IMG/VR virus record: IMGVR_UViG_3300045988_078200
Reading direction: 5' to 3' (one strand)
DNA: 48,007 bases
Origin: a virus
This document shows, piece after piece, positions 1 through 48,007 of the stretch. The position numbers and the translations under genes were made by a program. The notes below the pieces were generated by a model. It searched no databases. It saw only the letters and a list, made by a program, of their open reading frames with translations, and was not told where the DNA came from. Positions within the stretch are counted from its first letter, which is position 1; each line of letters begins with the position of its first letter.

Positions 1-119
1 GAAAGCCTGAACGACCTGATCGAGACGGCGACGGACAGAATCGCGGCGGAGGTTTTGGGGCTAACCACAGAGCAATACGCGGCGGAAGTGCAGGCCGCGG
101 CGGAGAAAGCAAAAAAAGA
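1..119. repeat. Terminal direct repeat, copy 1. It is identical to 47889-48007, indicating circular closure or terminal redundancy.
   Basis: Read directly. GAAAGCCTGAACGACCTGATCGAG...GGCGGAGAAAGCAAAAAAAGA is present at both window ends, 119/119 identical. Confidence 0.97.
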
Positions 120-126
120 AAGATGA
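1..126 (+). CDS. 3' end of the junction-spanning RHH-like gene that starts at 47754. The stop TGA is at 124-126.
   Basis: Position 1 is in frame with the ATG at 47754 (offset 135 nt). The translation ...ESLNDLIETATDRIAAEVLGLTTEQYAAEVQAAAEKAKKER ends at 124-126. Confidence 0.65.
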   Translation, partial: ESLNDLIETATDRIAAEVLGLTTEQYAAEVQAAAEKAKKER

Positions 127-136
127 ATGAGCATAG

Positions 137-172
137 AAAACGGCGGGCGTTGAATCATGCCCGCCGTTTTTT
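137..172. terminator. Bidirectional intrinsic terminator between two convergent genes.
   Basis: AAAACGGCGGGC (137-148) pairs with GCCCGCCGTTTT (159-170). An A-run lies upstream and a T-run downstream. Confidence 0.75.
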
Positions 173-173
173 C

Positions 174-992
174 TTACCCGTTCAACGCCGCGTGCTGGTA
201 AAAGTCGTCGCAGATCACGGGAATGTTGTTGTAATCGAAGTTGTCGAAGTTGATCTTGCCGATGGTGTCTTTGTAGAACGTCGCTTTCATCACGGTTTCG
301 GTGGACGTGTTTCCGTAAGCGTCCACGAGCGGGAAAGACCAGAAAAGCGTTACGCGCCCGATGTCGTCGCGGGATTGCAGGGATTCCAGAATGTCGGCGG
401 CCTGCAACAGCATTCCTTTCCGAACCATATTCGAGGTTAAATTATCTTTCCCGGAAAGATAGATGTCCACAAAGGAGCCGTCCGAACTTTCCCCGACGCT
501 GGCCGCGTCGTAAATACTGACATCTTCTTTTTCGGCATTGGCCGCGGTGATCGCGTCGTCAACTGCCTGTTCCAGCGTGGCCGGAGTTTCCGGCGCGGCG
601 GGGTCATCCGTGGGCGCGGGTTCTACGGGAGCCGGGGCGGGGTTCGGGTAAAGTTCCTCCCCGTTGTATTCCACGCGGTCAACCACGCCGTCGGTGTAAT
701 AGACATCGTACACGTAAAGCCCGGCGGAAACCTGACAATGCCCGTCGTCGCCCGCCTTTCTGGTGACATTTGTTACTTTTGCTTCCATGCCGCAGGACAC
801 AAGGACGATGAATACTTCATCGGCCTGTTCCGGCGTGATCGCCATACCGGAAGAAAGCGCGCCTTGCGAATCGGCGTAAAAGTCGTACTGTTCGGACAAT
901 TCGGCGTGCTTGGGTGTGTCGTAGTCCGCAAGACAGCCGGAGAGGGACAGCGCAAGGCAGACGGCGAGAAGCAGGGAAATCAATCTTTTCAT
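174..992 (-). CDS. Lipoprotein of two domains joined by a Pro/Ala-rich linker. Function unknown.
   Basis: 272-aa ORF. The N-terminus MKRLISLLLAVCLALSLSGC gives a signal peptide plus an LSGC lipobox. Confidence 0.8.
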   Translation of the reverse strand: MKRLISLLLAVCLALSLSGCLADYDTPKHAELSEQYDFYADSQGALSSGMAITPEQADEVFIVLVSCGMEAKVTNVTRKAGDDGHCQVSAGLYVYDVYYTDGVVDRVEYNGEELYPNPAPAPVEPAPTDDPAAPETPATLEQAVDDAITAANAEKEDVSIYDAASVGESSDGSFVDIYLSGKDNLTSNMVRKGMLLQAADILESLQSRDDIGRVTLFWSFPLVDAYGNTSTETVMKATFYKDTIGKINFDNFDYNNIPVICDDFYQHAALNG

Positions 993-1074
993 GTGTGGTC
1001 CTCCATTCCGCCGCCCGGAGTGCCGGGCGGTTCGTGTTTTACGGCTGAATCCGTTGAATTTTTTGGATTCTGAC

Positions 1075-1135
1075 CTTTAACACAATTATCAATGGGGCGC
1101 GTGTTAAAGTCAAGAAAAATGCGAAACTTTAACAC
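1075..1135. promoter_or_regulatory. Three copies of a 9-bp motif, CTTTAACAC, upstream of the XRE regulator gene. Candidate operator set.
   Basis: CTTTAACAC occurs at 1075-1083 and 1127-1135. Its reverse complement GTGTTAAAG occurs at 1101-1109. Confidence 0.5.
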
Positions 1136-1151
1136 ACGGAGGGAAACACTG

Positions 1152-1400
1152 ATGAAGATTTATGACTACAAGGGGCGGAAGAATCTTTGCGGAAACCGCG
1201 TAAAAGAGGCACGCGCCCGGCTGAAAATCACACAAGAGGACCTTGCCGCACGGTTGCAGGTGGAGGGAATCACGATGGAGCGGGACAGCGTGAGCAGAAT
1301 AGAAATCGGAACGCGGTTCGTGACTGATTATGAACTTGTCGTTCTCGCAAGGGTCCTGAACGTGTCTTTGGAATGGCTTACAGAGCAGGACGAAAAATAA
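1152..1400 (+). CDS. XRE/Cro-CI-type helix-turn-helix transcriptional regulator.
   Basis: GGAGGG lies 8 nt before the ATG at 1152. The stretch NRVKEARARLKITQEDLAARLQVEGITMERDSVSRIEIGTRFVTDYELVVLARVLNVSLEWL is a typical HTH_3 pattern. Confidence 0.85.
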   Translation: MKIYDYKGRKNLCGNRVKEARARLKITQEDLAARLQVEGITMERDSVSRIEIGTRFVTDYELVVLARVLNVSLEWLTEQDEK

Positions 1401-1433
1401 TTACTTGCGTGAGTATGAAGCGCATGTTATAAT
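1401..1433 (+). promoter_or_regulatory. Sigma-70-like promoter TTGCGT-N17-TATAAT, overlapped by a degenerate copy of the 16-bp palindromic operator.
   Basis: The -35 TTGCGT is at 1405-1410 and the -10 TATAAT at 1428-1433. TTACTTGCGTGAGTAT (1401-1416) matches 47697-47712 at 15 of 16 positions. Confidence 0.6.
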
Positions 1434-1477
1434 ATCCCACAGCGGCGGAGGAAACCCCGCAGGAACAAGGGAGAACA

Positions 1478-1508
1478 AAAGGACCCGCCCGGCTGGGGCG
1501 GGTCCTTT
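1478..1508 (+). terminator. Leader hairpin (terminator- or attenuator-like) between the 1405 promoter and the transposase start.
   Basis: AAAGGACCCGCC (1478-1489) pairs with GGCGGGTCCTTT (1497-1508) across a 7-nt loop. The downstream T-tract (GCTTTA) is weak. Confidence 0.45.
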
Positions 1509-1527
1509 GCTTTACGGAGGGTATCGC

Positions 1528-2577
1528 ATGGGACACGTATTCAGTCACCTGTCAAAGATGGACCGATATAAAATCGAAGCGTTGCTGAACAAGGGGATTT
1601 CAAAGCAGGAAATCGCGGACGAATTACATGTGCATGTAAGCACGATTTACCGGGAGATCAAGCGCGCCCGCTGGCAGTATTTGGACGGTGATACATGGAT
1701 TACAGAAGATCGCTATAACCCGGACGGGGCGGAAAAGCGATACCGCGAAAACCTCGCCGCAAAAGGCGCGCCGCTGAAAATTGGGAAAGACTTTGAACTT
1801 GCGGAATACATAGAACAAAAGATTATCGAGGAAGATCGTTCGCCCGCCGCGGCCCTTGCCGAAATCAAGTTGGAGGGACGGACGTTCAAAACCTCGATTT
1901 GCGTAAGCACGCTTTACAGTTACATTACAAAGGGCGTTTTCCTGTCCCTTACCAATAACAATTTGCCGGAGAAATCGAAGCGGAAGCGGGAGTACAAGAA
2001 AGTTGAAAAGACCGGAAAGCGTGCGTCGTATGGGAAAAATATTGAAAAACGCCCGGACGAAGTGGACCAGAGAAGCACTTTCGGACATTGGGAGGGCGAC
2101 ACGGTTTACAGTAAAAAAGACGGGTCAAAAGCCCTGTTTGTGCTGACAGAGCGTTTGACCCGATGGGAAATCATTACAAGAATTAAAGACCGGACGGCGG
2201 CAAGCGTTGTAAAGGCAATGGACCGCATAGAACGGAAATTCGGCGCGGACCTTTTCGCAAAGGCATTCAAGACAATCACATTCGACAACGGGGGCGAGTT
2301 CTCCGACGTGAAGCGGCTGGAACGGTCCGCGGTGCGAAAGGGAAAGCAGAGGACAGCGGCTTACTACTGTCACCCGTATTCATCGTATGAACGCGGGTCA
2401 AATGAGTGCCAGAACAAAATGATTCGCCGGAAGTTTCCGAAAGGAACTGATTTCGGAAAAGTGTCCACGGCGGAGATCGAGGCGGCGGAAGCGTGGATGA
2501 ACAATTATCCGCGTGAAATATTGGGATGGAAAACGGCTGAAATCTGCTTCCGGGAGCAGATCGCCGCCCTCGCCTGA
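1528..2577 (+). CDS. IS30-family DDE transposase/integrase.
   Basis: GGAGGG precedes the ATG at 1528. The N-terminal HTH is ISKQEIADELHVHVSTIYREIKR. The catalytic core shows HWEGDTV, TFDNGGEF and YYCHPYSSYERGSNECQNKMIRRKFPKGTDF. Confidence 0.88.
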   Translation: MGHVFSHLSKMDRYKIEALLNKGISKQEIADELHVHVSTIYREIKRARWQYLDGDTWITEDRYNPDGAEKRYRENLAAKGAPLKIGKDFELAEYIEQKIIEEDRSPAAALAEIKLEGRTFKTSICVSTLYSYITKGVFLSLTNNNLPEKSKRKREYKKVEKTGKRASYGKNIEKRPDEVDQRSTFGHWEGDTVYSKKDGSKALFVLTERLTRWEIITRIKDRTAASVVKAMDRIERKFGADLFAKAFKTITFDNGGEFSDVKRLERSAVRKGKQRTAAYYCHPYSSYERGSNECQNKMIRRKFPKGTDFGKVSTAEIEAAEAWMNNYPREILGWKTAEICFREQIAALA

Positions 2578-2618
2578 TGTCCTAAAAATAAATTTTTATA
2601 TTTTTTTCGCATTTACTA

Positions 2619-2647
2619 TTGACATTTCCGCCCGCGCCTTGTAATAT
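2619..2647 (+). promoter_or_regulatory. Sigma-70-like promoter TTGACA-N17-TAATAT upstream of the early gene block.
   Basis: TTGACA is at 2619-2624 and TAATAT at 2642-2647, with a 17-nt spacer. Confidence 0.5.
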
Positions 2648-2748
2648 TAAATGCGAAAGAACAAACACCACGTCGAATGACGGGTGCAAGTTCTATCGCA
2701 TTTATTTTTTTACCATAACAGAGCCGGAAATACAAGGGAGGAACCGAC

Positions 2749-3558
2749 ATGACGCACGTTTCTTTTGAAGAGTACGAGGCCGCGAAAGCGGAAATCATCG
2801 GTGGAGTTCATTACAAAGAAAAATCCACATTGGAGGGGAACGTAATCCGAAAGACCTACACGACGGAAGAGAACGGGACGTTCTACGAGGTGAACGACGG
2901 CGGGCGCATCGAGTTTTGGAGCGACAAGCACCCGGATAGCCGGATTTACGATGAAAGCGAGCGGGCGGACCTCCCGGAGAATGTGGGGGCAGTTCCAGGA
3001 TATGGTGACTTGCTGGCCGAGAAAATCAGGGAAACGGCGGATTTCGCAAATCTGAAACCGTTTGAAAAATTCGTGCTGGATAACGGATATTTGTACGATT
3101 CGAGCGACGCGCTAAAAGATGGCTATGACCGGGCGTGGAAAGCACAACACGGAATCACCCTGACAGAAGAAGAGTTTGCGGCGGAGGTTATGAGCCGCGG
3201 GAAACTGGTTGACGCGTCGGGGCTTTACGAGACGGTCATGGAACACGTGAACGCGGGGCGGCTGACTGCGGGCGACGTTATGCAGTACGCGCATTACAGA
3301 TGGTGCGTGAATAGACCGGAAGCGGTTATTGCGTATCAAGTGGGCCGCGAGAAATGGGAGGTCAATAACTGTTCCGAAGAGATCACCGAAGAGGCCGCGC
3401 GGATTGAAGTTTGCGAGGAATTCGGGTTCGAGGCAAGCAGGGTAAAAATCATCGGGACCCCGTACTATGACGCGACGGACTGGAACTTCATCCGCTTTAA
3501 CTGTTCGGGGCGGGCGTGGCTGATGAAAAACGGCGAGATTTATCAAGTTTACGAATGA
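2749..3558 (+). CDS. Hypothetical protein, 269 aa.
   Basis: Long ORF with GGGAGG 8 nt upstream of the ATG. I recognised no motif. Confidence 0.7.
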   Translation: MTHVSFEEYEAAKAEIIGGVHYKEKSTLEGNVIRKTYTTEENGTFYEVNDGGRIEFWSDKHPDSRIYDESERADLPENVGAVPGYGDLLAEKIRETADFANLKPFEKFVLDNGYLYDSSDALKDGYDRAWKAQHGITLTEEEFAAEVMSRGKLVDASGLYETVMEHVNAGRLTAGDVMQYAHYRWCVNRPEAVIAYQVGREKWEVNNCSEEITEEAARIEVCEEFGFEASRVKIIGTPYYDATDWNFIRFNCSGRAWLMKNGEIYQVYE

Positions 3559-3562
3559 AAGG

Positions 3563-3596
3563 CCGTGGGCGCGGTGTACCACAACCGCGCCCACGG
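3563..3596 (+). terminator. 13-bp GC-rich hairpin after 2749-3558, with no U-tract.
   Basis: CCGTGGGCGCGGT (3563-3575) pairs with ACCGCGCCCACGG (3584-3596). Confidence 0.4.
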
Positions 3597-3623
3597 GAAG
3601 CAGAAACAGAACGGGGGTGAAAT

Positions 3624-3902
3624 GTGGTGCGGCAGTACAGATACATAGACTTTCGGGACCGGGAGCAGATTGCCGTCCGATACCTGAACGGGGACCGCGT
3701 GGCCGACATTGCCGCAGGGCTTGGCGTGACAACGGCGACGGTCTACCGCGAGTTGAAGCGCGGAGAAACGGGAGGGCTTGACCGCAACCAGCGGAGGGAG
3801 TACAACCCCGTTCTTGCGCAACAGAGGGTTCAGGAGAATTTCAAGCGGCGCGGGAAGCCCGCCGCGGCGAACGCTAAAGGAGGCGTGCGAGTTGGCAACT
3901 AA
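3624..3902 (+). CDS. Stand-alone IS30-type HTH protein, a paralogue of the transposase N-terminal DNA-binding region.
   Basis: DREQIAVRYLNGDRVADIAAGLGVTTATVYRELKRGE...YNPVLAQQRVQENFKRRG aligns with MDRYKIEALLNKGISKQEIADELHVHVSTIYREIKRAR...YNPDGAEKRYRENLAAKG from the 1528 gene. There is no DDE core. Confidence 0.65.
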   Translation: MVRQYRYIDFRDREQIAVRYLNGDRVADIAAGLGVTTATVYRELKRGETGGLDRNQRREYNPVLAQQRVQENFKRRGKPAAANAKGGVRVGN

Positions 3903-4449
3903 TTTTGAAGAGATCACCAAAAGCCCGGAAGTGCTGGGCGCGTTCCTTGCCTCTCTTCCGTACTTGGAGGGACCGTGGGACACAGAATTTCAACGTAATT
4001 TCTGCGCCGGGTGCGGACAAGTGACGTGCGACCCGATTTGCCGATACCAGCGGTTCAGGAATAACCCCAGTTGGTGGCTGACCCTTGAAGCGGAGCAATG
4101 CGAACAGGGGACGCACACGAGCGACAAAACCACGGAACAGACGGAACCGAACGTGATCGAAATTGACCCTGCGGAAGCCGAAAAGCTGATAACCACGGAG
4201 CAGGAAGCGGAAACAGAACGTTTGCGGCCCATGTTCCGCTATTTCATGGGGAAAGACCATGAAACGGGAGCAATTGAGATCGGGGCGATGGACGGCGGAA
4301 ATGTAATCACATTTTCGGAGCCGGAGGAAGCGCGCTGGTTCATCAAACATCTATCGGAACTCATTCAGGACCCGACGATTCGCAGGCTGGAAATGCGTAG
4401 GACAAGCCGGGGGGTTGCGGTGGACCGGGAGACGACGGCCAACGGTTGA
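3892..4449 (+). CDS. Hypothetical protein. The start is uncertain; I propose TTG at 3892.
   Basis: ORF 3778-4449. AAAGGAGG (3876-3883) lies 8 nt before the in-frame TTG at 3892. The upstream part of the ORF overlaps the previous gene. Confidence 0.5.
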   Translation: MATNFEEITKSPEVLGAFLASLPYLEGPWDTEFQRNFCAGCGQVTCDPICRYQRFRNNPSWWLTLEAEQCEQGTHTSDKTTEQTEPNVIEIDPAEAEKLITTEQEAETERLRPMFRYFMGKDHETGAIEIGAMDGGNVITFSEPEEARWFIKHLSELIQDPTIRRLEMRRTSRGVAVDRETTANG

Positions 4450-4494
4450 CCTTTACCCCGCACAAATGAAGATTCGATTCGAGCGGGAGGCGCA

Positions 4495-4671
4495 ATGATG
4501 AAATATTCCGTAATCGTCACGTGGTATAGCGGGGAAACCACGGGGGCCGTCATCAATGCAGATGGGCCGAAAGCCGCGTGGGAAAAGCTGTTCGGGTTGT
4601 TCGATTTCCGACATATCAGAGGCGCACAACTCGCGGAAATTCTGACCGTAGAAAGAGGGGCGGCAAAGTGA
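4495..4671 (+). CDS. Small hypothetical protein, 58 aa.
   Basis: GGGAGG precedes the ATG at 4495. The stop overlaps the next start (GTGA). Confidence 0.5.
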   Translation: MMKYSVIVTWYSGETTGAVINADGPKAAWEKLFGLFDFRHIRGAQLAEILTVERGAAK

Positions 4672-5054
4672 AGAAAAAAGACTACCCCGGCGGCGTGAAG
4701 CTGACGGCCACAAAAGCCCGCGCCGTGGCAATGCAGGAATTCGGGACCGCAAAGGGCCTTGAAAAAGAAGAAGTCGCAATGCCCGGCTACTTCAAAATGA
4801 GATTGGGAAGTCTGCTTGTCCGCATTCACCCGGACACCTACGACGGGACGGGGTGCATTGTGGTTTCTGCTGAACTGGCCTGCGCCACGGGAACGAGTGT
4901 GAAATACCTGAACCCCGAAACCCTGCAAGACGATTTCGACGCGCTGGAACGGCATTGCAAGCGCGCCCAGCGGGACGATCTGAAAGATTGGGTGCTAACC
5001 AACGGGGCGGACTACTGTTGCGAGGAAGTCAAGCGGATTTGGGAAAGAGGGTGA
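4668..5054 (+). CDS. Hypothetical protein, about 128 aa.
   Basis: In-frame GTG at 4668, coupled to the preceding stop. This is the 3' part of ORF 4578-5054. Confidence 0.5.
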   Translation: MKKKDYPGGVKLTATKARAVAMQEFGTAKGLEKEEVAMPGYFKMRLGSLLVRIHPDTYDGTGCIVVSAELACATGTSVKYLNPETLQDDFDALERHCKRAQRDDLKDWVLTNGADYCCEEVKRIWERG

Positions 5055-5058
5055 CGGC

Positions 5059-5238
5059 GTGAAAATCCGAATCACCCGCGATACAAAAATTCCACTTGTT
5101 GAGAAAGGCCGGGTTTTCTACGTGCAAGGAGTATCGACGACCGGGGACGGCGAAACAGTCTATTTCATCCACCACGGCGGGAACTATTTGGGAATCCGCG
5201 CCGCGGATTGTGAAGTGATCGAGAGGGAACCGAAATGA
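5059..5238 (+). CDS. Small hypothetical protein, 59 aa.
   Basis: GTG start at 5059. The stop overlaps the next ATG (ATGA at 5235-5238). Confidence 0.45.
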   Translation: MKIRITRDTKIPLVEKGRVFYVQGVSTTGDGETVYFIHHGGNYLGIRAADCEVIEREPK

Positions 5239-5510
5239 AGAACGTAGAGCAAGAGGCCACAAACGGCGTGATCTACGGAGAATCCGGCGAGATCGTGAAG
5301 AACGGGTTGCGTGTTGTCTGCCCACATTGCGGAGAAATCGGACTTTTCCACGGCCACGGCGGAAGCGTGAATATCTGGACCGTGGGGGCAATCGAGCGGC
5401 GGGAATGTACGAAATGCCGTAAGCAGTTTCACACAATCAGTTTGACCGTTCCGGCGGATATGACCCCGGAGGAATTCTATTTGAAAATCAAAGAGGGGGT
5501 GAAGCTGTGA
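5235..5510 (+). CDS. Small zinc-ribbon protein.
   Basis: The pairs CPHC...CTKC occur in a 91-aa ORF. Confidence 0.6.
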   Translation: MKNVEQEATNGVIYGESGEIVKNGLRVVCPHCGEIGLFHGHGGSVNIWTVGAIERRECTKCRKQFHTISLTVPADMTPEEFYLKIKEGVKL

Positions 5511-5686
5511 AGCGTCAGTTCTGCTTGCCCTGCTTCCTCGAACTGAAAAAGGCCGGGAAGCACGATATAAAGCGCGTGGGCGGCGGGGTCAATATGAAAA
5601 TTACCTGCTGGCGGTGCAAACGCCGCCGCTACGGGGCGGAATACGAGATTTCCCGGAAAGGCGGTGCGCGCCGTGACAGTGAATGA
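5507..5686 (+). CDS. Small zinc-ribbon protein, 59 aa.
   Basis: GTG at 5507 overlaps the previous stop. The pairs CLPC...CWRC are present. Confidence 0.45.
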   Translation: MKRQFCLPCFLELKKAGKHDIKRVGGGVNMKITCWRCKRRRYGAEYEISRKGGARRDSE

Positions 5687-5882
5687 ATTGAAGCGGGCTT
5701 TTCTGGATGAACGCCCGGTTGCGTTCGGCGGTATCACCTATCAGAAAATAACGGCGGTGATTTACCGAAAGACCACGGACGGGAAAGGACTTCACGTGCA
5801 AGGCGAACTGCTGGACCGGAACGGGCGCGCCGTTGCAATCGCGGCGGCGGACCGAATCAATTTTGTGGAGGCGACACCATGA
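5664..5882 (+). CDS. Small hypothetical protein.
   Basis: 72-aa ORF in the coupled gene chain. Confidence 0.5.
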   Translation: MRAVTVNELKRAFLDERPVAFGGITYQKITAVIYRKTTDGKGLHVQGELLDRNGRAVAIAAADRINFVEATP

Positions 5883-6202
5883 CGCAGGAAATCAGAACAA
5901 TCACCATTGGAGCGGGACAAGCCCACCCGCGGCGGCGGAGCCAGAAGCACACCCGGCGGCGCGTTCGGCTGAGCGGCTGGACCGTGGCGAAATATGCGGC
6001 CCTGACCGTGGCCGGGGTCCTGCTGTTTCGAGCGGGTGCGGCCTACGCCATGACAGAACGGGGATATAAGGCGATCGGCGGCGAGGTTTTCGCCCTCTTC
6101 CTCCCCGTGTTCTACTACACAATTTCCGAAACGGTGCGGGACTATATCAAGGAAATCAAATCTATTTTTCGGGAGGAAAAGGACCATGAAAAAACTTGCT
6201 GA
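5879..6202 (+). CDS. Small membrane protein with two predicted TM segments.
   Basis: Hydrophobic stretches AKYAALTVAGVLLFRAGAAYA and VFALFLPVFYYTI. Confidence 0.55.
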   Translation: MTQEIRTITIGAGQAHPRRRSQKHTRRRVRLSGWTVAKYAALTVAGVLLFRAGAAYAMTERGYKAIGGEVFALFLPVFYYTISETVRDYIKEIKSIFREEKDHEKTC

Positions 6203-6917
6203 ACTGAAACCGGGCGATCGCTTTCTGTATGGCGGCATTGAGTGGGTCAAATTCGAGGACATCGGCGCGGGAACGCTTTGTCTGGCGGCGGAGCCTGTTT
6301 TTCACCGGGCGTTCGATGAAGAGAACTGCAACGACTGGCGAAAATCCTCTTTGCGCCGGGAACTGAACGGGGCGTTCCTTGACGCGCTGGTTGCGGAGGG
6401 TGCGGACCGAGCCGCGTTCCTCGATTGGGAAAGCGACTTGACCGCCGACGACGGAATGACCGATTACGGAACCGCCGTGGACAAGATCGCTTTGCGGTCC
6501 GACGTGCTTTGCCGCAAGTATCGGGAGATCACCCCGCCCGTGGACGAATGGTGCTGGAACCTGACCCCGTGGACGTGTGACCCTGAATATTCGTACTACG
6601 TCCGCAACGTCAATTCCTCCGGCGCGATGAGCTGGAACTACGCGTTCCACGGCGACAGGGGCGTTCGCCCGCTTTGCTATCTGAAATCTGAAATTTCGGT
6701 ATCTATCCCCGGAGAGAACGACGAAGCGGAGCAGGCCGCACGCCGCGAAGAAATGAAGCTGGAAGCCGTGGACGCGATCATGTCCGCGCTGAACGATTAT
6801 CCGCCCTATTTGTGGGGCGACGCGCTGGGCGCGGCGGTTGCCGCCCTGTTCCGGTCAAAGCAGGACGCGGAAGAGATCGCGCAGGAAGAGGCAGACAAAA
6901 AGGCGGTGGAGGGTTGA
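6186..6917 (+). CDS. Second, remote DGR target protein carrying VR2 at about aa 135-164.
   Basis: 243-aa ORF. ...YYVRNVNSSGAMSWNYAFHGDRGVRPLCYLKSEI matches the TR-encoded peptide. The N-terminal region resembles that of the 40240 target (W..S.RR.LN motif). Confidence 0.85.
   Translation: MKKLAELKPGDRFLYGGIEWVKFEDIGAGTLCLAAEPVFHRAFDEENCNDWRKSSLRRELNGAFLDALVAEGADRAAFLDWESDLTADDGMTDYGTAVDKIALRSDVLCRKYREITPPVDEWCWNLTPWTCDPEYSYYVRNVNSSGAMSWNYAFHGDRGVRPLCYLKSEISVSIPGENDEAEQAARREEMKLEAVDAIMSALNDYPPYLWGDALGAAVAALFRSKQDAEEIAQEEADKKAVEG
6589..6676 (+). repeat. DGR variable region VR2.
   Basis: 88 nt align with TR 38682-38769. There are 6 mismatches, all at TR adenines. Confidence 0.9.
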
Positions 6918-7036
6918 CCCCCTCCCCGCCGCCGCGAAAACCGAATAAAGAAAACCGCCCCGCGCTGTTCTGCAAAGCAACGCGAAGCGGATTCCGCCGA
7001 TGAAAAATCATCTATCAACCTGTTAGAAGTATAGCA

Positions 7037-7073
7037 AAAAACGGCGGAAAAGTCAACAAACAACGCCGTTTTT
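7037..7073 (+). terminator. Terminator-like hairpin with a T-run.
   Basis: AAAAACGGCG pairs with CGCCGTTTTT across a 17-nt loop. Confidence 0.4.
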
Positions 7074-7222
7074 ATGCGGCGTAGCGGGCTTGTAATGGGT
7101 ATTATCATTCCGACGAAGCCTTGTTACGCAGACAGGAAGAAAGCACGGGTTCAGCGGTCCCGCTCCACGTCCTCTTCCCTCTTCACTTTCTCTTTTTGCG
7201 CCGCCGAGGGTAAAGGGGGATT

Positions 7223-7275
7223 GCAAAGGGGGAAGAGGGAGGGGGCGCAGGATAGGAACCCTCTTCCCCCTTTGC
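7223..7275. promoter_or_regulatory. Perfect 17-bp-stem inverted repeat in a purine/pyrimidine-skewed non-coding region. Candidate replication origin.
   Basis: GCAAAGGGGGAAGAGGG (7223-7239) pairs with CCCTCTTCCCCCTTTGC (7259-7275) across a 19-nt loop. It lies 73 bp upstream of the Rep-like gene. Confidence 0.45.
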
Positions 7276-7347
7276 GCCCTGACAGGGAGCAGACCGGAAA
7301 GACAGGACACGCCCGCTTCATCATCCACAGAAAGAGGGTGAAGCAAA

Positions 7348-8166
7348 GTGCGAACATTTATCAGAGAAAAGAAAATCTATTGCGGAAAGAGTTACCGGGA
7401 AGTTGACATATTCCAGTACACAGACGCACAGTACAGAGCCACAAGGCGGACCCGCTCGAAGAAAGTGCGAGAATCGGAGCCAAAGCAAAAGAACCTGAAC
7501 GACATAAACGCCCGGCGGTATTTTATCCAGCTTGGAAACCTGAATTTCGGGGACGACCCGGACGCGCTTCATGTATCGGCTACATACAGCCCGAAATATC
7601 TTCCTGCCACGGTGGAGGACGCGGAGCGGGAGGCGACAAATTACCTCCGCCGGATTTCATACCGCAGGGAGAAAGAGGGATTGCCGCCGCTGAAATACCT
7701 GCTGATCACGTCATACACCACCAAACGAAACAGCGACACCCCCGTTCGCATTCATCACCATATCGTTATGAACGGCGGGTTAGACCGCGACACGGTGGAA
7801 GAGTTGTGGAGGAAGCGGAAGCGCAAGGGCCAGAAGAAAGGTGATCGAATCGGCTTTTGCAACGCTGACCGCCTGCAAGCCGATGAAAACGGCATAGCGG
7901 CCCTTTGTGTCTACCTTGTGAAGCAGAGCGGCGGGAAGAAGCGGTGGACTTCCTCGCAGAACCTTGAACGCCCCACCAGTCGGACGAATGACGGGAAGTA
8001 CAATCGGCGGCAGATCGAGAAGTGGGCGCGGGAGCGTCCGGGGCGGGAGTTTTGGGAAAAGAAATATCCCGGCTGGACCCTGACGGACGAAGATTACGGG
8101 ATTGAGTACAAATACAACGACTTCACGGGTTGGTCAATATACCTGAAATTGAGGAAGAAAGAATAG
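7348..8166 (+). CDS. Putative HUH-type rolling-circle replication initiator (Rep_1-like).
   Basis: RIHHHIVMNG fits HxHxhhh. CVYLVKQ fits the YxVK tyrosine motif. LHVSATYSP may be motif 1. The match was made by eye only. Confidence 0.45.
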   Translation: MRTFIREKKIYCGKSYREVDIFQYTDAQYRATRRTRSKKVRESEPKQKNLNDINARRYFIQLGNLNFGDDPDALHVSATYSPKYLPATVEDAEREATNYLRRISYRREKEGLPPLKYLLITSYTTKRNSDTPVRIHHHIVMNGGLDRDTVEELWRKRKRKGQKKGDRIGFCNADRLQADENGIAALCVYLVKQSGGKKRWTSSQNLERPTSRTNDGKYNRRQIEKWARERPGREFWEKKYPGWTLTDEDYGIEYKYNDFTGWSIYLKLRKKE

Positions 8167-8176
8167 GGGCAGGACG

Positions 8177-8936
8177 ATGAAAAGCGAATATTTCGTGTCC
8201 TGTTCATTCGGGGCAGACAGCACGGCGACGGCGATTCTTGCAATCGAAAAGGGAGAACCGCTTTCGGCACTTGTTTATTGCGAAATCATGTTTGACAAAG
8301 GGAGATCGGCGGAAGTTCCAGAACATCGGGATTTCATATACAACACCGCAATTCCTTATTTTGAGCAACACGGAGTAAAAACAATCGTGTTGCGATCGGA
8401 AAAGACGGCGCGCGAGTGGATGGAATCGCGGGTAATAAAAGGGCCACGAACCGGGAAGAAACACGGTTTCCCGCTTTCGGGCCGTCAAGGTTGGTGCAGT
8501 ATAAAGCGGGACTGTAAATTGCCGCCGCTGAACAAATTCCAGAAAGAACACCCCGGAGCCATTTACTACGAGGGAATTTGCGTTGACGAACAGAACAGAA
8601 TCAAAGAAGAAAAATTGGCGCAAGGCCGCTATCTGCTTGTCAAATACGGTTATACGCAGGAAATGGCGCGGAACCTATGCAAAGAACGGGGTTTGCTGTC
8701 CCCGATCTACAAATTTACAAAGCGGGGGGGGGTGCTTCTTTTGCCCGAATGCCAGCGACGGAGAGTTGCGGCACCTGCGAAAGCACCACCCGGAACTATG
8801 GGCCGAAATGATGAAGATTCAGATGGACCCGGAAACGGTGAGGCCGGGAAAATTTCGAGTTTTCGAGGGGTTGCAGGACATTGAAAGAAATTTCGAGTTA
8901 GAAGAAAATCAGATCAGCTTTTTTGATTTCACATAG
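8177..8936 (+). CDS. PAPS-reductase-family (PP-loop) protein, interrupted by a frameshift in a G9 tract at 8724-8732.
   Basis: The N-terminal ORF (8177-) carries SFGADS, a PP-loop-like motif. The conserved C-terminus CFFCPNASDGELRHLRKHHPELW is in another frame (ORF 8583-8936). G8 or G11 would fuse the two. Confidence 0.7.
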
Positions 8937-8951
8937 AAAGGAGTGGTCAAC

Positions 8952-9326
8952 ATGGGAACGCCTTACCGGGAATGCCCGAATTGTGGGGCGCATTTGGACG
9001 CGGGCGAACTTTGCGATTGCAGACGGACCGAGCGGGAGCCGCGCCGCCCGGAGCAAGAGCCGCGGAAGCCTATGCGCCTTATGGCGATTTGCCGCGAAAT
9101 TGACAAGGACACGGGAAGAAATGCCGTCTATCCCCTGAAAATGGAGATTGACGACCGGATTTTGGGAGCCTTGAAAGTTCGGGCAACGATGAACCCGGAA
9201 TTGCGGTATTTCGTCCTTGTGTCGGCGCGCTGGGAAAAGTACGGGACCGTGATTGCGGGAATTCTGAAACGCCGGAGCGTCACGCGGGCAGACGTGGACA
9301 ACATCGGCGGAATTGTGGAGTTGTGA
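8952..9326 (+). CDS. Hypothetical protein with an N-terminal zinc ribbon.
   Basis: AAGGAG lies 7 nt before the ATG at 8952. The motif is CPNCGAHLDAGELCDC. Confidence 0.6.
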   Translation: MGTPYRECPNCGAHLDAGELCDCRRTEREPRRPEQEPRKPMRLMAICREIDKDTGRNAVYPLKMEIDDRILGALKVRATMNPELRYFVLVSARWEKYGTVIAGILKRRSVTRADVDNIGGIVEL

Positions 9327-9341
9327 ACGGAGGTTGCACGA

Positions 9342-9506
9342 ATGGAGCGGGACAACCTGATAGAACAGGCGCAGGCATTGAACGCCGCAGTTGCCGTTAT
9401 CAAAGAATATTGCGACGGCAGGACGGCGGACGACGCTTGCCGAAAGTGCCTGTTCCGCGATAATTGCGGCGGGGAGCCGTACACATGGGGGGACGTAGAG
9501 CCATGA
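9342..9506 (+). CDS. Small Cys-rich protein, 54 aa.
   Basis: ATG at 9342. The stop overlaps the next ATG (ATGA). Confidence 0.45.
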   Translation: MERDNLIEQAQALNAAVAVIKEYCDGRTADDACRKCLFRDNCGGEPYTWGDVEP

Positions 9507-9979
9507 CACAGGAGCGGGAACGGATTTTGCAGAAGATCAAGCGGGTTCAGGCGTTGGCCGAACGGGGCGTTGCCGGGGAACAGGAATCCGCCGCGGCAAC
9601 CCTTGACCGCCTGATGAAGCAATACGGAATCACGGAAGCGGAACTGGAAGAAGAACGCCGGGAAATGGAGTGGTTCAGGTACAAGACACCCATTGAACGG
9701 AAGTTGCTTTTGCAGGTGATCTATTCCGTGACCGGGCGCGCGGCTTATGGTTGCGTAGGGAAATACACGGGGCGAAAGCGAAAGCAAGTCGGGATTGAAT
9801 GCACCGCGGCGGAACGGCTGGAAATTCAATTCGACTATGATTTTTTCCGCGAAGCATTGGAAGAGGAAATGGACAGGTTCTTTTCTGCGTTCCTGATAAA
9901 AACGGGATTTTCCCGCCGGAGGGAAAAGAACAGGATGAATTGCCGCCGCCGCGGGAAATCAGCCGGGAAGAAGCCATGA
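9503..9979 (+). CDS. DUF2786-like protein.
   Basis: The N-terminus ILQKIKRVQALAERGVAGEQESAAATLDRLMKQYGI fits the DUF2786 pattern as I remember it. Confidence 0.55.
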   Translation: MTQERERILQKIKRVQALAERGVAGEQESAAATLDRLMKQYGITEAELEEERREMEWFRYKTPIERKLLLQVIYSVTGRAAYGCVGKYTGRKRKQVGIECTAAERLEIQFDYDFFREALEEEMDRFFSAFLIKTGFSRRREKNRMNCRRRGKSAGKKP

Positions 9980-10049
9980 AACTTGAATCCCTGATGATGG
10001 GAATGGACCGCCACACCCGGCGGGCCGCGCTGGAAAGCGGGGTGGAACC

Positions 10050-10217
10050 GTGAATTGCGCGATATGCGGAAAACCCGTCGAGCGGGTCCGCCCTTGCGAA
10101 TACTACCGCCGCCGCGGGGAAGCTGTGTGCGACGAATGTTGCGAAGAGTGCTACCGGACAGAGCCGTTCCCCTGTCCAGACCATGACGAACGGGAGCGGG
10201 AGAAAACGGAGGGATAA
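10050..10217 (+). CDS. Small Cys-rich zinc-binding protein, 55 aa.
   Basis: GTG at 10050 overlaps an upstream stop. The motifs are CAICG...CDECCEEC...CPDH. Confidence 0.45.
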   Translation: MNCAICGKPVERVRPCEYYRRRGEAVCDECCEECYRTEPFPCPDHDEREREKTEG

Positions 10218-10220
10218 ACG

Positions 10221-10865
10221 ATGATAGATCACCAGCGCGCGGCCTTGCGCTACCAAAACAAGGTCAACAACGCGCAGGGGCAGTTTTTCGAGCGGGCCAT
10301 AAAAGCCGCGTGCGCCCTGTATTCGGAGCGGGGCCGGGCGGACGTGGACAAGACCCCGGAGCCGTTCCGGGTCCTCGAAAAGAGCCGGGACGGGATTTTC
10401 AAGGGACGGTTCACGGCCAGAGCGCAACCGGACTTTCAAGGGACGCTGGACGGCGGGCGGTCCATTGTCTTTGAAGCGAAGTACACCACCGGGGACCGCA
10501 TGAAACAGGAAGTTTTAACAAAGCCCCAGCAAGACGCGCTGGAACACCATTCCCGGCGGGGCGCGCTTGCCGCTGTGTGCGCTGGAATCGGAAACGACTT
10601 CTTTTTCGTTCCGTGGTTCATTTGGCGGGACATGAAGCAATGTTTCGGAAGAAAGTACGTAACCGCGGCGGACCTTGAATCATTCCGAATCCGGTTCAAT
10701 GGTGCGGTCCTGTTTCTGGACTACACCCACCAGATCGAAGGGCGGTGGATTCGCGGGGCGGACTGCAACATGGAGAAATGGAGGGAAACCGGAAATGAAA
10801 AAAGGGAAACAGCACCGACAGAAAGTGACGGTCCGCGTCACGCCGCAGACAGCATACAACCTTGA
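10221..10865 (+). CDS. recU: RecU-like Holliday-junction resolvase.
   Basis: GQFFERAI...Y...GRADVDKTPEPFRV...PDFQGTLDGGRSIVFEAKYT...PQQDALEHH follows the RecU motif order. Confidence 0.65.
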   Translation: MIDHQRAALRYQNKVNNAQGQFFERAIKAACALYSERGRADVDKTPEPFRVLEKSRDGIFKGRFTARAQPDFQGTLDGGRSIVFEAKYTTGDRMKQEVLTKPQQDALEHHSRRGALAAVCAGIGNDFFFVPWFIWRDMKQCFGRKYVTAADLESFRIRFNGAVLFLDYTHQIEGRWIRGADCNMEKWRETGNEKRETAPTESDGPRHAADSIQP

Positions 10866-10980
10866 CCGCCTTGTTACCATGAGCGGGTTAAAAACGCCGG
10901 GAAGAGTGGTTGACAAGCTGGTTCGTGAAAAAATGCTTGCCTTGCGCGGGCATACCGGAGGAAAGGAGAACGACCGATGA
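10795..10980 (+). CDS. Small ribbon-helix-helix (CopG-like) protein.
   Basis: GGAGGG precedes the ATG at 10795. The stretch is KVTVRVTPQTAYNLDRLVTMSGLKTPGRVVDKLV. Confidence 0.5.
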   Translation: MKKGKQHRQKVTVRVTPQTAYNLDRLVTMSGLKTPGRVVDKLVREKMLALRGHTGGKENDR

Positions 10981-11096
10981 AATATGATTGCGGGAAGCCG
11001 GAGTGGGCCGAAATGGAGCCTTGCCCGCTGGAAACGGGAGAACTGGAAGATTGCGCGGAATGCGCATGGGCCGTAGAGCGTGAGGACGCGGAATAG
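10977..11096 (+). CDS. Very small acidic Cys-containing ORF, 39 aa.
   Basis: ATGA overlap with the previous gene. Confidence 0.35.
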   Translation: MKYDCGKPEWAEMEPCPLETGELEDCAECAWAVEREDAE

Positions 11097-11098
11097 GG

Positions 11099-11335
11099 GT
11101 GCAGGCGGTGAAAAACCGAAAGTGCGAAAAGTGCGGCGCGCCGACGGCGGAGGGCTTGCCGCTTTGTCCGGCCTGCATGAAAGAATCCGGCGCGGCGGCG
11201 GAGATCGTCGAAGCCGCGGAAGAGTTGCGGGACATTGCGCGGGTTTTGTCTATCGAGGCGGGAGCCGACGCGAACATTCGTGACGCAATGGAGGGCATTT
11301 TGAACATAGCCGACAGGCTGGAACGGAGGAAATGA
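11099..11335 (+). CDS. Small zinc-ribbon protein.
   Basis: The pairs CEKC...CPAC occur at the N-terminus. Confidence 0.55.
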   Translation: MQAVKNRKCEKCGAPTAEGLPLCPACMKESGAAAEIVEAAEELRDIARVLSIEAGADANIRDAMEGILNIADRLERRK

Positions 11336-11336
11336 C

Positions 11337-11573
11337 ATGGAGTTTTTGCGATTTATCTTTTCGTCTTTTTGGGTTTGGCTGGGATTCGTTGTGCTGATTG
11401 CCGCGGCGGGTGGTGCTGTTGTGGAGATCGTCAAGGCCATTCGACCGGCCCGGAAGATTGCAGTATATCGAACGGGCGACGTTGTGCGCGTGGAGGTTGA
11501 GGGCGCAGGCCGAGGGGATATTCCGGCGGCGGTTAAAGCCGCAAAGGAGCGGGACACGGAGGACGCGGAATGA
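11337..11573 (+). CDS. Small membrane protein.
   Basis: The N-terminal hydrophobic segment is FIFSSFWVWLGFVVLIAAAGGAVV. Confidence 0.55.
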   Translation: MEFLRFIFSSFWVWLGFVVLIAAAGGAVVEIVKAIRPARKIAVYRTGDVVRVEVEGAGRGDIPAAVKAAKERDTEDAE

Positions 11574-12018
11574 ACGCGGCATTATTGAGCAGTAAGAAAA
11601 TGGACTATTGCACGCCGCAGGACTTTTTCGACCGCCTGAATGATGAATTCGGGTTTGTGCTGGACGCGGCGGCGACGGCCAAAAGCGCAAAATGCCCGGC
11701 GTACTACACGCCGGAAACCGATGGTTTGAATAGTCCTTGGAATCTTGCGGGGGGGGGGCTGTTTGGTGTAACCCTCCATACGGACGGGAAACCGGGAAAT
11801 GGGTTCGTAAAGCCTATGAAGAAGCCCGGAGCGGGAAAACGGTTGTTCTTCTGATTCCGGCCAGAACAGACACAGCATACTTTCACGACTACATATACGG
11901 GAAAGCGGAAATCCGGTTCGTGCGCGGGCGGCTACGCTTCACCGATGAAGAGGGCAACGCATACGCCCCCGCCCCGTTCCCGTCGATGGTGGTCATCTAC
12001 AACGGAAAGCGACGGTGA
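11570..12018 (+). CDS. dam: Phage Dam-type N6-adenine DNA methyltransferase, interrupted by a frameshift in a G10 tract at 11749-11758.
   Basis: The N-terminal frame reads YCTPQDFFDRLNDEFGFVLDAAAT...GLNSPW. The C-terminal frame reads AVWCNPPYGRETGKWVRKAYEE...LLIPARTDTAYFHDYI...IRFVRGRLRF, which includes the NPPY motif. G11 or G8 would restore one ORF. Confidence 0.8.
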
Positions 12019-12024
12019 AAATAC

Positions 12025-12495
12025 ATGACCTATCAACCGAAAGTCATTCGGTGCCGCCTCCATACGGGCGGCAAGACCGTTCAGGAAATCCGGGAGAGGT
12101 ACGCCGGACAGGGCATGACATACCGGGATTTCGAGAGCATTCAGCGGGCGAATGAAGAGTTCGACGGGCTGGTGGTCCTGCTGTCCCTTTGGGACTATGA
12201 CAACCACGAAGCCTATCACCTGCATAACTGGAACCCGGAGGACGACGAACGAATGATGATGGCAATTTATCATTCCGAGCAGGTCCATCCGTTCCCCCGA
12301 TACAAAAACGCCCTTGAACAGTTCAAGGCGGATTGGACAGCGGGGACCTACGACCCCGGCGCGACACTATGTTTTCAGCCGGAGGACGTGGAGGAAATCG
12401 AAGTTCTTTGCGAAGAGATCATGCCGGAGCCGCAGACGGACACACCCCAGCCCCGGACACCCAAAAAGAAGCGCAGGAAGCGGCGCAGGAAGTGA
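12025..12495 (+). CDS. Hypothetical protein with a basic C-terminal tail.
   Basis: 156-aa ORF. Confidence 0.6.
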   Translation: MTYQPKVIRCRLHTGGKTVQEIRERYAGQGMTYRDFESIQRANEEFDGLVVLLSLWDYDNHEAYHLHNWNPEDDERMMMAIYHSEQVHPFPRYKNALEQFKADWTAGTYDPGATLCFQPEDVEEIEVLCEEIMPEPQTDTPQPRTPKKKRRKRRRK

Positions 12496-12505
12496 GGCGG
12501 CGAAA

Positions 12506-12682
12506 ATGTGCGACAAGAGTTGCCCGGATTTCGGGAAGTGCGAAAAATGCAGGCACGGGGAAAAGACAAGGAAACGGATAGAATGCAGAATCGGTGATCG
12601 CCGCGGGCCACATTCTCGCTGTTTTACGTGCCGGAAAAAAGATAGGTGCAAGCGGGCAAGAAAAGGCGGTGAACCCACATGA
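12506..12682 (+). CDS. Small Cys-rich basic protein, 58 aa.
   Basis: ATG at 12506. The motifs are CDKSCPDFGKCEKC...CFTC. The stop overlaps the next ATG. Confidence 0.4.
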   Translation: MCDKSCPDFGKCEKCRHGEKTRKRIECRIGDRRGPHSRCFTCRKKDRCKRARKGGEPT

Positions 12683-13344
12683 AGCTAAAGAAAGTTGCTT
12701 CCATTTGCAGTAAAACGAAAATCTTCTGTCTGTACGACCGGGAGGAATCCGGCGGAGAGGTTTCACAATGGCTTGGGGATTCATCCGCAATTTACCCGAT
12801 CACAGGACTTCCGTACATGGATGAAGAAAATATCTATTCCATGTTCGACATTTCGGCAAAACAGCAAGAGAAGATCATATTTCGCCACCAGCGCGCGCCG
12901 GAGGGAATCAACCTTTCCGACACGGACCCGACGGAACACCGGATTGACGAAGAGAGCCTTTCACTGGTGTACGACGGAGGCGTGTTGAAGCCGTTGCAAA
13001 CGCGGAACGGGATTTCGTTCATTCAGAACAAGTATTTATCGCCGCTGGAAGATGTAATTGACATGGTGCAGTTGTACGAGCGGGAAACCCCGCAGGGCAT
13101 GACATACATTGTCGCAAAGACCGGGCTTTTCGTCGCGGCGGTCATCATGCCGTATAACGTCATCAATGAAAAGTTCGTCTACCACCTTTCCGCGCTGGCC
13201 CGGCAATGTAGCCGCGCGCTGGCGGAAAAGAAGATAGACCGACCCGCGGCGGAGGCCATAGACGAAACGCAGTACAGAATCAGCGTAGACGAAAGAACCG
13301 GGGAGATCATCGACTTTCCGGGAGAAACGGAGGCAGAACAATGA
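12679..13344 (+). CDS. Hypothetical protein, 221 aa.
   Basis: ORF in the coupled gene chain. Confidence 0.65.
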   Translation: MKLKKVASICSKTKIFCLYDREESGGEVSQWLGDSSAIYPITGLPYMDEENIYSMFDISAKQQEKIIFRHQRAPEGINLSDTDPTEHRIDEESLSLVYDGGVLKPLQTRNGISFIQNKYLSPLEDVIDMVQLYERETPQGMTYIVAKTGLFVAAVIMPYNVINEKFVYHLSALARQCSRALAEKKIDRPAAEAIDETQYRISVDERTGEIIDFPGETEAEQ

Positions 13345-13694
13345 AACTTGCGGCATTCAACGCAACATGCCCTTTTGAGATCGGGGACAAAATCAAGAGC
13401 AGGCGGAGGGCAACACCGGGAGAGGCGGAGGCGTTCAGACTTGACCCGGCGGCAGTCGTCGAAGAGGTCCACACGATCACCGACATTGTGTGCGAACATA
13501 GCGTAAAGAACGGGACCGTTACATTCATGTATGAACTGGACAACAGCGGGAAGCTGGTGCATATCGCCGCGGCCCCGCGCCCGGAACAGTGGGAGGCCCC
13601 GACGCAAAGCAAAGGCGTAATGATGATTACAGGGGATGAAAGCGGACCGCTTCCGCCGGGGTTCGTGGACTTCATCAAGCGGCGGTTCGGATAA
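13341..13694 (+). CDS. Hypothetical protein, paralogue of 13730-13957.
   Basis: The two share CP[FY]EIG[DE]...HTITDIVC...[FL][ML]YELD. Confidence 0.6.
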   Translation: MKLAAFNATCPFEIGDKIKSRRRATPGEAEAFRLDPAAVVEEVHTITDIVCEHSVKNGTVTFMYELDNSGKLVHIAAAPRPEQWEAPTQSKGVMMITGDESGPLPPGFVDFIKRRFG

Positions 13695-13729
13695 CACAGA
13701 GCCGGACCGGACAGAAAGCAGGCGACCGA

Positions 13730-13957
13730 ATGACGACCATAAAAATTTCCGCCTCTTGCCCCTATGAGATAGGCGAGGAAATCACCATAAACCGAAAAAT
13801 ATTCCCGCCGGAACTGGCGTTCAAATTCCCGGCGGAAACCCACACGATCACCGATATTGTGTGCCAGTACAGCACGCAGACCGGGGAAGCCGTGTTTCTG
13901 TATGAGTTGGACGGGCGCGGTCCGCTGGTGCAGATACAGGAGCCGCGGCGCAAGTAA
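13730..13957 (+). CDS. Hypothetical protein, paralogue of 13341-13694.
   Basis: Same shared motifs as its paralogue. Confidence 0.6.
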   Translation: MTTIKISASCPYEIGEEITINRKIFPPELAFKFPAETHTITDIVCQYSTQTGEAVFLYELDGRGPLVQIQEPRRK

Positions 13958-14002
13958 CCACTACCCGCCGAGCGGGACAAATAAAACAAGGAGGTTTGAC
14001 CG

Positions 14003-14773
14003 ATGAAAATTGTCTCCATTATCAACCTGAAAGGCGGCGTTGCAAAGACGCTAACCGCCGACAATATGGCCCACGTACTCGCTGTTTTCCACAAAAAGCG
14101 GGTTTTGCTTGTGGATAACGACAAGCAGGGCAACACGTCAAAGGCGTTCGGGGTCCATTCCTACGACGAAAAGAGCCTTTCCGACGTTCTGACCGCCCGG
14201 CGGCTGGACGTGCGGGAGGTCATCAAAAAGACCCGGTTCGAGAATATCGACGTATTGCCCGCTAACATGACGCTGATTCGCGCAAATATGGAAGTGCTGA
14301 TGGACACCACCCGGCCACAGCAAACGCGCCTGCGGGCCGCGCTGGACCCCGTAGCGGGGCAATATGACTTCTGCATTATCGACAACGCCCCGGACATCAA
14401 CATTTCCACGATAAACGCCCTTGTTGCCTCCGACGACGTGATTATTCCGATTAAGATTGACAAGTACGCTTTCGACGGGCTGGCCGAACTGAAAGAACAG
14501 ATCGAGGACACGCGGGACGACTTGAACCCGCGCTTGCGGCTGGCCGGGTGCCTGATCACCTGCTTTATCCGAGCAGACGCAGAGAAGCAGGGCGAAGCAT
14601 GGTTGCGGAGCCGCCCGGAATACCCTGTATTTGACACCCGCATTCGGTATTCGGAGAAAGTCACAGAAAGCACCTTTTCGGAAATGCCGATTGCAGAATA
14701 TAGCCGCCGGAGCGGAACGGCTATGGACTATATCGCATTTGTGCGGGAATATTTGCAGAGGGGCAAGGCATGA
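14003..14773 (+). CDS. parA: ParA/Soj-family partition ATPase.
   Basis: MKIVSIINLKGGVAKT carries the deviant Walker A. LLVDNDKQGN is also present. GGAGG lies upstream of the start. Confidence 0.88.
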   Translation: MKIVSIINLKGGVAKTLTADNMAHVLAVFHKKRVLLVDNDKQGNTSKAFGVHSYDEKSLSDVLTARRLDVREVIKKTRFENIDVLPANMTLIRANMEVLMDTTRPQQTRLRAALDPVAGQYDFCIIDNAPDINISTINALVASDDVIIPIKIDKYAFDGLAELKEQIEDTRDDLNPRLRLAGCLITCFIRADAEKQGEAWLRSRPEYPVFDTRIRYSEKVTESTFSEMPIAEYSRRSGTAMDYIAFVREYLQRGKA

Positions 14774-14979
14774 GAGAAAAGAAGCTGACCCCGGAATATT
14801 GCAAAAACGGGAAAATACGGGCGTATCAATGCGGGATTTGTGATCGGCTGGACGTGGACGACGTGACGGACAAACGCTTTTGCCGAGCGGGATTCTGGCC
14901 CGGTTGCGGGGACCCGGACGGGTGCCGGGAAGCATTCAAACTGATTACAGGTGCCGGACGAATTGGCGTACACAGATAA
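14770..14979 (+). CDS. Small Cys-rich protein between parA and parB.
   Basis: 69-aa ORF with an ATGA overlap onto parA. Confidence 0.45.
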   Translation: MREKKLTPEYCKNGKIRAYQCGICDRLDVDDVTDKRFCRAGFWPGCGDPDGCREAFKLITGAGRIGVHR

Positions 14980-15011
14980 ACCGTCCGACTCGGACAGAAA
15001 GGGCGTACATC

Positions 15012-16253
15012 ATGGGAAAATTCAATCTGAATCAGATTTTGAACAACGCGTCGCGGCAGGCGGCGGAGGGCGGGAACACCCCGCCCCGCCCCGCTGAAAG
15101 CGAGATAAAGAAAATCAGCGTCTTTGACCTTGTGCCGTCGGAAGATAACTTCTATTCCATGCGGGAGATTGAAGAACTGAAAGCGGCAATCGAGATCGCC
15201 GGGAAAGTTCTGCAAAACCTGACCGTTGTTCCGCTGGACGGTGGGAAATACAAGGTCATTGCAGGCCACCGCCGCCGCCTCGCGTCGCTGGCCCTTGTGG
15301 AAGATGGAAAGCCGCAATATGAATTCGTCACCTGTTCCGTGGAGCCGAACGAAGAGGCGGCGGAAGATCAGGAAATCCGGGACGGCCTGAACCTGATTGT
15401 CACCAACTCCCAGCGGGAGAAAACGGCATGGGATAAGATCGAGGAAGTGCGCTACTTGCGGGACGTGCTGGAAAAGGCAAAGACCCGCCCGCGGTTCGTG
15501 GCCGTCCTGCAAAGAATTGTCGCAACCGTGTTCGGGGACAGCGAGGTTCAGGCAGACGGAACCCGCGATTTTATCGCAAAAGTGCTTCACACAAGCCCGG
15601 CGCAGATCGGGCGGTATGACACCATCATTCGCCACCTGTCCCCGGAATTCAAAGAAGAACTGAAAGCAGACCGCATAAACCTTTCGACCGCCTATGAACT
15701 GGCGGGATTGCCGGAAGAGGACCAGCGGGCCGCGTTCGAGGAATACCAGAGAACCGGGGAAATTTCCATCAAGGCCGCACGGGAGCGGAAGCCGCAAGCG
15801 GCTCCGTCCCCTCCCACGCCGCAGGACGAAGAGAAAAACACCCCGCCCGCCGAACCCGTCCGGGAGCGGGAGCAGACACCACCGCCCCCGGCGCATTGCA
15901 TACCGTCCACCGTACCACAACCGGGAATCGACTGGAACGAGGAAACGGGGCGGGAAATGCCGGAGGAAAGCCCACAGGACGCGCAGGACGCGCCGGAAGC
16001 GAGCGGGGCGGGAAAAGACACGGCCAACAGAGAAACCGTCGCAAAACCAGCGCAGACGCGAAAGCCGCAAGCGACGCAGAGTGCGGGGCTTGGGATTTGC
16101 CCTTACTGCGGAAAACCGTTTGACGCGGCGCGGTCAATCGAATACAGCATTCGAGGAACGGAGGGGCGGGAGCCTGTGACATGCCCGAAGTGCGGCGGGA
16201 AAATCGAAATCCGGTGTACGGTTTCCTATTGCTGTTCCCCGGTGGAATCGTGA
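15012..16253 (+). CDS. parB: ParB-family protein with an N-terminal ParB/Srx domain, an HTH, a Pro-rich linker and a C-terminal zinc ribbon.
   Basis: VPLDGGKYKVIAGHRRRLASLAL carries the GxRR box. HTSPAQIGRYDTIIRHLSPEFKEEL is the HTH. The C-terminus reads CPYCG...CPKCG. Confidence 0.8.
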   Translation: MGKFNLNQILNNASRQAAEGGNTPPRPAESEIKKISVFDLVPSEDNFYSMREIEELKAAIEIAGKVLQNLTVVPLDGGKYKVIAGHRRRLASLALVEDGKPQYEFVTCSVEPNEEAAEDQEIRDGLNLIVTNSQREKTAWDKIEEVRYLRDVLEKAKTRPRFVAVLQRIVATVFGDSEVQADGTRDFIAKVLHTSPAQIGRYDTIIRHLSPEFKEELKADRINLSTAYELAGLPEEDQRAAFEEYQRTGEISIKAARERKPQAAPSPPTPQDEEKNTPPAEPVREREQTPPPPAHCIPSTVPQPGIDWNEETGREMPEESPQDAQDAPEASGAGKDTANRETVAKPAQTRKPQATQSAGLGICPYCGKPFDAARSIEYSIRGTEGREPVTCPKCGGKIEIRCTVSYCCSPVES

Positions 16254-16263
16254 GGGCGCGCAG

Positions 16264-16608
16264 ATGGACGAAATCGAATTGGCCGGTTTTACTGCGGAGC
16301 AGGCCGAAATCATAAGAGAAGCCGCGAGAAAATACGCGGAAAGAACAATGATTACCACGGAAGAGGCAACCGAAAAGATTTTGGACGCACTAAATTTCAT
16401 TTCGGGTGCGATTCGGGAAGCATTTGACAAACTGACAGCGGTATTTCGTGAACTGGCGGAAGAGTTGAAGCCGATAGACATTGAATCGCGCGCCCGGCGG
16501 AGGAAGCAGGAACGGGAGCGGGCAAAGATGATCGAAAAGCGATACCGGGCGGAAATCCGGCGGGCGGAAAATACACGAATTTATCGGCGGATATATAAGC
16601 CGCCCTAA
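16264..16608 (+). CDS. Hypothetical helical protein.
   Basis: 114-aa ORF. Confidence 0.55.
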   Translation: MDEIELAGFTAEQAEIIREAARKYAERTMITTEEATEKILDALNFISGAIREAFDKLTAVFRELAEELKPIDIESRARRRKQERERAKMIEKRYRAEIRRAENTRIYRRIYKPP

Positions 16609-16629
16609 AGCAGAGCGGAGGAAGCGGAC

Positions 16630-17103
16630 GTGAACAGGGAAAAAGTTATTGTGATCCTGCGTTATTACAGGGACGCAGACAAAGCAATCAAAATGAACGA
16701 GCGGGTTATTAAGAACCTCGAAGATCAGTATTATTCGACGTTGGGGGCGGTCAATTCCGACGGTATGCCGCACGGGAAAGGCACGACTTCAAATCCCGTT
16801 GAACGTGTGGTGCTGAATATCCCCCGATCTGTCACACAGACCATTGACCGATTGCGGCGCGAGATAGAGGAAATCGGGAAAATAAAAGCAGAGATTGCGG
16901 AAGAATTGAAATGCCTGAATTACACCGAAAAAGCATTGATTCAGGGGTTTTACATAGAGGGCGAACAATGGGAACGTCTTTCGGCGCGAGTAAATTACAG
17001 CCCGCGGCAATGTCGGAATATCCGCGCCGCCGCGCTGGACTGTCTGGCAAGGAATTTCAGCGCAAACAAAATCATTTCGCGCTATCGCTTCCCGGAAAAA
17101 TAA
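16630..17103 (+). CDS. Putative late-gene transcriptional activator (ArpU/RinA or sigma region-4-like).
   Basis: It is the last gene before the packaging module. The C-terminus LNYTEKALIQGFYIEGEQWERLSARVNYSPRQCRNIRAAALDCL resembles sigma region 4. Confidence 0.45.
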   Translation: MNREKVIVILRYYRDADKAIKMNERVIKNLEDQYYSTLGAVNSDGMPHGKGTTSNPVERVVLNIPRSVTQTIDRLRREIEEIGKIKAEIAEELKCLNYTEKALIQGFYIEGEQWERLSARVNYSPRQCRNIRAAALDCLARNFSANKIISRYRFPEK

Positions 17104-17202
17104 GATTGCCACCCATTGCCCGTTTTCCGTGGTAAAATTGGTATTGTGGAAAATGAACACAACGATTCGGGCGGCGTATTCCTCCGCGCCGTTCGAGTGC
17201 AG

Positions 17203-17237
17203 AAAACGGACCATGTTTTGAACATGGCCCGTTTTTT
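17203..17237 (+). terminator. Intrinsic terminator in front of the late operon.
   Basis: AAAACGGACCATGTT pairs with AACATGGCCCGTTTTTT, with one mismatch in the stem. Confidence 0.6.
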
Positions 17238-17301
17238 ACGCGCTTCCGCGGAAGTATGCGGGGCGAAAAATAGGAAACAAACGAAAGGGGGTGCGTAGAC
17301 A

Positions 17302-18234
17302 ATGGCAAAAGCGAGAAGCCCGGAGCGGGACAAAGTGCGCCGGGCATGGCTTGAATCCGGCGGAACCATGACGGCGAAACAGCTTGCGGAACAATTCGGC
17401 GTAAGGGCTGAACAGGTCCGAAAATGGAAAAGCCTTGATAATTGGCAAGCAGACCTTGACGCACAGAAACCGAAGCGGAAACGCGGCGGACAGCCGGGCA
17501 ATAAAAATGCCGTGGGCGCGGGCGCGCCCGTAGGGAATAAAAATGCCGAAACGCACGGGGCATATTCCACGGTCCGCCTATGCGATCTACCGCAGGAACA
17601 GCGGGAGTATATCGAGGGAATCACGCTGGACACGGAAACAAATATGCTTGCAGAACTGCAAACACTGGTTGCAAAGGAAGCTGACCTGCAAAACAAGATT
17701 GCCGCGCTGGAACATGGCGACCCAGCCGCGCTTTATATTGACCGCGTTGTTGAAATGCGCGCCCCAAAAGGGACAAAACGATTAGAACAACAGCGGGAGA
17801 AGTTGGAAGCCCTGCAACGGGAAGAAGATTCCCTGATTTGGGATATGGACGGGAGCGACGGAAAGAAACCAACCAGACAGCAGGAAAAGAAGCTGGAAGC
17901 CCTGCAACGGGAGATTGCCGCATTGCAGGACACCACAGGCGACAAGGAACGCGCCCTTGAACGCGAGGGCTACACGGTGACAATGCAGACTGTCATAAAG
18001 GCAAGCGCATTCGACCGGGCTATGAAGTTAGAAGCCGAACTGAACAGAATACACGGGCGCATTATCAAACTGCTTGATTCCATCAAGGGATATGAGATGG
18101 AGAGCCGCCGCCTGCGGCTTGAAGAGCGGAAATATAATCTTGCAAAGCAGAAACTTTCGGGAGCATACGACATCGACCCTGAAACGGGAGAGATCAACGA
18201 CGAAGCGGAAGAGCCGGACGAATTGGAAATATGA
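17302..18234 (+). CDS. Terminase-small-subunit-like HTH protein with a long coiled-coil C-terminus.
   Basis: The N-terminus reads MTAKQLAEQFGVRAEQVRKWKSLDNW. GGQPGNKNAVGAGAPVGNKNAETHGAYS is typical of YjcR-like TerS proteins. Confidence 0.55.
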   Translation: MAKARSPERDKVRRAWLESGGTMTAKQLAEQFGVRAEQVRKWKSLDNWQADLDAQKPKRKRGGQPGNKNAVGAGAPVGNKNAETHGAYSTVRLCDLPQEQREYIEGITLDTETNMLAELQTLVAKEADLQNKIAALEHGDPAALYIDRVVEMRAPKGTKRLEQQREKLEALQREEDSLIWDMDGSDGKKPTRQQEKKLEALQREIAALQDTTGDKERALEREGYTVTMQTVIKASAFDRAMKLEAELNRIHGRIIKLLDSIKGYEMESRRLRLEERKYNLAKQKLSGAYDIDPETGEINDEAEEPDELEI

Positions 18235-18346
18235 AATAGGTTCTTTCGGCGGGCCGCGCGGCCTGCGGGTCCAGCGAGCCCCGGCGTTTTTTTAGATACG
18301 AAATTTTTTTGAACGCTTCCGGGGCCGGGAAAATTTTTAAGGGGGT

Positions 18347-18874
18347 ATGCCAAAAAAGCGCGGGAGGGGTGGAAAAACGGTGAAACTTTACGACGCGAAA
18401 GCGGTTGCCCGATTCCTCGACGTGTCGGAACGGCGGGTGCGGCAGTTACGCGACGAAAAGGTGATCGCAGAAGTTCGCCCCGGTTTGTACGACCTGATCG
18501 ACACGAACCACCGCTATATAAATTATCTCCGAAAGAGGAACCCGGAGAGCGAAGAGACGATAGATTACAACACCGAGCGGGCGAAGCTGGTTCGGGCAAA
18601 GCGGAAGAATGAAGAATACGAATTGCAGTTGAAAGAAAACACGCTTCACGCCGCGGCGGACATCGAAGCCGTTATGACGGATATGCTGGTAAACTTCAAA
18701 TCCCGCCTGATGGCGATTCCGTCAAAGCTGGCCCCGGTCCTTTGCAAGAAAACGGACAAGGCAGAGATATTCGCCCTGCTGAAAGATCATATCGACGAAG
18801 CCTTGATGGAACTTTCCGATTTCAAAACTACATTCGGGGAAAGGGGGAACAGCAATGAAAAAAGCGACGGTTGA
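18347..18874 (+). CDS. Terminase small subunit, Nu1-like winged HTH.
   Basis: LYDAKAVARFLDVSERRVRQLRDEKVI followed by ERAKLVRAKRKNEEYELQLKENTL. The gene overlaps the GpA-type large subunit. Confidence 0.6.
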   Translation: MPKKRGRGGKTVKLYDAKAVARFLDVSERRVRQLRDEKVIAEVRPGLYDLIDTNHRYINYLRKRNPESEETIDYNTERAKLVRAKRKNEEYELQLKENTLHAAADIEAVMTDMLVNFKSRLMAIPSKLAPVLCKKTDKAEIFALLKDHIDEALMELSDFKTTFGERGNSNEKSDG

Positions 18875-20681
18875 CCTGTTCACCCGGATTTTTGCGGTGC
18901 TGGCCCCTCCCCCGAATATGACCATATCGCAATGGGCGGACAAATACCGCCGCTTGTCCTCCGAATCGTCGGCGGAGCCGGGCCGATGGCGCACATCAAA
19001 GGCCCCATACCAGCGGGAGATTATGGACGCAGTTTGCGACATGCGGATTCAAAAAGTGGTCATCATGTCGGCGGCGCAGATCGGGAAAACGGACGCGCTG
19101 ATTCTGAACCCGATCGGCTACTATATGCACTACGACCCGTCCCCGATCATGGTCATGCAACCGACCATTCAAATGGCGGAAACATTCTCCAAAGACCGCC
19201 TTTCCCCGATGTTGCGGGACACCCCCGCTTTACGGGACCGCGTGAACGACAAGAGCCGGAACAGCGGGAACACGATCTTGCAGAAAATTTTCCCCGGCGG
19301 TCATGTGACGATGGTTGGCGCAAATTCGCCGTCCTCCCTCGCCTCCCGCCCGATTCGGATTCTGCTTGCGGACGAAATCGACCGATACCCGGCCACGGCT
19401 GGCAATGAGGGCGACCCCCTGTTGCTGGCCGGGAAGCGGCTTGCGACCTTTTGGAACAAGAAAGAAGTGTGCGTGAGTACGCCGACCAACAAGGAAACGT
19501 CCAGAATCGCCGTTGAATTTGAACACAGCACGCAAGAGGAATGGAACGTACCTTGCCCGGCGTGCGGGGCGTACACGCCGCTTTTGTGGGCGAACATCAT
19601 TTTCGACCGGGACAAGCTGGACGAAATCGGGTGCGCTTGCCCGGCGTGCGGCGTGGTTTCCAGCGAAACGGAGTGGAAAGAGCAGTTCGGAAAGGGTAAA
19701 TTCGTCGCGGCACACCCGGAACGAAAGGTGCGCGGATTCCATTTGAACGCCCTTGCCTCCCTCTTTGTGGAATGGCGGGAAATCGTCGAAAAGTTTCTGA
19801 CCGCAAACGAAGAGAAGAAAAAAGGAAACATCGAACTTCTAAAAGTATGGACAAATACCGAAATGGGCGAAACGTGGGAGGAAGAGGGCGAACAAATCGA
19901 AACGGACGACCTCTTCAAACGCCGCGAACGCTATAATTGCGAGGTCCCGGAAGAAGTGCTGGTGCTGACCGCGGGCGTGGACGTGCAGGACGACCGATTT
20001 GAAGTGGAGGTTGTCGGCTGGGGCGTGGACAAGGAAAGCTGGGGAATCAAGTATCAGGCGATCTACGGCGACTTGAAGTTGAAGCCCGTGTGGGATGAAC
20101 TGGACAAGTTTCTTTCGCAGACGTTCACCACCGCAGACGGGCGGCGGCTGAAAATTATTTGCGCCTGCGTGGATTCCGGCGGACACTTCACGACACAGGT
20201 TTACCGATTCTGCAAAGAGCGGACGGCCCGGCGTGTGTTCGCAATCAAGGGAAAAGGCGGCGCGGAAGTGCCGTACTTCAATAGGCCGTCAACGGCGAAC
20301 AATATCAAAGCCCCTCTTTTCACTGTCGGAGTTGACACGGGCAAGGCCCTTTTATATCAACGACTGGCGGTGCAGGAAGAGGGGCCGAATTATTGCCATT
20401 TTCCGCGTGAAAAGGACCGGGGGTACACGCAAGAGTATTTCCGCGGCCTGACCGCCGAAAAAATGGTGATCACCTATAAGCGCGGAAAAGCGCAATACGT
20501 CTGGACGCTGAAAGACGGCGGGTACAAGCGGAATGAACCGCTTGATATTCGGAACTATGCGACCGTCGCTTTGGAAATTGCAAACCCGGTTTTGAAACGG
20601 ACGGAGCGGGACGCGGCCACAGCCGCCCCCGCGCAGAAGCGGCGGGGCAGACGATCAAGAACCAACGGAGGTATTTTGTAA
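18855..20681 (+). CDS. terL: Terminase large subunit, lambda GpA family.
   Basis: 608 aa. The stretch is WADKYRRLSSESSAEPGRWRTSKAPYQREIMDA...MSAAQIGKTD, with Zn-finger-like CPACG...CPACG. Confidence 0.9.
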   Translation: MKKATVDLFTRIFAVLAPPPNMTISQWADKYRRLSSESSAEPGRWRTSKAPYQREIMDAVCDMRIQKVVIMSAAQIGKTDALILNPIGYYMHYDPSPIMVMQPTIQMAETFSKDRLSPMLRDTPALRDRVNDKSRNSGNTILQKIFPGGHVTMVGANSPSSLASRPIRILLADEIDRYPATAGNEGDPLLLAGKRLATFWNKKEVCVSTPTNKETSRIAVEFEHSTQEEWNVPCPACGAYTPLLWANIIFDRDKLDEIGCACPACGVVSSETEWKEQFGKGKFVAAHPERKVRGFHLNALASLFVEWREIVEKFLTANEEKKKGNIELLKVWTNTEMGETWEEEGEQIETDDLFKRRERYNCEVPEEVLVLTAGVDVQDDRFEVEVVGWGVDKESWGIKYQAIYGDLKLKPVWDELDKFLSQTFTTADGRRLKIICACVDSGGHFTTQVYRFCKERTARRVFAIKGKGGAEVPYFNRPSTANNIKAPLFTVGVDTGKALLYQRLAVQEEGPNYCHFPREKDRGYTQEYFRGLTAEKMVITYKRGKAQYVWTLKDGGYKRNEPLDIRNYATVALEIANPVLKRTERDAATAAPAQKRRGRRSRTNGGIL

Positions 20682-20918
20682 ATGGCGGGAATCAGCCTTG
20701 AAATCGCAAGAAAGCACCTTTCCGCATGGCTGGAAGCGGAATTGGAGGTTACGACACACCAAAGCTACACCATCGGTTCGCGGAGCCTGACAAAAGCGGA
20801 CCTTGCGGACATCCGGCAACAAATCGAATTTTGGAAAAACGAGGTTGCGCGGCTGGAAAACATCGAAAAGCGCGGCGGGCGAAACCGCGTTTTCCGTGTG
20901 GTCCCGCGGGACCTTTAA
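20682..20918 (+). CDS. Head-tail joining protein, gpW-like.
   Basis: 78 aa, located between terminase and portal as in lambda. The pattern resembles gpW. Confidence 0.55.
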   Translation: MAGISLEIARKHLSAWLEAELEVTTHQSYTIGSRSLTKADLADIRQQIEFWKNEVARLENIEKRGGRNRVFRVVPRDL

Positions 20919-20944
20919 GACCATGACAAAGGAGGCGAAGCGGG

Positions 20945-22501
20945 TTGAACACGCTTGACCGAATGATTGCCGCAGTATCGCCGCAACGGGCCGTGAAGCG
21001 CGCCGCCGCCCGCCGGAAGCTGGAAATACTGGACAGCGGGTACAGCAACTACGGCGCGTCACAGACAAAAAAATCAATGCTGGGCTGGTTGTATGGCGGC
21101 GGGTCCGCAAAAGAGGATATACAAGAGAACCTTTCCGTCCTCCGGCAACGGTGCCGCGATCTTTACATGGGCGTACCGCTGGCAACGGGCGCGCTGAAAA
21201 CATGCCGGACAAATGTTGTCGGCGCGGGGTTGCGGCTGAAAAGTCAAATTGACTATGAGGCGTTGGGGATGGATGAAGAAACCGCCCGCGACCTTGAACG
21301 CAAGATCGAGCGGGAATTTTCCTTGTGGGCTGATTCCCCGGCCTGCGACCTTGAACGGCTGGACAATTTCTATGAACTGCAACAACTGGCTTTTCTGAAC
21401 TGGCTTATGAGCGGCGACGTGATCGCCACGTTGCCAGTGACAAAGCGGGTGAACTGCCCGTATGACCTGCGAATATGTCTGATTGAAGCGGACCGATTGA
21501 GCAACCCGAACGGAACGGTTGACCCGCATTTCGTCGGAGGCGTGGAAACCAACGACGCGGGCGAGGTGATCGCGTACCATATCAGCAAGCACCATCCGTT
21601 GTCCTACGATGCAAGCGAATACGGGTGGACGCGGGTTGAAGCATGGGGCGCAAAGACCGGACGGCGGAACGTGCTTCACATTATGAACCGGGAGCGCATC
21701 GGACAACGGCGCGGCGTGCCGTTTCTGGCCCCTGTCATTGAAGCGTTGAAGCAGTTGGGCCGATATACCGACGCGGAACTTGTCGCCGCCGTAGTTTCAG
21801 GCATGTTCACGGTGTTCATCGAAAAGGAATCCGCGTCCAGCGACGGAACATTTGGCGAGATCATCCCGGAGGAAGCGCAGGTGGACGCGGGCGACGACAG
21901 CACGATTGAACTTGCGCCAGGCGCAATCGTGGACTTGAACGAGGGAGAAAAAGCGCACGACATGAACCCCGGCAGGCCAAACACGGCGTTTGACGGGTTC
22001 GTGGTTGCGATTTGCAGGCAGATCGGCGCGGCCCTCGAAATCCCCTATGAACTATTGGTAAAGAACTTCAACGCGTCTTACAGCGCGTCCCGCGGGGCGT
22101 TGCTGGAAGCGTGGAAAATGTTCCGAATGTACCGGACATGGCTTGCAAACGACTTCTGCCAACCGATCTACGAAGAATGGTTCGCGGAGGCCGTGGCAAA
22201 GGGACGAATCCCTGCGCCCGGATTTTTTGGCGACCCTATCATTCGCAAGGCGTACACGGGCGCAGAATGGAACGGCCCGGCGCAGGGGCTTTTGAACCCG
22301 GTGCAGGAAGTGACCGCGGCGGAAAAGCGGGTGCAGAACGGATTTTCCACCCGCGACCGGGAAGCAATGGAAATGAACGGGTCCGATTTCTACCGGAACG
22401 CCGCGCAGATCAAACGGGAAGAAAAAATGTTAAGGGAGGCGAAAGCAGATGGCACAGGAACAGAGCCGGGCGCAGGCTCAGCAAAAACAGGTAAAGAATA
22501 A
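20945..22501 (+). CDS. Portal protein, lambda family.
   Basis: 518 aa in the syntenic position. GGAGG lies 9 nt before the TTG start. Confidence 0.85.
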   Translation: MNTLDRMIAAVSPQRAVKRAAARRKLEILDSGYSNYGASQTKKSMLGWLYGGGSAKEDIQENLSVLRQRCRDLYMGVPLATGALKTCRTNVVGAGLRLKSQIDYEALGMDEETARDLERKIEREFSLWADSPACDLERLDNFYELQQLAFLNWLMSGDVIATLPVTKRVNCPYDLRICLIEADRLSNPNGTVDPHFVGGVETNDAGEVIAYHISKHHPLSYDASEYGWTRVEAWGAKTGRRNVLHIMNRERIGQRRGVPFLAPVIEALKQLGRYTDAELVAAVVSGMFTVFIEKESASSDGTFGEIIPEEAQVDAGDDSTIELAPGAIVDLNEGEKAHDMNPGRPNTAFDGFVVAICRQIGAALEIPYELLVKNFNASYSASRGALLEAWKMFRMYRTWLANDFCQPIYEEWFAEAVAKGRIPAPGFFGDPIIRKAYTGAEWNGPAQGLLNPVQEVTAAEKRVQNGFSTRDREAMEMNGSDFYRNAAQIKREEKMLREAKADGTGTEPGAGSAKTGKE

Positions 22502-23603
22502 GCATTTCTGGACGTTCCGGGCCGCGGCGGGAGATAACGCCGCCCCGGAACTGATTTTATACGGCGACATTGCTTCCGAAACGTGGTGGGGCGACGAAGT
22601 GACCCCCCGGCAGTTTACGGAGGAATTGGACGCGCTGGGGGCGGTCCCTGAAATCGTTGTGCGCATCAACAGCGGCGGCGGCGACGTGTTCGCCGCGAAT
22701 GCGATTTACACCCGCCTAAAGGACAACGCGGCAAAGATCACCGTAAAAATCGACGGATGGGCCGCGTCCGCGGCGACGATCGTTGCAATGGCGGGCGACG
22801 TGATCGAGATTCCGGGGAACGGCGTTTTCATGGTGCATGACCCGTCCTTGGGCTTGCTGGGCTACTTCAACGAAGCGGACCTTGCAAAGATGACCGAGGA
22901 ATTAAAAGTGGTCAAACAGTCTATTGTGAACGCCTATGTCCTGAAAACCGGAAAAGACGCGGCGGAGGTTGCCGCGATTATGGCGACGGAAAGCTGGTTT
23001 GACGGGAAACAGGCGGTTGACGCTGGCTTTTGCGACAAGCTGATGTTTGAGGACGCGGAAACCACCATTGAAAACGCCGCGAAAATCGTTGTCAACAGCG
23101 TTTCGCTGGACCTGAACCGTTATCCGAATATGCCGATTTCGTTGTTAAACCGCACGACGGCCCGCGCGCACGGCGGTTTTTCAAATAAACCAACCATAAA
23201 TGAACCGAAAAGGAGCGAAGAGAACATGGACGGAATCAAAGACATTAAGACCGTGGCCGACCTGAAAGCGGCTTTCCCCGACCTGACAAAGCAGATCGAG
23301 GAAGCGGCGACCGACGCGGAGCGCAAGCGCATTCAGGACATCGAGGACGTGGCGATTGCGGGCTATGAAACCATCGTGGCGGACGCAAAGTTCAAGACCC
23401 CCATTGCCGCGGGCGACGTTGCGAAAGCGATTCTTGCGGAGCAGAAGAAGCAGGGCGGCAAGTACATTCAGGACCGCGACGACGACGCGCACGCGAGCGG
23501 AGCGGGCGACGTTGGAACCGGCGGACAGCGAGAGGGAGCAGGCGGCGACGGCCCCGACGAAGTGGACGCGGCCATTGACAAGCTGTTCCCCGACGTGAAG
23601 TAA
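22449..23603 (+). CDS. ClpP-type prohead protease fused to a scaffold-like C-terminus.
   Basis: The stretch is RINSGGGDVFAANAIY...IDGWAASAATIVAMAGD...GVFMVHDP. Confidence 0.8.
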   Translation: MAQEQSRAQAQQKQVKNKHFWTFRAAAGDNAAPELILYGDIASETWWGDEVTPRQFTEELDALGAVPEIVVRINSGGGDVFAANAIYTRLKDNAAKITVKIDGWAASAATIVAMAGDVIEIPGNGVFMVHDPSLGLLGYFNEADLAKMTEELKVVKQSIVNAYVLKTGKDAAEVAAIMATESWFDGKQAVDAGFCDKLMFEDAETTIENAAKIVVNSVSLDLNRYPNMPISLLNRTTARAHGGFSNKPTINEPKRSEENMDGIKDIKTVADLKAAFPDLTKQIEEAATDAERKRIQDIEDVAIAGYETIVADAKFKTPIAAGDVAKAILAEQKKQGGKYIQDRDDDAHASGAGDVGTGGQREGAGGDGPDEVDAAIDKLFPDVK

Positions 23604-23616
23604 GGAGGAAAGAAGC

Positions 23617-24000
23617 ATGTACGAGATTCAGAAAGACCAGACAAGCCCGGTGAACTTTTTTGCGGGCGATTATCCAGTTGCAACGGCGGTCCGCGAGGTT
23701 TCGAGCGGGAAGAGCGTCAAGAAATACGACCCCGTGAAGCTGGTTGACGGAAAGGTGGAACCCGTCGTCAAGGTGGAGGCGAGCGCGGCGAACAGCGGAA
23801 GCACAATTCCGGCGAAAACGGAGTACGAGAACACCACGGCGGGAATCTATGGCATTGCGGCGGGAGACGCGGGAGCCGGAGAAGATGTCGTCGTTTACCT
23901 GACGGGCGAATTTTTCGCGGACGCAATCAATCTCCCGGCCAGTGTGACCGCGGAAACCCTGACAACCGCATTCCGAAATATCGGAATCTTTTTGAAGTAA
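23617..24000 (+). CDS. Head decoration protein, gpD-like.
   Basis: 127 aa, immediately before the major capsid gene. The motif GIAAGDAGAGEDVVVYLTGEF is present. Confidence 0.55.
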   Translation: MYEIQKDQTSPVNFFAGDYPVATAVREVSSGKSVKKYDPVKLVDGKVEPVVKVEASAANSGSTIPAKTEYENTTAGIYGIAAGDAGAGEDVVVYLTGEFFADAINLPASVTAETLTTAFRNIGIFLK

Positions 24001-24015
24001 AGGAGAGGAAACAAA

Positions 24016-25071
24016 ATGGGAATCGAAACTACCATCTATACCCCCCGTACGCTGGGGAAGCTGGTTCGGCGTATGCCTCCGGTGCATACGTTCTTCCGCG
24101 ATACTTTTTTCAAGAACCGCCGGACGTTCAACACGAAGAGCGTTGACGTGGACTTCAAAAAGGGGTCCCGCGCCCTTGCTCCCTTTGTTCATCCGAAAGT
24201 GGGCGGGAAAACCATCCTGAACACGGGCTATCAGACGAAGAGTTACACCCCCGTTCTGCTGGCCCCGAACAAGATTACCACCGTTGACGACCTGTTGGAG
24301 CGGGCCGCGGGCGAGGACCCTTACAGCGGCAGAAAGCCCGCGGAACGCGCCGTGGAAAAGCTGGCGGAGGATTTGCAGGAACTGAACGAAATGATCGTGC
24401 GCCGGGAAGAGTGGATGGCGGCGACGGCGATCTTTACGGGGCAGATTCCGATTGTTGGCGAGGGCGTGAATGAGGTCATCGACTTTGACTTCACCAACAA
24501 AGAAACCATCGTGTCCACGGAAAAGAAGTGGGACAACGCGCAGAGCGACCCGCTGGCAGACCTTGAACGGTGGCACAAGGCCGTACAGAAAGAGGGGTTC
24601 GTGAACTGCAATATCTGCATCATGGCGGAGGACGTGGCAACGGCTTTCGTAAACCACGCAAAGGTCAAAGAAGTGCTGGACGTGAAAGCCTATGACCTCG
24701 CGGTCATCAAGCCCCGCCAACTCCCGAACGGAACAACCTATGTCGGAACGGTCCACAAACTGGGGCTGGACATCTACCAGTACAACGAGTGGTACTTGGA
24801 CGACTGGACGGAGCCGGACGAACCGGAAAACAAGCCCCTTGTACCGGACAAGCATATTGCCTTGCTGTCCACGGAGGCGGATTACTCCATCTACTACGGC
24901 GCAATCACCATGATTCCCGAAGAGGGCAAGGGATTTGTCACCGTGGAGGGCGACAAGGTGCCGCAGACATGGATTGAACGCCGCCCGGACCGCCGCTTCC
25001 TGCAAATCAACAGCAAGCCGCTGACCGTCCCCCATGAGGTCAACAGCTGGTACGTGGCGCAGGTGCTTTAA
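24016..25071 (+). CDS. Major capsid protein, lambda gpE family.
   Basis: 351 aa. The N-terminus reads TPRTLGKLVRRMPPVHTFFRDTFF...VDVDFKKGSRALAPFVHP. Confidence 0.85.
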   Translation: MGIETTIYTPRTLGKLVRRMPPVHTFFRDTFFKNRRTFNTKSVDVDFKKGSRALAPFVHPKVGGKTILNTGYQTKSYTPVLLAPNKITTVDDLLERAAGEDPYSGRKPAERAVEKLAEDLQELNEMIVRREEWMAATAIFTGQIPIVGEGVNEVIDFDFTNKETIVSTEKKWDNAQSDPLADLERWHKAVQKEGFVNCNICIMAEDVATAFVNHAKVKEVLDVKAYDLAVIKPRQLPNGTTYVGTVHKLGLDIYQYNEWYLDDWTEPDEPENKPLVPDKHIALLSTEADYSIYYGAITMIPEEGKGFVTVEGDKVPQTWIERRPDRRFLQINSKPLTVPHEVNSWYVAQVL

Positions 25072-25073
25072 CC

Positions 25074-25409
25074 ATGAATTTCAAAGATCAGGTGGAGCGG
25101 GATTTGACCGCCGTATTCCACAACAGCCGGGAACACGCCGACGTTATGGAATTCTGGATTGACGGAATCCGCTACAAAGGCCCGGTCATTATCGACGACG
25201 GCGGGGCGCAGGACCGGAAGAAGCCGTCCACGGATCACGTGGACGGCTTGGTTCTTGTCGATCTTGTCATGTATGTTCCGCTGTCCCTGCTGAAAACCAT
25301 CCCGCAAAAGGACCTGAACGTGGAAATCGGGGACTGCCTGTACCGAATCACAAAGGTTCACCCGGAAGCCGGGGAAATCGTGCTTTACATGGAGGCGTTG
25401 ACCGAATGA
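25074..25409 (+). CDS. Putative head-tail connector or head completion protein.
   Basis: Called from position and size. Confidence 0.4.
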   Translation: MNFKDQVERDLTAVFHNSREHADVMEFWIDGIRYKGPVIIDDGGAQDRKKPSTDHVDGLVLVDLVMYVPLSLLKTIPQKDLNVEIGDCLYRITKVHPEAGEIVLYMEALTE

Positions 25410-25972
25410 TTCAGATTACAGCCGACCAGATCGAGCGGGTGAACCTGATTCTTTCCGGCGTTCCAAAAGGCGCGGAAAAGGCAATGGCAAGCGTCATCCG
25501 CCGAGCCAACAACACCGTGAGATCAGAGGCCCTAAAGGGCATCACGAGCGTTTACGCAATCACCCGGCAGAATGTCCGGGCAGACACCACAATCAAAGTG
25601 CGGACGCAGAAAGCAGACGGCGGGGTTGTGGGAACGGTATCGTTTGCCGGGTACAAAATCCCCCTTTACCGCTTCAATGTCTCCCCGACCCTCCCCGTCC
25701 AGCGCGCGACCGTTTCGGCGGCGGTGCTGGCGGAGAGCGGGCGAACCCCGTTTGCACACGCATTTATCGCAAAAATGAAAAGCGGTCATACGGGCATGTT
25801 CGAGCGGGACGGAACAGGCAGACTTCCGATCACCGAGTTCATGGGACCGTCCGCCGCACAGATGGCGGCGAACAGCGTGGTTGTGGAGCAGGTGGAGGAA
25901 AAGGCGCAGGAAGTCATAAACAAGCGGATTGAGCATGAAATCACCCGGATTCTGAACGGCTACGGAGGATAA
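25406..25972 (+). CDS. Minor tail/tail completion protein, gpZ-like.
   Basis: FIAKMKSGHTGMFERDGTGRLPITEFMGPS resembles the Minor_tail_Z pattern. Confidence 0.5.
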   Translation: MIQITADQIERVNLILSGVPKGAEKAMASVIRRANNTVRSEALKGITSVYAITRQNVRADTTIKVRTQKADGGVVGTVSFAGYKIPLYRFNVSPTLPVQRATVSAAVLAESGRTPFAHAFIAKMKSGHTGMFERDGTGRLPITEFMGPSAAQMAANSVVVEQVEEKAQEVINKRIEHEITRILNGYGG

Positions 25973-25975
25973 GCC

Positions 25976-26467
25976 ATGACACCTTTAGACCTTTTGGACG
26001 TGCTGGAAGAGTTCGTGCGGCGCGAAACAAAGGACATGCTTTTACCTGTCCGCGTAGACCGCCGGAGCGGAGAGCCGAAAGAGCGGCCCGCAGAAATTTA
26101 CAAAATGCGGTTGCCGACCAAAAAGGCGCAGACCGAGCGCGTCCCCTATCTGCTGTTGCAGTACATCAAAAGCACAGACACACAGGAGCCGGGACAGGAA
26201 CCGGAAAGCGTCTGTACGGTGCGCATCGTCGCCGCGACGTATTCGGAGGACGAAAGCGAGGGCGCAACATGCGTCCTGAACCTGCTGACCCGAATCCGGG
26301 TTGCCCTGTTGAAAGACGGCGTGATTGGAGAGCGGTACATGCTGAAACCGCCCCTTGAAATGATTGTGTACCCGGACGGAACGACAGCCCCCTACTATTT
26401 GGGGGAAATGATGACGGAATGGGAAATGCCCGTTGTAGAAAGTGAGGTTCAAAAAGTATGGCAATGA
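25976..26467 (+). CDS. Putative tail completion/terminator protein.
   Basis: Called from position only. Confidence 0.35.
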   Translation: MTPLDLLDVLEEFVRRETKDMLLPVRVDRRSGEPKERPAEIYKMRLPTKKAQTERVPYLLLQYIKSTDTQEPGQEPESVCTVRIVAATYSEDESEGATCVLNLLTRIRVALLKDGVIGERYMLKPPLEMIVYPDGTTAPYYLGEMMTEWEMPVVESEVQKVWQ

Positions 26468-27006
26468 ACTATAAACCCAGCATGACGAAAGCGGAATTGC
26501 TGGAAATCGCCGCCGAAAACGGCGTGCAGGCCGACGACGGCATGACAAAAACGGCGATTCTTGCCGCGCTGGACGGCGCAAACAGCCGCGCGCCCGACGG
26601 GGCGGAACCGAACACCAGCCCGGAGGAAACCGCCGCAGACGGCCAACAGGCCGCACAGGGCGGCGCAGGACAGGCCGGGGACAGAGAGGGAACCGAGGAC
26701 ACCGCCGGGCAGGAAACGCCCACAGAGGACGCGCAGGAAGCCCCGGAGGGGTACAACCTGTTTGTCTATGCCGGGCCGTCCCTCCCCCGCGGGAGACTGA
26801 AAGAAAACGCCGTGTTCAACGGGACGTTCGAGGACGTGAAAGCGTACCTTGCGGACGTGATCGCGGACTATCCCCTTGTAGCGCGGATGATCGTCCCCGT
26901 TGAGCGGCTTTCCGCGTTTCACGTCAAGGTGAAAACGCCCGGAAACCTTGCGCACAAGTATTACAACGACATTGTTTCGACAATGCGGGGAAACAAGGAG
27001 GTATAA
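26458..27006 (+). CDS. Hypothetical structural-module protein with an N-terminal HeH/Rho_N-like motif and a low-complexity linker.
   Basis: The N-terminus reads MTKAELLEIAAENGVQADDGMTKTAILAALDG. Confidence 0.5.
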   Translation: MAMNYKPSMTKAELLEIAAENGVQADDGMTKTAILAALDGANSRAPDGAEPNTSPEETAADGQQAAQGGAGQAGDREGTEDTAGQETPTEDAQEAPEGYNLFVYAGPSLPRGRLKENAVFNGTFEDVKAYLADVIADYPLVARMIVPVERLSAFHVKVKTPGNLAHKYYNDIVSTMRGNKEV

Positions 27007-27009
27007 CAA

Positions 27010-28440
27010 ATGGCAGAGTATTTCCACGGGGTTTCGACGCGGCAGGTTGACACGTCGGTTTCGACCCCTGTTACGGCAGATTCCGGGATTGCGTTCGTTG
27101 TGGGCGCGGCCCCGGCGCACACCGTCGGCGGAAGCGTGAACGACCCGATCATGTGCCAGAGTTACGCAGAGGCCGTGGCCGCTATGGGGTACAGCGACAA
27201 CTGGGAAAACTATCCGATCTGCGAAGCGATCTACGCACAGTTCAAGCTGTACGGCGTATCGCCCGTCGTATTCGTGAACATTCTGGACCCCGCAAAGCAC
27301 AAGAAGAGCGTTTCGGAGCAGAATTACCCCGTCACGGACGGAAAGGTTCTTTTGCCGCTGGAAGCCCTGAAAGACACGGTGAACGTCACAGACTATACCG
27401 TGGGCGAGGATTTCGACCTGTTCTACGAGGGCGAAAACCTGATTCTCGAAGTGATCGAGGGCGGGAGCATTCCAGCGCGGACGGGAGAACTGACCATTGC
27501 GTTTGACGCGGTGGACCCCTCCAAAATCGCGGAGAAAGACATTATCGGCGGCTTTGAGGTAAGCACAAAGAAGTATTCCGGGCTGGAACTGATCGACAAG
27601 GTTTTCCCGAAATACGGAATCGTGTGCGACATGATTCTTGCGCCGGGGTGGTCCCACAAGTCCACCGTCGCGGCGGCAATGCGGGCAAAGGCGGAAACCA
27701 TCAACGGCGTTTTCCACGGCGCAAAAGCCCTGATCGACATTGACACAACGGAAGTCACGCATTACGCAGACGCGCCCGCGTGGAAGAAAACGCAGAACAT
27801 CAACGACAAGGCGGAAATCCTTTGCTGGCCCCTGTTCGGGCTGGGCGATTACGTGTTTCATGCGTCTGTCCACACCGCGGCGCGGATGACGGCGACCGAT
27901 TCGGACAACGGCGGTTGCCCGGCGGAAAGCCCCTCCAACAAGTCTTTGCAGATCGACCGGGCGTGCCTTGCCGACGGAACCACCGTTCTTCTCGACCTGA
28001 ATCAAGCAAACTACCTGAACAGCAACGGCATTGTAACCGCGCTGAACTTCATCGGCGGTTATGTCCTTTGGGGCAACGAAACCGCCTGTTTCCCCGCCGA
28101 TACGGACGTGAAGAATTACTTCATTCCCGTGTCGCGCATGTTCGGATGGGTTGCGAATTCGCTTGTCCTGTCCTATTGGAGCAAGTTGGACAAGAAGATG
28201 ACGCGCCGCCTGATCGACAGCATCGTGAATTCCGTTAATATCTGGCTGAACGGCCTTGTCAACGAGGAAAAGCTGCTGGGCGGGCGCGTGGAATTTCTGG
28301 AAGAGGAAAACAGCGAAACCGCGCTTATGGCTGGCAAAGCGGTTTTCCACATCTACATGACCCCGCCCAGCCCGATGAAAGAATGCGAATTCGTGTTGGA
28401 GTACGACGCGGACTATGTTTCGTCGGCTTTGGCGGCATAA
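27010..28440 (+). CDS. Contractile tail sheath protein.
   Basis: 476 aa. The N-terminus reads YFHGVSTRQVDTSVSTPVTADSGIAFVVGAAP. The tube gene follows it. Confidence 0.85.
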   Translation: MAEYFHGVSTRQVDTSVSTPVTADSGIAFVVGAAPAHTVGGSVNDPIMCQSYAEAVAAMGYSDNWENYPICEAIYAQFKLYGVSPVVFVNILDPAKHKKSVSEQNYPVTDGKVLLPLEALKDTVNVTDYTVGEDFDLFYEGENLILEVIEGGSIPARTGELTIAFDAVDPSKIAEKDIIGGFEVSTKKYSGLELIDKVFPKYGIVCDMILAPGWSHKSTVAAAMRAKAETINGVFHGAKALIDIDTTEVTHYADAPAWKKTQNINDKAEILCWPLFGLGDYVFHASVHTAARMTATDSDNGGCPAESPSNKSLQIDRACLADGTTVLLDLNQANYLNSNGIVTALNFIGGYVLWGNETACFPADTDVKNYFIPVSRMFGWVANSLVLSYWSKLDKKMTRRLIDSIVNSVNIWLNGLVNEEKLLGGRVEFLEEENSETALMAGKAVFHIYMTPPSPMKECEFVLEYDADYVSSALAA

Positions 28441-28455
28441 GGAGGGAAAGACAAC

Positions 28456-28974
28456 ATGAAAGTTGACAACGGCACAACCAACTTTGCCGTGTATGAGGAC
28501 GCGACGGAGTTTTACGGAATGGCGGAAGCTACGCTTCCTGAAATCTCGCAGATCACGGAGGAAGTCAAGGGCGCGGGAATCGCGGGCGCGTTCAACGGCG
28601 CGTTCGTCGGGCATATCGAGGCAATGACGCTGACCCTGAATTTCCGTTCCGTGACCGCCGACGCAATCAAGCTGGCAGAGCCGCGCAACCACCAGCTTGA
28701 CTTGCGCGCGGCACAACAGTATTGGGACAACAGCGCGGGCAAGTTCATTCAACAGTCGGTAAAACACGTGCTGATGGTAACGCCGACGAAGTTCGCGCCC
28801 GGAAAGCTGGCCCCCGCCGCCTCCGCGGAAGCGTCCGGGGAGTATGCGGCGACCTATTTCGCAACCTACATCGACGGGAAAAAGGTCCTCGAAATTGATA
28901 TTATCAATTTCATTTACTACATCAACGGAACCGACTATCTGGCCGACGTTAGAAAGGCACTTGGCAAGGCATAA
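28456..28974 (+). CDS. Tail tube protein, P2 FII-like.
   Basis: 172 aa with ...ATLPEISQITEEVKGAGIAG...LTLNFRSV. Confidence 0.8.
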   Translation: MKVDNGTTNFAVYEDATEFYGMAEATLPEISQITEEVKGAGIAGAFNGAFVGHIEAMTLTLNFRSVTADAIKLAEPRNHQLDLRAAQQYWDNSAGKFIQQSVKHVLMVTPTKFAPGKLAPAASAEASGEYAATYFATYIDGKKVLEIDIINFIYYINGTDYLADVRKALGKA

Positions 28975-29044
28975 GCCCGGCGGGGGTCCTCCCCGCTGGG
29001 CTTTCCTTTGCCCTTTTTCTGTATTTGAACCTATGAAAATCTGA

Positions 29045-29470
29045 ATGGAGGAATTGACCATGAACGACACCGAGAAAAGAACCGCCGCAGAGGGCGCAGA
29101 GCGGCCCGCAGGCGCGGCGGAAGCCGTCACCCATGAACCAGCACAGGAAGCCGCAGAGAAGCCCGCAGAGGGCAACACGGGCGTTTATACGCACGTGTTC
29201 AAGAAGCCTTTCGAGTATGAGGGAAAGACCTACACCGAACTGACGTTCAATTTCGAGCGGCTTTCCGGGCGCGACATGGTTTCCATTGAAACCGAAATGC
29301 AGATGAACAACGAATACGCCATTGCGCCGGAAATTTCCCGGAGTTTTCAAGGGAAGATGGCGGCAAAGGCCGCGGGCATCGGAAGCGACGTGCTGGAAGC
29401 AATGCCCCTGAAAGACTTCAACAAGATCACCAACGCGGCCAGAAGTTTTTTAATCGACACGGGCTTTTAA
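29045..29470 (+). CDS. Tail assembly chaperone, gpE-like, frame-0 product.
   Basis: It lies between the tube and tape-measure genes. The motif LTFNFERLSGRDMVSIE is present. Confidence 0.75.
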   Translation: MEELTMNDTEKRTAAEGAERPAGAAEAVTHEPAQEAAEKPAEGNTGVYTHVFKKPFEYEGKTYTELTFNFERLSGRDMVSIETEMQMNNEYAIAPEISRSFQGKMAAKAAGIGSDVLEAMPLKDFNKITNAARSFLIDTGF

Positions 29471-29631
29471 GAAGCCCGGCCCGCTGGTGGCGGCGGGAAT
29501 GCTTCAAACTGGCACAGGCGACCTTTACGCCCGTCCCATTCTGGCTTGACATGACCGTAACGGAGATCACGGCATGGATTGAGGACATCAACGCCGCCAC
29601 AGCGGAGCAGAAGAACCAGAAAGCGAGGTGA
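29045..29631 (+). CDS. Tail assembly chaperone, -1 frameshift product (gpE+E'-like).
   Basis: A T_TTT_TTA slippery heptamer lies at 29446-29452. The -1 frame stays open to the TGA at 29629-31 and encodes ...FTPVPFWLDMTVTEITAWIEDINA, a GpE'-like pattern. Confidence 0.65.
29446..29452 (+). other. Candidate -1 programmed ribosomal frameshift site.
   Basis: TTTTTTA sits in X_XXY_YYZ register relative to frame 0. Confidence 0.6.
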
Positions 29632-32600
29632 AGAATTTGGCAGGAAGAAAGGAATATGAACTTCTCTTCAAACTGACCGCCGCATTGGGCGGAAACTTCA
29701 ATGCGGCATTCAGTAGCGCGCTGAATACCACGCGGCAAATGCAAAACAGCCTGCAAAAGCTAAATTCTATCACCGGAAAGATCGACGCTTACAAAAAGCA
29801 GGAAGCCGCCCTTGAATCGAACCGTCAAAAGCTGGAACGACTGACCGCGGAGCATGAACGACTGCAACGGGAGATCAGCGAAACCGGAGAGCCGACGGAA
29901 GAACTGCGGGCAAAGATGGCGCAGAACGAACGACAGATCGCGGCGACCACATCGAGAATCGAGCAACAGGAAGCGCGGCTGAACGAATTGGGCGGAGAAC
30001 TGTCCGACGCAGGGGTGAACACCTCCCGTCTGACCGAGGAAAACGAACGATTATCCAAAAGTTACGAGCGGGTCAAAAAAAGTCAAGAGGAATTGGCAAA
30101 GGTAAACGCCGCGTTGGAACAGAACAACGCGGCGATTTCAAAGACCAAAACGCAACTTGCGGGGACCGTCGGAACCCTTGCGGCACTTGGGACGGCGATT
30201 TACGCCGGGCCAGTGAGAAAGGCCGCGGAGTTTGAAGCGCAGATGTCCACCGTAGAAGCCATTTCCGGCGCGACCGCGGATGAAATGAAGCGTTTGTCGG
30301 ATGAAGCAAAGAGAATGGGCGCGACGACGCAGTTTACCGCCGTGGAAGCCGGAAAAGCCCTCGAATACATGGCAATGGCCGGATGGAAAACAGACCAGAT
30401 GTTGGGCGGCTTGCCGGGAATTATGAACCTTGCGGCGGCATCCGGCGAGGACTTGGGGCAGGTTTCCGACATTGTGACGGACGCGCTGACCGCATTTAAC
30501 ATGACGGCAGATCAGGCGGGCCGCTTTGCGGACGTGCTGGCGCAAGCGTCGAGCAATTCAAATACCAACGTGGCAATGATGGGCGCGACTTTCCAAAAAG
30601 TGGCCCCCGTCGCGGGTGCGCTGGGATATTCCGTCGAGGACGTTTCCCTTGCAATCGGCTTGATGGCGAATGCGTCCATAAAATCGGAAGTGGCCGGAAC
30701 CTCGCTGAAAACCGCCCTTGCGAACATGGCGAAGCCGACAAAGCAGATGAAAGAGTACATGGACAAGTACGGAATCAGCCTGACGAACGCAGACGGAAGC
30801 ATGAAGTCATTCCGCGAAGTGGTGGACAACCTGCGAAGCAGTCTTGGCGGGCTGTCTGAAACGGAGCAGGTGGCGGCGGCAACGGCCATTTTCGGCAAGG
30901 AATCCTTTGCGGGTATGCTGGCGATCGTCAATGCAAGCGAGGCGGATTTTCAAAAATTGTCCGATTCGGTCAACAATTCCGCAGGCGCGGCGGAGCGAAT
31001 GGCACAAATCAAACTGGACAACTTTCAAGGAAAAGTAACGCTGTTGCAATCCGCGGTTGAGGGCCTGCAAATTGCGCTGGGCGACGCGCTGTTACCGACG
31101 TTTACCGAGGGTGCGGAAAAAGCCGCGGAACTGATCTCCAAACTGACCGAGTTTATCAACGCAAACCCGGAATTGGTGCGCACGATTACAAAGGTTGTCA
31201 CCGGACTTCTCGCGTTCAAGGCGGCGGGGTTGGTGGCAAAGCTGGCGTTCCTTGACCTGAAAGGCGGGGTTCTGACCATTCAAAAGGTCATGGCCCTGTT
31301 CAAAGGCAAATTCGCCCTTGCGGGCGTGGAAGCCGTGGGCTTTGCGTCTAAAGTCAAGGGCGTTGCAAAAAGCGTCACAGGGTATTTCGGCGGAATCGGA
31401 AGCGCGGCGGGCGGCGTAGGCCGCGCGTTCGGGCAGATGTTCGCCGGAACGAAAATCGGAAACCTGTTTTCCGGTATCGGCGGAGCCGTGGGCGGCGTGT
31501 TTACCCGCGTGTTTTCCAGCGTGGGCGGCGTTGCTACGCGGGCGTTTACCGGAGTAGCGGGAACCATTACCGGAATATTGGGGCGGGCCGGGGCCGCAGT
31601 TGCGGCGGGTCCGCTTGGAAAAATCGGAAGCGTGGTTGCAAAGGGGTTCGGGAAGCTGTCAACCCTGTTCGGCCCGCTTCAAAAGCTGGGCGGCGCGATC
31701 TTGGGACCGTTCAGCGGCATTCTTGGGAAAGTGCTTCCCGTCGTGGGTGTAATCACCCTGATTATTTCGGCGGTGCAAATCCTACGGGACAATCTGGATA
31801 AGGTGCGCGAGGTCATCCGAAACGTGTTCGGTGACGCGGGCGTTGAAGTGTTCGACAAAATCGTGTCCGCGATCTCGAATATCGGAAGCACAATCCAGAG
31901 CATCTTCACAGACGGGAACTTGGGCGGAGCGCGGGACTTCCTGATCAACCTGTTCGGAGAGGAAGCGACGGGCGTTATCGACGGCGCGATCACGGTTTTG
32001 CAAACTGTGTGGAATATCCTTTCCGGCTTTATCGAGTTCGTGAATACCTACGTCCGCCCGATCGTGGAACAGATTTTTACATTCATCGTTCAAACGGTGC
32101 TTCCGCAGATCGCGCAGGCGTTCGCGGATTGGGCACCGACAATCGCATCCATCCTGCAAGGGCTGGCAACCGTCGTTTCGACGATCGCAACGGCCATTAT
32201 GTCCGTGATTCAGTTTCTTATGCCGACGATTCAAAATATTATCAGCGTTGCGCTGACGACCATTCAAGGGGTTGTGTCCGGCGCGCTGACGGCGATTAAA
32301 GGCATTGTGGACGTGTTCGCGGGCATCTTCACGGGGGATTGGTCCCGTGTGTGGGAGGGCGTGAAAGGGATATTCAGCGGCGTTTGGAATTCCCTGAAAA
32401 GCATTGCAAGCGGCGTTCTGAACGGAATTATCGGCCTGATCAACGGCGTAATTTCCGGGCTGAACAAACTGAAAATTCCTGATTGGGTCCCCGGCATCGG
32501 CGGAAAGGGCATCAACATTCCGTTGATTCCGACTTTTGCAAAAGGCACGAAAAGCACGCCTGACACGTTCATAGCGGGCGAGGCGGGCGCGGAACTTGTC

Positions 32601-32945
32601 ACGAATGCAAAGAACCGGACCGTTTTCAACGCGGCGGAAACCGGGGCGATCTTCCGCAATCTCGCAAACACCGTCAACACCATTCGGGCGGGGGTTGGCG
32701 TTCCGGCCCTGCAACTGGCTTATGCAGGCGCGGAGGCCCCCAGCGTGTCGGCACCGTCTATCGCGTCCGGCGCACGGCAAGCGTCGATCGTCATTCACAG
32801 CGCGCCCGTTTTCCATGTTGGGAGCGAGGCGCAGGCGGAGGACATCGAAGAACTGCTACGCAGGCACGATGAAGAACTGCTGGACGAAATCGAAGAGCGG
32901 AAGCGGCAACAGGAGGACGACGAAAGGCGGCGGAACTATGACTAA
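29628..32945 (+). CDS. Tail tape measure protein (TP901-type core).
   Basis: 1105 aa. The core is ...EAISGATADEMKRLSDEAKRMGATTQFTAVEAGKALEYMAMAGW... with Gly-rich TM-like repeats. Confidence 0.9.
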   Translation: MKNLAGRKEYELLFKLTAALGGNFNAAFSSALNTTRQMQNSLQKLNSITGKIDAYKKQEAALESNRQKLERLTAEHERLQREISETGEPTEELRAKMAQNERQIAATTSRIEQQEARLNELGGELSDAGVNTSRLTEENERLSKSYERVKKSQEELAKVNAALEQNNAAISKTKTQLAGTVGTLAALGTAIYAGPVRKAAEFEAQMSTVEAISGATADEMKRLSDEAKRMGATTQFTAVEAGKALEYMAMAGWKTDQMLGGLPGIMNLAAASGEDLGQVSDIVTDALTAFNMTADQAGRFADVLAQASSNSNTNVAMMGATFQKVAPVAGALGYSVEDVSLAIGLMANASIKSEVAGTSLKTALANMAKPTKQMKEYMDKYGISLTNADGSMKSFREVVDNLRSSLGGLSETEQVAAATAIFGKESFAGMLAIVNASEADFQKLSDSVNNSAGAAERMAQIKLDNFQGKVTLLQSAVEGLQIALGDALLPTFTEGAEKAAELISKLTEFINANPELVRTITKVVTGLLAFKAAGLVAKLAFLDLKGGVLTIQKVMALFKGKFALAGVEAVGFASKVKGVAKSVTGYFGGIGSAAGGVGRAFGQMFAGTKIGNLFSGIGGAVGGVFTRVFSSVGGVATRAFTGVAGTITGILGRAGAAVAAGPLGKIGSVVAKGFGKLSTLFGPLQKLGGAILGPFSGILGKVLPVVGVITLIISAVQILRDNLDKVREVIRNVFGDAGVEVFDKIVSAISNIGSTIQSIFTDGNLGGARDFLINLFGEEATGVIDGAITVLQTVWNILSGFIEFVNTYVRPIVEQIFTFIVQTVLPQIAQAFADWAPTIASILQGLATVVSTIATAIMSVIQFLMPTIQNIISVALTTIQGVVSGALTAIKGIVDVFAGIFTGDWSRVWEGVKGIFSGVWNSLKSIASGVLNGIIGLINGVISGLNKLKIPDWVPGIGGKGINIPLIPTFAKGTKSTPDTFIAGEAGAELVTNAKNRTVFNAAETGAIFRNLANTVNTIRAGVGVPALQLAYAGAEAPSVSAPSIASGARQASIVIHSAPVFHVGSEAQAEDIEELLRRHDEELLDEIEERKRQQEDDERRRNYD

Positions 32946-33147
32946 ATACACCACCATAGCCGGGGACATGTGGGACGCAATCGCCTATAAAACGCTGGGC
33001 GACGAAGCGTACACGGACAGAATTATGAAGCTGAACCCGGAATACCGCCGCCTTTTCGTGTTCCCCGCGGGAATCGCGCTGACCATCCCGGAGCCTGAAT
33101 CGCAGGTTGCGGCGGGGTTGCCGCCGTGGAAAAGGGGGACGGCATGA
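32938..33147 (+). CDS. LysM-like tail protein X.
   Basis: The stretch is YTTIAGDMWDAIAYKTLGDE...IMKLNPEY...PAGIALTIP. Confidence 0.75.
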   Translation: MTKYTTIAGDMWDAIAYKTLGDEAYTDRIMKLNPEYRRLFVFPAGIALTIPEPESQVAAGLPPWKRGTA

Positions 33148-34178
33148 ACGCGAGAAGAGCGGTTATCCGCCTGACCTTTTCGGGGGTGGATATTTCGGCG
33201 GACATCAACAAGCATCTTCTTTCGCTGACCTACACGGACAACGAAGAGGACAAGACGGACGACCTGCAACTATCCCTTGACGACAAGGAGGGCGTATGGC
33301 TGGGAAGCTGGCTGAATACGCCCTCCGCGTCAAAGGGGGCGGAAATCTCCGCCGTAATCGTGCAAAAGAATTGGGAATCGGACGGGAAAGACCGGGTTCT
33401 TGACTGCGGCGTGTTCGCCGTGGACACGGTGGACGGGAGCGGCCCGCCCGCGAAAGCGACCATCAAGGCCGGGTCTATCCCCTACGCCTCCACCATTCGG
33501 ACACAGAAAAAGACGAAAGCGTGGGAGAAATACACGCTTTCCGGCATTGCAAAGGAGATTGCGGGGGCGAACGGGTTTACCTGCATGTTTGAATCCGCGT
33601 CCGACCCATTTTATCAGCGGAAAGAGCAAATGCAGGAATCCGACATCACCTTTTTACAGCGGCTTTGCAAAGCGGCTGGAATCTCCCTGAAAGTCACGGC
33701 AAAGATCATCGTCCTGTTTGACGCGGCGGCGTATGAGCAGAAAGACGCGGTGCGGACCATCCAGCGGGGAAAAGCGGACGTGGGAAGCTATTCTTTTTCC
33801 ACGAGCCTGCACGACACCGCGTACAGCAAATGCCACGTGTCCTACACGGACCCGGCCACGGGGACGACGATCGAATACACCTACACCCCGCGGGACGCGG
33901 ACAAGAGCGGCCAAACGCTGGAAATCAACGAAAAGGTATCAAGCCGTGAAGAGGCCCGGCAACTGGCAATGAAGCGGTTACGGGAAAAGAACAAAGGAGA
34001 ATTCAAGGCATCGTTCAAGCTGGCCGGGGACGCGCGCCTTGTGGCGGGCGTGACGGTTCAGGTGGCCGGGTACGGGGCGTTCGACGGAAAGTACATCATC
34101 GAAACGGCGGCGCATTCCATATCCCGGAGCGGGTATAAAACTGATCTGACCTTGCGCCGCGTGCTGGAGGGCTACTAA
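33144..34178 (+). CDS. Baseplate hub/late control D-like protein.
   Basis: 345 aa in the syntenic position after gpX. ATGA start overlap with the preceding gene. Confidence 0.7.
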   Translation: MNARRAVIRLTFSGVDISADINKHLLSLTYTDNEEDKTDDLQLSLDDKEGVWLGSWLNTPSASKGAEISAVIVQKNWESDGKDRVLDCGVFAVDTVDGSGPPAKATIKAGSIPYASTIRTQKKTKAWEKYTLSGIAKEIAGANGFTCMFESASDPFYQRKEQMQESDITFLQRLCKAAGISLKVTAKIIVLFDAAAYEQKDAVRTIQRGKADVGSYSFSTSLHDTAYSKCHVSYTDPATGTTIEYTYTPRDADKSGQTLEINEKVSSREEARQLAMKRLREKNKGEFKASFKLAGDARLVAGVTVQVAGYGAFDGKYIIETAAHSISRSGYKTDLTLRRVLEGY

Positions 34179-34514
34179 ATGAGCGAATTATCCGTTTTGA
34201 AAAATATGGTCCGAACGGGCATTGTCTCTTCCGTCAACGCAGGGAATCGGACGGCCCGCGTGACATTTTCGGACAAGGGAGAAAGCCCGATTGTTTCGGG
34301 AGAACTGAAAGTTCTGAAAAACGCGCCGTTCATCCCGGCGCAGAACGCGCCGCAACGGACAGAAACCGAGAGCGGCGGAAGCGGCGACGCGGCCTTTGCG
34401 GGCCACAGCCACGCCGTCAAGATCAGCCCGTGGCTACCGTCGCCGGGGGATTACGTGCTTTGCATCTACCTCCCGACAGAGGACGGGGACGGGTTCGTGA
34501 TTGGGGGGATTTGA
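34179..34514 (+). CDS. Baseplate spike/plug protein, gpV-like.
   Basis: RTGIVSSVNAGNRTARVTF...GDYVLCIYLPTEDGDGFVIGGI. Confidence 0.65.
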   Translation: MSELSVLKNMVRTGIVSSVNAGNRTARVTFSDKGESPIVSGELKVLKNAPFIPAQNAPQRTETESGGSGDAAFAGHSHAVKISPWLPSPGDYVLCIYLPTEDGDGFVIGGI

Positions 34515-34516
34515 CG

Positions 34517-34918
34517 ATGGCGGAAATCGGAAGCTGGGGGACGTTCACCTTTTACGTTTCCCGGTCATCCATCAAGACGTTTGACGACCTGAAATGGGAA
34601 AGTTCGGTGAAGTACGCCACGCACGAGCGGCATTTGAAAGAGCCGCTTTTGGAGTTTACCGGGCAGGACGTGGAAAGCATGTCTTTCACCATGTTCTTTT
34701 CCGTGTTTTTGGGCGTGAACCCCATTGCGGAGGTTGCGAACCTGCTTCAAACCATGCGGCGGGGCGAGGCCCATTACCTGATCATCGGCCCGAAAGCGTA
34801 TGGGACAAACAAGTGGGTCATCACCAAACTGTCAAATTCCCTGCAACGATACGACCGGGGCGGGAACCTGCTGGCCGCGTCGGTCAATGTCACCATGCAA
34901 TCATATTCGAGCAGATAG
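34517..34918 (+). CDS. Tail protein, P2 GpU-family-like.
   Basis: ATG at 34517. The pattern is ...LEFTGQDVESMSFTM...LIIGPKAYGTNKWVITKLS... Confidence 0.5.
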   Translation: MAEIGSWGTFTFYVSRSSIKTFDDLKWESSVKYATHERHLKEPLLEFTGQDVESMSFTMFFSVFLGVNPIAEVANLLQTMRRGEAHYLIIGPKAYGTNKWVITKLSNSLQRYDRGGNLLAASVNVTMQSYSSR

Positions 34919-34929
34919 GAGGGCGGACG

Positions 34930-35253
34930 ATGGCTTACACCGTAAAGGCATACGCCCTTGAAAAAATCAACCTCGCGCCGGAGGACACCACGGAAGAGGT
35001 ATTGCAGAACGTGGCGGTCATCCTTTCCACACCGAAATTTTCCGTTCCGTTGGAGCGGGGCTTGGGGCTGGCGCGACGGTTTCTTGACAAACCGATTCCG
35101 GCGGCGCAGTCAATCTTGATTTCGGAGGTACTCGAAGCGATCGAGGAATTCGAGCCGCGGGCGGAGGTGGAAAACGTGACCTTTGAATTGGGGGACAGGC
35201 CGGGGACCCTGATTCCCATTGTGGAGGTGAAGATCATTGGCGGCGACGAATAG
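34930..35253 (+). CDS. Baseplate wedge protein, gpW/gp25-like.
   Basis: ILSTPKFSVPLERGLGL...ISEVLEAIEEFEPRAEV. Confidence 0.75.
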   Translation: MAYTVKAYALEKINLAPEDTTEEVLQNVAVILSTPKFSVPLERGLGLARRFLDKPIPAAQSILISEVLEAIEEFEPRAEVENVTFELGDRPGTLIPIVEVKIIGGDE

Positions 35254-36364
35254 GAGTTACCCGGACATTTCCTTTGTGGAAACCGACACGGAAACAATCG
35301 TGAACGCGCTGATTCAGTCATACGAGAAGTTCACCGGGCGCACGCTGTACCCGGCGGACCCGGCGCGGCTTTTCATTTTGTGGGTGGCGGACATCATCGT
35401 TCAAGAGCGGGTGAACATCGACTTTTCGGCAAAACAGAACGTGCCGCGATACGCGGAGGGTGAATATCTGGATTCCCTCGCGGAACTGTTCAAGGACACG
35501 TACCGATTGGAGCCGGAAAAGGCGAAAACAACCTTGCGCTATACGCTGTCCATCAAACTTGACACCGCAACCGTAATCCCGGCGGGGACCCGCGCAACAC
35601 CGGACGGCGACGTTGTGTTTGCCACGCTTCAAGACCTGACCATTCCGGCGGGCCAGTTGTCCGGCGACGTGGCGGCGGAATGCACGCAGGCGGGAGAAAT
35701 CGGGAACGGCTTTGTTCCGGGGCAAATCAAACAGGCGGTTGACGTGTTCCCCTACTTTCAAAGCGTGTCGAACACAACGGAGAGCGCGGGCGGCGCGGAT
35801 GAAGAGAGCGACGCGGCGTTTTATGAACGGCTACGGGAGAGCGTGGAAACATACTCCACAGCGGGGCCGATGGGCGGATATGAGTATTTCGCAAAATCCG
35901 CGTCGGCCCTGATCGCGGACGTAAAGGCCACGTCGCCGGAGCCGGGAGAAGTGGACGTGCGGGTCCTGCTGGCAGGCGGAGAACTGCCGGAGGAAGAAAT
36001 CTTGAAAGAGGTTTCGGAAATCCTGAACGCGGACACGGTGCGCCCGCTGACCGACCATGTGACCGTCAAGGCCCCGGAAACCGTGGCGTACAACATCGAC
36101 GTGACCTACTACACACAGGAGGGCGGCGCAATCAGCGACGACGTGATTTCGGAGAACGTAAACGCGGCGGTGGGCGCGTTCAAGAAATGGCAGGCGGAGA
36201 AGATGGGGCGGGACGTGAACCCGTCCTATTTGATTCAACTGCTTATGCAAGCCGGGGTAAAGCGGGTGGAGGTCCGCGCCCCGGCCTTTGCGACGGTGAA
36301 AGACAATCAGGTTGCGAAAATCGGAACGACCACCGTTACGAACGGGGGTGCGGAAAGTGAATGA
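35237..36364 (+). CDS. Baseplate J-like protein.
   Basis: 375 aa in the syntenic position. Confidence 0.8.
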   Translation: MAATNRSYPDISFVETDTETIVNALIQSYEKFTGRTLYPADPARLFILWVADIIVQERVNIDFSAKQNVPRYAEGEYLDSLAELFKDTYRLEPEKAKTTLRYTLSIKLDTATVIPAGTRATPDGDVVFATLQDLTIPAGQLSGDVAAECTQAGEIGNGFVPGQIKQAVDVFPYFQSVSNTTESAGGADEESDAAFYERLRESVETYSTAGPMGGYEYFAKSASALIADVKATSPEPGEVDVRVLLAGGELPEEEILKEVSEILNADTVRPLTDHVTVKAPETVAYNIDVTYYTQEGGAISDDVISENVNAAVGAFKKWQAEKMGRDVNPSYLIQLLMQAGVKRVEVRAPAFATVKDNQVAKIGTTTVTNGGAESE

Positions 36365-37112
36365 CAACGAACTGCATACGGCGGATTATACGCGGTCCCT
36401 CCCCCCTCCCCTGAAAAGCGACCCGACCATGACGGCCCTTGCGCGGGTCATTGCGGAGCAGTTGCAAGGGACGGTCCGACAGACCGGGAAGAACATCATA
36501 TACGCCCGGATTGATGAACTGGACGAACAGACGCTTGACGTGCTGGCCTATGACCTGCATGTGGATTGGTACGACTATTCCTATCCGATCGAAGTCAAGC
36601 GGCAGACCATCCGGGACAGCGTGCGCGTTCACCGGAGGTTGGGGACAAAATACGCCGTCGAAACCGCGCTGGGGGCGGTATTCCCCGGAACGCGGGTGCA
36701 AGAGTGGTTCGAGTACGGCGGGGAACCGTACATGTTCAAAGTCATCATCGGCGCGACGGAATCGGGGGTGTCGGCGGACCGGCAAGCGGCGGTTTTGGAG
36801 CGGGTGCGCTTTTATAAAAACCTCCGGTCCCATTTGGAAGCAATCAGTTACCAGATCGAGAAGAAAGCGACCGTATTCACGGCGGCGGTCCATGCCGTCG
36901 GCGTGCGGCTGGAAGTTTACCCCTATCTTGCGGAGGACATCGAGGAAACGGCGCGAATCAAGGCCGGAGCGGGCCACACCGTCGGCGTGCGCGTGGACAT
37001 TTACCCGCATGTTTACCGGAAGATGGGGACGGACTGGAACGCGGTATGCGCCGCTTATATTCAGCAAACCGGGAAACTTGAAATCTTCCCGCAGAACAGA
37101 ACGGAGGCGTAA
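36357..37112 (+). CDS. Tail protein I-like (XkdU-like).
   Basis: LPPPLKSDPTMTALARVIAEQL...LDVLAYDLHVDWYD. Confidence 0.7.
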   Translation: MNDNELHTADYTRSLPPPLKSDPTMTALARVIAEQLQGTVRQTGKNIIYARIDELDEQTLDVLAYDLHVDWYDYSYPIEVKRQTIRDSVRVHRRLGTKYAVETALGAVFPGTRVQEWFEYGGEPYMFKVIIGATESGVSADRQAAVLERVRFYKNLRSHLEAISYQIEKKATVFTAAVHAVGVRLEVYPYLAEDIEETARIKAGAGHTVGVRVDIYPHVYRKMGTDWNAVCAAYIQQTGKLEIFPQNRTEA

Positions 37113-37114
37113 CA

Positions 37115-38002
37115 ATGGCAGAAATCGAAAACACATACGGAAGCATTGTGACCGACGTAGGCGTTCAGCTTATCACACAAGCGGTCATGGAGGGCCAGAA
37201 AGTCAATATTACGACCCTCGCCGTGGGCGACGGCGGAGGAAGCTACTACAAGCCGAATTCCACGATGACGGCCCTAAAGGGGGAGCAATGGCGCGGAAAG
37301 GTAAACCGCGTGGAGGTCAATGAGAAATCACCGAACATGATCGACGTGGTGGCGGTGGTCCCCTCCGACGTGGGCGGCTGGACTATCCGGGAAATGGGCG
37401 TGTTCGACGACGCGGAAGAGCCGAACATGATCGCCGTCTGCAATACGCCGGACACGGAAAAGGTCATTATCACCAGCGGAGCCGCCGGGGAAATTGAACT
37501 GACCATGCACATCGAAATTTCCAACACGGGCGCGATCTCTTTTGTCATTGACCCGAACGTGGTCACGGCCACAAAAAAGGACCTTGCAGACCACAACACG
37601 TCGCAGACGGCGCACGCCGCGGAGTTTGAGAAAAAGGCAGACGTTACCGCCCTGAACGCCCACGCGAACAACAGCGATATTCACGTGAACCCCACGACGA
37701 TGGGGAACTATGACACGGCCATTGCCGGACTGATCGACCACACGGAGGACACGGAAGTTCACGTTCAGCCGGGTGAGCGGGCCGCGTGGGACGCAGGCGC
37801 GGAGGCCGCAGGGCAGGCGGAGGCGGACGCGGCGGAAGCCCTGTCCGCGATTGCGGGGCTGGAAAGCCGCGTTTCCCGCGTGGAAGATGGCCTGTTCAAC
37901 AACATCACCGGAAACCCGTTTCTTGTGCAATTTGATTCCCTTGACGGGGTGGTTATGACAAAGGGCATTTGGAACGCGGCCAGAAACAGAATCGAATGTT
38001 GA
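37115..38002 (+). CDS. Tail fibre protein with a tail-collar N-terminal domain.
   Basis: ITTLAVGDGGGSYYKPNSTMTALKGEQWRG...GWTIREMGVFDD. Confidence 0.75.
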   Translation: MAEIENTYGSIVTDVGVQLITQAVMEGQKVNITTLAVGDGGGSYYKPNSTMTALKGEQWRGKVNRVEVNEKSPNMIDVVAVVPSDVGGWTIREMGVFDDAEEPNMIAVCNTPDTEKVIITSGAAGEIELTMHIEISNTGAISFVIDPNVVTATKKDLADHNTSQTAHAAEFEKKADVTALNAHANNSDIHVNPTTMGNYDTAIAGLIDHTEDTEVHVQPGERAAWDAGAEAAGQAEADAAEALSAIAGLESRVSRVEDGLFNNITGNPFLVQFDSLDGVVMTKGIWNAARNRIEC

Positions 38003-38238
38003 GGGAATACGCCTGCACGCGGCGGGAACTGTCCTGCATCATCGGGAATCTGTTTGCGGAGCTGGACCCGCCTTGCGCCGCGTGCGCTTCCGACGCTGAC
38101 GAACTGACGATCAGCGGGCGGACCCATACCGGGGCGCAGGCGGTTCTAACTGTCACGGAATGGGGATTCCTGTTCGACGGGGACCCGTCGGAGATCGAAG
38201 AAATCCGGGGAAAGAGGTGCTTACGGCGTGGCGGATGA
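37996..38238 (+). CDS. Small hypothetical protein, possibly a fibre assembly factor.
   Basis: ATG at 37996 overlaps the fibre gene stop. Confidence 0.4.
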   Translation: MLREYACTRRELSCIIGNLFAELDPPCAACASDADELTISGRTHTGAQAVLTVTEWGFLFDGDPSEIEEIRGKRCLRRGG

Positions 38239-38641
38239 AAAGGAATTTATCATCATCACGAAAGCGAAAGATTTAGCCTTTCACACCTACGACATGACCA
38301 CCGCCCGCCGCTTTCCAAAGCGGCACGGGAAACTTGCCGTAGACCTGATGGAATTTGCACGGGAAATCGTGATTCATATTCAGGACGCGAACGAACTTGA
38401 CGTTCAGGACGCGGGAGAATTCCGGGAACGGCGGTATGAACAGAAACAGGCCCTTTCACGCTGTAAAGACATGCTGTTTTTGATCGAACTGGCCGAGCGA
38501 AAGAACCTGATTTCAACGGCGCAATGCGCGGCGTGGACAAAGTACGCCGTGGAAGTAAAACGGATGACGGCCAGTTGGAGGAAAAAGGACCTCGAACGAT
38601 TCACGGAATCCGGACAACGGGGAAACGCGCCGCGGCGGTGA
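38228..38641 (+). CDS. avd: DGR accessory variability determinant (Avd-like four-helix-bundle protein).
   Basis: 137 aa, basic, immediately 5' of the TR. KAKDLAFHTYDMTTARRFPKRHGKLAVDLMEFAREIVIHIQDAN fits the Avd/S23-IVS pattern. Confidence 0.65.
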   Translation: MADEKEFIIITKAKDLAFHTYDMTTARRFPKRHGKLAVDLMEFAREIVIHIQDANELDVQDAGEFRERRYEQKQALSRCKDMLFLIELAERKNLISTAQCAAWTKYAVEVKRMTASWRKKDLERFTESGQRGNAPRR

Positions 38642-38674
38642 TCGCCGGGGCGTTTTTCTTGGGGTGCGGCTTGT

Positions 38675-38769
38675 AGCGTCGAATTCGTACAACGTCCGCA
38701 ACGTCAATTCCTCCGGCGCGATGAACTGGAACAACGCGTACAACGGCAACAGGGGCGTTCGCCCGCTTT
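38675..38769 (+). repeat. DGR template repeat (TR).
   Basis: 95 nt homologous to 40903-40997 and 6589-6676. It carries 22 adenines, and in the VR frame reads YNVRNVNSSGAMNWNNAYNGNRGVRPL-stop. Confidence 0.9.
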
Positions 38770-39023
38770 GATGGAACACCGGGAACGAGTAAGCCGGACG
38801 GCTGAAAGCAGAGGACCATCATCAAAGGAAGCCGCATCCCTCCGCCGCGGTGACAGCGCGACGGTAAATACAAGATTGGTGAAGCAAGGCCCACGGGAAC
38901 CAGCTTCCGCCCCGCCACGGGCGCGCGGCGGGGTCCGATGATGAAGCATTGCGACGGCAGGCGGAGGACCGCTTGCCGCCCCCGCAAGGCGGATTCTATA
39001 CACGGCAAGGAGCATTTTTTATT
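38770..39023 (+). ncRNA. DGR spacer region between TR and RT. It is ORF-free, GC-rich and likely a structured part of the DGR RNA.
   Basis: There is no plausible + strand ORF. Several GC stems are present, for example CCCCGCC...GGCGGGG around 38910-38936. Assigned by position and by analogy with the Bordetella DGR. Confidence 0.5.
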
Positions 39024-40214
39024 ATGCAACAAACAGATTTCGAGCGGGTCCACGATTTCGGGAACCTATACGCGGGGTTCTTAAAGGCCCGCCGGGGCAA
39101 ACGGGGCAAAGCGAGCGTCGCAAAATTTGAAGCAAACCTGCTGGAAGCCCTTTGCCTGCTTTCGGAAATGCTGAAGAACAAGACCTACCGCCCGTCGGAC
39201 TATTTCGTGTTCCGGGTCTACGAGCCAAAAGAACGCATCGTTATGACCAACGCGTTCAAAGACAAGGTGGTTCAGCATTCTTTATGTGACAATGTGTTGG
39301 AGCCTGCATTTTCCCGCGCCTTTATCCGCGACAACTACGCGTCGCAAAAGGGGCGCGGGACGCATGACGGCCTGTATCGGCTGGAAGCGTTTATGCGGTC
39401 CTACTATTTCGAGCGGAAAGCGCGGGAAGAACAACGGTGCCGGGAGGAGGGGTTGCCGCGGCCCGACCCGCGCGCCGCCCGCTATGCGGACGGCTGGGTC
39501 CTGAAATGCGACATATCAAAATATTTCTACTCGATTCCGCATGAACCATTGAAAGCAATGGTGCGCCGCTTCATCCGGGACCCGGACGTTCTATGGCTTG
39601 TCGATATGATCATTGACAGCACGGACGACCCCGGAATTCCGATCGGCAACCAGACTTCACAATGGTTCGCGGTCATGTACCTTTCGGGGCTTGACCATTT
39701 CATAAAAGAGAAATTGGGAATCCGCTACTATGGGCGGTATATGGACGACTTTTACTTGATTCACGAGGACAAGGCGTATTTGCAGTATTGCCGCCGGGAG
39801 ATTGAAAAGTACGTGGCCGGGCTGGGATTGAAGCTGAACAACAAGACAAATATTTTCCCGCTACGGAACGGAATTGATTTTCTTGGATTCCGAACCTATA
39901 TGACCGACACGGGGAAGATCGTGCGCAAGGTAAGGAGGAACAGCAAATGTAACGAGCAACGGAAGTTGAAGAAACAGCGGGGCTTGCTGGACAAGGGGAA
40001 AATCACCCTTGCGGCAATCGAACAGTCTTACGGAAGCTGGCGGAGCCACGCCGAAAAGGGCAACTGTCACCACCTGATCAGGGAAACCGACAGGAAGTTC
40101 AACCGCCTGTTCCCGGAAAGCAAATTGCTATGCAGAAAGAACAAAAGGCCGGAAAAGGAAAGCTATTTCTGCGGTTTTATCGCTGACCCGCGGGAAACGC
40201 TTTCCGAACAGTAA
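39024..40214 (+). CDS. DGR reverse transcriptase.
   Basis: IPIGNQTSQWFA is the DGR-specific [ILV]GxxxSQ motif. GRYMDDFYLI carries YMDD. The gene is adjacent to the TR. Confidence 0.9.
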   Translation: MQQTDFERVHDFGNLYAGFLKARRGKRGKASVAKFEANLLEALCLLSEMLKNKTYRPSDYFVFRVYEPKERIVMTNAFKDKVVQHSLCDNVLEPAFSRAFIRDNYASQKGRGTHDGLYRLEAFMRSYYFERKAREEQRCREEGLPRPDPRAARYADGWVLKCDISKYFYSIPHEPLKAMVRRFIRDPDVLWLVDMIIDSTDDPGIPIGNQTSQWFAVMYLSGLDHFIKEKLGIRYYGRYMDDFYLIHEDKAYLQYCRREIEKYVAGLGLKLNNKTNIFPLRNGIDFLGFRTYMTDTGKIVRKVRRNSKCNEQRKLKKQRGLLDKGKITLAAIEQSYGSWRSHAEKGNCHHLIRETDRKFNRLFPESKLLCRKNKRPEKESYFCGFIADPRETLSEQ

Positions 40215-40239
40215 GTACACAAAAGGAGCGTGAAGCGAA

Positions 40240-41958
40240 ATGCCGAAAGCATTAAGCACCCTCGCCGTTGGCGCGCTGGTGAAAGACACCGGAACGCTTT
40301 ACAACGGGAAACCGATCATTTGGAAGATCGCGGACAAGAACCACGCCGGGTTTCCGGCGAATTCCGTCACGCTGATCACGGAGCGCATTATCTCGCTGAA
40401 ATGCTTTGACGCTATTGAGCAGAGCAACAGCGACGGAAACCGCCGTTCCTACGGAAACAACCGCTGGATTTGGTCAAATATCCGCCGATGGCTGAACAGT
40501 CAAGCGGGGGCGGGCGCGTGGTACGCGGCCCAGCACGGGCAGGACGCGCCGCCGAACAACGCGAACGTGTGGAGCAACTACAACGAGTACGAGGCGGAAG
40601 CGGGCTTTCTGGCGGGATTCTCCGCGAACTTTATTGCCGCCCTGCTGACCACGAACCGGACCGTCGGCAAAGCGCAGGTGGACGGCGGCGGGACGGAGAC
40701 ATGCACCGACAAAATCTTCTTTGCCACGTCAACGGAAGTCGGCTTGTCGGGCGACGTGGTGGCCGGAAGCAAACTTGCGCTGTTCAGCGACGACGCTTCC
40801 CGGCAGGCAAAGCCGACGGCGGAGGCGGTAAGCAAGAGCGAGTACCAGACAAGCAGTTTGAACGCAAATTCGTTCTGGTACTGGTGGCTTGCGGACGCTT
40901 ACGCGTCGAGTTCGGACGACGTCCGCAACGTCACTTCCTCCGGCGCGATGGACTGGTGCAGCGCGTACGCCGGCAACCGGGGCGTTCGCCCGCTTTGTAA
41001 TCTAAAATCTGAAATCTTGGTATCTGACAGCCCGGATTCGGACGGCGCATACAGCATCGTATGGAACCGCGCCCCGTCGGTCCCGGATTCCATCGACGTT
41101 CCGAGCGACGTTCGGGGCGGCGAAAGCCTGATTGTGAATTGGGGAACGTCCACCGACCCGGACAACAACCTTTCGGGGTACGTCCTCGAACGGCAGTACA
41201 ACGGCGGCGGATGGGCGCAGGTCTACAAGGGAATCAACCGGACGCACACCGACCAGATCACAAAGGGATGGGAGAATGTGGCGTACCGGGTCAAAGCATA
41301 CGACAGCGCGGGCGCGGAATCGGCGTACAAGACCAGCGCGACGCGGACGGTCATCAACAACACGCCGCCCACGATCAGCGGGACAGATACGGACCTTGGG
41401 GCAAAGACCGGAGCGTTCGACCAGAAATACACCGTCACAGACCCGGACAGCGGCCAGACGATCACCGTCGTTGAGAAGATCGACGGGGCGCAAAAGCGGT
41501 CCTACGCCGCGACCAGCGGGCAGGAATACACGTTCAGCGTGACCGCGGATGAATGGCGGAAGCTGTTGAACGGGTCCCACACGCTGACGGTGACGGCGAC
41601 GGACAATTACGGCGGAACCGCGACGCGGACTTACACATTCAGCAAGAACGAAACCGAAATTGAACTGACCCTTGCAACGCCCCTTGAAGCCGACGACATG
41701 GTGACAAAGGCGATCATGTCCATTACCCGGCAGATTCCGGCGGGCGCAGAATTCACCGTGGAGGCGTGCAACAACGGCAACGACGATTCCCCCACGTGGG
41801 AGGACGTTACGCAGGCCGTCACCAGCGGGAGCAAGTTTTTCCTTTCCAACGACAGCAAGACGGCGGCGGAATGGGGATTCAATTTCCGAATCAAGGTGAA
41901 GCGGAACAGCGCAAGCGGGGATTGCTTCATTTCTTCCGTGGGAGGTAATTTTGAATGA
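40240..41958 (+). CDS. DGR target 1. Fibre- or receptor-binding-like protein with the variable domain at about aa 222-253, followed by FN3/Ig-like domains.
   Basis: 572 aa. WYWWLADAYASSSDDVRNVTSSGAMDWCSAYAGNRGVRPLCNLKSEI contains VR1. It is followed by SLIVNWGTSTDPDNNLSGYVLERQYNGGGWAQVYKG (FN3-like). Confidence 0.85.
   Translation: MPKALSTLAVGALVKDTGTLYNGKPIIWKIADKNHAGFPANSVTLITERIISLKCFDAIEQSNSDGNRRSYGNNRWIWSNIRRWLNSQAGAGAWYAAQHGQDAPPNNANVWSNYNEYEAEAGFLAGFSANFIAALLTTNRTVGKAQVDGGGTETCTDKIFFATSTEVGLSGDVVAGSKLALFSDDASRQAKPTAEAVSKSEYQTSSLNANSFWYWWLADAYASSSDDVRNVTSSGAMDWCSAYAGNRGVRPLCNLKSEILVSDSPDSDGAYSIVWNRAPSVPDSIDVPSDVRGGESLIVNWGTSTDPDNNLSGYVLERQYNGGGWAQVYKGINRTHTDQITKGWENVAYRVKAYDSAGAESAYKTSATRTVINNTPPTISGTDTDLGAKTGAFDQKYTVTDPDSGQTITVVEKIDGAQKRSYAATSGQEYTFSVTADEWRKLLNGSHTLTVTATDNYGGTATRTYTFSKNETEIELTLATPLEADDMVTKAIMSITRQIPAGAEFTVEACNNGNDDSPTWEDVTQAVTSGSKFFLSNDSKTAAEWGFNFRIKVKRNSASGDCFISSVGGNFE
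40903..40997 (+). repeat. DGR variable region VR1.
   Basis: 95 nt align with the TR. There are 11 mismatches, 10 of them at TR adenines. Confidence 0.9.
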
Positions 41959-42137
41959 GCGTACAGCACAAGGCGACCAGTATCAAGAACAAGCCGAAAT
42001 CGGTTGAAGAACTGACCCGCGAAAACGAGCAGTTGCGGGAGAAAAACGAGAGCCTTTCGGGGCAGGTCACAGACCTGCAACTTGCCCTTTGCGACGTTTA
42101 CGAAATGATCGAAGCGACCGTGTACGGCGCGGAGTAA
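41955..42137 (+). CDS. Small coiled-coil protein.
   Basis: 60-aa ORF with an ATGA overlap onto the preceding gene. Confidence 0.5.
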   Translation: MSVQHKATSIKNKPKSVEELTRENEQLREKNESLSGQVTDLQLALCDVYEMIEATVYGAE

Positions 42138-42150
42138 AGGAGGGGTGAAC

Positions 42151-42276
42151 ATGGAGCGGGTCTATGCCGATCTGATTCAAAAGGGGCTGAAAACGATTGA
42201 TGATGTCCCGGAGCGGTTGCGCGACAAGGTGCGCGAACTGCTGAAAACGGCTGAAAGCGGGGGCGGCAATGAGTAA
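42151..42276 (+). CDS. XkdX/CD1375-like small protein, 41 aa.
   Basis: AGGAGG precedes the ATG. The sequence is MERVYADLIQKGLKTIDDVPERLRDKVRELL. Confidence 0.5.
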   Translation: MERVYADLIQKGLKTIDDVPERLRDKVRELLKTAESGGGNE

Positions 42277-42328
42277 CGCGCTGTTCCTGCTTTTTGCATA
42301 CATCTTTTGCCGAAAGGAGGTGGAAACG

Positions 42329-42445
42329 ATGGCTGTTGTTTATGCAACCCTGATCGTCAAGGGCAAAAAGACCTTGGAGCAGGTCCCCGCACGGCTGAAA
42401 GCCGAGGTGGAAGATCTGCTGACCGCCCTTGAAATCACCCTTTAA
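42329..42445 (+). CDS. XkdX/CD1375-like small protein, 38 aa, paralogue of 42151.
   Basis: AGGAGG precedes the ATG. The sequence is MAVVYATLIVKGKKTLEQVPARLKAEVEDLL. Confidence 0.5.
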   Translation: MAVVYATLIVKGKKTLEQVPARLKAEVEDLLTALEITL

Positions 42446-42458
42446 GGGAGGCGGAAAG

Positions 42459-42487
42459 GCCCCCGGCGCGCAATCCGCGCCGGGGGC
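42459..42487 (+). terminator. GC-rich hairpin, terminator-like.
   Basis: GCCCCCGGCGCG pairs with CGCGCCGGGGGC across a 5-nt loop. The T-tract is weak. Confidence 0.5.
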
Positions 42488-42571
42488 GATCTTCTACACG
42501 GAGGGAAACAGACGTGACATTGAACGACTTATTTTCCGGGGGGTGGTGCCGTCGGCGTTCTGCTTGTCGCT

Positions 42572-42943
42572 TTGACCCTGATCGAGATTGCCCCCATTAA
42601 GATCAACCCGTGGTCAAAAATCGGAAAGGCAATCGGGAAGTGCGTCAACGGCGACGTGATCGAAAAGCTGGACGAAACCAGAAAAACCCTTGATGACCAT
42701 ATCAGGACAGACGACGCGCGAAATGCAGATATGCACCGGGCCGCAATCCTGCGGTTCAACAACGAACTGTTGCGGGATATTCCGCACACGCGGGAAGAGT
42801 TCATCGAAGCATTGAGCGAGATTGACAGTTACGAACGATACTGCGAGGAACACCCGGACTACAAGAACAACCGGGCGACGCACGCCGTCGCAAACATCAA
42901 ACGCGTGTATGATGACAGGTTGGTCAAACACGACTTTTTGTGA
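42572..42943 (+). CDS. Lysis-module protein. As sequenced it starts at TTG 42572. It would probably start at GTG 42514 and carry an N-terminal TM if the G6 tract were G5.
   Basis: GGAGGG lies 8 nt before GTG 42514. One G fewer in 42538-42543 gives VTLNDLFSGGGAVGVLLVALTLIEIAPIK..., joining the 42572 ORF. Confidence 0.5.
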   Translation: MTLIEIAPIKINPWSKIGKAIGKCVNGDVIEKLDETRKTLDDHIRTDDARNADMHRAAILRFNNELLRDIPHTREEFIEALSEIDSYERYCEEHPDYKNNRATHAVANIKRVYDDRLVKHDFL

Positions 42944-42958
42944 AAGGCGGCGCGGAAT

Positions 42959-43324
42959 ATGCAATACCTGATCAGCATTGCCGCAGGGCTGGCGGGCGGG
43001 ATTGCCGCCGTTCTGCTGTTCGGCAGACGGCGGAGCCGCCGCCGGACAGACAGCAAGAGCGACCGCCGAAAGATCGAGTTTTCAAAGCTGGTTCTTTCGG
43101 CGGTCCTTTTAACCTATTTTGCGGGGTTTGTCATCGGCGCGCGGGCCGTGGCCCTTGACCCGTCGCAACTTGGCGTTTTCCTCGCCTATGTGGGAACCCC
43201 GGCGGCAACGGCAATCGGCTTTTACAGTTGGAAAGCAAAGGCGGAAAACGTGGTGAAGATCAAGCAGGCAAACCCGACGGCGACGGAGGGAATGCCCGTA
43301 GACCTGAACAACATTCAGCCATAG
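42959..43324 (+). CDS. Putative holin with three hydrophobic segments.
   Basis: The segments are LISIAAGLAGGIAAVLLF, LVLSAVLLTYFAGFVIGA and VFLAYVGTPAATAIGFY. The gene lies just upstream of the endolysin. Confidence 0.6.
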   Translation: MQYLISIAAGLAGGIAAVLLFGRRRSRRRTDSKSDRRKIEFSKLVLSAVLLTYFAGFVIGARAVALDPSQLGVFLAYVGTPAATAIGFYSWKAKAENVVKIKQANPTATEGMPVDLNNIQP

Positions 43325-43337
43325 CGGAGGAACACAA

Positions 43338-44993
43338 ATGACACAGGAACAGAAAGCATTTATTGAGCGGGTGGGCGCGCTGGCCGCGGCGGATATGCAA
43401 AAAAGCGGCGTGCTTGCCTCGCTGACAATCGCGCAGGCGATTTTGGAAAGCGGCTGGGGAAAATCCGGCCTGACCGTCAAGGCAAACGCCCTGTTCGGCA
43501 TCAAGGCGGGGACAAGCTGGAAAGGCCGGGTTTACAGCACGAAAACGCAAGAGTGTTACGACGGCGTGAACTTTACCACCGTGACGGCCCTTTTCCGGGC
43601 ATACGACAGTTGGGAAGAGAGCGTGGAGGACCATTCGGCGTTGCTGACGGGCGCGGCCCGGTACAAAGCCGTTGTCGGGGAGCGGGACTATAAGACCGCT
43701 TGCCGGGCGATCAAGGCGGCGGGCTACGCCACGGACCCGAACTACACGGACAAGCTGATTCAGATTATCGAATCATACGGCCTGACGGCCTACGACGGCG
43801 CAGGACAGGCCGGAGCGGGCGGCGGGTCAAATATCACGGCTGGGGCGGAACGCCCCGCAGACGCGAAAGGAGAGGGCAAAATGAAAGCGTCTGAATTCAT
43901 CAAGAAACTGCAAGACATCGTGGACCATTACAAGACACTGTACGTCATGGGCTGTTTCGGCGCGCCCCTGACCGGGGGCAACGTGTCCCGGTACTGCCAG
44001 AACCACAGCTACAACAAGCAGGCGGCGCGCACGGCCATGATCAAGGCCGCGGCGAATCAGAACCCGCCCGTTTTCGGCTTTGACTGCGTGTGCATGATCA
44101 AGGGCGTTTTGTGGGGCTGGAACGGCGACGCGTCCAAAACCTACGGCGGCGCGTCCTACGCATCCGGGGGCGTGCCGGACATCGGAGCCGACACCATGAT
44201 TACGAAGTGTTCCGGCGTTTCCACCGATTTCAGCAAGATTGTTCCGGGGGAGGCTGTCTGGCTTTCGGGTCATATCGGCGTTTACATCGGCGGCGGAAAG
44301 GTGATCGAGTGTTCCCCGGCGTTCAAGAACTGCGTACAGGTGACGGCGTGCCTGAACATCGGCGCAATCTCCGGCATGAACGGGCGCAGGTGGACCAAAC
44401 ACGGTAAATTGCCGTATATCACCTACGACACCGCGGGCGCGGCCACAGGCGGCGCAGGAACGGCGCAGAAGCCTGGCGGGACCTCCGATACCTCCGGCGC
44501 GCTGGCGTTCGCCGTGGGCGACGTGGTGCGCTTTACGGGCAACGTGCATTACACCAACGCAAGCGCGGCCAGCGGGAAAGCGTGCAAGCCGGGCAAGGCG
44601 AAAGTCACCATGATTTCAAAGGGCGCAAAACACCCGTACCACCTTGTCAAAGAGAGCGGCGGCGGGTCCACGGTTTACGGCTGGGTCAACGCGGCGGACG
44701 TTCAGAGCGAGGCGGACGCGGCCATTGACAAGCTGGCGGGGCTGGGGGTCATCAACTCCCCGGACTACTGGAAGAACGCCGTTGCCGCCGGAACGGTGCA
44801 ATACCTCGATCTTCTCTTTATCGGCGCGGCGGAGTACATCAAAAAGGCCGGGACGCGGTGCGCAACGCCGCAAGCGGGCGTTGACGCGCTGGCAAAAGCC
44901 GGGGTCATCAACTCACCGGACTATTGGTTGCAGAATTACGGAAAGTTGCAGAGCCTTGGAACTCTTCTTTGCGCGCTGGGCGGGTCCGTGTAA
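43338..44993 (+). CDS. Multidomain endolysin: a GH73 glucosaminidase, an NlpC/P60-like peptidase, an SH3-like domain and two C-terminal repeats.
   Basis: AQAILESGWGKS...YATDPNYTDKLIQII marks GH73. FDCVCMIKG...GHIGVYIGGGKVIE marks the Cys/His peptidase. The LAxxGVINSPDYW motif is duplicated. Confidence 0.85.
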   Translation: MTQEQKAFIERVGALAAADMQKSGVLASLTIAQAILESGWGKSGLTVKANALFGIKAGTSWKGRVYSTKTQECYDGVNFTTVTALFRAYDSWEESVEDHSALLTGAARYKAVVGERDYKTACRAIKAAGYATDPNYTDKLIQIIESYGLTAYDGAGQAGAGGGSNITAGAERPADAKGEGKMKASEFIKKLQDIVDHYKTLYVMGCFGAPLTGGNVSRYCQNHSYNKQAARTAMIKAAANQNPPVFGFDCVCMIKGVLWGWNGDASKTYGGASYASGGVPDIGADTMITKCSGVSTDFSKIVPGEAVWLSGHIGVYIGGGKVIECSPAFKNCVQVTACLNIGAISGMNGRRWTKHGKLPYITYDTAGAATGGAGTAQKPGGTSDTSGALAFAVGDVVRFTGNVHYTNASAASGKACKPGKAKVTMISKGAKHPYHLVKESGGGSTVYGWVNAADVQSEADAAIDKLAGLGVINSPDYWKNAVAAGTVQYLDLLFIGAAEYIKKAGTRCATPQAGVDALAKAGVINSPDYWLQNYGKLQSLGTLLCALGGSV

Positions 44994-45014
44994 TGTGAGA
45001 AAGGAGAAACAACA

Positions 45015-45431
45015 ATGAGCATCATTCAATTTCTGGCCGCGAATTGGGACAGCGTTCTTGTGGTCCTCGCGTTCCTTGTGCTGGTTGTCGTGCTGATCAA
45101 GCGCGGACAAACAAAGATTCTGAAAAAGATTCTCTTCAACCTTGTCACGCAGGCGGAAAAGCAGTTCGGCGGCGGAACGGGGTCAATGAAGTTCGCCGCC
45201 GTCGCGGACTGGATTTACCAGAGAATCCCGGCGGTGCTGAAACTGCTGTTCACGGAAAAGGATATTGCGGACATGATCGAAGCCGTGTTGGAGGAAGCGA
45301 AAAAGGCGTGGGGGACCAACGAGAATTTGAAAGAGTACGTGGAAACCTCGCCCATTGTGGAAAACCTGCTTGCGCTGGGGATTGACCCGGACGCGGTGGA
45401 GGAACAGGGCGCGCCGGAAAACAACAACTAA
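45015..45431 (+). CDS. Holin-like membrane protein, LL-H-family-like.
   Basis: The N-terminal TM is VLVVLAFLVLVVVLI. It is followed by QAEKQFGGGTGSMKFAAVADWIYQRIP...DMIEAVLEEAKKAW. Confidence 0.5.
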   Translation: MSIIQFLAANWDSVLVVLAFLVLVVVLIKRGQTKILKKILFNLVTQAEKQFGGGTGSMKFAAVADWIYQRIPAVLKLLFTEKDIADMIEAVLEEAKKAWGTNENLKEYVETSPIVENLLALGIDPDAVEEQGAPENNN

Positions 45432-45454
45432 AATTGTCCGATTCGGACAACACG

Positions 45455-45491
45455 AAGCCCGCCGGGGAATGACCCCCGGCGGGCTTTTTTT
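45455..45491 (+). terminator. Strong intrinsic terminator at the end of the rightward late operon, shared with the convergent leftward operon.
   Basis: AAGCCCGCCGGGG pairs with CCCCGGCGGGCTT and is followed by T7. Confidence 0.85.
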
Positions 45492-45909
45492 ATGCGCTGA
45501 CCGTGGACACGTCAAGCCGGAACGCGAGGTCAAGGACCTTTGCGCGGGTTGCGGCGTTGCGCTGAACGGCATCTTCCAACGTGGCACGAACCCCAGCGGG
45601 AGCGAGAGACAGGCCGTAGGCAATCAGGCGATCTTCCACCGCTTTCAGCGCGGCGCGGGCGGCGTTCAGTTCTTCTTCAAGCCCGGCGGAAGCAATGAGC
45701 GCGGCGCATTCGGCGTTTGCCTTTTCAAAGGCCGCGTCATCCTCCATGCAGTAAAGGAATTCGGGAACGGAGCCGTCGGGATTGACAATGCCGTTGTCGG
45801 CAATGAATTTCTTTTCGATGGCCTCTTGTCGGGATTCGACTTCCTGCACGCAGGCTTTGGCGACCATATAGGCCCGCTGGAACTTGTTTGCAGTTCTTTT
45901 CATGTTCAT
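45490..45909 (-). CDS. Hypothetical helical protein.
   Basis: ORF 45490-45930. The ATG at 45909 overlaps the upstream stop (ATGA). Confidence 0.6.
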   Translation of the reverse strand: MNMKRTANKFQRAYMVAKACVQEVESRQEAIEKKFIADNGIVNPDGSVPEFLYCMEDDAAFEKANAECAALIASAGLEEELNAARAALKAVEDRLIAYGLSLAPAGVRATLEDAVQRNAATRAKVLDLAFRLDVSTVSA

Positions 45910-46001
45910 TCCCCTTTCTTGCGGCGGCAATGGACCGCGGCGGCGATAATCAGTTTCACAATGGCAACGACGATCAGGAAGATTCCGAGTTTTGCAAGCA
46001 T
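45906..46001 (-). CDS. 31-aa hydrophobic peptide with a basic tail.
   Basis: The sequence is MLAKLGIFLIVVAIVKLIIAAAVHCRRKKGE. It is translationally coupled to the downstream gene. Confidence 0.4.
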   Translation of the reverse strand: MLAKLGIFLIVVAIVKLIIAAAVHCRRKKGE

Positions 46002-46075
46002 GGTTGACAGTTCAGAAGAAAAAGTGTATTCTATGGGTGGGCGGTGAACCCGCCCATAGAATACGGGGTTTCGGC

Positions 46076-46195
46076 TTACGTGTGCTTATCAATCAGGAGT
46101 AACGCAAGCCCTACCAGAAAGTCCACGATTGCGGTTATTACGATGGTGCGAACATCGACCCGCGATTTCGTGGGCTTTTTCTTTTTCTTCTTCAC
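46076..46195 (-). CDS. 39-aa peptide with a poly-Lys N-terminus and a C-terminal TM.
   Basis: AAAGGGGG lies 7 nt before the GTG at 46195. The sequence is VKKKKKKPTKSRVDVRTIVITAIVDFLVGLALLLIDKHT. Confidence 0.45.
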   Translation of the reverse strand: MKKKKKKPTKSRVDVRTIVITAIVDFLVGLALLLIDKHT

Positions 46196-46219
46196 CGTTT
46201 CACCCCCTTTCTGTTTATT

Positions 46220-46248
46220 ATTATACTCACGTGAGTATGAAATGTCAA
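46220..46248 (-). promoter_or_regulatory. Leftward consensus promoter TTGACA-N17-TATAAT with the perfect palindromic operator ATACTCACGTGAGTAT (46223-46238) in its spacer and -10 element.
   Basis: On the minus strand the sequence reads TTGACAtttcatactcacgtgagTATAAT. Confidence 0.7.
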
Positions 46249-46269
46249 GAGGAAAACGAAAAAAATTCA

Positions 46270-46303
46270 AAAAAATTACGCCGCCGTGGGAGGTTCGGCG
46301 GCG
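46270..46303 (-). terminator. Intrinsic terminator ending the upstream leftward operon.
   Basis: On the minus strand, CGCCGCCG pairs with CGGCGGCG and is followed by TAATTTTTTT. Confidence 0.7.
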
Positions 46304-46308
46304 CGGGG

Positions 46309-46659
46309 TCAATCGGTATTTTCAATCAGGCGCATCACACGCAAGGCGAGATCACGGGCGGGCGCGCCCTCCACGCTATCAGCATAACGGCCCAGCACAC
46401 CAAGCAAGCGCGCCTTGTACGCGTCAACCTCCGTCGGTATCTTTACGCCGTAGCGGGTTTCGTAGCAGTCGCGGCAGAGGTAAGGCGCGTTTGCGGTGAT
46501 CGCCCCGTTGCTTTCGTCGGTGTACTGATACGCCCGGCAACTGCAAAGGGGCTTTCCACAGGATTCACAATGCCCGGAGAACTTGCGGGAGCGGGTGCGG
46601 GCCGTCCGGGTCATGCGGTGGGGCTTATTCGCCACAGAGACGCCGCCTCCCCTCTTCAT
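46309..46659 (-). CDS. Zinc-finger-like hypothetical protein. The start is uncertain.
   Basis: ORF 46309-46755. The motifs are CESCGKPLCSC...CRDC. Candidate ATG starts lie at 46659 and 46614. Confidence 0.45.
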   Translation of the reverse strand: MKRGGGVSVANKPHRMTRTARTRSRKFSGHCESCGKPLCSCRAYQYTDESNGAITANAPYLCRDCYETRYGVKIPTEVDAYKARLLGVLGRYADSVEGAPARDLALRVMRLIENTD

Positions 46660-46831
46660 CAAGAAGCGCGTCAAGCTGTTCACAGGTGACGACGCGGGCA
46701 GATGGATATTTGCAGACGTTCCGATAATACCGGGCCGTTTTAACGGCGAGGTCATAATCTGCGCTTGTCACCGCGGAAATGTGGCCCGCAGAATCGAAAG
46801 CAACAGCGGCATAACAAACAGAATCGTTCAT
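46625..46831 (-). CDS. Small hypothetical protein, 68 aa.
   Basis: GGAGG lies upstream of the ATG at 46831. Confidence 0.5.
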   Translation of the reverse strand: MNDSVCYAAVAFDSAGHISAVTSADYDLAVKTARYYRNVCKYPSARVVTCEQLDALLDEEGRRRLCGE

Positions 46832-46865
46832 CGGGAAACCTCCATAGATTAGATTTTGATTTCGG

Positions 46866-46898
46866 AACAAGGGGCGGCGGTTTGCGCCGCCCCTTGTT
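46866..46898. other. 14-bp perfect-stem hairpin between two leftward genes, with no U-tract.
   Basis: AACAAGGGGCGGCG pairs with CGCCGCCCCTTGTT across a 5-nt loop. Confidence 0.5.
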
Positions 46899-46901
46899 GG
46901 T

Positions 46902-47471
46902 TTATCCGGCCACGAACACGCCCAGCGGAGAGCCACCCGCAGACCGCCACCCGCGGCGGTGAATGTCGGAGAGGCGGACCCGTTCGGGACGGTCCGGGCG
47001 GCTGTCCCAGCGAATCAGGGCAAACACGCCGCCGCGGAAGAAACGACCGTCGGGGACATCCTCGAAGCCGATCACCGTTCCGCCCTCCACGGGATAGCAG
47101 GAACCGCAGACGCATTCGACGCGCTGGCCGATCATCACAATCACAGTTCCGTTGTCGGCGGGCTGGGAAATGGTGATCACGTTGGCGGGGGCCGCGTCCG
47201 CTACCGGAGCTGGGGCGGCAGGCTTTTCCACGGCGGGGGCCTCTTCCACCTGAACCTCGCGTTCAGCGCGGAACGTGGGAGCCATAGAATAGCGGTCCGG
47301 CTGGATATATTCGCCGGAATCATCGAAGCGAATCTTGGAACGGCGGGATTCGCCCATATACTCATAAGAAACGGTTTTTGCGGTCCGCCCGGTGATCTTG
47401 ATGGAGAAAACGCACTCGCTGTCACAAATGCTACGCGTGAAGTATTCCTTGCCAATCTCAAACTTGTTCAT
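46902..47471 (-). CDS. Hypothetical two-domain protein with a Pro/Ala linker.
   Basis: GGGAGG lies upstream of the ATG at 47471 (MNKFEIGKEY...). Confidence 0.6.
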   Translation of the reverse strand: MNKFEIGKEYFTRSICDSECVFSIKITGRTAKTVSYEYMGESRRSKIRFDDSGEYIQPDRYSMAPTFRAEREVQVEEAPAVEKPAAPAPVADAAPANVITISQPADNGTVIVMIGQRVECVCGSCYPVEGGTVIGFEDVPDGRFFRGGVFALIRWDSRPDRPERVRLSDIHRRGWRSAGGSPLGVFVAG

Positions 47472-47620
47472 GTGATTACCTCCCATATATGAAACCAGAA
47501 GTTGAAGTGTTGTCGTTACCGTGTCGGCCCCCTTTTCGTGTCGGCCCGTAAGGTTGGCCCCCGCCGTATTCTTTACGCCCCGGCGGGTGGGCGGCTTGCG
47601 CTTCCCTCTTTCTGTCTCTT

Positions 47621-47649
47621 ATTATACTCACGTGAGTATGAAAAAGCAA
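47621..47649 (-). promoter_or_regulatory. Leftward promoter TTGCTT-N17-TATAAT with the perfect palindromic operator ATACTCACGTGAGTAT (47624-47639).
   Basis: On the minus strand the sequence reads TTGCTTtttcatactcacgtgagTATAAT. About 45 bp are similar to the 46205-46250 region. Confidence 0.65.
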
Positions 47650-47668
47650 GATGGGAAGTTGCACAAAA

Positions 47669-47684
47669 ATACTCACGTGAGATT
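47669..47684. promoter_or_regulatory. Degenerate copy of the operator.
   Basis: ATACTCACGTGAGATT matches the palindrome at 14 of 16 positions. Confidence 0.5.
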
Positions 47685-47696
47685 GTATAGATTTTC

Positions 47697-47729
47697 ATAC
47701 TTGCGTGAGTATTTGAAAAATGATATAAT
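47697..47729 (+). promoter_or_regulatory. Rightward promoter TTGCGT-N17-TATAAT, overlapped by the operator variant ATACTTGCGTGAGTAT.
   Basis: The -35 is at 47701-47706 and the -10 at 47724-47729. It lies 25 nt upstream of the RHH gene start. Confidence 0.65.
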
Positions 47730-47753
47730 CAACGCAGAAAGGAGGCGGAACAC

Positions 47754-48007
47754 ATGGAAAAGAAAAAGTATGCGTGCAACACGCGGGCGAAGAACAAGTG
47801 GAACGCCGAAAATTACGACCGCCTTTACCCCTATGTGAAGATCGGGAAAAAGGCGGTCTACCAAAAAGCGGTAGAAGCTGGCGGATTTGAAAGCCTGAAC
47901 GACCTGATCGAGACGGCGACGGACAGAATCGCGGCGGAGGTTTTGGGGCTAACCACAGAGCAATACGCGGCGGAAGTGCAGGCCGCGGCGGAGAAAGCAA
48001 AAAAAGA
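47754..48007 (+). CDS. Small ribbon-helix-helix/Arc-like putative regulator. This is the 5' part; the gene runs off the window end and continues at 1-126.
   Basis: ATG at 47754 follows GGAGG (47741-47745). The translation is MEKKKYACNTRAKNKWNAENYDRLYPYVKIGKKAVYQKAVEAGGFESLNDLIETATDRI... The frame stays open through the terminal repeat. The gene lies directly downstream of a TTGCGT-N17-TATAAT promoter. Confidence 0.65.
   Translation, partial: MEKKKYACNTRAKNKWNAENYDRLYPYVKIGKKAVYQKAVEAGGFESLNDLIETATDRIAAEVLGLTTEQYAAEVQAAAEKAKK
47889..48007. repeat. Terminal direct repeat, copy 2, identical to 1-119.
   Basis: Same comparison as copy 1. Confidence 0.97.

Follow-up and report, generated by a model that had tools for sequence, protein, structure and literature searches.

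The segment at positions 1401–2647 of the window, by which we mean the whole 48,007-nt stretch of viral DNA analyzed (IMG/VR record IMGVR_UViG_3300045988_078200), carries the gene of an IS30-family DDE transposase of 349 aa (1528–2577, + strand), with a promoter and a leader hairpin before it and an AT-only block and inverted repeats after it. The transposase is composed of HTH_38 and rve domains (Pfam), and its catalytic residues are found in the motifs HWEGD (D191), FDNGGEF (D253), and RGSNE (E293). It matched the NCBIfam model transpos_IS30 (NF033563) with 228.8 bits (cut-off 80) and, over its full length, phrog_4646 "transposase" (2.4e-135). These motifs and family matches bear out the IS30 core recognized in a preliminary description of this DNA. 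The N-terminal HTH of the transposase also gave weak matches to Sigma70_r4_2 at 1e-4 (Pfam).

The window contains the genome of a circular tailed phage of 47,888 bp, with a 119-bp terminal overlap. A complete virion and lysis gene set was identified with PHROGs and Pfam (small and large terminase subunits, portal, protease, major head, sheath, tube, tape measure, baseplate, fiber, and endolysin). The phage is a temperate, contractile-tailed gut phage of a Clostridia prophage type. Recombinases were sought by scanning about 45 ORFs, including every ORF of at least 250 aa in a coding-like frame, against PHROGs and Pfam. No tyrosine, serine, or Mu-type integrase was present among these ORFs, in a scan that very small or novel recombinases could escape, and a RecU-like resolvase was the only recombinase-type match besides the IS30 proteins. 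The preliminary description, which had recognized no recombinase other than the transposase, was correct to this extent. The window also encodes a replication initiator and ParA/ParB-like proteins, and an episomal phase may count as much as integration for a phage with such genes.

The transposase gene points outward to the right tip of the phage genome. A gene for an XRE-type HTH regulator of 82 aa (1152–1400, + strand; Pfam HTH_3, 1.3e-8) lies directly 5' of the transposase promoter, and an HTH_3 gene of 81–82 aa is found at the same position in three relatives (L005, L006, and L293). The first gene inside the left end (2749–3558, + strand) encodes a protein of 269 aa without a family match, and its relatives occupy the same place in 28 viral contigs. 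Behind it, 991 nt inside the left tip, is a truncated, inward-pointing IS30-type gene (3624–3902, + strand). Its product of 92 aa consists of the HTH only (Pfam HTH_38, 2.5e-9), lacks the catalytic domain, and is 32% identical to residues 5–82 of the transposase (E = 2e-8).

The transposase promoter, TTGCGT-N17-TATAAT (1401–1433, + strand, with the hexamers spanning 1405–1433), lies 95 nt ahead of the ATG, with TGTTATAAT (1425–1433) as an extended −10 element. The −35 element, TTGCGT (1405–1410), matches the consensus at only 3/6 positions, and the promoter was therefore not listed in a promoter scan. It is overlapped by (A/T)TACTTGCGTGAGTAT at 1401–1416, a variant of an operator motif with the sequence ATACTCACGTGAGTAT. 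The operator motif family gave nine strand-hits at five sites in the window, compared with 0.4 expected. Three copies (47624–39, 47669–84, and 47697–47712) are located in the switch region (47617–47729), which has divergent promoters, and a further copy (46223–46238) lies in the spacer of a perfect TTGACA-N17-TATAAT promoter on the − strand (46220–46248). The 14-mer ACTTGCGTGAGTAT (1403–1416) is identical to 47699–47712; the preliminary assignment of this promoter, with its −35 element as part of the operator that controls the phage switch, is thereby confirmed. The operator, the −10 element, and the spacing are kept in 11 relatives down to about 71% nucleotide identity, whereas the adjoining non-coding DNA has diverged. 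A search for the protein that binds the operator gave no Pfam or NCBIfam match for the 194-aa divergent gene, for the 86-aa gene that follows the switch, or for three further genes.

Between the promoter and the ribosome-binding site, the leader forms a hairpin with a weak U-tail (1478–1508, + strand). This hairpin had been noticed before, and its stem is a perfect one of 13 bp rather than 12 bp. The transposase leader folds with −41.4 kcal/mol (z = −2.5), and the stem of the hairpin is kept in relatives via compensatory changes, with a loop of 5 to 14 nt. An Rfam search of 1–4000 for a known leader or small RNA gave nothing relevant (the single match, E = 0.96, was far below the threshold). 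The hairpin is a probable attenuator or terminator. The arrangement suggests that a shared operator would cover the transposase −35 element and three other phage promoters alike. In a lysogen, the transposase promoter would be shut off along with those promoters, and induction or infection would lead to its release; the leader hairpin would hold transposase expression low.

The limits of the phage were given by related sequences. In >100 related metagenome or genome loci, the match to the window breaks off at 2630 (right tip) or sets in at 2633 (left tip), and the DNA past either tip is unrelated host DNA, which starts 53 nt after the transposase stop codon. The host and prophage junctions that the preliminary description had proposed to look for were found in this way. 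On the right side, the similarity ends at 2630/2631 in L004–L006, L010, L012, L013, L015, L017, L034, L036, and many more loci, each of which runs into different DNA. On the left side, it begins at 2632–2634 in L088, L089, L091–L100, and L102, with different DNA before each.

The right end consists of an AT-only subterminal block of 25 nt (2583–2607) and the right inverted repeat (2602–2630, + strand; tip G2630), in which the conserved core TTTTTTCGCATTTA is accompanied by an outward −35 hexamer, TTGACA (2619–2624), 6 nt from the tip. The AT block, which had been correctly noted as the most AT-rich patch of the window (as a 28-mer), ends at 2607 and not at 2610. It is nearly invariant in L004, L005, and L006, whereas the coding DNA just 5' of it varies. 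The two ends are abutted across a 2-nt coupling sequence, CC (2631–2632). The left inverted repeat (2633–2661, − strand; tip C2633) contains the core TTCTTTCGCATTTA on the minus strand (2648–2661) and a −10 hexamer, TAATAT (2642–2647), 9 nt from the tip. The arms 2602–2620 and 2643–2661 are paired across base 2631 and are 89% complementary over these subterminal 19 nt, whereas only 15/23 positions match in the terminal 23 nt. Three copies of the repeat core, TTYTWTCGCATTTA, are present in the 48-kb window, all within 2602–2704 and none of them upstream of the transposase gene. The preliminary description had found no terminal inverted repeats. No repeats of IS size indeed flank the gene, but ends do exist at 2602–2661, in the stretch that was searched; the statement that no IS ends are recognizable is wrong, because these ends belong to the whole 47.9-kb genome and lie inside the interval considered.

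Five loci (L007, L008, L009, L011, and L014) cross the circle junction. The 2-nt spacer is the sole difference among 15 junctions of the window's group and likewise among 12 junctions of a second group, which resembles phage nd12 (GenBank OR777946.1). One 58.6-kb contig contains both junctions, about 48 kb apart. Integrated (>100 junctions) and circular (27 junctions) forms both exist among the relatives. The whole 47,888-bp genome is evidently one mobile unit, with a single pair of ends and many host sites.

The transposase gene is found at the same terminal position in relatives with transposases of 95, 82, 76, 72, and 55% amino-acid identity, and its divergence in these relatives is of the same degree as that of neighboring phage genes. 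The most distant of these values applies to phage nd12, with its transposase at the same end. Three metagenome contigs (transposases 95% and 82% identical) are colinear with the window in the order lipoprotein gene, XRE gene, and transposase. All three stop matching at exactly 2630 and run on into housekeeping genes, such as those of a Na/Ala symporter, pantothenate kinase, and GlyRS. Many of the best 80 viral contigs have the transposase gene at the very contig end, and a 1,137-bp transposase contig, which represents 1,282 sequences, terminates precisely at the right tip. Every close homologue whose context was read is located at a phage end. The short contigs with the transposase gene appear to be phage ends, not IS copies. 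An IS-sized copy of the gene was not found among the related loci, and no relative was a sister phage with an empty site in place of the transposase stretch. Judging from its sequence, the transposase is the working integrase of the phage.

The preliminary description had left two explanations open, namely an IS30-like DDE enzyme used by the phage for integration and a recent insertion by which an ordinary IS30-family element separated the early promoter from the early genes. The insertion would agree with a full, intact IS30-family transposase in a stretch (1434–2647) near IS30 in size, and an inverted match of 72% can be drawn between 1430–1454 and 2625–2649. This match is weak as an IS end, however, and belongs to the left end of the phage. 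The 55–95% identical relatives carry the gene in the same place, diverged like its neighbors, and the comparison with sister phages suggested at that time yielded no clean empty site. Furthermore, no copy of the repeat core precedes the gene, host DNA begins as early as 2631, and the short gene-bearing contigs are phage ends. An inserted IS is scarcely credible in view of these observations, and with neither an empty site nor an IS-sized copy and a gene that remains terminal from 95 to 55% identity, we regard a recent insertion as excluded. The use of the enzyme as the phage integrase is supported by the >100 tips, the circle junctions, and the conserved terminal gene.

A composite transposon would have two IS30 elements, each with its own end pair, on either side of the phage genes, and would move by its outer ends; this is how IScream phages were first pictured (PMC12823448). 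Such a model fits the presence of an IS30-related gene near each end (1528–2577, full; 3624–3902, HTH only), and it may well account for how the element arose. However, the three core copies are confined to 2602–2704, and therefore there are no inner ends beside either IS30-type gene. The left-hand gene is separated from its tip by 991 nt, behind the gene at 2749–3558, and today's element has a single pair of ends. A composite transposon is improbable as an account of the present element. With high confidence, we interpret 1401–2647 as the right-end mobility module of an IScream-type temperate phage whose whole genome acts as one IS30-like element.

By analogy with the IS30 mechanism, the transposase would link one end to the DNA 2 nt beyond the other, and the resulting circle would retain 2 nt of the former flank. 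These joined ends would then serve as the reactive substrate, in which the transposase would cut both tips to insert them into a target. Joining would also create a promoter from which transcription passes a terminator-like hairpin before it reaches the left-end genes. The best promoter-like match in 900–3000 (10/12) is TTGACA-N17-TAATAT (2619–2647, + strand), which takes its −35 element from the right end and its −10 element from the left end and is complete only when the ends are joined. The nd12-like group has the same 6 + 2 + 9 geometry, with TTGACT-N17-TATCAT. A long, terminator-like hairpin with a U-run (2647–2711, + strand) is located at the start of the junction transcript, and its 3' arm contains the third core copy (2691–2704). 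Most of the 27 diverged left ends listed fold alike; their inner hairpin is variable but covaries, and they have a T-run. The junction promoter is assembled only on joining; therefore, it could drive the left-end genes only in the circular form and would signal to the phage its integrated or circular state. Promoters of this type, formed across joined ends, are known from the IS3, IS21, IS30, and IS256 families (PMC9330008).

Pairs of right and left flanks revealed the target duplication, which is exactly 15 bp in 8/8 pairs and 14–16 bp in five pairs of the nd12-like group. The 2–3 bp duplication of IS30-like elements is absent. One prophage with both junctions on a single contig, IMGVR_UViG_3300045988_027025, has no duplication, for which rearrangement or recombination between copies is needed as an explanation. 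The consensus of the non-redundant left flanks (n = 59) is N17-AAAWW-N4-TTGACA-N15-TG-N-TATAAT. A strict promoter at offset 25–27 was present in 29/59 left flanks compared with 1/51 right flanks and 0.19 per shuffle, and about a third of the left flanks have no recognizable promoter at the expected offset. Among the 29 strict cases, the offset is 26 in 25 and 27 in four. The −35 positions are the most informative in the left flank (1.0–1.2 bits), followed by the TG and −10 elements (0.4–0.7 bits), which are located 21–29 nt further out. The nd12-like group, with a transposase of 55% identity, shows the same promoter offset. The genes behind the target promoters are unrelated housekeeping genes and tRNA operons. 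As far as can be read from these flanks, the left tip lands upstream of a host sigma-A promoter, 26 bp from its −35 box, and the promoter always faces away from the phage. With a 15-bp duplication, the right tip would therefore be 41 bp upstream of the −35 box. We also considered whether the target mimics the phage's own end, and rejected this idea; the two share nothing but the TTGACA hexamer, which is at a different distance.

How the promoter is found can be explained in several ways. Insertion might be more or less random, with only those copies just upstream of promoters surviving as harmless; the insertions sampled were all natural and already selected, and intergenic insertions are generally better tolerated. 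However, selection cannot yield a single-nucleotide register (25/29 at offset 26 and 4/29 at 27) or a single orientation (29/59 left versus 1/51 right flanks), and the same register recurs in a group with an only 55% identical transposase. We consider selection as the cause very improbable. The transposase could also read the target DNA directly, for example with a sigma-region-4-like HTH on TTGACA, without RNA polymerase. The right end has TTGACA 6 nt from its tip, the N-terminal HTH has the weak Sigma70_r4_2 matches (1e-4), and the −35 element provides the most informative flank positions (1.0–1.2 bits), all of which favor this explanation. On the other hand, the TG and −10 elements, 21–29 nt further, are enriched as well and would not be read by a single HTH, and TTGACA lies 6 nt from the cut in the end but 26 nt from it in the target. 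Direct reading therefore seems rather unlikely, although not negligible. Our leading guess is that the promoter is recognized via contact with promoter-bound RNA polymerase, since not only the −35 but also the TG and −10 elements show enrichment at a constant distance. On balance, we favor the interpretation that IScream transposases are promoter-guided integrases, which insert in one orientation with the joints 26 and 41 bp upstream of the −35 box of an active sigma-A promoter, duplicate 15 bp, and probably dock on promoter-bound RNA polymerase. Our literature search on promoter targeting or 15-bp duplications in the IS30 family found none; its coverage was incomplete, and it is no proof of novelty. 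In the same literature, as far as it was accessible, the 15-bp duplication, the oriented insertion at −26, the junction promoter with its hairpin, and the operator-bearing transposase promoter were not found.

Landing upstream of promoters would keep host genes intact. These prophages, which standard prophage finders cut wrongly, could be delimited by simple sequence rules based on their tips, the duplication of 15 bp, and a promoter at a distance of 26 bp.

The window shares with IS30 an HTH plus DDE transposase, inverted repeats at the tips, and a circle with 2-bp spacing; IS30 circles have their ends abutted across 2 bp, and IS30 of E. coli makes a 2-bp target duplication (PMC9333248). In both, an outward −35 element in the right end forms a promoter with the left end (PMC9333248; PMC9330008). 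The element here is much larger (47.9 kb versus 1.2 kb for IS30, with a family norm of about 1–1.25 kb and a transposase only), its duplication is longer (15 bp versus 2 bp for IS30 and 2–3 bp for the family), and its target is the region upstream of promoters instead of palindromic hot spots or IS30 ends. Long duplications (19–26 bp) occur in one IS30-family member, IS1630 of Mycoplasma fermentans. The transposase gene is at the right end and reads outward, and the junction promoter would therefore drive other genes, unlike in IS30.

TnGBS is a large conjugative element with a DDE transposase that inserts 15–17 bp upstream of sigma-A promoters (PMC3942029). The phage resembles the TnGBS/ISKra4 group in that a DDE transposase replaces a phage-type integrase and insertion occurs at a fixed short distance upstream of sigma-A promoters. 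However, the transposase is of the IS30 family here and Mutator-like (p-MULT 4) in that group, the distance to the nearer joint is 26 bp compared with 15–17 bp in TnGBS, and TnGBS is a conjugative element, not a virus. The likeness is one of function and would have arisen by convergence; if true, DDE transposases would have acquired promoter targeting independently for a second time, after the case of TnGBS, and for the first time in a virus. ICE6013 of Staphylococcus aureus, a conjugative element, is likewise large and moved by an IS30-like transposase via a circle that contains a short coupling sequence. Its duplications are short, and it is not known to target promoters. With Mu-type phages, the phage has in common a tail, a DDE (RNase H-fold) transposase, and many integration sites. 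In contrast to Mu, virion-type or circular assemblies (the window and phage nd12) contain joined ends and not host flanks, and the phage has its own replication initiator. No homologues of MuA or MuB were found in the window. Therefore, replication by transposition is unlikely.

The closest match is provided by the IScream phages, in which an IS30-type transposase moves the whole phage genome (Wirbel, Hickey et al., Nature 2025; PMC12823448) and which were recognized again in PMC12934698. Both they and the present phage are gut Clostridia prophages that carry an outward IS30-family transposase of full length at one end and a truncated gene of IS30 type at the opposite end. They have no other integrase and a complete virion gene set, and occur integrated and as circles in several host genera. 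Candidate cultured lysogens are Blautia hansenii ATCC 27552, which comes from PMC12823448, and the isolate "Bacterium 210917-SL.2.15", which has a prophage end 92% identical to the window. Nothing contradicts the membership of the window, and the kind of phage is therefore already known; the window is a clean, complete, circular example of a type first described in late 2025. Its single end pair does not fit the composite-transposon picture of PMC12823448. The text of that paper, as far as it was accessible, makes no mention of an inverted repeat, target site, insertion site, or promoter, and the tips at base-pair level, the circle junction, the duplication length, and the landing site were not found in it. 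Therefore, relative to that text, the tips, the spacer, the duplication, the targeting, the junction promoter, and the operator control are additions. Promoter architecture is shared across Bacillota, and a landing site defined by it would explain lysogeny in different genera or families without a conserved attachment site and, with it, the unusually broad range of hosts that has been reported for IScream phages.

The open reading frame at 1528-2577 encodes a 349-aa protein with HTH_38 and rve domains, which scores 228.8 bits against the NCBIfam model transpos_IS30 (cut-off 80) and contains all of the catalytic residues D191, D253, and E293, in agreement with its earlier assignment as an IS30-family DDE transposase. 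The preliminary description, which holds apart from small corrections, found no terminal repeats around this gene. An IS-sized inverted-repeat pair bracketing it is indeed absent from the window, but inverted repeats of the whole phage are present at 2602-2661. The AT-only run was correctly noted as the most AT-rich patch of the window, although it spans 2583-2607 and not 2583-2610; it is a subterminal part of the phage right end.

The closest transposase homologues (95% and 82% amino acid identity) are located on metagenome contigs whose upstream regions are colinear with the window, with the shared order lipoprotein-like gene, 82-aa XRE gene, and transposase. Similarity is lost exactly at base 2630 in all of these contigs, and ordinary bacterial genes lie beyond. 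In many viral contigs, similarity stops at 2630/2631 on the right, and in many it starts at 2632-2634 on the left; the adjoining DNA is different each time, and the mobile unit is therefore the whole phage. Five contigs cross 2630/2633 uninterrupted, like the window, and a single 58.6-kb contig carries both junctions approximately 48 kb apart. The right tip is ...CGCATTTACTATTGACATTTCCG (last base G2630), and the left tip is CGCGCCTTGTAATATTAAATGCG... (first base C2633). The two ends form imperfect inverted repeats: the arms at 2602-2620 and 2643-2661 are 89% complementary, and 15 positions match in the terminal 23 nt, where the tips are poorly matched. The conserved repeat core TTYTWTCGCATTTA has three copies in the window, all inside 2602-2704, and this distribution reveals no inner ends beside either IS30-type gene (1528-2577 and 3624-3902). 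The latter is an HTH-only gene that resembles the transposase N-terminus (E = 2e-8) and lies 991 nt inside the left tip. More end types of the same family appear among the right flanks (loci L018, L026, L030, L031, L040, L064-L066, and L075-L077). The left ends at their circle junctions read, for example, TGGGCGGCGTAATATTAAAAGCAG or TGTGCGGAGTAACATTAAAAGCAG, their right tips end in TTTTAGC or TTTTTCA, and they also show a 2-nt variable spacer followed by a downstream hairpin and a T-run.

Two explanations had been proposed for the transposase gene, namely, that the phage integrates by this enzyme or that an IS was recently inserted. An ordinary IS insertion into the phage is excluded because relatives at 95, 82, 76, 72, and 55% identity all carry the gene at this terminal location. 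The deposited phage nd12 (OR777946.1; 55%) is among them, with three small genes between its XRE gene and the transposase. The short transposase-bearing contigs, one of which represents 1,282 sequences, stop exactly at the right tip and are phage ends rather than IS copies. The proposed comparison with close relatives thus placed the gene at a phage end with a precise break at 2630, and no other integrase was found among approximately 45 ORFs of the window scanned with PHROGs and Pfam. These observations support the view that the phage uses the IS30-like enzyme as its integrase.

A search with the two-end pattern added 79 loci, all in Oscillospiraceae or other Clostridia genomes. Prophage ends of the window's family (L167-L245) are spread over many Oscillospiraceae and Ruminococcaceae genera (Oscillibacter, Lawsonibacter, Neglectibacter, Pseudoflavonifractor, Acutalibacter, Agathobaculum, and Ruthenibacterium) and are also present in some Lachnospiraceae; those matching the window most closely come from 'Bacterium 210917-SL.2.15' (92%) and from UMGS1101 (93%), a Ruminococcaceae MAG. 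The target duplication is exactly 15 bp in all eight independent right/left flank pairs and 14-16 bp in five hand-corrected pairs of the nd12-like group (relatives with nd12-type ends), whereas IS30 itself duplicates 2 bp (PMC9333248). In IMGVR_UViG_3300045988_027025, a 46.4-kb prophage whose two junctions (right, L122; left, L098/L165) lie on a single contig, there is no target duplication, which may reflect two-copy recombination or rearrangement.

The 59 non-redundant left flanks are mutually unrelated apart from a promoter, and their consensus outward from the left tip is N17-AAAWW-N4-TTGACA-N15-TG-N-TATAAT. A promoter at offset 25-27 was found in 29 of them by strict and 39 by relaxed criteria, and is not recognisable at the expected offset in approximately one-third; the corresponding numbers were 1 and 1 in 51 right flanks and, on average, 0.19 and 1.58 in shuffled left flanks. 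In the nd12-like group, 15 of 21 left flanks have it (relaxed criteria). The genes behind the targeted promoters include smc, valS, glnS, a dihydroorotase-like gene, rpsT, dnaX, efp, recJ, miaB, secG, and tRNA operons. The flanks indicate that insertion occurs upstream of many different promoters in one register and one orientation, sparing the core promoter and its A/T-rich upstream element. Because the register is fixed to the single nucleotide and the orientation is also fixed, these data argue for a property of the integration machinery, beyond selection alone. With modest confidence, docking on promoter-bound RNA polymerase is favored over direct reading of the DNA because enrichment extends beyond the -35 to the TG and -10 elements.

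The window is a 47,888-bp circle because its first 119 bases recur at its end (1-119 = 47889-48007); this exact overlap is the assembly signature of a circular contig and not a biological terminal repeat. By gene content, it is a complete contractile-tailed phage, with nearly every gene on the plus strand: small and large terminase, portal, protease, and major head protein; sheath, tube, tape measure, baseplate, and fibre; endolysin; and a replication initiator, RecU-like resolvase, ParA/ParB-like proteins, and a diversity-generating retroelement. The presence of the replication initiator, ParA (AAA_31), and ParB-like genes (7348-8166 and 14003-16253) suggests that, besides integrating, the phage may persist in its circular form as a replicating, partitioned episome. 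The retroelement (38676-41958 and 6186-6917) comprises a template repeat (38676-38770), a reverse transcriptase (38949-40214), and a variable repeat (40903-40997) in a Hoc-like protein gene; this repeat is 88% identical to the template, and most of its differences fall on adenines of the template. Not far from the left end, a DUF6273 gene contains another copy resembling a variable repeat, near 6582-6676.

Within each group (15 sequences in the window's, 12 in the nd12-like one), the circle junctions are otherwise identical and vary only in the spacer (2631-2632), which is CC in the window and AT, GA, CG, TG, AA, GG, TT, and others elsewhere. Both groups share joined ends and 2-nt spacing with IS30, whose circles abut their ends over 2 bp derived from the donor flank (PMC9333248). 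The chemistry of circle formation is probably as in IS30, and each spacer would therefore record the last exit site of the phage. The right end carries a TTGACA 6 nt short of its tip, and the left end a TAATAT 9 nt short of its tip; only in the joined form, over the 2-nt spacer, do these hexamers stand 17 nt apart, and TTGACA-N17-TAATAT is the best promoter match of the region in a promoter scan. The nd12-like group keeps this geometry (TTGACT-N17-TATCAT). The junction promoters known from IS3, IS21, IS30, and IS256 elements serve to express the transposase (PMC9330008). In contrast, the predicted promoter of the window points into the left-end genes because the full transposase gene is upstream of the junction. 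It is directly followed by a long hairpin with a U-run (2647-2711), whose fold is kept in most of the diverged left ends examined, with covariation in the inner stem. Since the third repeat core is in its 3' arm, this hairpin may have two roles, binding the transposase as DNA and terminating transcription as RNA.

A promoter-like TTGCGT-N17-TATAAT with an extended -10 (1405-1433) lies 95 nt 5' of the transposase ATG. As described previously, it shares the operator of the phage switch: the 14-mer ACTTGCGTGAGTAT at 1403-1416 recurs exactly at 47699-47712, and its motif family has five sites in the window versus 0.4 expected by chance. The variant at the transposase promoter has the consensus ATACTTGCGTGAGTAT in relatives; the operator, -10, and spacing are conserved down to approximately 71% nucleotide identity, against a drifting background of non-coding DNA. 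Operator-bearing promoters are found on the minus strand at 46248-46220 (perfect consensus) and 47645-47617, both with the 16-bp palindrome ATACTCACGTGAGTAT in the spacer, and on the plus strand at 47701-47729 and, for the transposase, 1401-1433, both with the ATACTTGCGTGAGTAT variant overlapping the -35. Because all four have the same operator type, the transposase promoter probably belongs to a set that a single DNA-binding protein could control. Candidate genes for this protein at 46902-47486 (minus strand; 194 aa) and starting at 47754 (86 aa) gave no family match. The leader hairpin at 1478-1508 has a perfect 13-bp stem, not the 12 bp first counted, and a weak U-tail; it persists in relatives via compensatory changes and looks like an attenuator. 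A different inverted-repeat set, GTGTTAAAGT / ACTTTAACAC at 1068-1138, is located where the lipoprotein-like gene (174-992, minus; promoter TTGACT-N17-GATAAT at 1113-1085, minus) and the XRE gene diverge, and is possibly the operator of the XRE protein itself. We infer all of these functions, from transposase to promoters, operator, and hairpins, by sequence comparison.

The window matches the definition of IScream phages (PMC12823448), a kind already known since 2025 and recognized again in PMC12934698. The text of PMC12823448 has no match for promoter, target site, insertion site, or inverted repeat, and the base-pair anatomy and promoter-directed landing appear to be additions to the published description. 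They are worth testing because such landing could explain the broad host range reported for IScream phages. Within an incomplete coverage of the literature, no report of promoter targeting or 15-bp duplications in the IS30 family was found. TnGBS offers the known parallel in promoter-upstream insertion: its Mutator-like transposase, an enzyme unrelated to that of the window, places it 15-17 bp upstream of sigma-A promoters (PMC3942029).

What the first reader, a model, noticed from the sequence alone, without database searches (positions are those of the whole stretch)
6186..6917. Second, remote DGR variable region in a small early-region gene 32 kb from the TR
Bases 6589-6676 align with TR 38682-38769. 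There are 6 mismatches, all at TR adenines (38690, 38724, 38732, 38739, 38741, 38747). The IMH-like 3' end is also identical.

The host ORF is only 243 aa. I could see no signal peptide or TM segment in it. It sits among early and replication genes, just upstream of the putative origin and Rep gene, and not in the virion module. Its N-terminal half resembles that of the fibre-module target (WRKSSLRRELNGAF versus WSNIRRWLNSQAG).

Two targets served in trans by one TR are known in some DGRs. A diversified, apparently non-structural early phage protein is unusual. It could be a soluble binding protein, for example a diversified anti-defence factor or host-factor binder, or a detachable accessory adhesin.
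Basis: partly seen in the sequence, partly recalled or inferred. Interest (0 to 1): 0.82.

Follow-up and report, generated by a model that had tools for sequence, protein, structure and literature searches.

The report
Second, remote phage DGR target gene
A gut phage's mutagenic retroelement rewrites a small binding-protein gene far from the element as well as its neighbouring target. The site is real and active, but this two-target layout is already published for related gut phages.

Summary
**Observation: confirmed.**
- Bases 6589-6676 match the template repeat (TR).
- All 6 mismatches lie at TR adenines. A seventh lies at 6588/38682.

**The region is still being diversified.**
- A near-identical genome (L001) differs from the window at 11 of 4293 bases. 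Ten of those are in VR2, all at TR-adenine positions.
- In 10 other genomes, VR2 differs from its own TR at 76/184 adenine positions and 2/590 other positions.
- Across 120 homologues, variability peaks at the AAY-coded residues.

**The gene.**
- The 243-aa product has a single DUF6273 (C-type-lectin-like) domain plus a C-terminal helical tail.
- It is 38-41% identical to the published 'tgt2' target of phages nd4 and nd12.
- The RT-adjacent 572-aa target is a 'tentaclin'.

**Novelty: low.**
- The pairing of a tentaclin next to the RT with a small DUF6273 target 10-17 kb away in the early/replication region is already described. It is reported for nd4/nd12, Faecalibacterium phages Lelie/CP11 and Toutatisvirus.
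- This is a new member of a known kind.

**Still open.** Nothing here shows whether the small target is a virion protein or a non-structural protein.

The parts
6186..6917 (+). Gene for the small DGR target (243 aa; 'tgt2'-type). It has a single DUF6273 / C-type-lectin-like domain (about residues 1-175) and a C-terminal helical tail (about 177-242).
   Evidence: ORF. phrog_9958 matches full length at E 3.5e-62, and Pfam DUF6273 scores 26.8 bits against a cutoff of 23.5. It is 38-41% identical to nd4/nd12 tgt2. pN/pS is 0.10-0.26 for the N-terminal scaffold and 0.2-0.7 for the tail. In both AF2 models the tail is helical and scores above the lectin-domain core (pLDDT 76-88 and 66-78).
6588..6676 (+). 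VR2, the remote variable region (codons 135-164).
   Evidence: It matches TR 38682-38770 with 7 mismatches, all at TR adenines. In 14 genomes, 147/308 adenine-position cells differ from the TR against 34/938 at other positions. Amino-acid entropy peaks at residues 135, 138, 141, 143, 149, 151, 152, 155, 157 and 158.
6658..6676 (+). Adenine-free, G+C-rich 3' end of VR2 (GGGGCGTTCGCCCGCTTTG). It is an IMH-like element, identical in TR and VR1.
   Evidence: It is invariant in nearly all relatives. A role as homing signal is inferred from the BPP-1 paradigm.
6677..6704 (+). 3' flank shared by VR2 and VR1 but absent from the TR. It may mark targets as distinct from the template.
   Evidence: VR2 reads CTATCTGAAATCTGAAATTTCGGTATCT, VR1 reads TAATCTAAAATCTGAAATCTTGGTATCT, and the TR is unrelated at that point. 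It also encodes the conserved LCxLKSEIxVS motif, so protein-level conservation could explain the similarity.
38228..38641 (+). Avd accessory protein of the DGR.
   Evidence: phrog_3206 'Avd protein of DGR', E 7.7e-23. The NCBIfam DivGenRetAVD match is weak and below its cutoff.
38676..38770 (+). Template repeat (TR). The full 95 nt pair with VR1, and 38682-38770 pair with VR2.
   Evidence: All 22 adenines fall on codon positions 1 or 2 in both target reading frames.
38949..40214 (+). DGR reverse transcriptase.
   Evidence: Pfam RVT_1 and phrog_1423 at E 5.7e-132. The closest deposited phage RT is nd12, at 59.5% identity.
40240..41958 (+). Large DGR target (572 aa), a 'tentaclin': N-terminal DUF6273 domain followed by Ig/FN3-like domains.
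   Evidence: phrog_10993 'Hoc-like head decoration' E 1.9e-236, and Pfam DUF6273 over residues 41-257 at E 3e-30. Its N-terminal domain matches solved structure 9qa6_A at E 2.2e-12.
40903..40997 (+). VR1, the RT-proximal variable region.
   Evidence: It has 10 mismatches to the TR at adenines and one T-to-G (TR 38688).

Best explanation
Bases 6588-6676 are a genuine, currently active second variable region (VR2) of the phage's single diversity-generating retroelement (DGR).

**DGR components.** Avd lies at 38228-38641, the TR at 38676-38770 and the RT at 38949-40214.

**Mechanism (inferred from the Bordetella phage BPP-1 paradigm).**
- TR RNA is copied by RT-Avd with misincorporation opposite adenines.
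- The cDNA replaces VR2 in trans, guided by the shared adenine-free G+C-rich 3' end.
- The same process rewrites VR1 in the adjacent 572-aa tentaclin gene.

**Host gene.** It encodes a 243-aa protein with one DUF6273 (C-type-lectin-like) domain and a C-terminal helical tail. It is an orthologue of the published 'tgt2' / 'small DGR target' of gut Clostridia phages.

**Effect.** Diversification randomises about 10-14 residues (135-158), which in published models of its homologues form a surface beta-hairpin. The result is a variable ligand-binding site on a conserved scaffold.

**Shown here.** The TR/VR relationship, adenine specificity, ongoing diversification in populations, homology to tgt2, and the position of the gene in the early/replication region.

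**Inferred.** The retrohoming mechanism, the lectin fold, and the protein's role as a binder of host-surface or gut ligands. I judge an extracellular or virion-associated role somewhat more likely than an intracellular one, but that is not established.
For: **TR/VR relationship.** 7/7 mismatches fall on TR adenines and 0/67 other positions differ; P = 2.5e-5.

**Ongoing diversification.**
- Near-identical genome L001 differs from the window at 11 of 4293 bases. Ten are in VR2, all at TR-adenine positions.
- In 10 other genomes holding both loci, VR2 differs from its own TR at 76/184 adenine positions and 2/590 other positions.
- Across 13 close relatives plus the window, 147/308 adenine-position cells differ from the window TR, against 34/938 elsewhere.
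- Among 120 homologues of 82-96% identity, 12-13 residue types occur exactly at the AAC/AAT/AGG-coded positions. The flanks are nearly invariant.
- All 22 TR adenines lie at codon positions 1 or 2.

**DGR proteins.** RT and Avd are identified by family matches.

**Identity of the target.** phrog_9958 E 3.5e-62, Pfam DUF6273 above its cutoff, and 38-41% identity to nd4/nd12 tgt2.

**Same layout in known phages.**
- nd4: TR ~19.66 kb, VR1 ~21.73 kb, VR2 ~31.39 kb.
- nd12: RT at 18.0 kb, tgt2 at 31.3 kb.
- Lelie: RT at 24.8 kb, small target at 40.0 kb.
- Toutatis: RT at 49.4 kb; gp24 at 11.5 kb lies upstream of the replication initiator and antiterminator Q.

**Literature.** PMC10743442, PMC11792537, bioRxiv 10.1101/2024.10.15.618418.
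Against: - No read-level data were available. 'Active now' is inferred from differences between assemblies, not from heterogeneity within one sample.
- My two AlphaFold2 models were of low confidence over the lectin domain (mean pLDDT 52 and 61). Foldseek gave no significant hit. The fold assignment therefore rests on the Pfam family, on homology to published models, and on the paralogue's match to 9qa6.
- No conserved hairpin was found downstream of VR2. BPP-1 uses such a hairpin to recognise its target.
- Nothing here shows where or when the protein acts.
Confidence: 0.88

Rival explanations
1. The small target is a virion component: a detachable or accessory receptor-binding protein or adhesin, functionally like Mtd. 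It happens to be encoded outside the structural module and docks to the particle through its C-terminal helical tail.
For: - To my knowledge, the experimentally characterised phage DGR targets are virion-surface proteins.
- The authors of PMC10743442 propose this role for nd4/nd12 tgt2.
- The protein shares its TR and reading frame with the virion-type tentaclin.
- The helical tail differs in length and sequence between phage lineages, and it evolves faster than the lectin scaffold (pN/pS 0.2-0.7 against 0.10-0.26). That pattern fits a lineage-specific docking element.
Against: - There is no recognisable virion-anchoring domain: no tentaclin C-terminal Ig domain and no Mtd-like beta-prism. A PDB sequence search found nothing.
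- The gene sits in the early/replication region in at least five phage lineages.
- No proteomic evidence exists.
Confidence: 0.45
2. The small target is a non-virion protein expressed early or from the prophage. It would be a diversified soluble binder acting inside the cell or after release, for example against variable host defence or surface-biogenesis factors, or as a lysogen-benefit factor.
For: - Its position among early/replication genes is conserved in this phage, nd12, nd4, Lelie and Toutatis. In Toutatis it lies upstream of antiterminator Q.
- Its start overlaps the upstream small ORF by 17 nt, which suggests co-translation with the early gene set.
- It has no signal peptide or transmembrane segment.
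- In Toutatisvirus it is a core gene, kept even where the DGR is absent (bioRxiv 10.1101/2024.10.15.618418).
- The related tentaclin of Mushuviridae is reported to be expressed in lysogens and found in vesicles (bioRxiv 10.64898/2026.05.08.723808).
Against: - The evidence is purely positional. All genes from 1152 to 44993 are on one strand, so read-through at late times is possible.
- No hit to defence or anti-defence libraries.
- I know of no precedent for an intracellular DGR target.
Confidence: 0.25
3. VR2 is a relic: a duplicated or recombined copy of the VR/TR sequence that the DGR no longer services.
For: In the window lineage, the first ~7 nt of TR homology seen in relatives (GCGTCGA) are replaced by CCCTGAA. 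This shortens the match at the 5' side.
Against: - VR2 has zero non-adenine mismatches to the TR.
- 10 of the 11 differences from a 99.7%-identical genome are adenine-site changes in VR2.
- The pattern repeats against the cognate TR in 10 genomes.
- The ORF is intact and under purifying selection.
Confidence: 0.02

Closest known systems
nd4_tgt2 / nd12_tgt2, the second DGR targets of gut phages nd4 and nd12 (Baykov et al. 2023, PMC10743442)
   Same: - Sequence homologues (38-41% identity, E 2e-29).
- A single DUF6273 / C-lec domain of about 230-295 aa flanked by short helices, with the VR at the 3' part of the domain.
- Paired with an RT-adjacent tentaclin and sharing one TR.
- The gene lies 11-14 kb from the TR, after the lysis and regulatory genes and among replication genes.
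- The nd12 RT is the closest deposited relative of this RT (59.5%).
   Different: - A different phage lineage: no megablast match to any of 50,697 deposited phage records.
- A longer C-terminal helical tail (about 65 aa).
- No N-terminal DUF3310-like helix as in nd12.
- A rolling-circle-type Rep gene follows, rather than the nd4 replication genes.
Small DGR targets of Faecalibacterium phages Lelie and CP11, and Toutatis gp24 (Gulyaeva et al. 2024, PMC11792537; bioRxiv 10.1101/2024.10.15.618418)
   Same: - A large and a small DUF6273 target served by one TR.
- The small target is remote (17,480 nt in Toutatisvirus) and encoded in the early region.
- Adenine-site variation is seen in alignments of cognate genomes.
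   Different: - Only 29-31% identical to the window protein.
- Shorter (215 aa), with a very short C-terminal tail.
- The host is Faecalibacterium. Relatives of this phage are prophages in other Oscillospiraceae, Ruminococcaceae and Acutalibacter genomes.
Mtd of Bordetella phage BPP-1, the archetypal DGR target
   Same: - C-type-lectin-fold variable protein with the VR at the C-terminal end of the fold.
- AAC-rich TR.
- An IMH-type G+C-rich 3' end.
   Different: - No detectable sequence similarity.
- No beta-prism or beta-sandwich N-terminal domains.
- Mtd is encoded next to its TR/RT and is a proven tail-fibre tip protein. The location of this protein is unknown.
N-terminal DUF6273 domain of the Thomasclavelia ramosa IgA protease (PDB 9qa6; PMC12402451)
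   Same: The only solved structure found here for a DUF6273 domain. The window's tentaclin N-terminal domain matches it at E 2.2e-12, including the segment that aligns with the VR.
   Different: A domain of a secreted, cell-wall-anchored bacterial protease, not a DGR target. The 243-aa protein itself gives no significant PDB sequence hit.

Membership tests
DGR variable region (target of a diversity-generating retroelement) | A near-identical TR/VR pair whose differences are confined to TR adenines | tested here: met
   7/7 mismatches at adenines and 0/67 at other bases. In 10 other genomes: 76/184 against 2/590.
DGR variable region (target of a diversity-generating retroelement) | A cognate DGR-type reverse transcriptase and accessory protein with the TR between them | tested here: met
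   Avd (phrog_3206, E 7.7e-23), TR 38676-38770, RT (RVT_1; phrog_1423, E 5.7e-132). RT clade membership was not tested by phylogeny.
DGR variable region (target of a diversity-generating retroelement) | Evidence of ongoing adenine-specific diversification in populations | tested here: met
   10 of 11 differences from a 99.7%-identical genome fall at TR-adenine sites of VR2. Entropy peaks at AAY codons across 120 homologues. Read-level heterogeneity was not testable.
DGR variable region (target of a diversity-generating retroelement) | An IMH-type G+C-rich element at the 3' end of the VR, and target-specific flanking signals | tested here: inconclusive
   A 19-nt adenine-free G+C-rich end is identical in VR1, VR2 and TR. 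A 28-nt flank is shared by the two VRs only. No conserved downstream hairpin was found. Function is not testable in silico.
DGR variable region (target of a diversity-generating retroelement) | The VR lies in a C-type-lectin / FGE-like fold, at its C-terminal end | tested here: inconclusive
   Pfam DUF6273 is above its cutoff, with the VR on the last 40 profile positions. AF2 models were low-confidence and Foldseek was uninformative. The C-lec fold of DUF6273 is taken from PMC10743442.
'tgt2' / small DUF6273 DGR target of gut Clostridia phages | Sequence homology to nd4/nd12 tgt2 and the single-domain architecture | tested here: met
   E 2e-29 and 38-41% identity over 73-77% of the length. phrog_9958 matches full length. 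All three clades align across the domain.
'tgt2' / small DUF6273 DGR target of gut Clostridia phages | Co-occurrence with an RT-adjacent tentaclin sharing the same TR, with the small target encoded remotely in the early region | tested here: met
   The same layout is seen in nd4, nd12, Lelie and Toutatis.
Tentaclin | [quoted passage not shown] | tested here: not met
   The 243-aa protein has no Ig/FN3 domain and ends in helices. The 572-aa neighbour does fit (phrog_10993; weak Big_9/Big_13 matches below Pfam cutoffs).
Mtd-like tail-fibre tip protein | Homology to Mtd, including the N-terminal beta-prism and beta-sandwich that attach it to the fibre | tested here: not met
   No PDB sequence hit for the family profile at E <= 1. 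No Pfam or PHROG tail annotation.

The most novel reading that the evidence does not exclude
The small DUF6273 target is not a virion protein. It is an early- or prophage-expressed soluble binder, diversified by the DGR, that acts inside the infected cell or lysogen or after release. Its conserved placement among early/replication genes in at least five phage lineages would then reflect function. It would be the first DGR target to act outside the cell or virion surface.
Probability: 0.25. Interest if true: 0.75.

Novelty: new member of a known kind. Interest (0 to 1): 0.3.

Why it matters
This adds a well-documented instance, in an abundant and uncultured lineage of Oscillospiraceae-associated gut phages, of a DGR that services two targets from one template. 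One of those targets is 16-32 kb away.

The comparison across genomes gives clean natural evidence that remote homing is efficient. Two genomes that are 99.7% identical differ almost only at adenine sites of VR2.

The open question is the one the published papers also leave open: what the small, early-region lectin-like target does. Its conserved non-structural neighbourhood makes it a good candidate for testing whether phage DGRs diversify anything other than virion adhesins.

Tried and rejected
- **Structure prediction.** I ran it twice. The shallow alignment A1 gave pLDDT 52. The three-clade alignment A2 gave pLDDT 61 and pTM 0.49. The lectin core stayed below pLDDT 50, and Foldseek against the PDB gave nothing significant. 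The only suggestive hit was 9qa6 at rank 6, E 0.35.\n- **PDB sequence search.** The family profile found nothing.\n- **Deposited phages.** Megablast of 28 kb of the window found nothing.\n- **Defence and naming libraries.** PADLOC and NCBIfam gave no match for the 243-aa protein.\n- **Downstream hairpin.** I looked for a BPP-1-style hairpin after VR2 and VR1 and found no shared structure.\n- **Terminators and promoters.** No convincing + strand terminator or promoter lies around the gene.\n- **Assembly bubble in Acutalibacter sp. 1XD8-33.** Two ~1.7-kb contigs looked like a possible bubble caused by the DGR. They differ at 195 scattered positions, so they are two related prophages and not VR variants.\n- **Short contigs joining the early region to the DGR cassette.** I considered them as deletion derivatives. 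The one junction tested is unique in IMG/VR, so a chimera cannot be excluded.\n- **Exact look-up of homologue P0001.** It returned nothing.

Full report
**1. The observation**

An ungapped comparison shows that window 6589-6676 matches 38683-38770. There are six mismatches in that span, at TR 38691, 38725, 38733, 38740, 38742 and 38748. All are adenines in the TR. One base further upstream, 6588 (T) faces TR 38682 (A). That is a seventh adenine mismatch, and it completes codon 135 (AAT to TAT).

None of the 67 non-adenine positions differs. Given random placement, the probability that all 7 mismatches fall on the 22 adenines of 89 positions is 2.5e-5. The last 19 nt (GGGGCGTTCGCCCGCTTTG, 6658-6676) contain no adenine and are identical in VR2, TR and VR1. 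Repeat finding over the whole window recovers the same three-copy family: 6590, 38684 and 40911.

**2. The retroelement**

- The TR (38676-38770) lies between an Avd gene (38228-38641; phrog_3206, E 7.7e-23) and a reverse transcriptase gene (38949-40214; RVT_1; phrog_1423, E 5.7e-132).
- VR1 (40903-40997) lies in the adjacent 572-aa gene. It has ten adenine mismatches and one T-to-G.
- All 22 TR adenines sit at codon positions 1 or 2 in both targets, which share a reading frame relative to the TR. In that frame the TR reads NSYNVRNVNSSGAMNWNNAYNGNRGVRPL.

**3. Is VR2 still being rewritten?**

Reads were not available, so I used independent assemblies.

- a. IMG/VR contig L001 aligns to window 4409-8701 at 99.74% identity. 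Of its 11 differences, 10 lie in 6595-6657, each at a TR-adenine position. Only one lies in the remaining 4204 bases.
- b. Across 13 close relatives plus the window, VR2 differs from the window TR at 147 of 308 adenine-position cells. At other positions it differs at 34 of 938. Most of those 34 are shared lineage differences.
- c. Ten IMG/VR genomes carry both the small-target locus and the RT locus. In these, VR2 differs from its own TR at 76/184 adenine positions and 2/590 others.
- d. In 120 protein homologues of 82-96% identity, 12-13 residue types occur at positions 135, 138, 141, 143, 149, 151, 152, 155, 157 and 158. These are exactly the AAC/AAT/AGG codons of the TR. Neighbouring scaffold residues are invariant.
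- e. Outside the VR, the lectin scaffold is under purifying selection (pN/pS 0.10-0.26). The C-terminal tail is less constrained (0.2-0.7).

A decaying duplicate is therefore excluded.

**4. The protein**

The 243-aa product matches phrog_9958 over its full length (E 3.5e-62). It matches Pfam DUF6273 above the gathering score, through the last 40 profile positions, which contain the VR. It has no transmembrane segment (maximum hydropathy 0.87) and, by eye, no signal peptide.

Its similarity to the 572-aa target is significant only over residues ~90-181 (BLASTP 4e-13; hhalign probability 98% for 124-180). The 572-aa protein is a full DUF6273 domain followed by Ig/FN3-like domains. It matches phrog_10993 'Hoc-like head decoration' (E 1.9e-236), which makes it a tentaclin and not a tail fibre. 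[quoted passage not shown]

My two AlphaFold2 runs on the 243-aa protein were poor over the lectin core (mean pLDDT 52 and 61). They agreed on a C-terminal two-helix tail at residues ~177-242, the better-scoring part of both models (pLDDT 76-88 and 66-78). Foldseek gave no significant match. The lectin fold is therefore taken from family membership and from published models, not shown here.

**5. Genomic context**

The window ends in a 119-bp direct repeat. An ENA contig of the same length carries the same genome rotated. The genome is therefore a 47,888-bp circle.

Gene order on the + strand is:
- a Cro-like HTH gene (1152-1400);
- an IS30-like DDE transposase or integrase (1528-2577; phrog_4646);
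- about ten small ORFs;
- the small target (6186-6917), whose start overlaps the preceding 107-aa ORF by 17 nt;
- a 430-bp gap;
- Rep (7348-8166; phrog_3584);
- a PAPS-reductase-like gene, RecU, Dam, ParA and ParB;
- terminase and the virion genes;
- Avd-TR-RT and the tentaclin;
- the lysis genes.

The 'early/replication region' description is thus supported by annotation. Expression timing was not tested. VR2 is 32.1 kb from the TR on this map and 15.8 kb around the circle. Relatives occur as prophages in Oscillospiraceae, Ruminococcaceae, Acutalibacter, Oscillibacter and Dysosmobacter genomes.

**6. Comparison with what is known**

tblastn against deposited phages finds the protein's relatives in phages nd12 and nd4 (41% and 38% identity) and in Faecalibacterium phages Lelie and Toutatis (31% and 29%). 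The table gives approximate positions of the DGR and the small target in each; '-' means I did not locate that feature.

| Phage | RT | TR | VR1 | Small target | Context of small target |
|---|---|---|---|---|---|
| nd4 | 19.9 kb | ~19.66 kb | ~21.73 kb (tentaclin) | VR2 ~31.39 kb in the 234-aa protein WRQ08026.1 | After the lysin, before replication genes |
| nd12 | 18.0 kb | - | - | 31.3 kb | After an IS30 transposase and small ORFs |
| Lelie | 24.8 kb | - | - | 40.0 kb | - |
| Toutatis | 49.4 kb | - | - | gp24 at 11.5 kb | Upstream of the replication initiator and antiterminator Q |

Three papers describe this architecture.
- Baykov et al. 2023 (PMC10743442) named the large target tentaclin. 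They modelled tgt2 as a single C-lec domain flanked by short helices, with the VR forming a surface beta-hairpin.
- Gulyaeva et al. 2024 (PMC11792537) reported large and small DUF6273 targets in Lelie and CP11, with adenine-site variation at both VRs of CP11.
- A 2024 preprint (10.1101/2024.10.15.618418) reported the Toutatisvirus second VR 17,480 nt from the TR. It lies in a core gene present in 98.8% of genomes and is kept even where the DGR is missing.

None of these establishes the small target's function. The suggestions are an Mtd-like receptor-binding role, or binding to host or intestinal surfaces.

**7. Family size**

An exhaustive HMMER scan found 1001 clusters (at 50% identity) with E <= 1e-3 and 519 with E <= 1e-10. 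Most of the best 150 are proteins of 170-310 aa that match query residues 1 to ~180. The C-terminal tail is conserved only among the closest clusters.

**8. Verdict**

It is a new member of a published kind and not a new phenomenon. What remains interesting is unresolved: a DGR target that sits, across several phage lineages, among early/replication genes and has no recognisable virion-anchoring domain. I put about 0.45 on a virion-associated accessory adhesin and about 0.25 on a non-virion binder. Virion proteomics and transcript timing on an inducible isolate would decide between them.

Noticed in passing
window 1-119 and 47889-48007: An exact 119-bp terminal direct repeat. The same genome exists as a rotated 48,007-bp ENA contig (ERZ27260735 k119_163196). 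The window is therefore a complete circular 47,888-bp assembly, and the repeat length equals the assembler k-mer.
   Followed up: partly
window 40915 (VR1) against 38688 (TR): VR1 carries one non-adenine mismatch (TR T, VR1 G) among 11 differences. VR2 has none. Baykov et al. report similar rare non-adenine substitutions in nd4/nd12-like phages.
   Followed up: no
window 6582-6588; loci L002-L009 and L011: The 5' boundary of VR2 differs between relatives. In several, VR2 matches the TR from GCGTCGAA (TR 38676 onward, residues A-S). The window, L001, L054, L010 and L030 instead have CCCTGAAT (P-E), so TR homology starts about 6 nt later. This may mark how far cDNA replacement extends in each lineage.
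   Followed up: partly
L031/L089 (IMGVR_UViG_3300029574_000041, 6.7 kb) and L020/L084 (IMGVR_UViG_3300010278_000422, 10.3 kb): Two short contigs join the early region (up to window ~7900 and ~11574) directly to ~37120 and ~37601 (tail fibre, Avd, TR, RT, tentaclin). They skip 26-29 kb of replication and virion genes but keep the DGR and both targets. The one junction searched is unique in IMG/VR, so these may be deletion derivatives or assembly chimeras.
   Followed up: partly
window 7223-7239 / 7259-7275: A perfect 17-nt inverted repeat (GCAAAGGGGGAAGAGGG / CCCTCTTCCCCCTTTGC, 19-nt loop) lies in the 430-bp gap between the small target and the Rep gene. Further purine-rich and pyrimidine-rich partial copies lie nearby. 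It is a candidate origin or Rep recognition hairpin.
   Followed up: no
window 46203-46250 and 47604-47651: A 48-nt repeat (88% identical) contains the palindrome ATACTCACGTGAGTAT. It lies in the divergently transcribed region between the lysis genes and the Cro-like gene, and looks like a pair of operator sites.
   Followed up: no
window 5879-6202: A 107-aa ORF with two hydrophobic stretches (Kyte-Doolittle maximum 1.57) overlaps the small target's start codon by 17 nt. It is a possible small membrane protein that may be co-translated with the DGR target. It has no family assignment; a faint phrog_34327 match is the only hit.
   Followed up: partly
window 1528-2577: An IS30-like DDE transposase (HTH_38 + rve; phrog_4646, E 2.4e-135) sits where an integrase would be expected. 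nd12 has the same arrangement. Relatives are integrated in large bacterial contigs, so it is probably the phage integrase.
   Followed up: partly
window 40240-41070: [quoted passage not shown] The segment that aligns with the VR is present in the protease.
   Followed up: partly
L144 and L145 (Acutalibacter sp. 1XD8-33, NZ_RAZF01000077.1 and NZ_RAZF01000078.1): One isolate assembly holds two ~1.7-kb contigs, each with a copy of the small-target gene. They differ at 195 scattered positions, so they are two related prophages and not DGR variants of one locus.
   Followed up: yes

Follow-up and report, generated by a model that had tools for sequence, protein, structure and literature searches.

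Related diversity-generating retroelements

Diversity-generating retroelements (DGRs) of the kind considered here, and the tentaclin family of target proteins, have already been described, and the present locus adds another. In Bordetella phage BPP-1 the genes are arranged mtd-avd-TR-brt, while phages nd4 and nd12 have the order avd-TR-RT-tentaclin (Baykov et al. 2023, PMC10743442; OR777945, OR777946). The order avd-TR-RT-target belongs to the B1 architecture described by Wu et al. 2018 (PMC5758913), defined by an avd-TR-RT core with a varying position of the target gene, and many phage DGRs have a second target no more than 50 kb away in the same prophage (Wu et al. 2018, PMC5758913). DGRs are also known from the Faecalibacterium prophages Lelie, CP11, Roos and Pioen (PMC11792537).

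We analysed a window of 48,007 nucleotides, the whole stretch of DNA available, whose features are collected in Table 1. Its source is a contractile-tailed gut phage infecting Oscillospirales (Clostridia), with a circular genome of 47.9 kb. The locus is very probably a functional-looking DGR diversifying two targets, its activity being judged by comparison across genomes. We document how its sequence is built, how variation across populations is restricted to A's, how the TR has co-evolved with the two VRs, the RNA covariation and the family assignments.

The locus resembles those of nd4 and nd12, likewise small gut myoviruses, in several respects. AAY codons abound in the TR, which has a YNGN-type motif, Ig-like domains follow the DUF6273 domain of the target, and the one TR also serves a further small DUF6273 target (PMC10743442). 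However, the second target of nd4/nd12 lies inside the cassette (PMC10743442), whereas here it is 15.8-32.1 kb off, beside the replication initiator, a placement conserved in the source phage's group. No detectable homologue of the window's second target was found in the 13.7-kb stretch of nd4 around its cassette, and identity to nd4/nd12 is only around 52% for the RT and 41% for Avd.

With BPP-1 the locus shares an Avd-type accessory protein, the signature of A-specific mutagenesis, a C-lectin-type fold carrying the VR at its C-terminal end, and a structured spacer in which upstream sequence pairs with Sp59-70 around the TR and an adenosine occupies Sp56. The closest solved relative of its RT is 8ub7_A, which we take to be the BPP-1 bRT. 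The two also differ. The target follows the RT on its 3' side instead of lying 5' of avd, a second, non-adjacent target exists, and the spacer is of 253 nt against 140 nt; there is no hairpin after the VR and no IMH/IMH* difference within the repeat, and the target is a tentaclin rather than the trimeric Mtd. The Faecalibacterium prophages have the host group Oscillospirales in common with the source phage, and target 1 shares 38-42% identity in its C-terminal part with proteins of FP_Brigit, Mushu, Toutatis and Lelie, but they represent other phage lineages with no nucleotide-level similarity. From the phage DGRs of Wu et al. 2018 having both an adjacent and a non-adjacent target (PMC5758913), the present element shows no difference in kind.

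Anatomy of the cassette

Table 1. Features of the element and its second target in the 48,007-nucleotide window.
Feature	Coordinates	Strand	Description
Target 2 (tgt2)	6186..6917	+	243-aa small lectin-like protein with acidic helical C-terminus
VR2	6588..6676	+	Third repeat copy, homologous to TR positions 7/8-95
avd (accessory variability determinant)	38228..38641	+	137 aa, pI 9.3, directly 5' of TR
Terminator-like hairpin and T-run	38622..38658	+	Straddles avd stop codon, just 5' of TR; weak evidence
Duplex 5' strand	38661..38672	+	GGGGTGCGGCTT; 4-15 nt upstream of TR, pairs with 38829-38840
TR	38676..38770	+	95 nt, 22 adenines, non-coding, between avd and RT
Spacer (Sp) RNA region	38771..39023	+	253 nt, structured
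DGR RT	39024..40214	+	396 aa, motifs IGNQTSQ and YMDD
Target 1 (tentaclin)	40240..41958	+	572 aa; DUF6273 C-lectin-like (aa 1 to ~262), then three beta-sandwich (Fn3/Ig-like) domains
VR1	40903..40997	+	In target 1, aa 222-253, C-terminal end of DUF6273 domain

A reading of the window made from sequence alone had recognised a DGR with avd, TR, spacer, RT and target, and each of these components is supported here. Since avd, RT and target are all present, the call of a DGR is correct. It was wrong, however, to describe the element as 'complete' at 38228-41958, because a second, non-adjacent target, served by this TR as well, lies beyond that interval. Nor is the order avd-TR-RT-target atypical, as had been claimed: it is common to related and published loci, and was seen in all of some 115 related loci (those with a detected TR/VR pair and an RT identity of at least about 52%) except the truncated contig L134. 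The element had further been viewed as grafted onto the tail-fibre module, which holds as a matter of position only, the placement being conserved throughout the phage group.

The basic protein encoded before the TR, suspected earlier to be Avd-like, matches the PHROG family phrog_3206, 'Avd protein of DGR' (E=7.7e-23). It also hits NCBIfam DivGenRetAVD at E=7.6e-4, under the family cut-off; it misses the Pfam threshold as well, and no solved structure was matched by its profile. Among cassette-linked Avd homologues, 17 of 30 match the Pfam bAvd-like family (PF22296). The RT assignment had been based on the two motifs, both of which are indeed present in the ORF, and a family comparison had been proposed to check it. 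This retrieved Pfam RVT_1 and phrog_1423 (E=5e-132) and, in the PDB, the 328-aa RT 8ub7_A at E=7.4e-36, far ahead of retron-type and group II intron RTs at around 1e-10.

The 95-nt direct repeat is real and its VR coordinates were right, but the TR and all its mismatch positions had been placed one base too low. With that shift, the count of 10 adenine differences and a single T-to-G among 11 is borne out. The adenines concerned are 38683, 38691, 38707, 38724, 38730, 38731, 38734, 38742, 38743 and 38751, and the sole non-A change is T>G at TR 38688 (VR1 40915). For a 95-nt segment with 22 A's, at least 10 of 11 mismatches would hit an A by chance with P=6e-7 (hypergeometric). In the target frame every mismatch, like all 22 TR A's, lies at codon position 1 or 2. 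Read in the VR frame, the TR gives ASNSYNVRNVNSSGAMNWNNAYNGNRGVRPL and then a stop; no codon is mutable to a stop, in agreement with the earlier expectation for A-mutagenesis. The last 19 nt of the repeat are free of A and do not differ between TR and VR1. They are invariant, as previously observed, but the name 'IMH' given to them was conjecture for what is no more than the repeat's A-free 3' end, within which there is no TR/VR difference of the IMH versus IMH* kind. A BPP-1-type hairpin or cruciform was sought 3' of VR1 and VR2, and none was found.

Variation across related loci

Across 13 contigs the TR is invariant at every A, and the 19 VRs are all distinct. In sister contigs VR positions 13-32, which the search pattern left free, vary at 7/7 A sites with one change in 13 non-A sites, that being the window's own T>G; non-A invariance at positions 33-91 was imposed by the pattern. 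Among 107 unique TR/VR1 pairs retrieved via the RT, 1319/2680 A sites differ against 38/7621 non-A sites, with a detector that penalises non-A mismatches. VR1 also tracks the lineage-specific non-A variants of its own TR.

These data bear on whether the cassette, having once diversified both targets, is now a silent relic and the variation between contigs a record of past activity. The one non-A substitution in VR1 and the terminator-like hairpin between avd and TR (stem 38633-38647 followed by a T-run; DNA fold -19.6 kcal/mol, z = -1.9) could be taken that way. We consider it very unlikely. The ORFs of the RT, avd and the two targets are all intact, the catalytic motifs are retained, the TR keeps all 22 A's, and wholly different VRs occur in genomes with flanking proteins 96-99% identical. 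Moreover, the assembly of one locus (L020) holds two stacked VR variants, as expected from a heterogeneous population.

A second target probably diversified in trans

VR2 differs from the TR at six to seven positions, every one a TR adenine, while 0/66 non-A sites differ (positions 8-95). It lies 32.1 kb upstream of the TR on the circle, or 15.8 kb downstream. Its gene sits between an ORF with two TM segments (5879-6202) and the replication initiator (7348-8166), and this synteny is kept in more than 20 loci. The product matches phrog_9958 (E=3.5e-62) and, in its C-terminal part, Pfam DUF6273 (E=5.5e-6), and is 39% identical to the target 1 domain over 107 aa (tblastn); its fold model is of low confidence (pLDDT 54). 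The pattern of differences indicates that the one TR probably diversifies VR2 in trans too, which the sequence-only reading had overlooked.

Might VR2 instead be an old duplicate, a fossil no longer rewritten in a DGR with a single target? Its distance from the TR and its shorter 5' homology, starting at TR position 7/8, would fit. A fossil would be expected to have acquired non-A changes, yet it has none while its flanks have diverged to the protein identity just given. In 10 other contigs 59-72 of the 68-73 non-A sites of VR2 agree with the contig's TR, many A's differing, and the orthologues follow the lineage-specific non-A TR changes of their own contig. An alignment of 29 homologous proteins, independent of the DNA pattern, likewise limits variation to aa ~133-159, which are the VR codons. 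A fossil VR2 is on these grounds highly improbable. The probability is negligible that the repeats arose without reverse transcription, through gene conversion or ordinary recombination of paralogous lectin domains. A repeat common to two paralogous DUF6273 domains invites the idea, but conversion would not confine differences to the adenines of one copy, so that the A-restricted spectrum contradicts it, and the invariant non-coding third copy beside the RT is left unexplained.

RNA structure and proposed mechanism

The TR is bracketed by a long-range duplex of 12 bp, 38661-38672 with 38829-38840 (Sp59-70). In 17 sequences 99% of cells are paired, with compensatory double changes in six pairs, against 45-59% pairing in slid controls. 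The BPP-1 RNA has an avd:Sp59-70 duplex (bioRxiv 10.1101/2023.10.23.563531), and the duplex here occupies the same spacer position as the BPP-1 'cPRT Stop'. A helix joins 38770-38774 to 38816-38820, and more hairpins follow downstream in the spacer. The spacer helices are 97.6% paired, with double changes in eight pairs compared to 3.7+-1.3 in shuffles (RNAalifold, pair counts). The spacer has no family match in Rfam. It includes an invariant CAAAGGA at 38823-38829, the A at Sp56 being 38826, and the RT ribosome-binding site AAGGAG at 39007-39012. A candidate primer pairing of Sp CAAAG with TR CUUUG shows no covariation, and U93C in the TR occurs in 5/17 sequences without a compensating change.

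We envisage that RNA spanning the avd 3' end, TR and spacer would fold so that the TR is enclosed by the 12-bp duplex and by the short helix that its 3' end forms with the spacer. An RT-Avd complex, with Avd required by analogy with BPP-1, would then copy the TR into cDNA, misincorporating opposite the 22 template adenines. Following the BPP-1 model, the cDNA may be cis-primed from a spacer adenosine, Sp56 being the candidate, and may stop at the bracketing duplex. By the same analogy it would replace, through retrohoming, the homologous VR1 of the adjacent tentaclin and, in trans, VR2, and both targets would be ligand-binding proteins. The surface element encoded by VR1 is also that encoded by VR2, and lies at the C-terminal end of a DUF6273 C-type-lectin-like domain, so that a single template can diversify two putative ligand-binding proteins. 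Up to ~5.5e12 peptide variants are reachable per VR with zero stop codons, and the phage would presumably benefit by adapting its adsorption or adhesion.

The nature of target 1

Earlier called fibre-like, target 1 proves to be a member of the tentaclin family, with the VR in its N-terminal DUF6273 C-lectin-like domain (Pfam, E=3e-30) ahead of the Fn3/Ig-like domains. It matches phrog_10993 over its full length (E=1.9e-236) and the nd4/nd12 tentaclins with full-length identities of 55%/50%. Its AF2 model (pLDDT 92.6) places VR1 in a beta-hairpin (E227-231 / E237-241) and the next loop. The top match, by both Foldseek and phmmer, is 9qa6, whose N-terminal domain, the part matched by target 1, is C-type lectin-like according to its authors (PMC12237041).

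Under the same DGR mechanism, target 1 could be a Hoc-like capsid decoration protein for mucus or other non-host ligands rather than a tail receptor-binding protein. Tandem Ig/Fn3 domains, the PHROG annotation 'Hoc-like head decoration' and the Hoc-like annotation of homologues from FP_Mushu and from FP_Brigit all point that way, and non-host binding is among the hypotheses of Baykov et al. (PMC10743442). We regard this as possible but rather doubtful. The name 'Hoc-like' is based on the Ig-like domains alone (PMC10743442), and the Ig-like part also matches the solved tail fibre protein 31he. The gene, moreover, is flanked by tail-fibre/p89 genes and lysis genes, outside the head module.

Template repeat and variable repeats

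The element in the window is a real diversity-generating retroelement (DGR), and an apparently active one, the evidence for activity being comparative. A reverse transcriptase (RT), an Avd protein and an adenine-restricted pair of template repeat (TR) and variable repeat (VR1) are all present, and the sequence-only reading was thus correct in kind: such an element proves recognisable by reading alone. It is not, as had been claimed, a complete element with a single target. There are two targets rather than one, the second lying in a gene remote from the cassette.

The first VR forms a 95-nt direct repeat with the TR, which is intergenic and ends 253 nt upstream of the RT start, while the VR lies in a coding gene. 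The earlier coordinates were right for VR1 but one base too low for the TR and for every TR mismatch listed. The counts were borne out on re-comparison, with 11 differences between the copies, ten on TR adenines and one a T>G. With 22 adenines among 95 nt, the probability of at least ten of 11 differences falling on adenines by chance is 6e-7. Each of the 11 differences affects the first or second base of a codon in the downstream ORF, and each of the 22 TR adenines occupies such a position too. Read in the VR frame the TR encodes ASNSYNVRNVNSSGAMNWNNAYNGNRGVRPL and then a stop and, as originally proposed, adenine mutagenesis creates no stop in any codon; the theoretical VR repertoire amounts to 5.5e12 peptides.

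Features of the retroelement, its targets and its genomic surroundings (window coordinates)
Feature	Position	Details
Terminal repeat	1-119 and 47889-48007	exact
Transposase-like gene	1405-2577	HTH + rve core
tgt2 (target 2)	6186-6917	243 aa; phrog_9958 3.5e-62; DUF6273, C-terminal part, 5.5e-6
Third repeat copy	6582-6676	68/73 non-A matches to TR
VR2	6588-6676	within tgt2
Replication initiator	7348-8166	
ParA	14003-14773	
ParB	14880-16253	
89-aa ORF	37969-38238	phrog_21058
avd	38228-38641	137 aa, pI 9.3
Terminator-like hairpin and T-run	38622-38658	GC-rich
12-bp duplex, 5' arm	38661-38672	4-15 nt 5' of TR
TR	38676-38770	
TR/VR1 differences at TR adenines	38683, 38691, 38707, 38724, 38730, 38731, 38734, 38742, 38743, 38751	
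TR/VR1 difference at non-A	38688	T>G
TR positions 31-40	38706-38715	AATTCCTCCG
Spacer (Sp)	38771-39023	253 nt
Sp56 adenosine	38826	
12-bp duplex, 3' arm	38829-38840	Sp59-70
RT ribosome-binding region	39004-39015	CGGCAAGGAGTT in most relatives
RT	39024-40214	396 aa
Target 1	40240-41958	572 aa
DUF6273 domain of target 1	40240-41050	aa 41-257 (Pfam)
VR1	40903-40997	aa 222-253

VR2 was found with a scan of the whole window that counted matches to the TR at non-A positions. A pattern search of the window allowing three mismatches did not pick it up, because its six 5' bases differ; homology to the TR begins at TR position 7/8 and continues to its end. VR2 has 20-21 sites corresponding to TR adenines, and its 6-7 differences from the TR all fall on these (A>T, A>T, A>G, A>T, A>T, A>C, A>G), and at the non-A sites of TR positions 8-95 there are none. 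On the circle VR2 lies 15.8 kb downstream or 32.1 kb upstream of the TR. A second target 16-32 kb away would be missed by cassette-centred pipelines, which shows how a search confined to the surroundings of the RT can fall short.

The last 19 nt of the repeat had been taken for an initiation of mutagenic homing (IMH) element. The invariant stretch is just a part of the repeat free of adenines, and the repeat contains no IMH/IMH* difference, its 3' ends being identical in TR, VR1 and VR2. Nor do the DNA sequences 3' of VR1 and VR2 fold better than shuffles (z = +1.6 and -0.4, respectively), so that no hairpin/cruciform of the type found in Bordetella phage BPP-1 is seen there. To our knowledge, neither the IMH/IMH* asymmetry nor the 3' hairpin is universal among DGRs, and their absence is therefore no bar to membership.

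Variation among relatives

Sequence variation in relatives was assessed in three ways. First, IMG/VR was scanned with the TR pattern in which adenines were replaced by N, which returned 23 loci. The 13 TR copies among them keep every adenine and fall into three variants, with positions 6 and 9 as the sole points of difference, whereas the 19 VR copies are all distinct. Since the search pattern fixed the non-A bases at positions 33-91, the unbiased part is positions 13-32, where each of the 7 A sites is variable; across the 13 non-A sites there is a single change, the T>G of the window. The TR variant at positions 6 and 9 is common to the VRs of the same contig. In one of the related contigs (IMGVR_UViG_7000000695_000062, positions 79-269) only 'TAATCTN' separates a VR from the beginning of a second, dissimilar VR-like copy; co-existing variants seem to have been collapsed in assembly here, a hint of heterogeneity within the sample.

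Second, loci were retrieved via the RT protein, independently of VR sequence. In the resulting 107 unique TR/VR1 pairs, 1319/2680 A sites differ compared with 38/7621 non-A sites, a contrast somewhat inflated by the pair detector, which penalises non-A mismatches. The element thus combines adenine-restricted TR/VR differences with an invariant TR donor beside the RT.

Third, VR2 was followed in the 11 contigs that carry both tgt2 and the cassette, and scored in ten (in L211/L134 the scan re-found the TR itself). In 9/11 contigs the distance from the TR to VR2 is 30.8-34.0 kb in the upstream or 14.6-15.4 kb in the downstream direction. It differs from its own TR at many adenines, and follows that TR's lineage-specific non-A bases, among them CTCTTAC, TCTGG, GCTTAC and, in the L158 lineage, CAACGGCG. 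A search with the tgt2 protein gave 899 clusters, one of 4856 members, and in an alignment of 29 of these variability is limited to residues ~133-159, the rest being nearly invariant. Together, the results for the two repeats argue that a single TR feeds both VR1 and VR2, the latter presumably in trans.

Reverse transcriptase and Avd

The IGNQTSQ and YMDD motifs reported earlier are indeed in the RT, which thereby carries the DGR-clade signatures, [I/L/V]GxxxSQ in motif 4 and YxDD. It matches Pfam RVT_1 and, at 5e-132, phrog_1423. Its placement with DGR rather than retron or group II intron enzymes also held up, the best PDB match being 8ub7_A (E=7.4e-36 versus ~1e-10 for retron-type and group II intron RTs). 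We take this 328-aa RT to be bRT, the enzyme of the BPP-1 DGR, from its length and from the Asp at chain position 138 in the alignment with the window RT. The latter agrees with the published active-site residue of bRT, D138 (bioRxiv 10.1101/2023.10.23.563531). The window RT has a C-terminal extension of ~30 aa, seen also in L022/L104, and most close relatives (L005-L021) align only to residue 366. The extension accounts for a TR-VR1 spacing of 2227 nt as against 2116-2120 nt in relatives.

The basic protein encoded before the TR, read earlier as Avd-like, matches the PHROG entry phrog_3206 'Avd protein of DGR' (E=7.7e-23). Its match to NCBIfam DivGenRetAVD is weak and below the cut-off, taken singly it gives nothing above the Pfam cut-off, and neither phmmer nor a profile of 30 Avd sequences produced a meaningful match among PDB sequences. 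The Pfam family bAvd-like (PF22296) is, however, matched by 17/30 homologs at the same position in related cassettes. The Avd assignment stands, in part on such transitive evidence.

The TR-spacer RNA

The spacer between TR and RT shows high conservation, which extends to lineages with Avd proteins of only 56% identity. RNAalifold, applied to 18 representatives, gives several spacer helices. For the spacer folded alone, 97.6% of cells are paired and eight pairs show double changes, compared with 3.7+-1.3 in shuffles and 0-3 in slid controls. RNAduplex output for the whole sequence was noisy, and only the local 12-bp duplex between a segment just upstream of the TR and Sp59-70 was taken forward and tested: it is 99% paired, with compensatory changes in 6/12 pairs. 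In addition, the last TR base and Sp1-4 form a 5-bp helix with Sp46-50, and CAAAGGA at Sp53-59, which includes the Sp56 adenosine, is invariant.

The correspondence with BPP-1 is striking. There, an avd segment pairs with Sp59-70 as the 'cPRT Stop', and the adenosine at Sp56 primes cDNA synthesis (bioRxiv 10.1101/2023.10.23.563531); the duplex and the adenosine in the window are matched to these in position. The location of the duplex agrees with where TR/VR1 homology ends on its 5' side, 4 nt beyond the duplex, and by analogy cDNA synthesis would be primed from the Sp56 adenosine here too. The element thus has both a structured spacer and a bracketing duplex, each with covariation. Since this architecture (upstream segment with Sp59-70, A at Sp56) is kept, with covariation, in an RT lineage matching bRT only at E=7e-36, it supports the generality of the arrangement for priming and stop. 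A further candidate, primer pairing of Sp53-57 (CAAAG) with TR 91-95 (CUUUG), had no support from covariation and was set aside.

RNAalifold also pairs TR positions 31-40 with the ribosome-binding region of the RT gene. Both sides are essentially invariant in the 18 sequences, so covariation speaks neither way: a coupling of TR folding to RT translation is conceivable, as is chance. Just 5' of the TR, a hairpin and T-run resembling an intrinsic terminator straddle the avd stop, and a similar stem and T-run occur in the diverged lineage L003/L004; the structure may act in termination or attenuation, or belong to the DGR RNA. Scans for sigma-70 promoters and terminators around the TR and tgt2 were uninformative, and Rfam searches of the cassette region and the whole window gave nothing beyond one chance-level match.

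The adjacent target

Target 1 had been described as a fibre-like protein, but it is a tentaclin, having a DUF6273 domain followed by weak Ig-like Pfam matches (Big_9, Big_13) and being 55% and 50% identical to the proteins of the gut phages nd4 and nd12, respectively, which are the type members of that family (Baykov et al. 2023). Its full length is covered by phrog_10993; its PHROG label, 'Hoc-like head decoration', derives solely from the Ig-like domains. In the AlphaFold2 model there are three β-sandwich domains (about aa 270-360, 365-470 and 473-572), and Foldseek results for the full-length protein are dominated by Fn3/Ig tandems. Over residues 350-572 the protein shares 38-42% identity with the C-terminal regions of three proteins, those of FP_Mushu, Brigit and Toutatis, and phrog_36643 covers aa 349-572. 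Those three proteins were used to define the tentaclin C-terminal anchor Ig domain with its seven-residue consensus (Baykov et al. 2023).

The DUF6273 domain matches the N-terminal domain of PDB 9qa6 both in sequence (E=4e-11) and in fold (E=1.9e-12). That domain has a C-type lectin-like (CTLD) core according to its authors (PMC12237041) and was labelled DUF6273 by another group (PMC12402451). VR1 thus lies at the C-terminal end of a C-type-lectin-fold domain, where the model shows it containing a surface β-hairpin (strands 227-231 and 237-241). The protein in 9qa6 is an IgA peptidase (IgAse) of the gut bacterium Thomasclavelia ramosa, in which the matched lectin-like domain is dispensable for catalysis.

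The second target

Over 107 aa, the tgt2 protein shares 39% identity with the lectin-like domain of target 1. An AlphaFold2 model built from a shallow alignment (all homologs >81% identical) is unreliable, with a pLDDT of 54; the lectin likeness of the protein is predicted from sequence homology. Small DUF6273 proteins known as 'target2' have been described with a single lectin-like domain of ~230-300 aa, short flanking helices, a VR near the 3' end and a TR in common with a tentaclin (Baykov et al. 2023). The tgt2 protein resembles these in its length, partial DUF6273 match, shared TR and helical C-terminus, but differs in having ~80 residues after the VR and in being encoded outside the cassette. 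No tgt2 homolog was found in the stretch of the nd4 cassette locus that was examined.

The neighbours of tgt2 are small ORFs, one of which, with two hydrophobic segments (2-TM), overlaps its start; the replication-initiator gene and a PAPS-reductase-like gene lie downstream. The p72-p107-tgt2-rep order is kept in >20 loci. The site in an early/replication region, the overlapping 2-TM ORF, the initiator directly downstream and the retention of this placement in >20 related contigs raise the idea, which we consider improbable, that tgt2 might be no virion protein but an intracellular or membrane-associated, DGR-diversified binder, acting for example in superinfection exclusion, anti-defence or host takeover. 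If so, it would represent a new functional class of phage DGR targets, with one template diversifying a virion adhesin and a non-structural protein at once.

Gene order and genomic setting

The avd-TR-RT-target order, previously considered a departure from the textbook, is the rule for its clade. About 115 loci with a detected repeat pair and an RT at least ~52% identical to that of the window, drawn from IMG/VR and from genomes of Acutalibacter, Oscillibacter, Dysosmobacter, Lawsonibacter, Anaerococcus and other Clostridia, have the TR-RT-VR layout, with the VR located ~0.7 kb inside the gene that follows the RT. The exception is L134, a contig cut just after the RT, in which only the upstream tgt2 VR is in range. 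In a sister clade (RT at most 49% identical) the VR is upstream as in the textbook, and there are usually two. The nd4 phage has the same avd-TR-RT-tentaclin order as the window. In the published architecture B1 an avd-TR-RT core is accompanied by variously arranged target genes, and many phage DGRs have one adjacent target and one non-adjacent target within 50 kb (Wu et al. 2018, PMC5758913). It follows that neither the gene order nor the non-adjacent target is new as a variation. The target family is published as well, and the known picture of DGRs is unchanged. The useful point is a DGR clade of Clostridia phages in which one TR appears to serve two genes, that of a tentaclin in cis and, at a distant locus whose place is fixed, that of a small lectin-like protein. 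A megablast search of the cassette against GenBank phages gave no match.

The terminal repeat shows the window to represent a genome of 47,888 bp, circularly closed (or terminally redundant), rather than a fragment. Besides ParA/ParB and the rve-type transposase-like protein, it encodes terminase, portal, major head protein, sheath, tape measure, baseplate J, P2-I-like and tail-fibre proteins and endolysin. No tyrosine or serine integrase was found among the window ORFs scanned and, in combination with the transposase-like, Rep, ParA and ParB genes, this suggests a phage-plasmid or transposable lifestyle. Relatives are, however, seen on contigs of 150-300 kb and inside a bacterial contig of 235 kb (L024). 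The L024 locus is in the cultured isolate 'Bacterium 210917-SL.2.15', and its RT is 97% identical to that of the window.

Several smaller observations concern the genes around the cassette. The 89-aa ORF overlaps both the end of the tail-fibre gene and the start of avd, a position conserved in both sub-lineages; its product probably serves in fibre assembly or as a chaperone rather than as part of the DGR. Two related long contigs, L183 (2339-4700) and L214 (~3090), have a further RT-like ORF that shares 29-32% identity with the window RT, has no counterpart in the window and may belong to a second retroelement; L183 also has tentaclin-like fragments upstream of its p269-tgt2 region. Finally, in the short contigs L200 (10.3 kb) and L211 (6.7 kb) tgt2-rep is joined almost directly to fibN-avd-RT, skipping the structural module, so that these are either deletion derivatives or chimeric assemblies.

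Follow-up and report, generated by a model that had tools for sequence, protein, structure and literature searches.

Promoter-embedded palindromes of an IScream phage as predicted operators of a small ribbon-helix-helix-like protein

The window, the whole 48,007-nt stretch of the IMG/VR virus record IMGVR_UViG_3300045988_078200, contained ATACTCACGTGAGTAT, a perfect 16-bp palindrome, in two exact copies and three imperfect ones, and their positions were collected in Table 1 together with those of the promoters and genes around them. All five copies, two perfect and three degenerate, were found on re-reading the sequence where the original prediction had placed them, and all five were within promoters. 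When up to 3 mismatches were allowed, 5 sites were observed against 0.04 expected from shuffles, and 0 of 100 shuffles gave five such matches; in the scan of the whole genome, every further match had 5 or more mismatches. The duplication of about 45 bp claimed around the two perfect sites was recovered as 48 nt with 88% identity (46203-46250 versus 47604-47651). O1 and O3 of the three-site cluster were helically in phase at both spacings (32 bp and 73 bp).

Table 1. Promoters, palindrome sites, genes and RNA elements of the window
Feature	Position	Strand	Remarks
Promoter P-L1	46220..46248	-	TTGACA(46248-46243)-17-TATAAT(46225-46220); 12/12 consensus match; layout conserved in relatives
Promoter P-L2	47621..47649	-	TTGCTT(47649-47644)-17-TATAAT(47626-47621); direct reading
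Promoter P-R of RHH gene	47701..47729	+	TTGCGT(47701-47706)-17-(TGA)TATAAT(47724-47729); direct reading
Promoter P5 ahead of IS30-type gene	1405..1433	+	TTGCGT(1405-1410)-17-(TGT)TATAAT(1428-1433); direct reading
Putative operator O-L1	46223..46238	.	perfect ATACTCACGTGAGTAT; 13 nt in P-L1 spacer, 3 nt in its -10
Putative operator O-L2 (O1 of three-site cluster)	47624..47639	.	perfect palindrome
Putative operator O2	47669..47684	.	ATACTCACGTGAGATT, 2 mismatches; preceded by conserved TGCACAAA box
Putative operator O3	47697..47712	.	ATACTTGCGTGAGTAT, 2 mismatches; holds -35 hexamer of P-R
Putative operator O5	1401..1416	.	TTACTTGCGTGAGTAT, 3 mismatches; ATACTTGCGTGAGTAT instead in relatives
g39	46076..46195	-	39 aa, Lys-rich N-terminus, one predicted membrane helix; first gene of P-L1
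Strong hairpin, then U-rich run, after g39	46026..46064	-	terminator or attenuator; -27.6 kcal/mol, z -5.95
Small ORF	45906..46001	-	31 aa, predicted membrane helix; downstream of hairpin
g139	45490..45909	-	139 aa; last gene of P-L1 unit
Bidirectional terminator by g139	45454-45487
g189 operon leader	47472..47614	-	~140 nt; highly conserved element and hairpin with compensatory changes
g189	46902..47471	-	189 aa, two small beta-barrel domains (AlphaFold2)
g68	46625..46831	-	68 aa
g102	46309..46617	-	102 aa, Cys-rich
Intrinsic terminator of P-L2 operon	46269..46304	-	just upstream of P-L1; 9-bp GC stem and U7, z -2.87
Candidate RHH-like repressor gene, first 84 codons	47754..48007	+	continues at position 1
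RHH-like gene, end	1..126	+	stop codon 124-126
Bidirectional terminator past RHH gene	135..176	.	z -5.24
Perfect 13-bp hairpin with UUUGCUUU, attenuator-like	1478..1511	+	between P5 and IS30-type gene; z -3.59; position conserved
IS30-family DDE enzyme, probable integrase	1528..2577	+	last gene before right end
Truncated IS30 gene	3624-3902		92 aa, HTH_38 domain only; ~1 kb inside left end

The perfect copies sat inside the leftward promoters as had been proposed, each filling the spacer and part of the -10 hexamer, and two variants (47697 and 1401) were confirmed by direct reading to provide the TTGCGT -35 hexamers of the rightward promoters. The description of all four promoters as near-consensus applied to P-L1 (12/12) and failed for the other three, in which a perfect -10 was combined with a -35 matching at only 3/6 positions; because of these hexamers, P-L2, P-R and P5 were missing from the consensus scan list. 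Both plus-strand promoters had a TGn extended -10. In relatives, the -35 of P-L2 was mostly TTGACT (alignment A3), the TTGC and -10 of P-R were conserved in alignments A2 and A3, and P5 was conserved in at least 15 of them, while the invariant columns of the intergenic alignments A2 and A3 were those of the operator and the promoter hexamers. TTGCAC beside O2 was considered as the -35 of an extra promoter and rejected, no acceptable -10 being present at 16-18 nt on either strand.

The genes of the two leftward units were variable cargo and not a second regulator. At the same position in related loci the neighbouring genes differed, including g189-like genes, small membrane proteins and others, and in many relatives the leftward unit opened with a gene for a small K/R-rich membrane protein resembling g39. 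Homolog search, alignment, AlphaFold2 and Foldseek gave no informative match for g189, PADLOC returned nothing for the leftward genes and their neighbours, and Rfam returned nothing at gathering score over the whole window. The "compact phage switch" of the original prediction, read as a choice between lysis and lysogeny, found no support. A bistable switch of the lambda CI/Cro type was rejected: a tripartite operator and divergent promoters were present, but there was only one constant regulator gene.

That gene encodes an 86-aa RHH-like protein (47754..126) and starts at 47754, running across the ends of the window, which overlap by 119 bp (47889-48007 = 1-119). The "circular junction" assumed at 48007/1 proved to be only an assembly break, the phage ends being joined at ~2630-2634 instead. 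As a single sequence, the protein had no significant Pfam (cut-off E ≤ 0.01), NCBIfam or PDB sequence match. Its AlphaFold2 model (pLDDT 82, ~90 from residue 30 on) had a strand (21-29), a helix (32-43), the turn GGFESLN and a second helix (48-64), which is the beta-alpha-alpha arrangement with a short G-x-S/T-x-N type turn seen in ribbon-helix-helix (RHH) proteins; S47 was invariant and N49 nearly invariant among homologs. A conserved N-terminal arm of ~20 residues (TRAKNKWN) and an extra C-terminal helix were also present. Weak Pfam matches were obtained for members of the family, namely TacA1 (n = 17, best 2.2e-5), HicB (n = 13), Arc (n = 5, best 7.9e-6) and RHH_1 (n = 3, best 3.1e-5), and DUF6290, RHH_5, ParD and NikA-like models were matched as well. 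Compared with the PDB, the family profile had Arc (E 0.01), AmrZ (E 0.019) and then pArc as its top matches. These family-level matches agreed in their direction, though each of them was weak. The Foldseek search of the monomer model, which is without its paired strand, against the PDB gave nothing at E ≤ 0.001, and ParD antitoxins were among its top matches (TM 0.53-0.65, E 2-7). The modelled fold and the family-level profile matches would place the 86-aa protein in an unclassified branch of the RHH (Arc/MetJ) superfamily. Membership of Pfam Arc (PF03869) was rejected, the window protein being without a match and only 5 of 97 distant relatives touching PF03869. A type II antitoxin was also rejected: there was no cotranscribed toxin, the terminator at 135-176 follows directly, and no PADLOC or toxin match was obtained in the neighbours. 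The gene beyond this terminator was an opposite-strand lipoprotein gene here and an integrase gene in relatives. No homolog of the RHH protein was found in PLSDB plasmids, Dulem virus 34 was the sole INPHARED phage genome matched, and the literature on RHH prophage regulators in Clostridia held nothing specific. The label "antitoxin" is attached to RHH homologs in some database sources, and the family numbers at least 564 clusters.

At the other side of the locus, the IS30-type gene faces outward and ends at 2577, ~50 nt from the right end, and its product matched NF033563 (transpos_IS30, 9.4e-68). The match to integrated relatives ended at ~2630, with differing host DNA beyond. The right end carried the terminal repeat TGTCAATAGTAAATGCG and the left end TGTAATATTAAATGCG, both different in sequence from the palindrome. 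The truncated IS30 protein was 32% identical to the N-terminus of the full-length one. Terminase, portal and major head genes were present, and a 1105-aa ORF (29628-32945) and a 551-aa ORF (43338-44993) were taken by eye, without domain search, for the tape measure and the endolysin; the subset of ORFs searched included neither a tyrosine nor a serine recombinase. An outward full-length IS30 gene, a truncated IS30 gene at the other end, and a complete set of structural and lysis genes with no other integrase are the marks of the IScream phages. This class, described in 2025 (Wirbel, Hickey et al., Nature 2025, PMC12823448), is reported to be abundant in the human gut, and in it the IS30-type gene is the integration enzyme (PMC12823448). 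The window genome is that of a gut phage of the IScream class, and its IS30-type gene is therefore the probable integration enzyme of the phage itself. The original prediction had called it an IS30-type transposase, a description that gives way to that of a phage integrase gene at the phage end. A recent passenger insertion was rejected, as the gene was syntenic, had diverged in parallel with its neighbours and stood at the prophage end.

More than 130 related loci with the same cassette, from prophages of Clostridia and Paenibacillaceae, were compared, and the sole constant neighbour of the cassette was the gene for the 86-aa RHH-like protein. A motif search through the genome and related phages, as had been suggested, gave the five genomic sites and 22 exact-motif loci in IMG/VR, 12 of which had the promoter-embedded layout. 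An RHH homolog was located in the fetched stretch of 11 of these 12 and elsewhere on the same contig in the twelfth, and in 0 of the 10 non-cassette exact-motif loci. Conversely, among 132 unique homolog loci, 95 carried one or more TAC-N8-GTA palindromes in the 260 bp upstream, and 37 had no site by this generic definition; the density of TAC-N8-GTA was 4.9 sites/kb upstream of the gene versus 0.08/kb elsewhere, a 60-fold enrichment.

The central 6-8 bp of the operator and strand residues 23-28 of the protein varied together, a covariation in part confounded by common descent. The strand RLYPYV paired with the operator centre CACGTG, RIYPMV with AACGTT, RLYP(F/V)V with TGCG(T/C)A, (S/N)LRIVV with TGTACA, both RIPVIV and RI(A/S)LVV with TGCACA, and QFLITV with TATATA. 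The pairing was not one-to-one, since RLYPYV occurred with AACGTT at two loci (L066 and L070). Within a genome, the remote operator at P5 followed the local type, being GTTAGTAT in L068 and L081 and GTGAGTAT here. In Paenibacillus prophages, ATACTCACGTGAGTAT and ATACTTGCGTGAGTAT were found unchanged, 32 bp apart, upstream of RHH homologs whose N-terminus and strand were the same as those of the window protein, among unrelated neighbours and with no IS30 or XRE gene in the ~4 kb fetched on each side. The three-site cassette and an RHH homolog were also present in the complete, circular 45,046-bp genome of Dulem virus 34. For six operator sequences, the literature gave a single match, which was irrelevant. 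The cassette appears to be a portable regulatory module, not peculiar to one phage, because it is also carried by the Paenibacillus prophages.

Taken together, we consider it probable (about 0.75) from these sequence comparisons that the palindromes are operators of the 86-aa RHH-like protein, and the four promoters, its own and that of the IS30-type integrase included, would most likely be shut off by it. The proposal that one protein controls two leftward operons, the RHH gene and the IS30-type promoter gained strong comparative support at the sequence level. Binding, repression, affinity order and timing, as we infer them, would run as follows. Dimers would sit on each TATAC-N-GTATA palindrome, the central CACGTG being read by the paired beta-strands, and the conserved arm probably contacts the outer ATAC bases. 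At the leftward promoters, the perfect and presumably high-affinity site over the spacer and -10 would block RNA polymerase. At P-R and P5, the weaker variant ATACTTGCGTGAGTAT would serve as the -35 hexamer as well, so that the RHH protein and the integrase would be repressed only at higher protein concentration. After entry into a naive cell, all four promoters would be active and then be turned off as the RHH protein builds up, and in the prophage its autoregulated level would hold the cargo operons and the integrase low.

Three binders had been named as candidates in the original prediction, and only the RHH-like protein fitted. The palindromes could instead be parS-like or KorB-like sites of the ParB-like protein (14880-16253), acting as centromere binder and global repressor. 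The central TCACGTGA is also the core sequence of the parS consensus of chromosomes, TGTTNCACGTGAAACA, ParB homologs lie on several large cassette-bearing contigs, and no other convincing parS-like repeat was seen around parAB. However, in Dulem virus 34, which has the cassette and an RHH homolog, tblastn gave no homolog of ParA, ParB or Rep, which breaks the rule that a parS site always comes with its cognate ParB; the sites are also fixed relative to the -35 and -10 and adjoin the RHH gene, ~17 kb from parAB, their centre tracks the RHH beta-strand residues, and identical sites occur in the unrelated contexts of the Paenibacillus prophages, so this reading is judged very improbable. For the XRE-family protein (1152-1400), which would bind the palindromes as a Cro/CI-type regulator, it speaks that it is a helix-turn-helix protein (HTH_3, 1.3e-8), that its stop codon abuts O5 and that a 16-bp palindrome is typical for an HTH dimer. 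But this protein has a triple repeat of its own, CTTTAACAC at 1075, 1102 and 1127 (region 1075-1136) and nowhere else in the genome, which becomes TTACCAC in relatives with a diverged XRE; L068 and L081 combine an XRE 85-89% identical and TTAACAC repeats with palindromes of the AACGTT type, and the ~4 kb of flanking sequence fetched to either side of the Paenibacillus and many other loci contained no XRE. Very little credence is left for it, and as little for the view that the palindromes are bound by one of the IS30 proteins, either the IS30-type transposase or the truncated HTH protein, for example as subterminal enhancer or regulatory sites. One site (O5) does lie directly upstream of the transposase gene, both IS30 proteins have HTH_38 domains, and autoregulation is frequent among IS transposases; yet the actual terminal repeats are unlike the palindrome, Paenibacillus and many Clostridia cassettes had no IS30 gene in ~4 kb fetched on each side, and the operator type changes while the IS30 proteins remain 63-76% identical.

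A host transcription factor conserved across Firmicutes, through which the phage would borrow host control, could explain why the same 16-mer is shared by Clostridia and Paenibacillus phages, and CACGTG is a common palindromic core. Phages of similar hosts, however, have at least six centre types which track the adjacent phage gene, the site in promoter context occurs with the RHH gene and not without it, and the 60-fold enrichment lies directly upstream of that gene; a host factor is accordingly judged very unlikely. Somewhat less remote, though still unlikely, is a different action of the RHH-like protein, by which both rightward promoters would be activated and the leftward ones repressed. 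The match of TTGCGT to the -35 consensus at 3/6 positions only would suit an activator. Some RHH proteins, such as AmrZ, are known to repress as well as activate. Against activation, the centre of O3 lies by direct reading at about -31.5, over the -35 hexamer, a repressing geometry unlike the -41.5 or -61.5 of activators, and the perfect -10 and TGn of the rightward promoters make a good -35, or an activator, less necessary.

Repression of all four promoters by the RHH-like protein may also be part of a larger scheme, which we put forward as tentative and rather doubtful: IScream lysogeny might be held without a classical lytic-promoter repressor, by the RHH-repressed integrase together with an early promoter split between the phage ends. 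The RHH protein would silence the integrase via O3 and O5, and the prophage therefore could not excise. The early promoter would have its -35 TTGACA at the right tip and its -10 at the left tip, and be complete only in the circle, in which the ends are joined by a 3-bp spacer (window 2619-2648; 14 independent circle junctions). If this scheme were true, the prophage would be induced by the lifting of RHH repression, with the palindrome regulon as the master switch of IScream phages.

To our knowledge, the control of integration, excision and lysogeny in IScream phages has not been described before. The locus offers a candidate circuit of one repressor gene, five operators and four promoters with natural specificity variants, through which a phage regulator would control a domesticated IS30 transposase. 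At least six types of operator are matched by differing beta-strand sequences; this set points to a recognition code that can be read for a subfamily of RHH proteins not covered by Pfam or NCBIfam models, and the operator variants suggest immunity groups among related prophages.

The IScream phages share with the window the IS30 layout, the phage structural genes and Clostridia hosts (PMC12823448), and the main text of that report does not use the terms operator, repressor, promoter or inverted repeat (PMC12823448). Blautia hansenii ATCC 27552 is named there as a cultured host of an IScream prophage (PMC12823448). The regulatory cassette extends beyond this class, to Paenibacillus prophages whose fetched flanks were free of IS30 genes. 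Phage Mu likewise has a DDE transposase, the expression of which is gated by a small repressor (c, Ner) from operators near one genome end; c and Ner are HTH proteins with no sequence relationship to the window protein, and the Mu operators lie at the left end between the divergent Pc and Pe. The scattering of one operator type over several promoters, including that of the repressor itself, is shared with the RHH protein omega (pSM19035, Inc18) and with KorA/KorB (IncP). However, the sites read by omega are tandem 7-bp heptads instead of palindromes, KorA and KorB are proteins of the HTH and ParB types, and these systems act on genes for copy number, partition and toxin-antitoxin pairs. RHH antitoxins (TacA, the C-terminal domain of HicB, ParD, CopG-like) resemble the present case in palindromes within their own promoter and autorepression, but their toxin is cotranscribed, whereas a terminator follows the gene here.

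AmrZ of Pseudomonas aeruginosa gave the best full-length profile alignment, over arm, strand and both helices (3qoq, 9-62, E 0.019), which is marginal. Its N-terminal extension reportedly helps to bind DNA. Different from the window protein, AmrZ is encoded by the chromosome and not by a phage, regulates alginate and motility, and has unrelated operators. Arc and Mnt of immI in Salmonella phage P22 are, like the protein proposed here, small RHH phage repressors with an operator between -35 and -10, and the family profile ranked Arc first among PDB entries (E 0.01). The P22 pair also shares with the proposed circuit divergent promoters, self-regulation and a transient burst followed by shut-off of cargo genes after infection, but no antirepressor gene was identifiable here. 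The Arc operator is 21-bp and partly symmetric, whereas a 16-bp perfect palindrome is used here, and the window protein differs from Arc in having no Pfam Arc match, an arm of ~20 residues and an extra C-terminal helix. Unlike P22, five operators are spread over ~3.2 kb in this phage, and a DDE integrase is among the predicted targets.

The five palindromes put forward in the original prediction were all borne out by the sequence of the window. Five matches to ATACTCACGTGAGTAT were found against 0.04 expected from dinucleotide-preserving shuffles, and when the motif was searched over the entire genome the next-best matches carried 5 mismatches. The hexamers and 17-nt spacers of the four predicted promoters were also present on direct reading; the description of these promoters as near-consensus held for P-L1 but not for the other three, in which the -35 element matched at only 3/6 positions. 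The surroundings of the two leftward promoters were duplicated over 48 nt (46203-46250 versus 47604-47651) with 88% identity. The "circular junction" that the four promoters had been said to span was a mere assembly break inside the RHH gene: 47889-48007 is an exact 119-bp repeat of 1-119, which leaves a unique genome of 47,888 bp, and this end overlap is the signature of circular-contig assembly, the break itself having no biological meaning. A conserved box, TGCACAAA, was located immediately 5' of O2 in the alignment of three-site relatives (A3; window 47659-47667), and its inverted copy TTGTGCAA immediately 3' of O2 in most relatives, degenerate in the window (TTGTATAG, 47685-47692). No acceptable promoter hexamer partner was found for the box beside O2; a second factor may bind there.

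Coordinates of operators, predicted promoters, transcription units and other genes in the window
Feature	Coordinates	Strand	Details
O-L1	46223-46238		perfect ATACTCACGTGAGTAT
O1 (O-L2)	47624-47639		perfect ATACTCACGTGAGTAT
O2	47669-47684		2 mismatches
O3	47697-47712		2 mismatches
O5	1401-1416		3 mismatches
P-L1	46248-46220	minus	TTGACA-17-TATAAT; consensus scan 12/12
P-L2	47649-47621	minus	TTGCTT-17-TATAAT; direct sequence reading
P-R	47701-47729	plus	TTGCGT-17-TATAAT, TGn-extended -10; direct sequence reading
P5	1405-1433	plus	TTGCGT-17-TATAAT, TGn-extended -10; direct sequence reading
P-L2 unit	g189 47471-46902	minus	~140-nt leader, g189, g68, g102; ends at intrinsic terminator 46304-46269
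P-L1 unit, first gene (g39)	46195-46076	minus	39-aa Lys-rich protein, predicted membrane helix
Hairpin after 39-aa gene	46064-46026	minus	very strong, z -5.95
P-L1 unit, after hairpin	45906-46001	minus	31-aa small ORF, predicted membrane helix; then g139
Terminator closing P-L1 unit	45454-45487		bidirectional
P-R unit	47754..126	plus	86-aa gene, then terminator 135-176
P5 unit, hairpin	1478-1511	plus	13-bp perfect hairpin + U-run, z -3.59
P5 unit, IS30-family gene	1528-2577	plus	transpos_IS30, 9.4e-68
Replication initiator	7348-8166	plus
ParA	14003-14773	plus
ParB-like	14880-16253	plus	phrog_4715, 1e-73; no Pfam match
Terminase, portal, capsid proteins		plus
Reverse transcriptase	38949-40214		phrog_1423 5.7e-132, RVT_1; tail region
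DUF6273 protein	40240-41958		just downstream of reverse transcriptase

The exact 16-mer occurred at 22 loci in a scan of IMG/VR, and 12 of these showed the promoter-embedded layout; the genomes concerned have a G+C content of 39-56%. A homolog of the 86-aa RHH-like protein stood beside the motif in 11 of the 12 cassette loci; in the twelfth the motif lay at the locus edge and the homolog was 82 bp away on the same contig. None of the 10 non-cassette exact-motif loci had one. When loci were collected by protein instead (74 viral and 80 genome loci, 132 unique; from Oscillospiraceae, Lachnospiraceae, Ruminococcaceae, Acutalibacteraceae, Tissierella and many Paenibacillaceae), 95 of the 132 had one or more TAC-N8-GTA palindromes in the 260 bp upstream of the homolog, at a density of 4.9 per kb compared with 0.08 per kb in the remaining fetched DNA. 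Two layouts were recognized, one with two sites (alignment A2, O1-O3 spacing 32 bp) and one with three as in the window (A3, spacings 45 and 28 bp). In both, O1 occupies the spacer and -10 of a leftward promoter, O3 provides the -35 TTG of the 86-aa protein's own promoter, and the invariant columns are the operator and promoter elements of these two sites. The O1-O3 distance amounts to about 3 or about 7 helical turns, which places both sites on one face of the DNA. The leftward neighbours vary (g189-like, small K/R-rich membrane and ParB-N-like proteins, among others), and the sole constant partner of the cassette is the 86-aa gene.

The operators also changed together with the protein. The outer TATAC/GTATA was nearly constant, while the centre fell into types tracking the residues of the predicted beta-strand: CACGTG or close variants with RLYPYV (38 of about 46 loci), AACGTT with RIYPMV, TGCG(T/C)A with RLYP(F/V)V, TGTACA with (S/N)LRIVV, TGCACA with RIPVIV and RI(A/S)LVV, and TATATA with QFLITV. 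In a clade with the N-terminal arm TDYKRDF instead of TRAKNKY, the outer operator bases were changed to ATCT..AGAT. Both ATACTCACGTGAGTAT and ATACTTGCGTGAGTAT recur without any change in Paenibacillus prophages that otherwise share nothing with the window phage, ahead of homologs whose arm and strand are the same. Inside each genome the distant operator ahead of the IS30-type gene agreed with the local operator type, being GTTAGTAT in L068 and L081, where the operator cluster is of AACGTT type, and GTGAGTAT in the window.

These results suggested that the core of the original prediction, a single regulator acting on four promoters, was right, on the evidence of conserved layout and operator covariation. 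Among the binders it had named, the RHH-like protein was favoured by the covariation and by its constancy as a neighbour, whereas XRE, the helix-turn-helix protein of 1152-1400, has repeats of its own, a triple CTTTAACAC at 1075, 1102 and 1127 and nowhere else in the genome. Two copies of this set (1075-1136) form an inverted pair across the -35 of the leftward lipoprotein promoter; the repeat becomes TTACCAC in relatives with a diverged XRE, and its type assorts independently of the palindrome type. ParB homologs do co-occur with the cassette on several large contigs, but Dulem virus 34, whose genome is complete, combines the cassette with XRE and the IS30 gene and has no detectable ParA, ParB or Rep homolog; ParB was rejected. 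The IS30 protein was also set aside, its real target being the terminal repeats, which differ in sequence; its gene was absent from the ~4 kb fetched on each side of many cassettes. Binding by a host factor would leave the diversification in step with the phage gene unaccounted for. The comparison thus narrows the putative regulator to the RHH-like protein.

The 86-aa protein alone gave no match in Pfam, NCBIfam or PDB. Alignment of 31 homologs revealed an invariant core (R11, Y21, D22, R23, Y25, P26, K33, Y36, A39 and S47), and the AlphaFold2 model (mean pLDDT 82) contained a strand (21-29), two helices (32-43 and 48-64) and an extra helix (68-85), the predicted beta-alpha-alpha order being that of ribbon-helix-helix proteins. 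Foldseek matches of the monomer model were not significant, with ParD RHH antitoxins among the best. When 1.84 billion cluster representatives were searched with a profile, 564 relatives were recovered at E <= 0.001; among 97 of these, domain matches were to TacA1 (17), HicB (13), Arc (5, best 7.9e-6) and RHH_1 (3, best 3.1e-5), further to DUF6290, RHH_5, ParD and NikA-like domains. Against the PDB, the family profile ranked Arc (0.01), AmrZ (0.019) and pArc at the top. Because these links, each weak, all agree, the family was placed as an unclassified branch of the RHH superfamily, closest in style to Arc and AmrZ. Membership of Pfam Arc was rejected, there being no Pfam match for the protein alone, as was an antitoxin identity because no toxin gene lies alongside.

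The leftward proteins had no match in Pfam, known-function PHROGs, NCBIfam or PADLOC; g189 was predicted to form two small beta-barrels, for which no structural match was informative. The first leftward gene in many relatives (L028, L035, L054, L058, L059, L062, L066 and L072) specifies a very small protein, 31-49 aa long, that combines a single predicted membrane helix with a tail rich in Lys and Arg. In the window the second promoter copy, at 47604-47651, seems to be a duplicated version of this module from which the small gene has been lost. In alignment A5, the g189 operon leader (47472-47614, minus strand) was far more conserved than the surrounding genes: its hairpin showed 4 compensatory base-pair changes across 15 sequences of relatives, GGCCAACCUUACGGGCCGACACGAAAAGGGGGCCGACACGG 3' of the hairpin was nearly invariant even at 44% g189 identity, and GGCCGACACG was present twice. 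The leader had no Rfam match; it could act as a structured regulatory RNA or, at the DNA level, as an iteron. The operator-controlled promoter is also separated from the IS30-type gene by a hairpin that is GC-rich and has a U-run; this hairpin was found in every relative examined (L024-L027, L047, L158, L161-L178), whatever the upstream context, and looks like an attenuator limiting integrase expression.

The IS30-family gene is syntenic in relatives and has diverged in parallel with its neighbours (68-95% identity). In integrated relatives (L158-L160, L161-L178), whose host flanks differ, no phage gene lies between it and the host DNA; it probably encodes the integration enzyme of the phage itself. 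Near the opposite end (3624-3902) is an HTH-only protein of 92 aa related to the N-terminus of this enzyme. Tail and lysis genes were read by eye, and the plus-strand pair of reverse transcriptase and DUF6273 protein is probably a diversity-generating retroelement. The initiator, ParA and ParB-like genes in a transposase-integrating phage imply either plasmid persistence as well or another role. The genome layout, with the IS30-family gene at one end and its HTH-only relative near the other, is that of the IScream phages that Wirbel, Hickey et al. described from gut Clostridia (Nature 2025; PMC12823448), a paper in the main text of which the words operator, repressor, promoter and inverted repeat are absent. 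In the window, similarity to integrated relatives ends at about 2630, the right end reading ...TTTTTTCGCATTTACTATTGACATTTNCG. The ends are joined within 2602-2661, with the right tip near 2630 (...CTATTGACATTTNCG) and the left tip near 2634 (starting GNGNNTTGTAATATTAAATGCG). A scan with the left-end sequence gave 85 loci in 66 distinct contexts, including left ends beside unrelated host DNA and 14 independent circle junctions (L243, L247-L249, L264, L277, L283, L292, L293, L295, L298, L300, L306 and L311) reading TTGACATTTNCG-NNN-GNGNNTTGTAATATT, the 3-bp spacer being variable; this junction is also that of the window. Joining of the ends therefore makes TTGACA-17-TAATAT (2619-2648, also listed by the consensus scan), a predicted promoter present only in the circular form and facing the left-end genes from 2749; it would tie early phage transcription to excision. 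Circles of insertion sequences, IS911 and IS30 among them, are known to have junction promoters, and the arrangement at the joined phage ends is the same. Taken with the repressor-controlled integrase, this promoter hints at a lysogeny route without a lytic-promoter repressor, a reading that seems rather unlikely. Some 30 nt beyond the integrated left end, the host sequence often has TGTCAAG (L260, L266, L268, L269, L271, L272, L273, L321 and others), resembling the phage right tip inverted; the IS30-type enzyme may prefer such targets.

In the proposed mechanism, dimers of the RHH-like protein would occupy each palindrome, the variable centre being covered by the paired strands, lodged in the major groove, and the constant outer bases by the N-terminal arms. 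Perfect sites would mask the spacer and -10 of the leftward promoters, and the TTG-bearing variants the -35 of P-R and P5, centred near -31.5, a repressing position. Two cargo operons would thus be tightly repressed, the repressor and integrase genes weakly and self-limitingly, and the integrase would be damped further by its conserved leader hairpin. In L158-L160 the integrase directly follows the repressor gene with a similar hairpin between, and would be read from P-R through it, so that its control by the RHH-like protein would be the conserved feature. P5 in the window looks like a copy of P-R, needed because a lipoprotein-XRE module was inserted. On entry, a burst of cargo, integrase and repressor would be followed by shut-off, and in the prophage by steady autoregulated repression. 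As far as the searched literature shows, the RHH-like subfamily, its operator code, the spread of the palindrome cassette as a portable unit and the repressor's predicted control of the integrase in a newly recognised class of phages are new. An RHH repressor with promoter-embedded operators is itself a well-known kind of system, and the predicted dynamics resemble those of P22 Arc or plasmid "zygotic induction".
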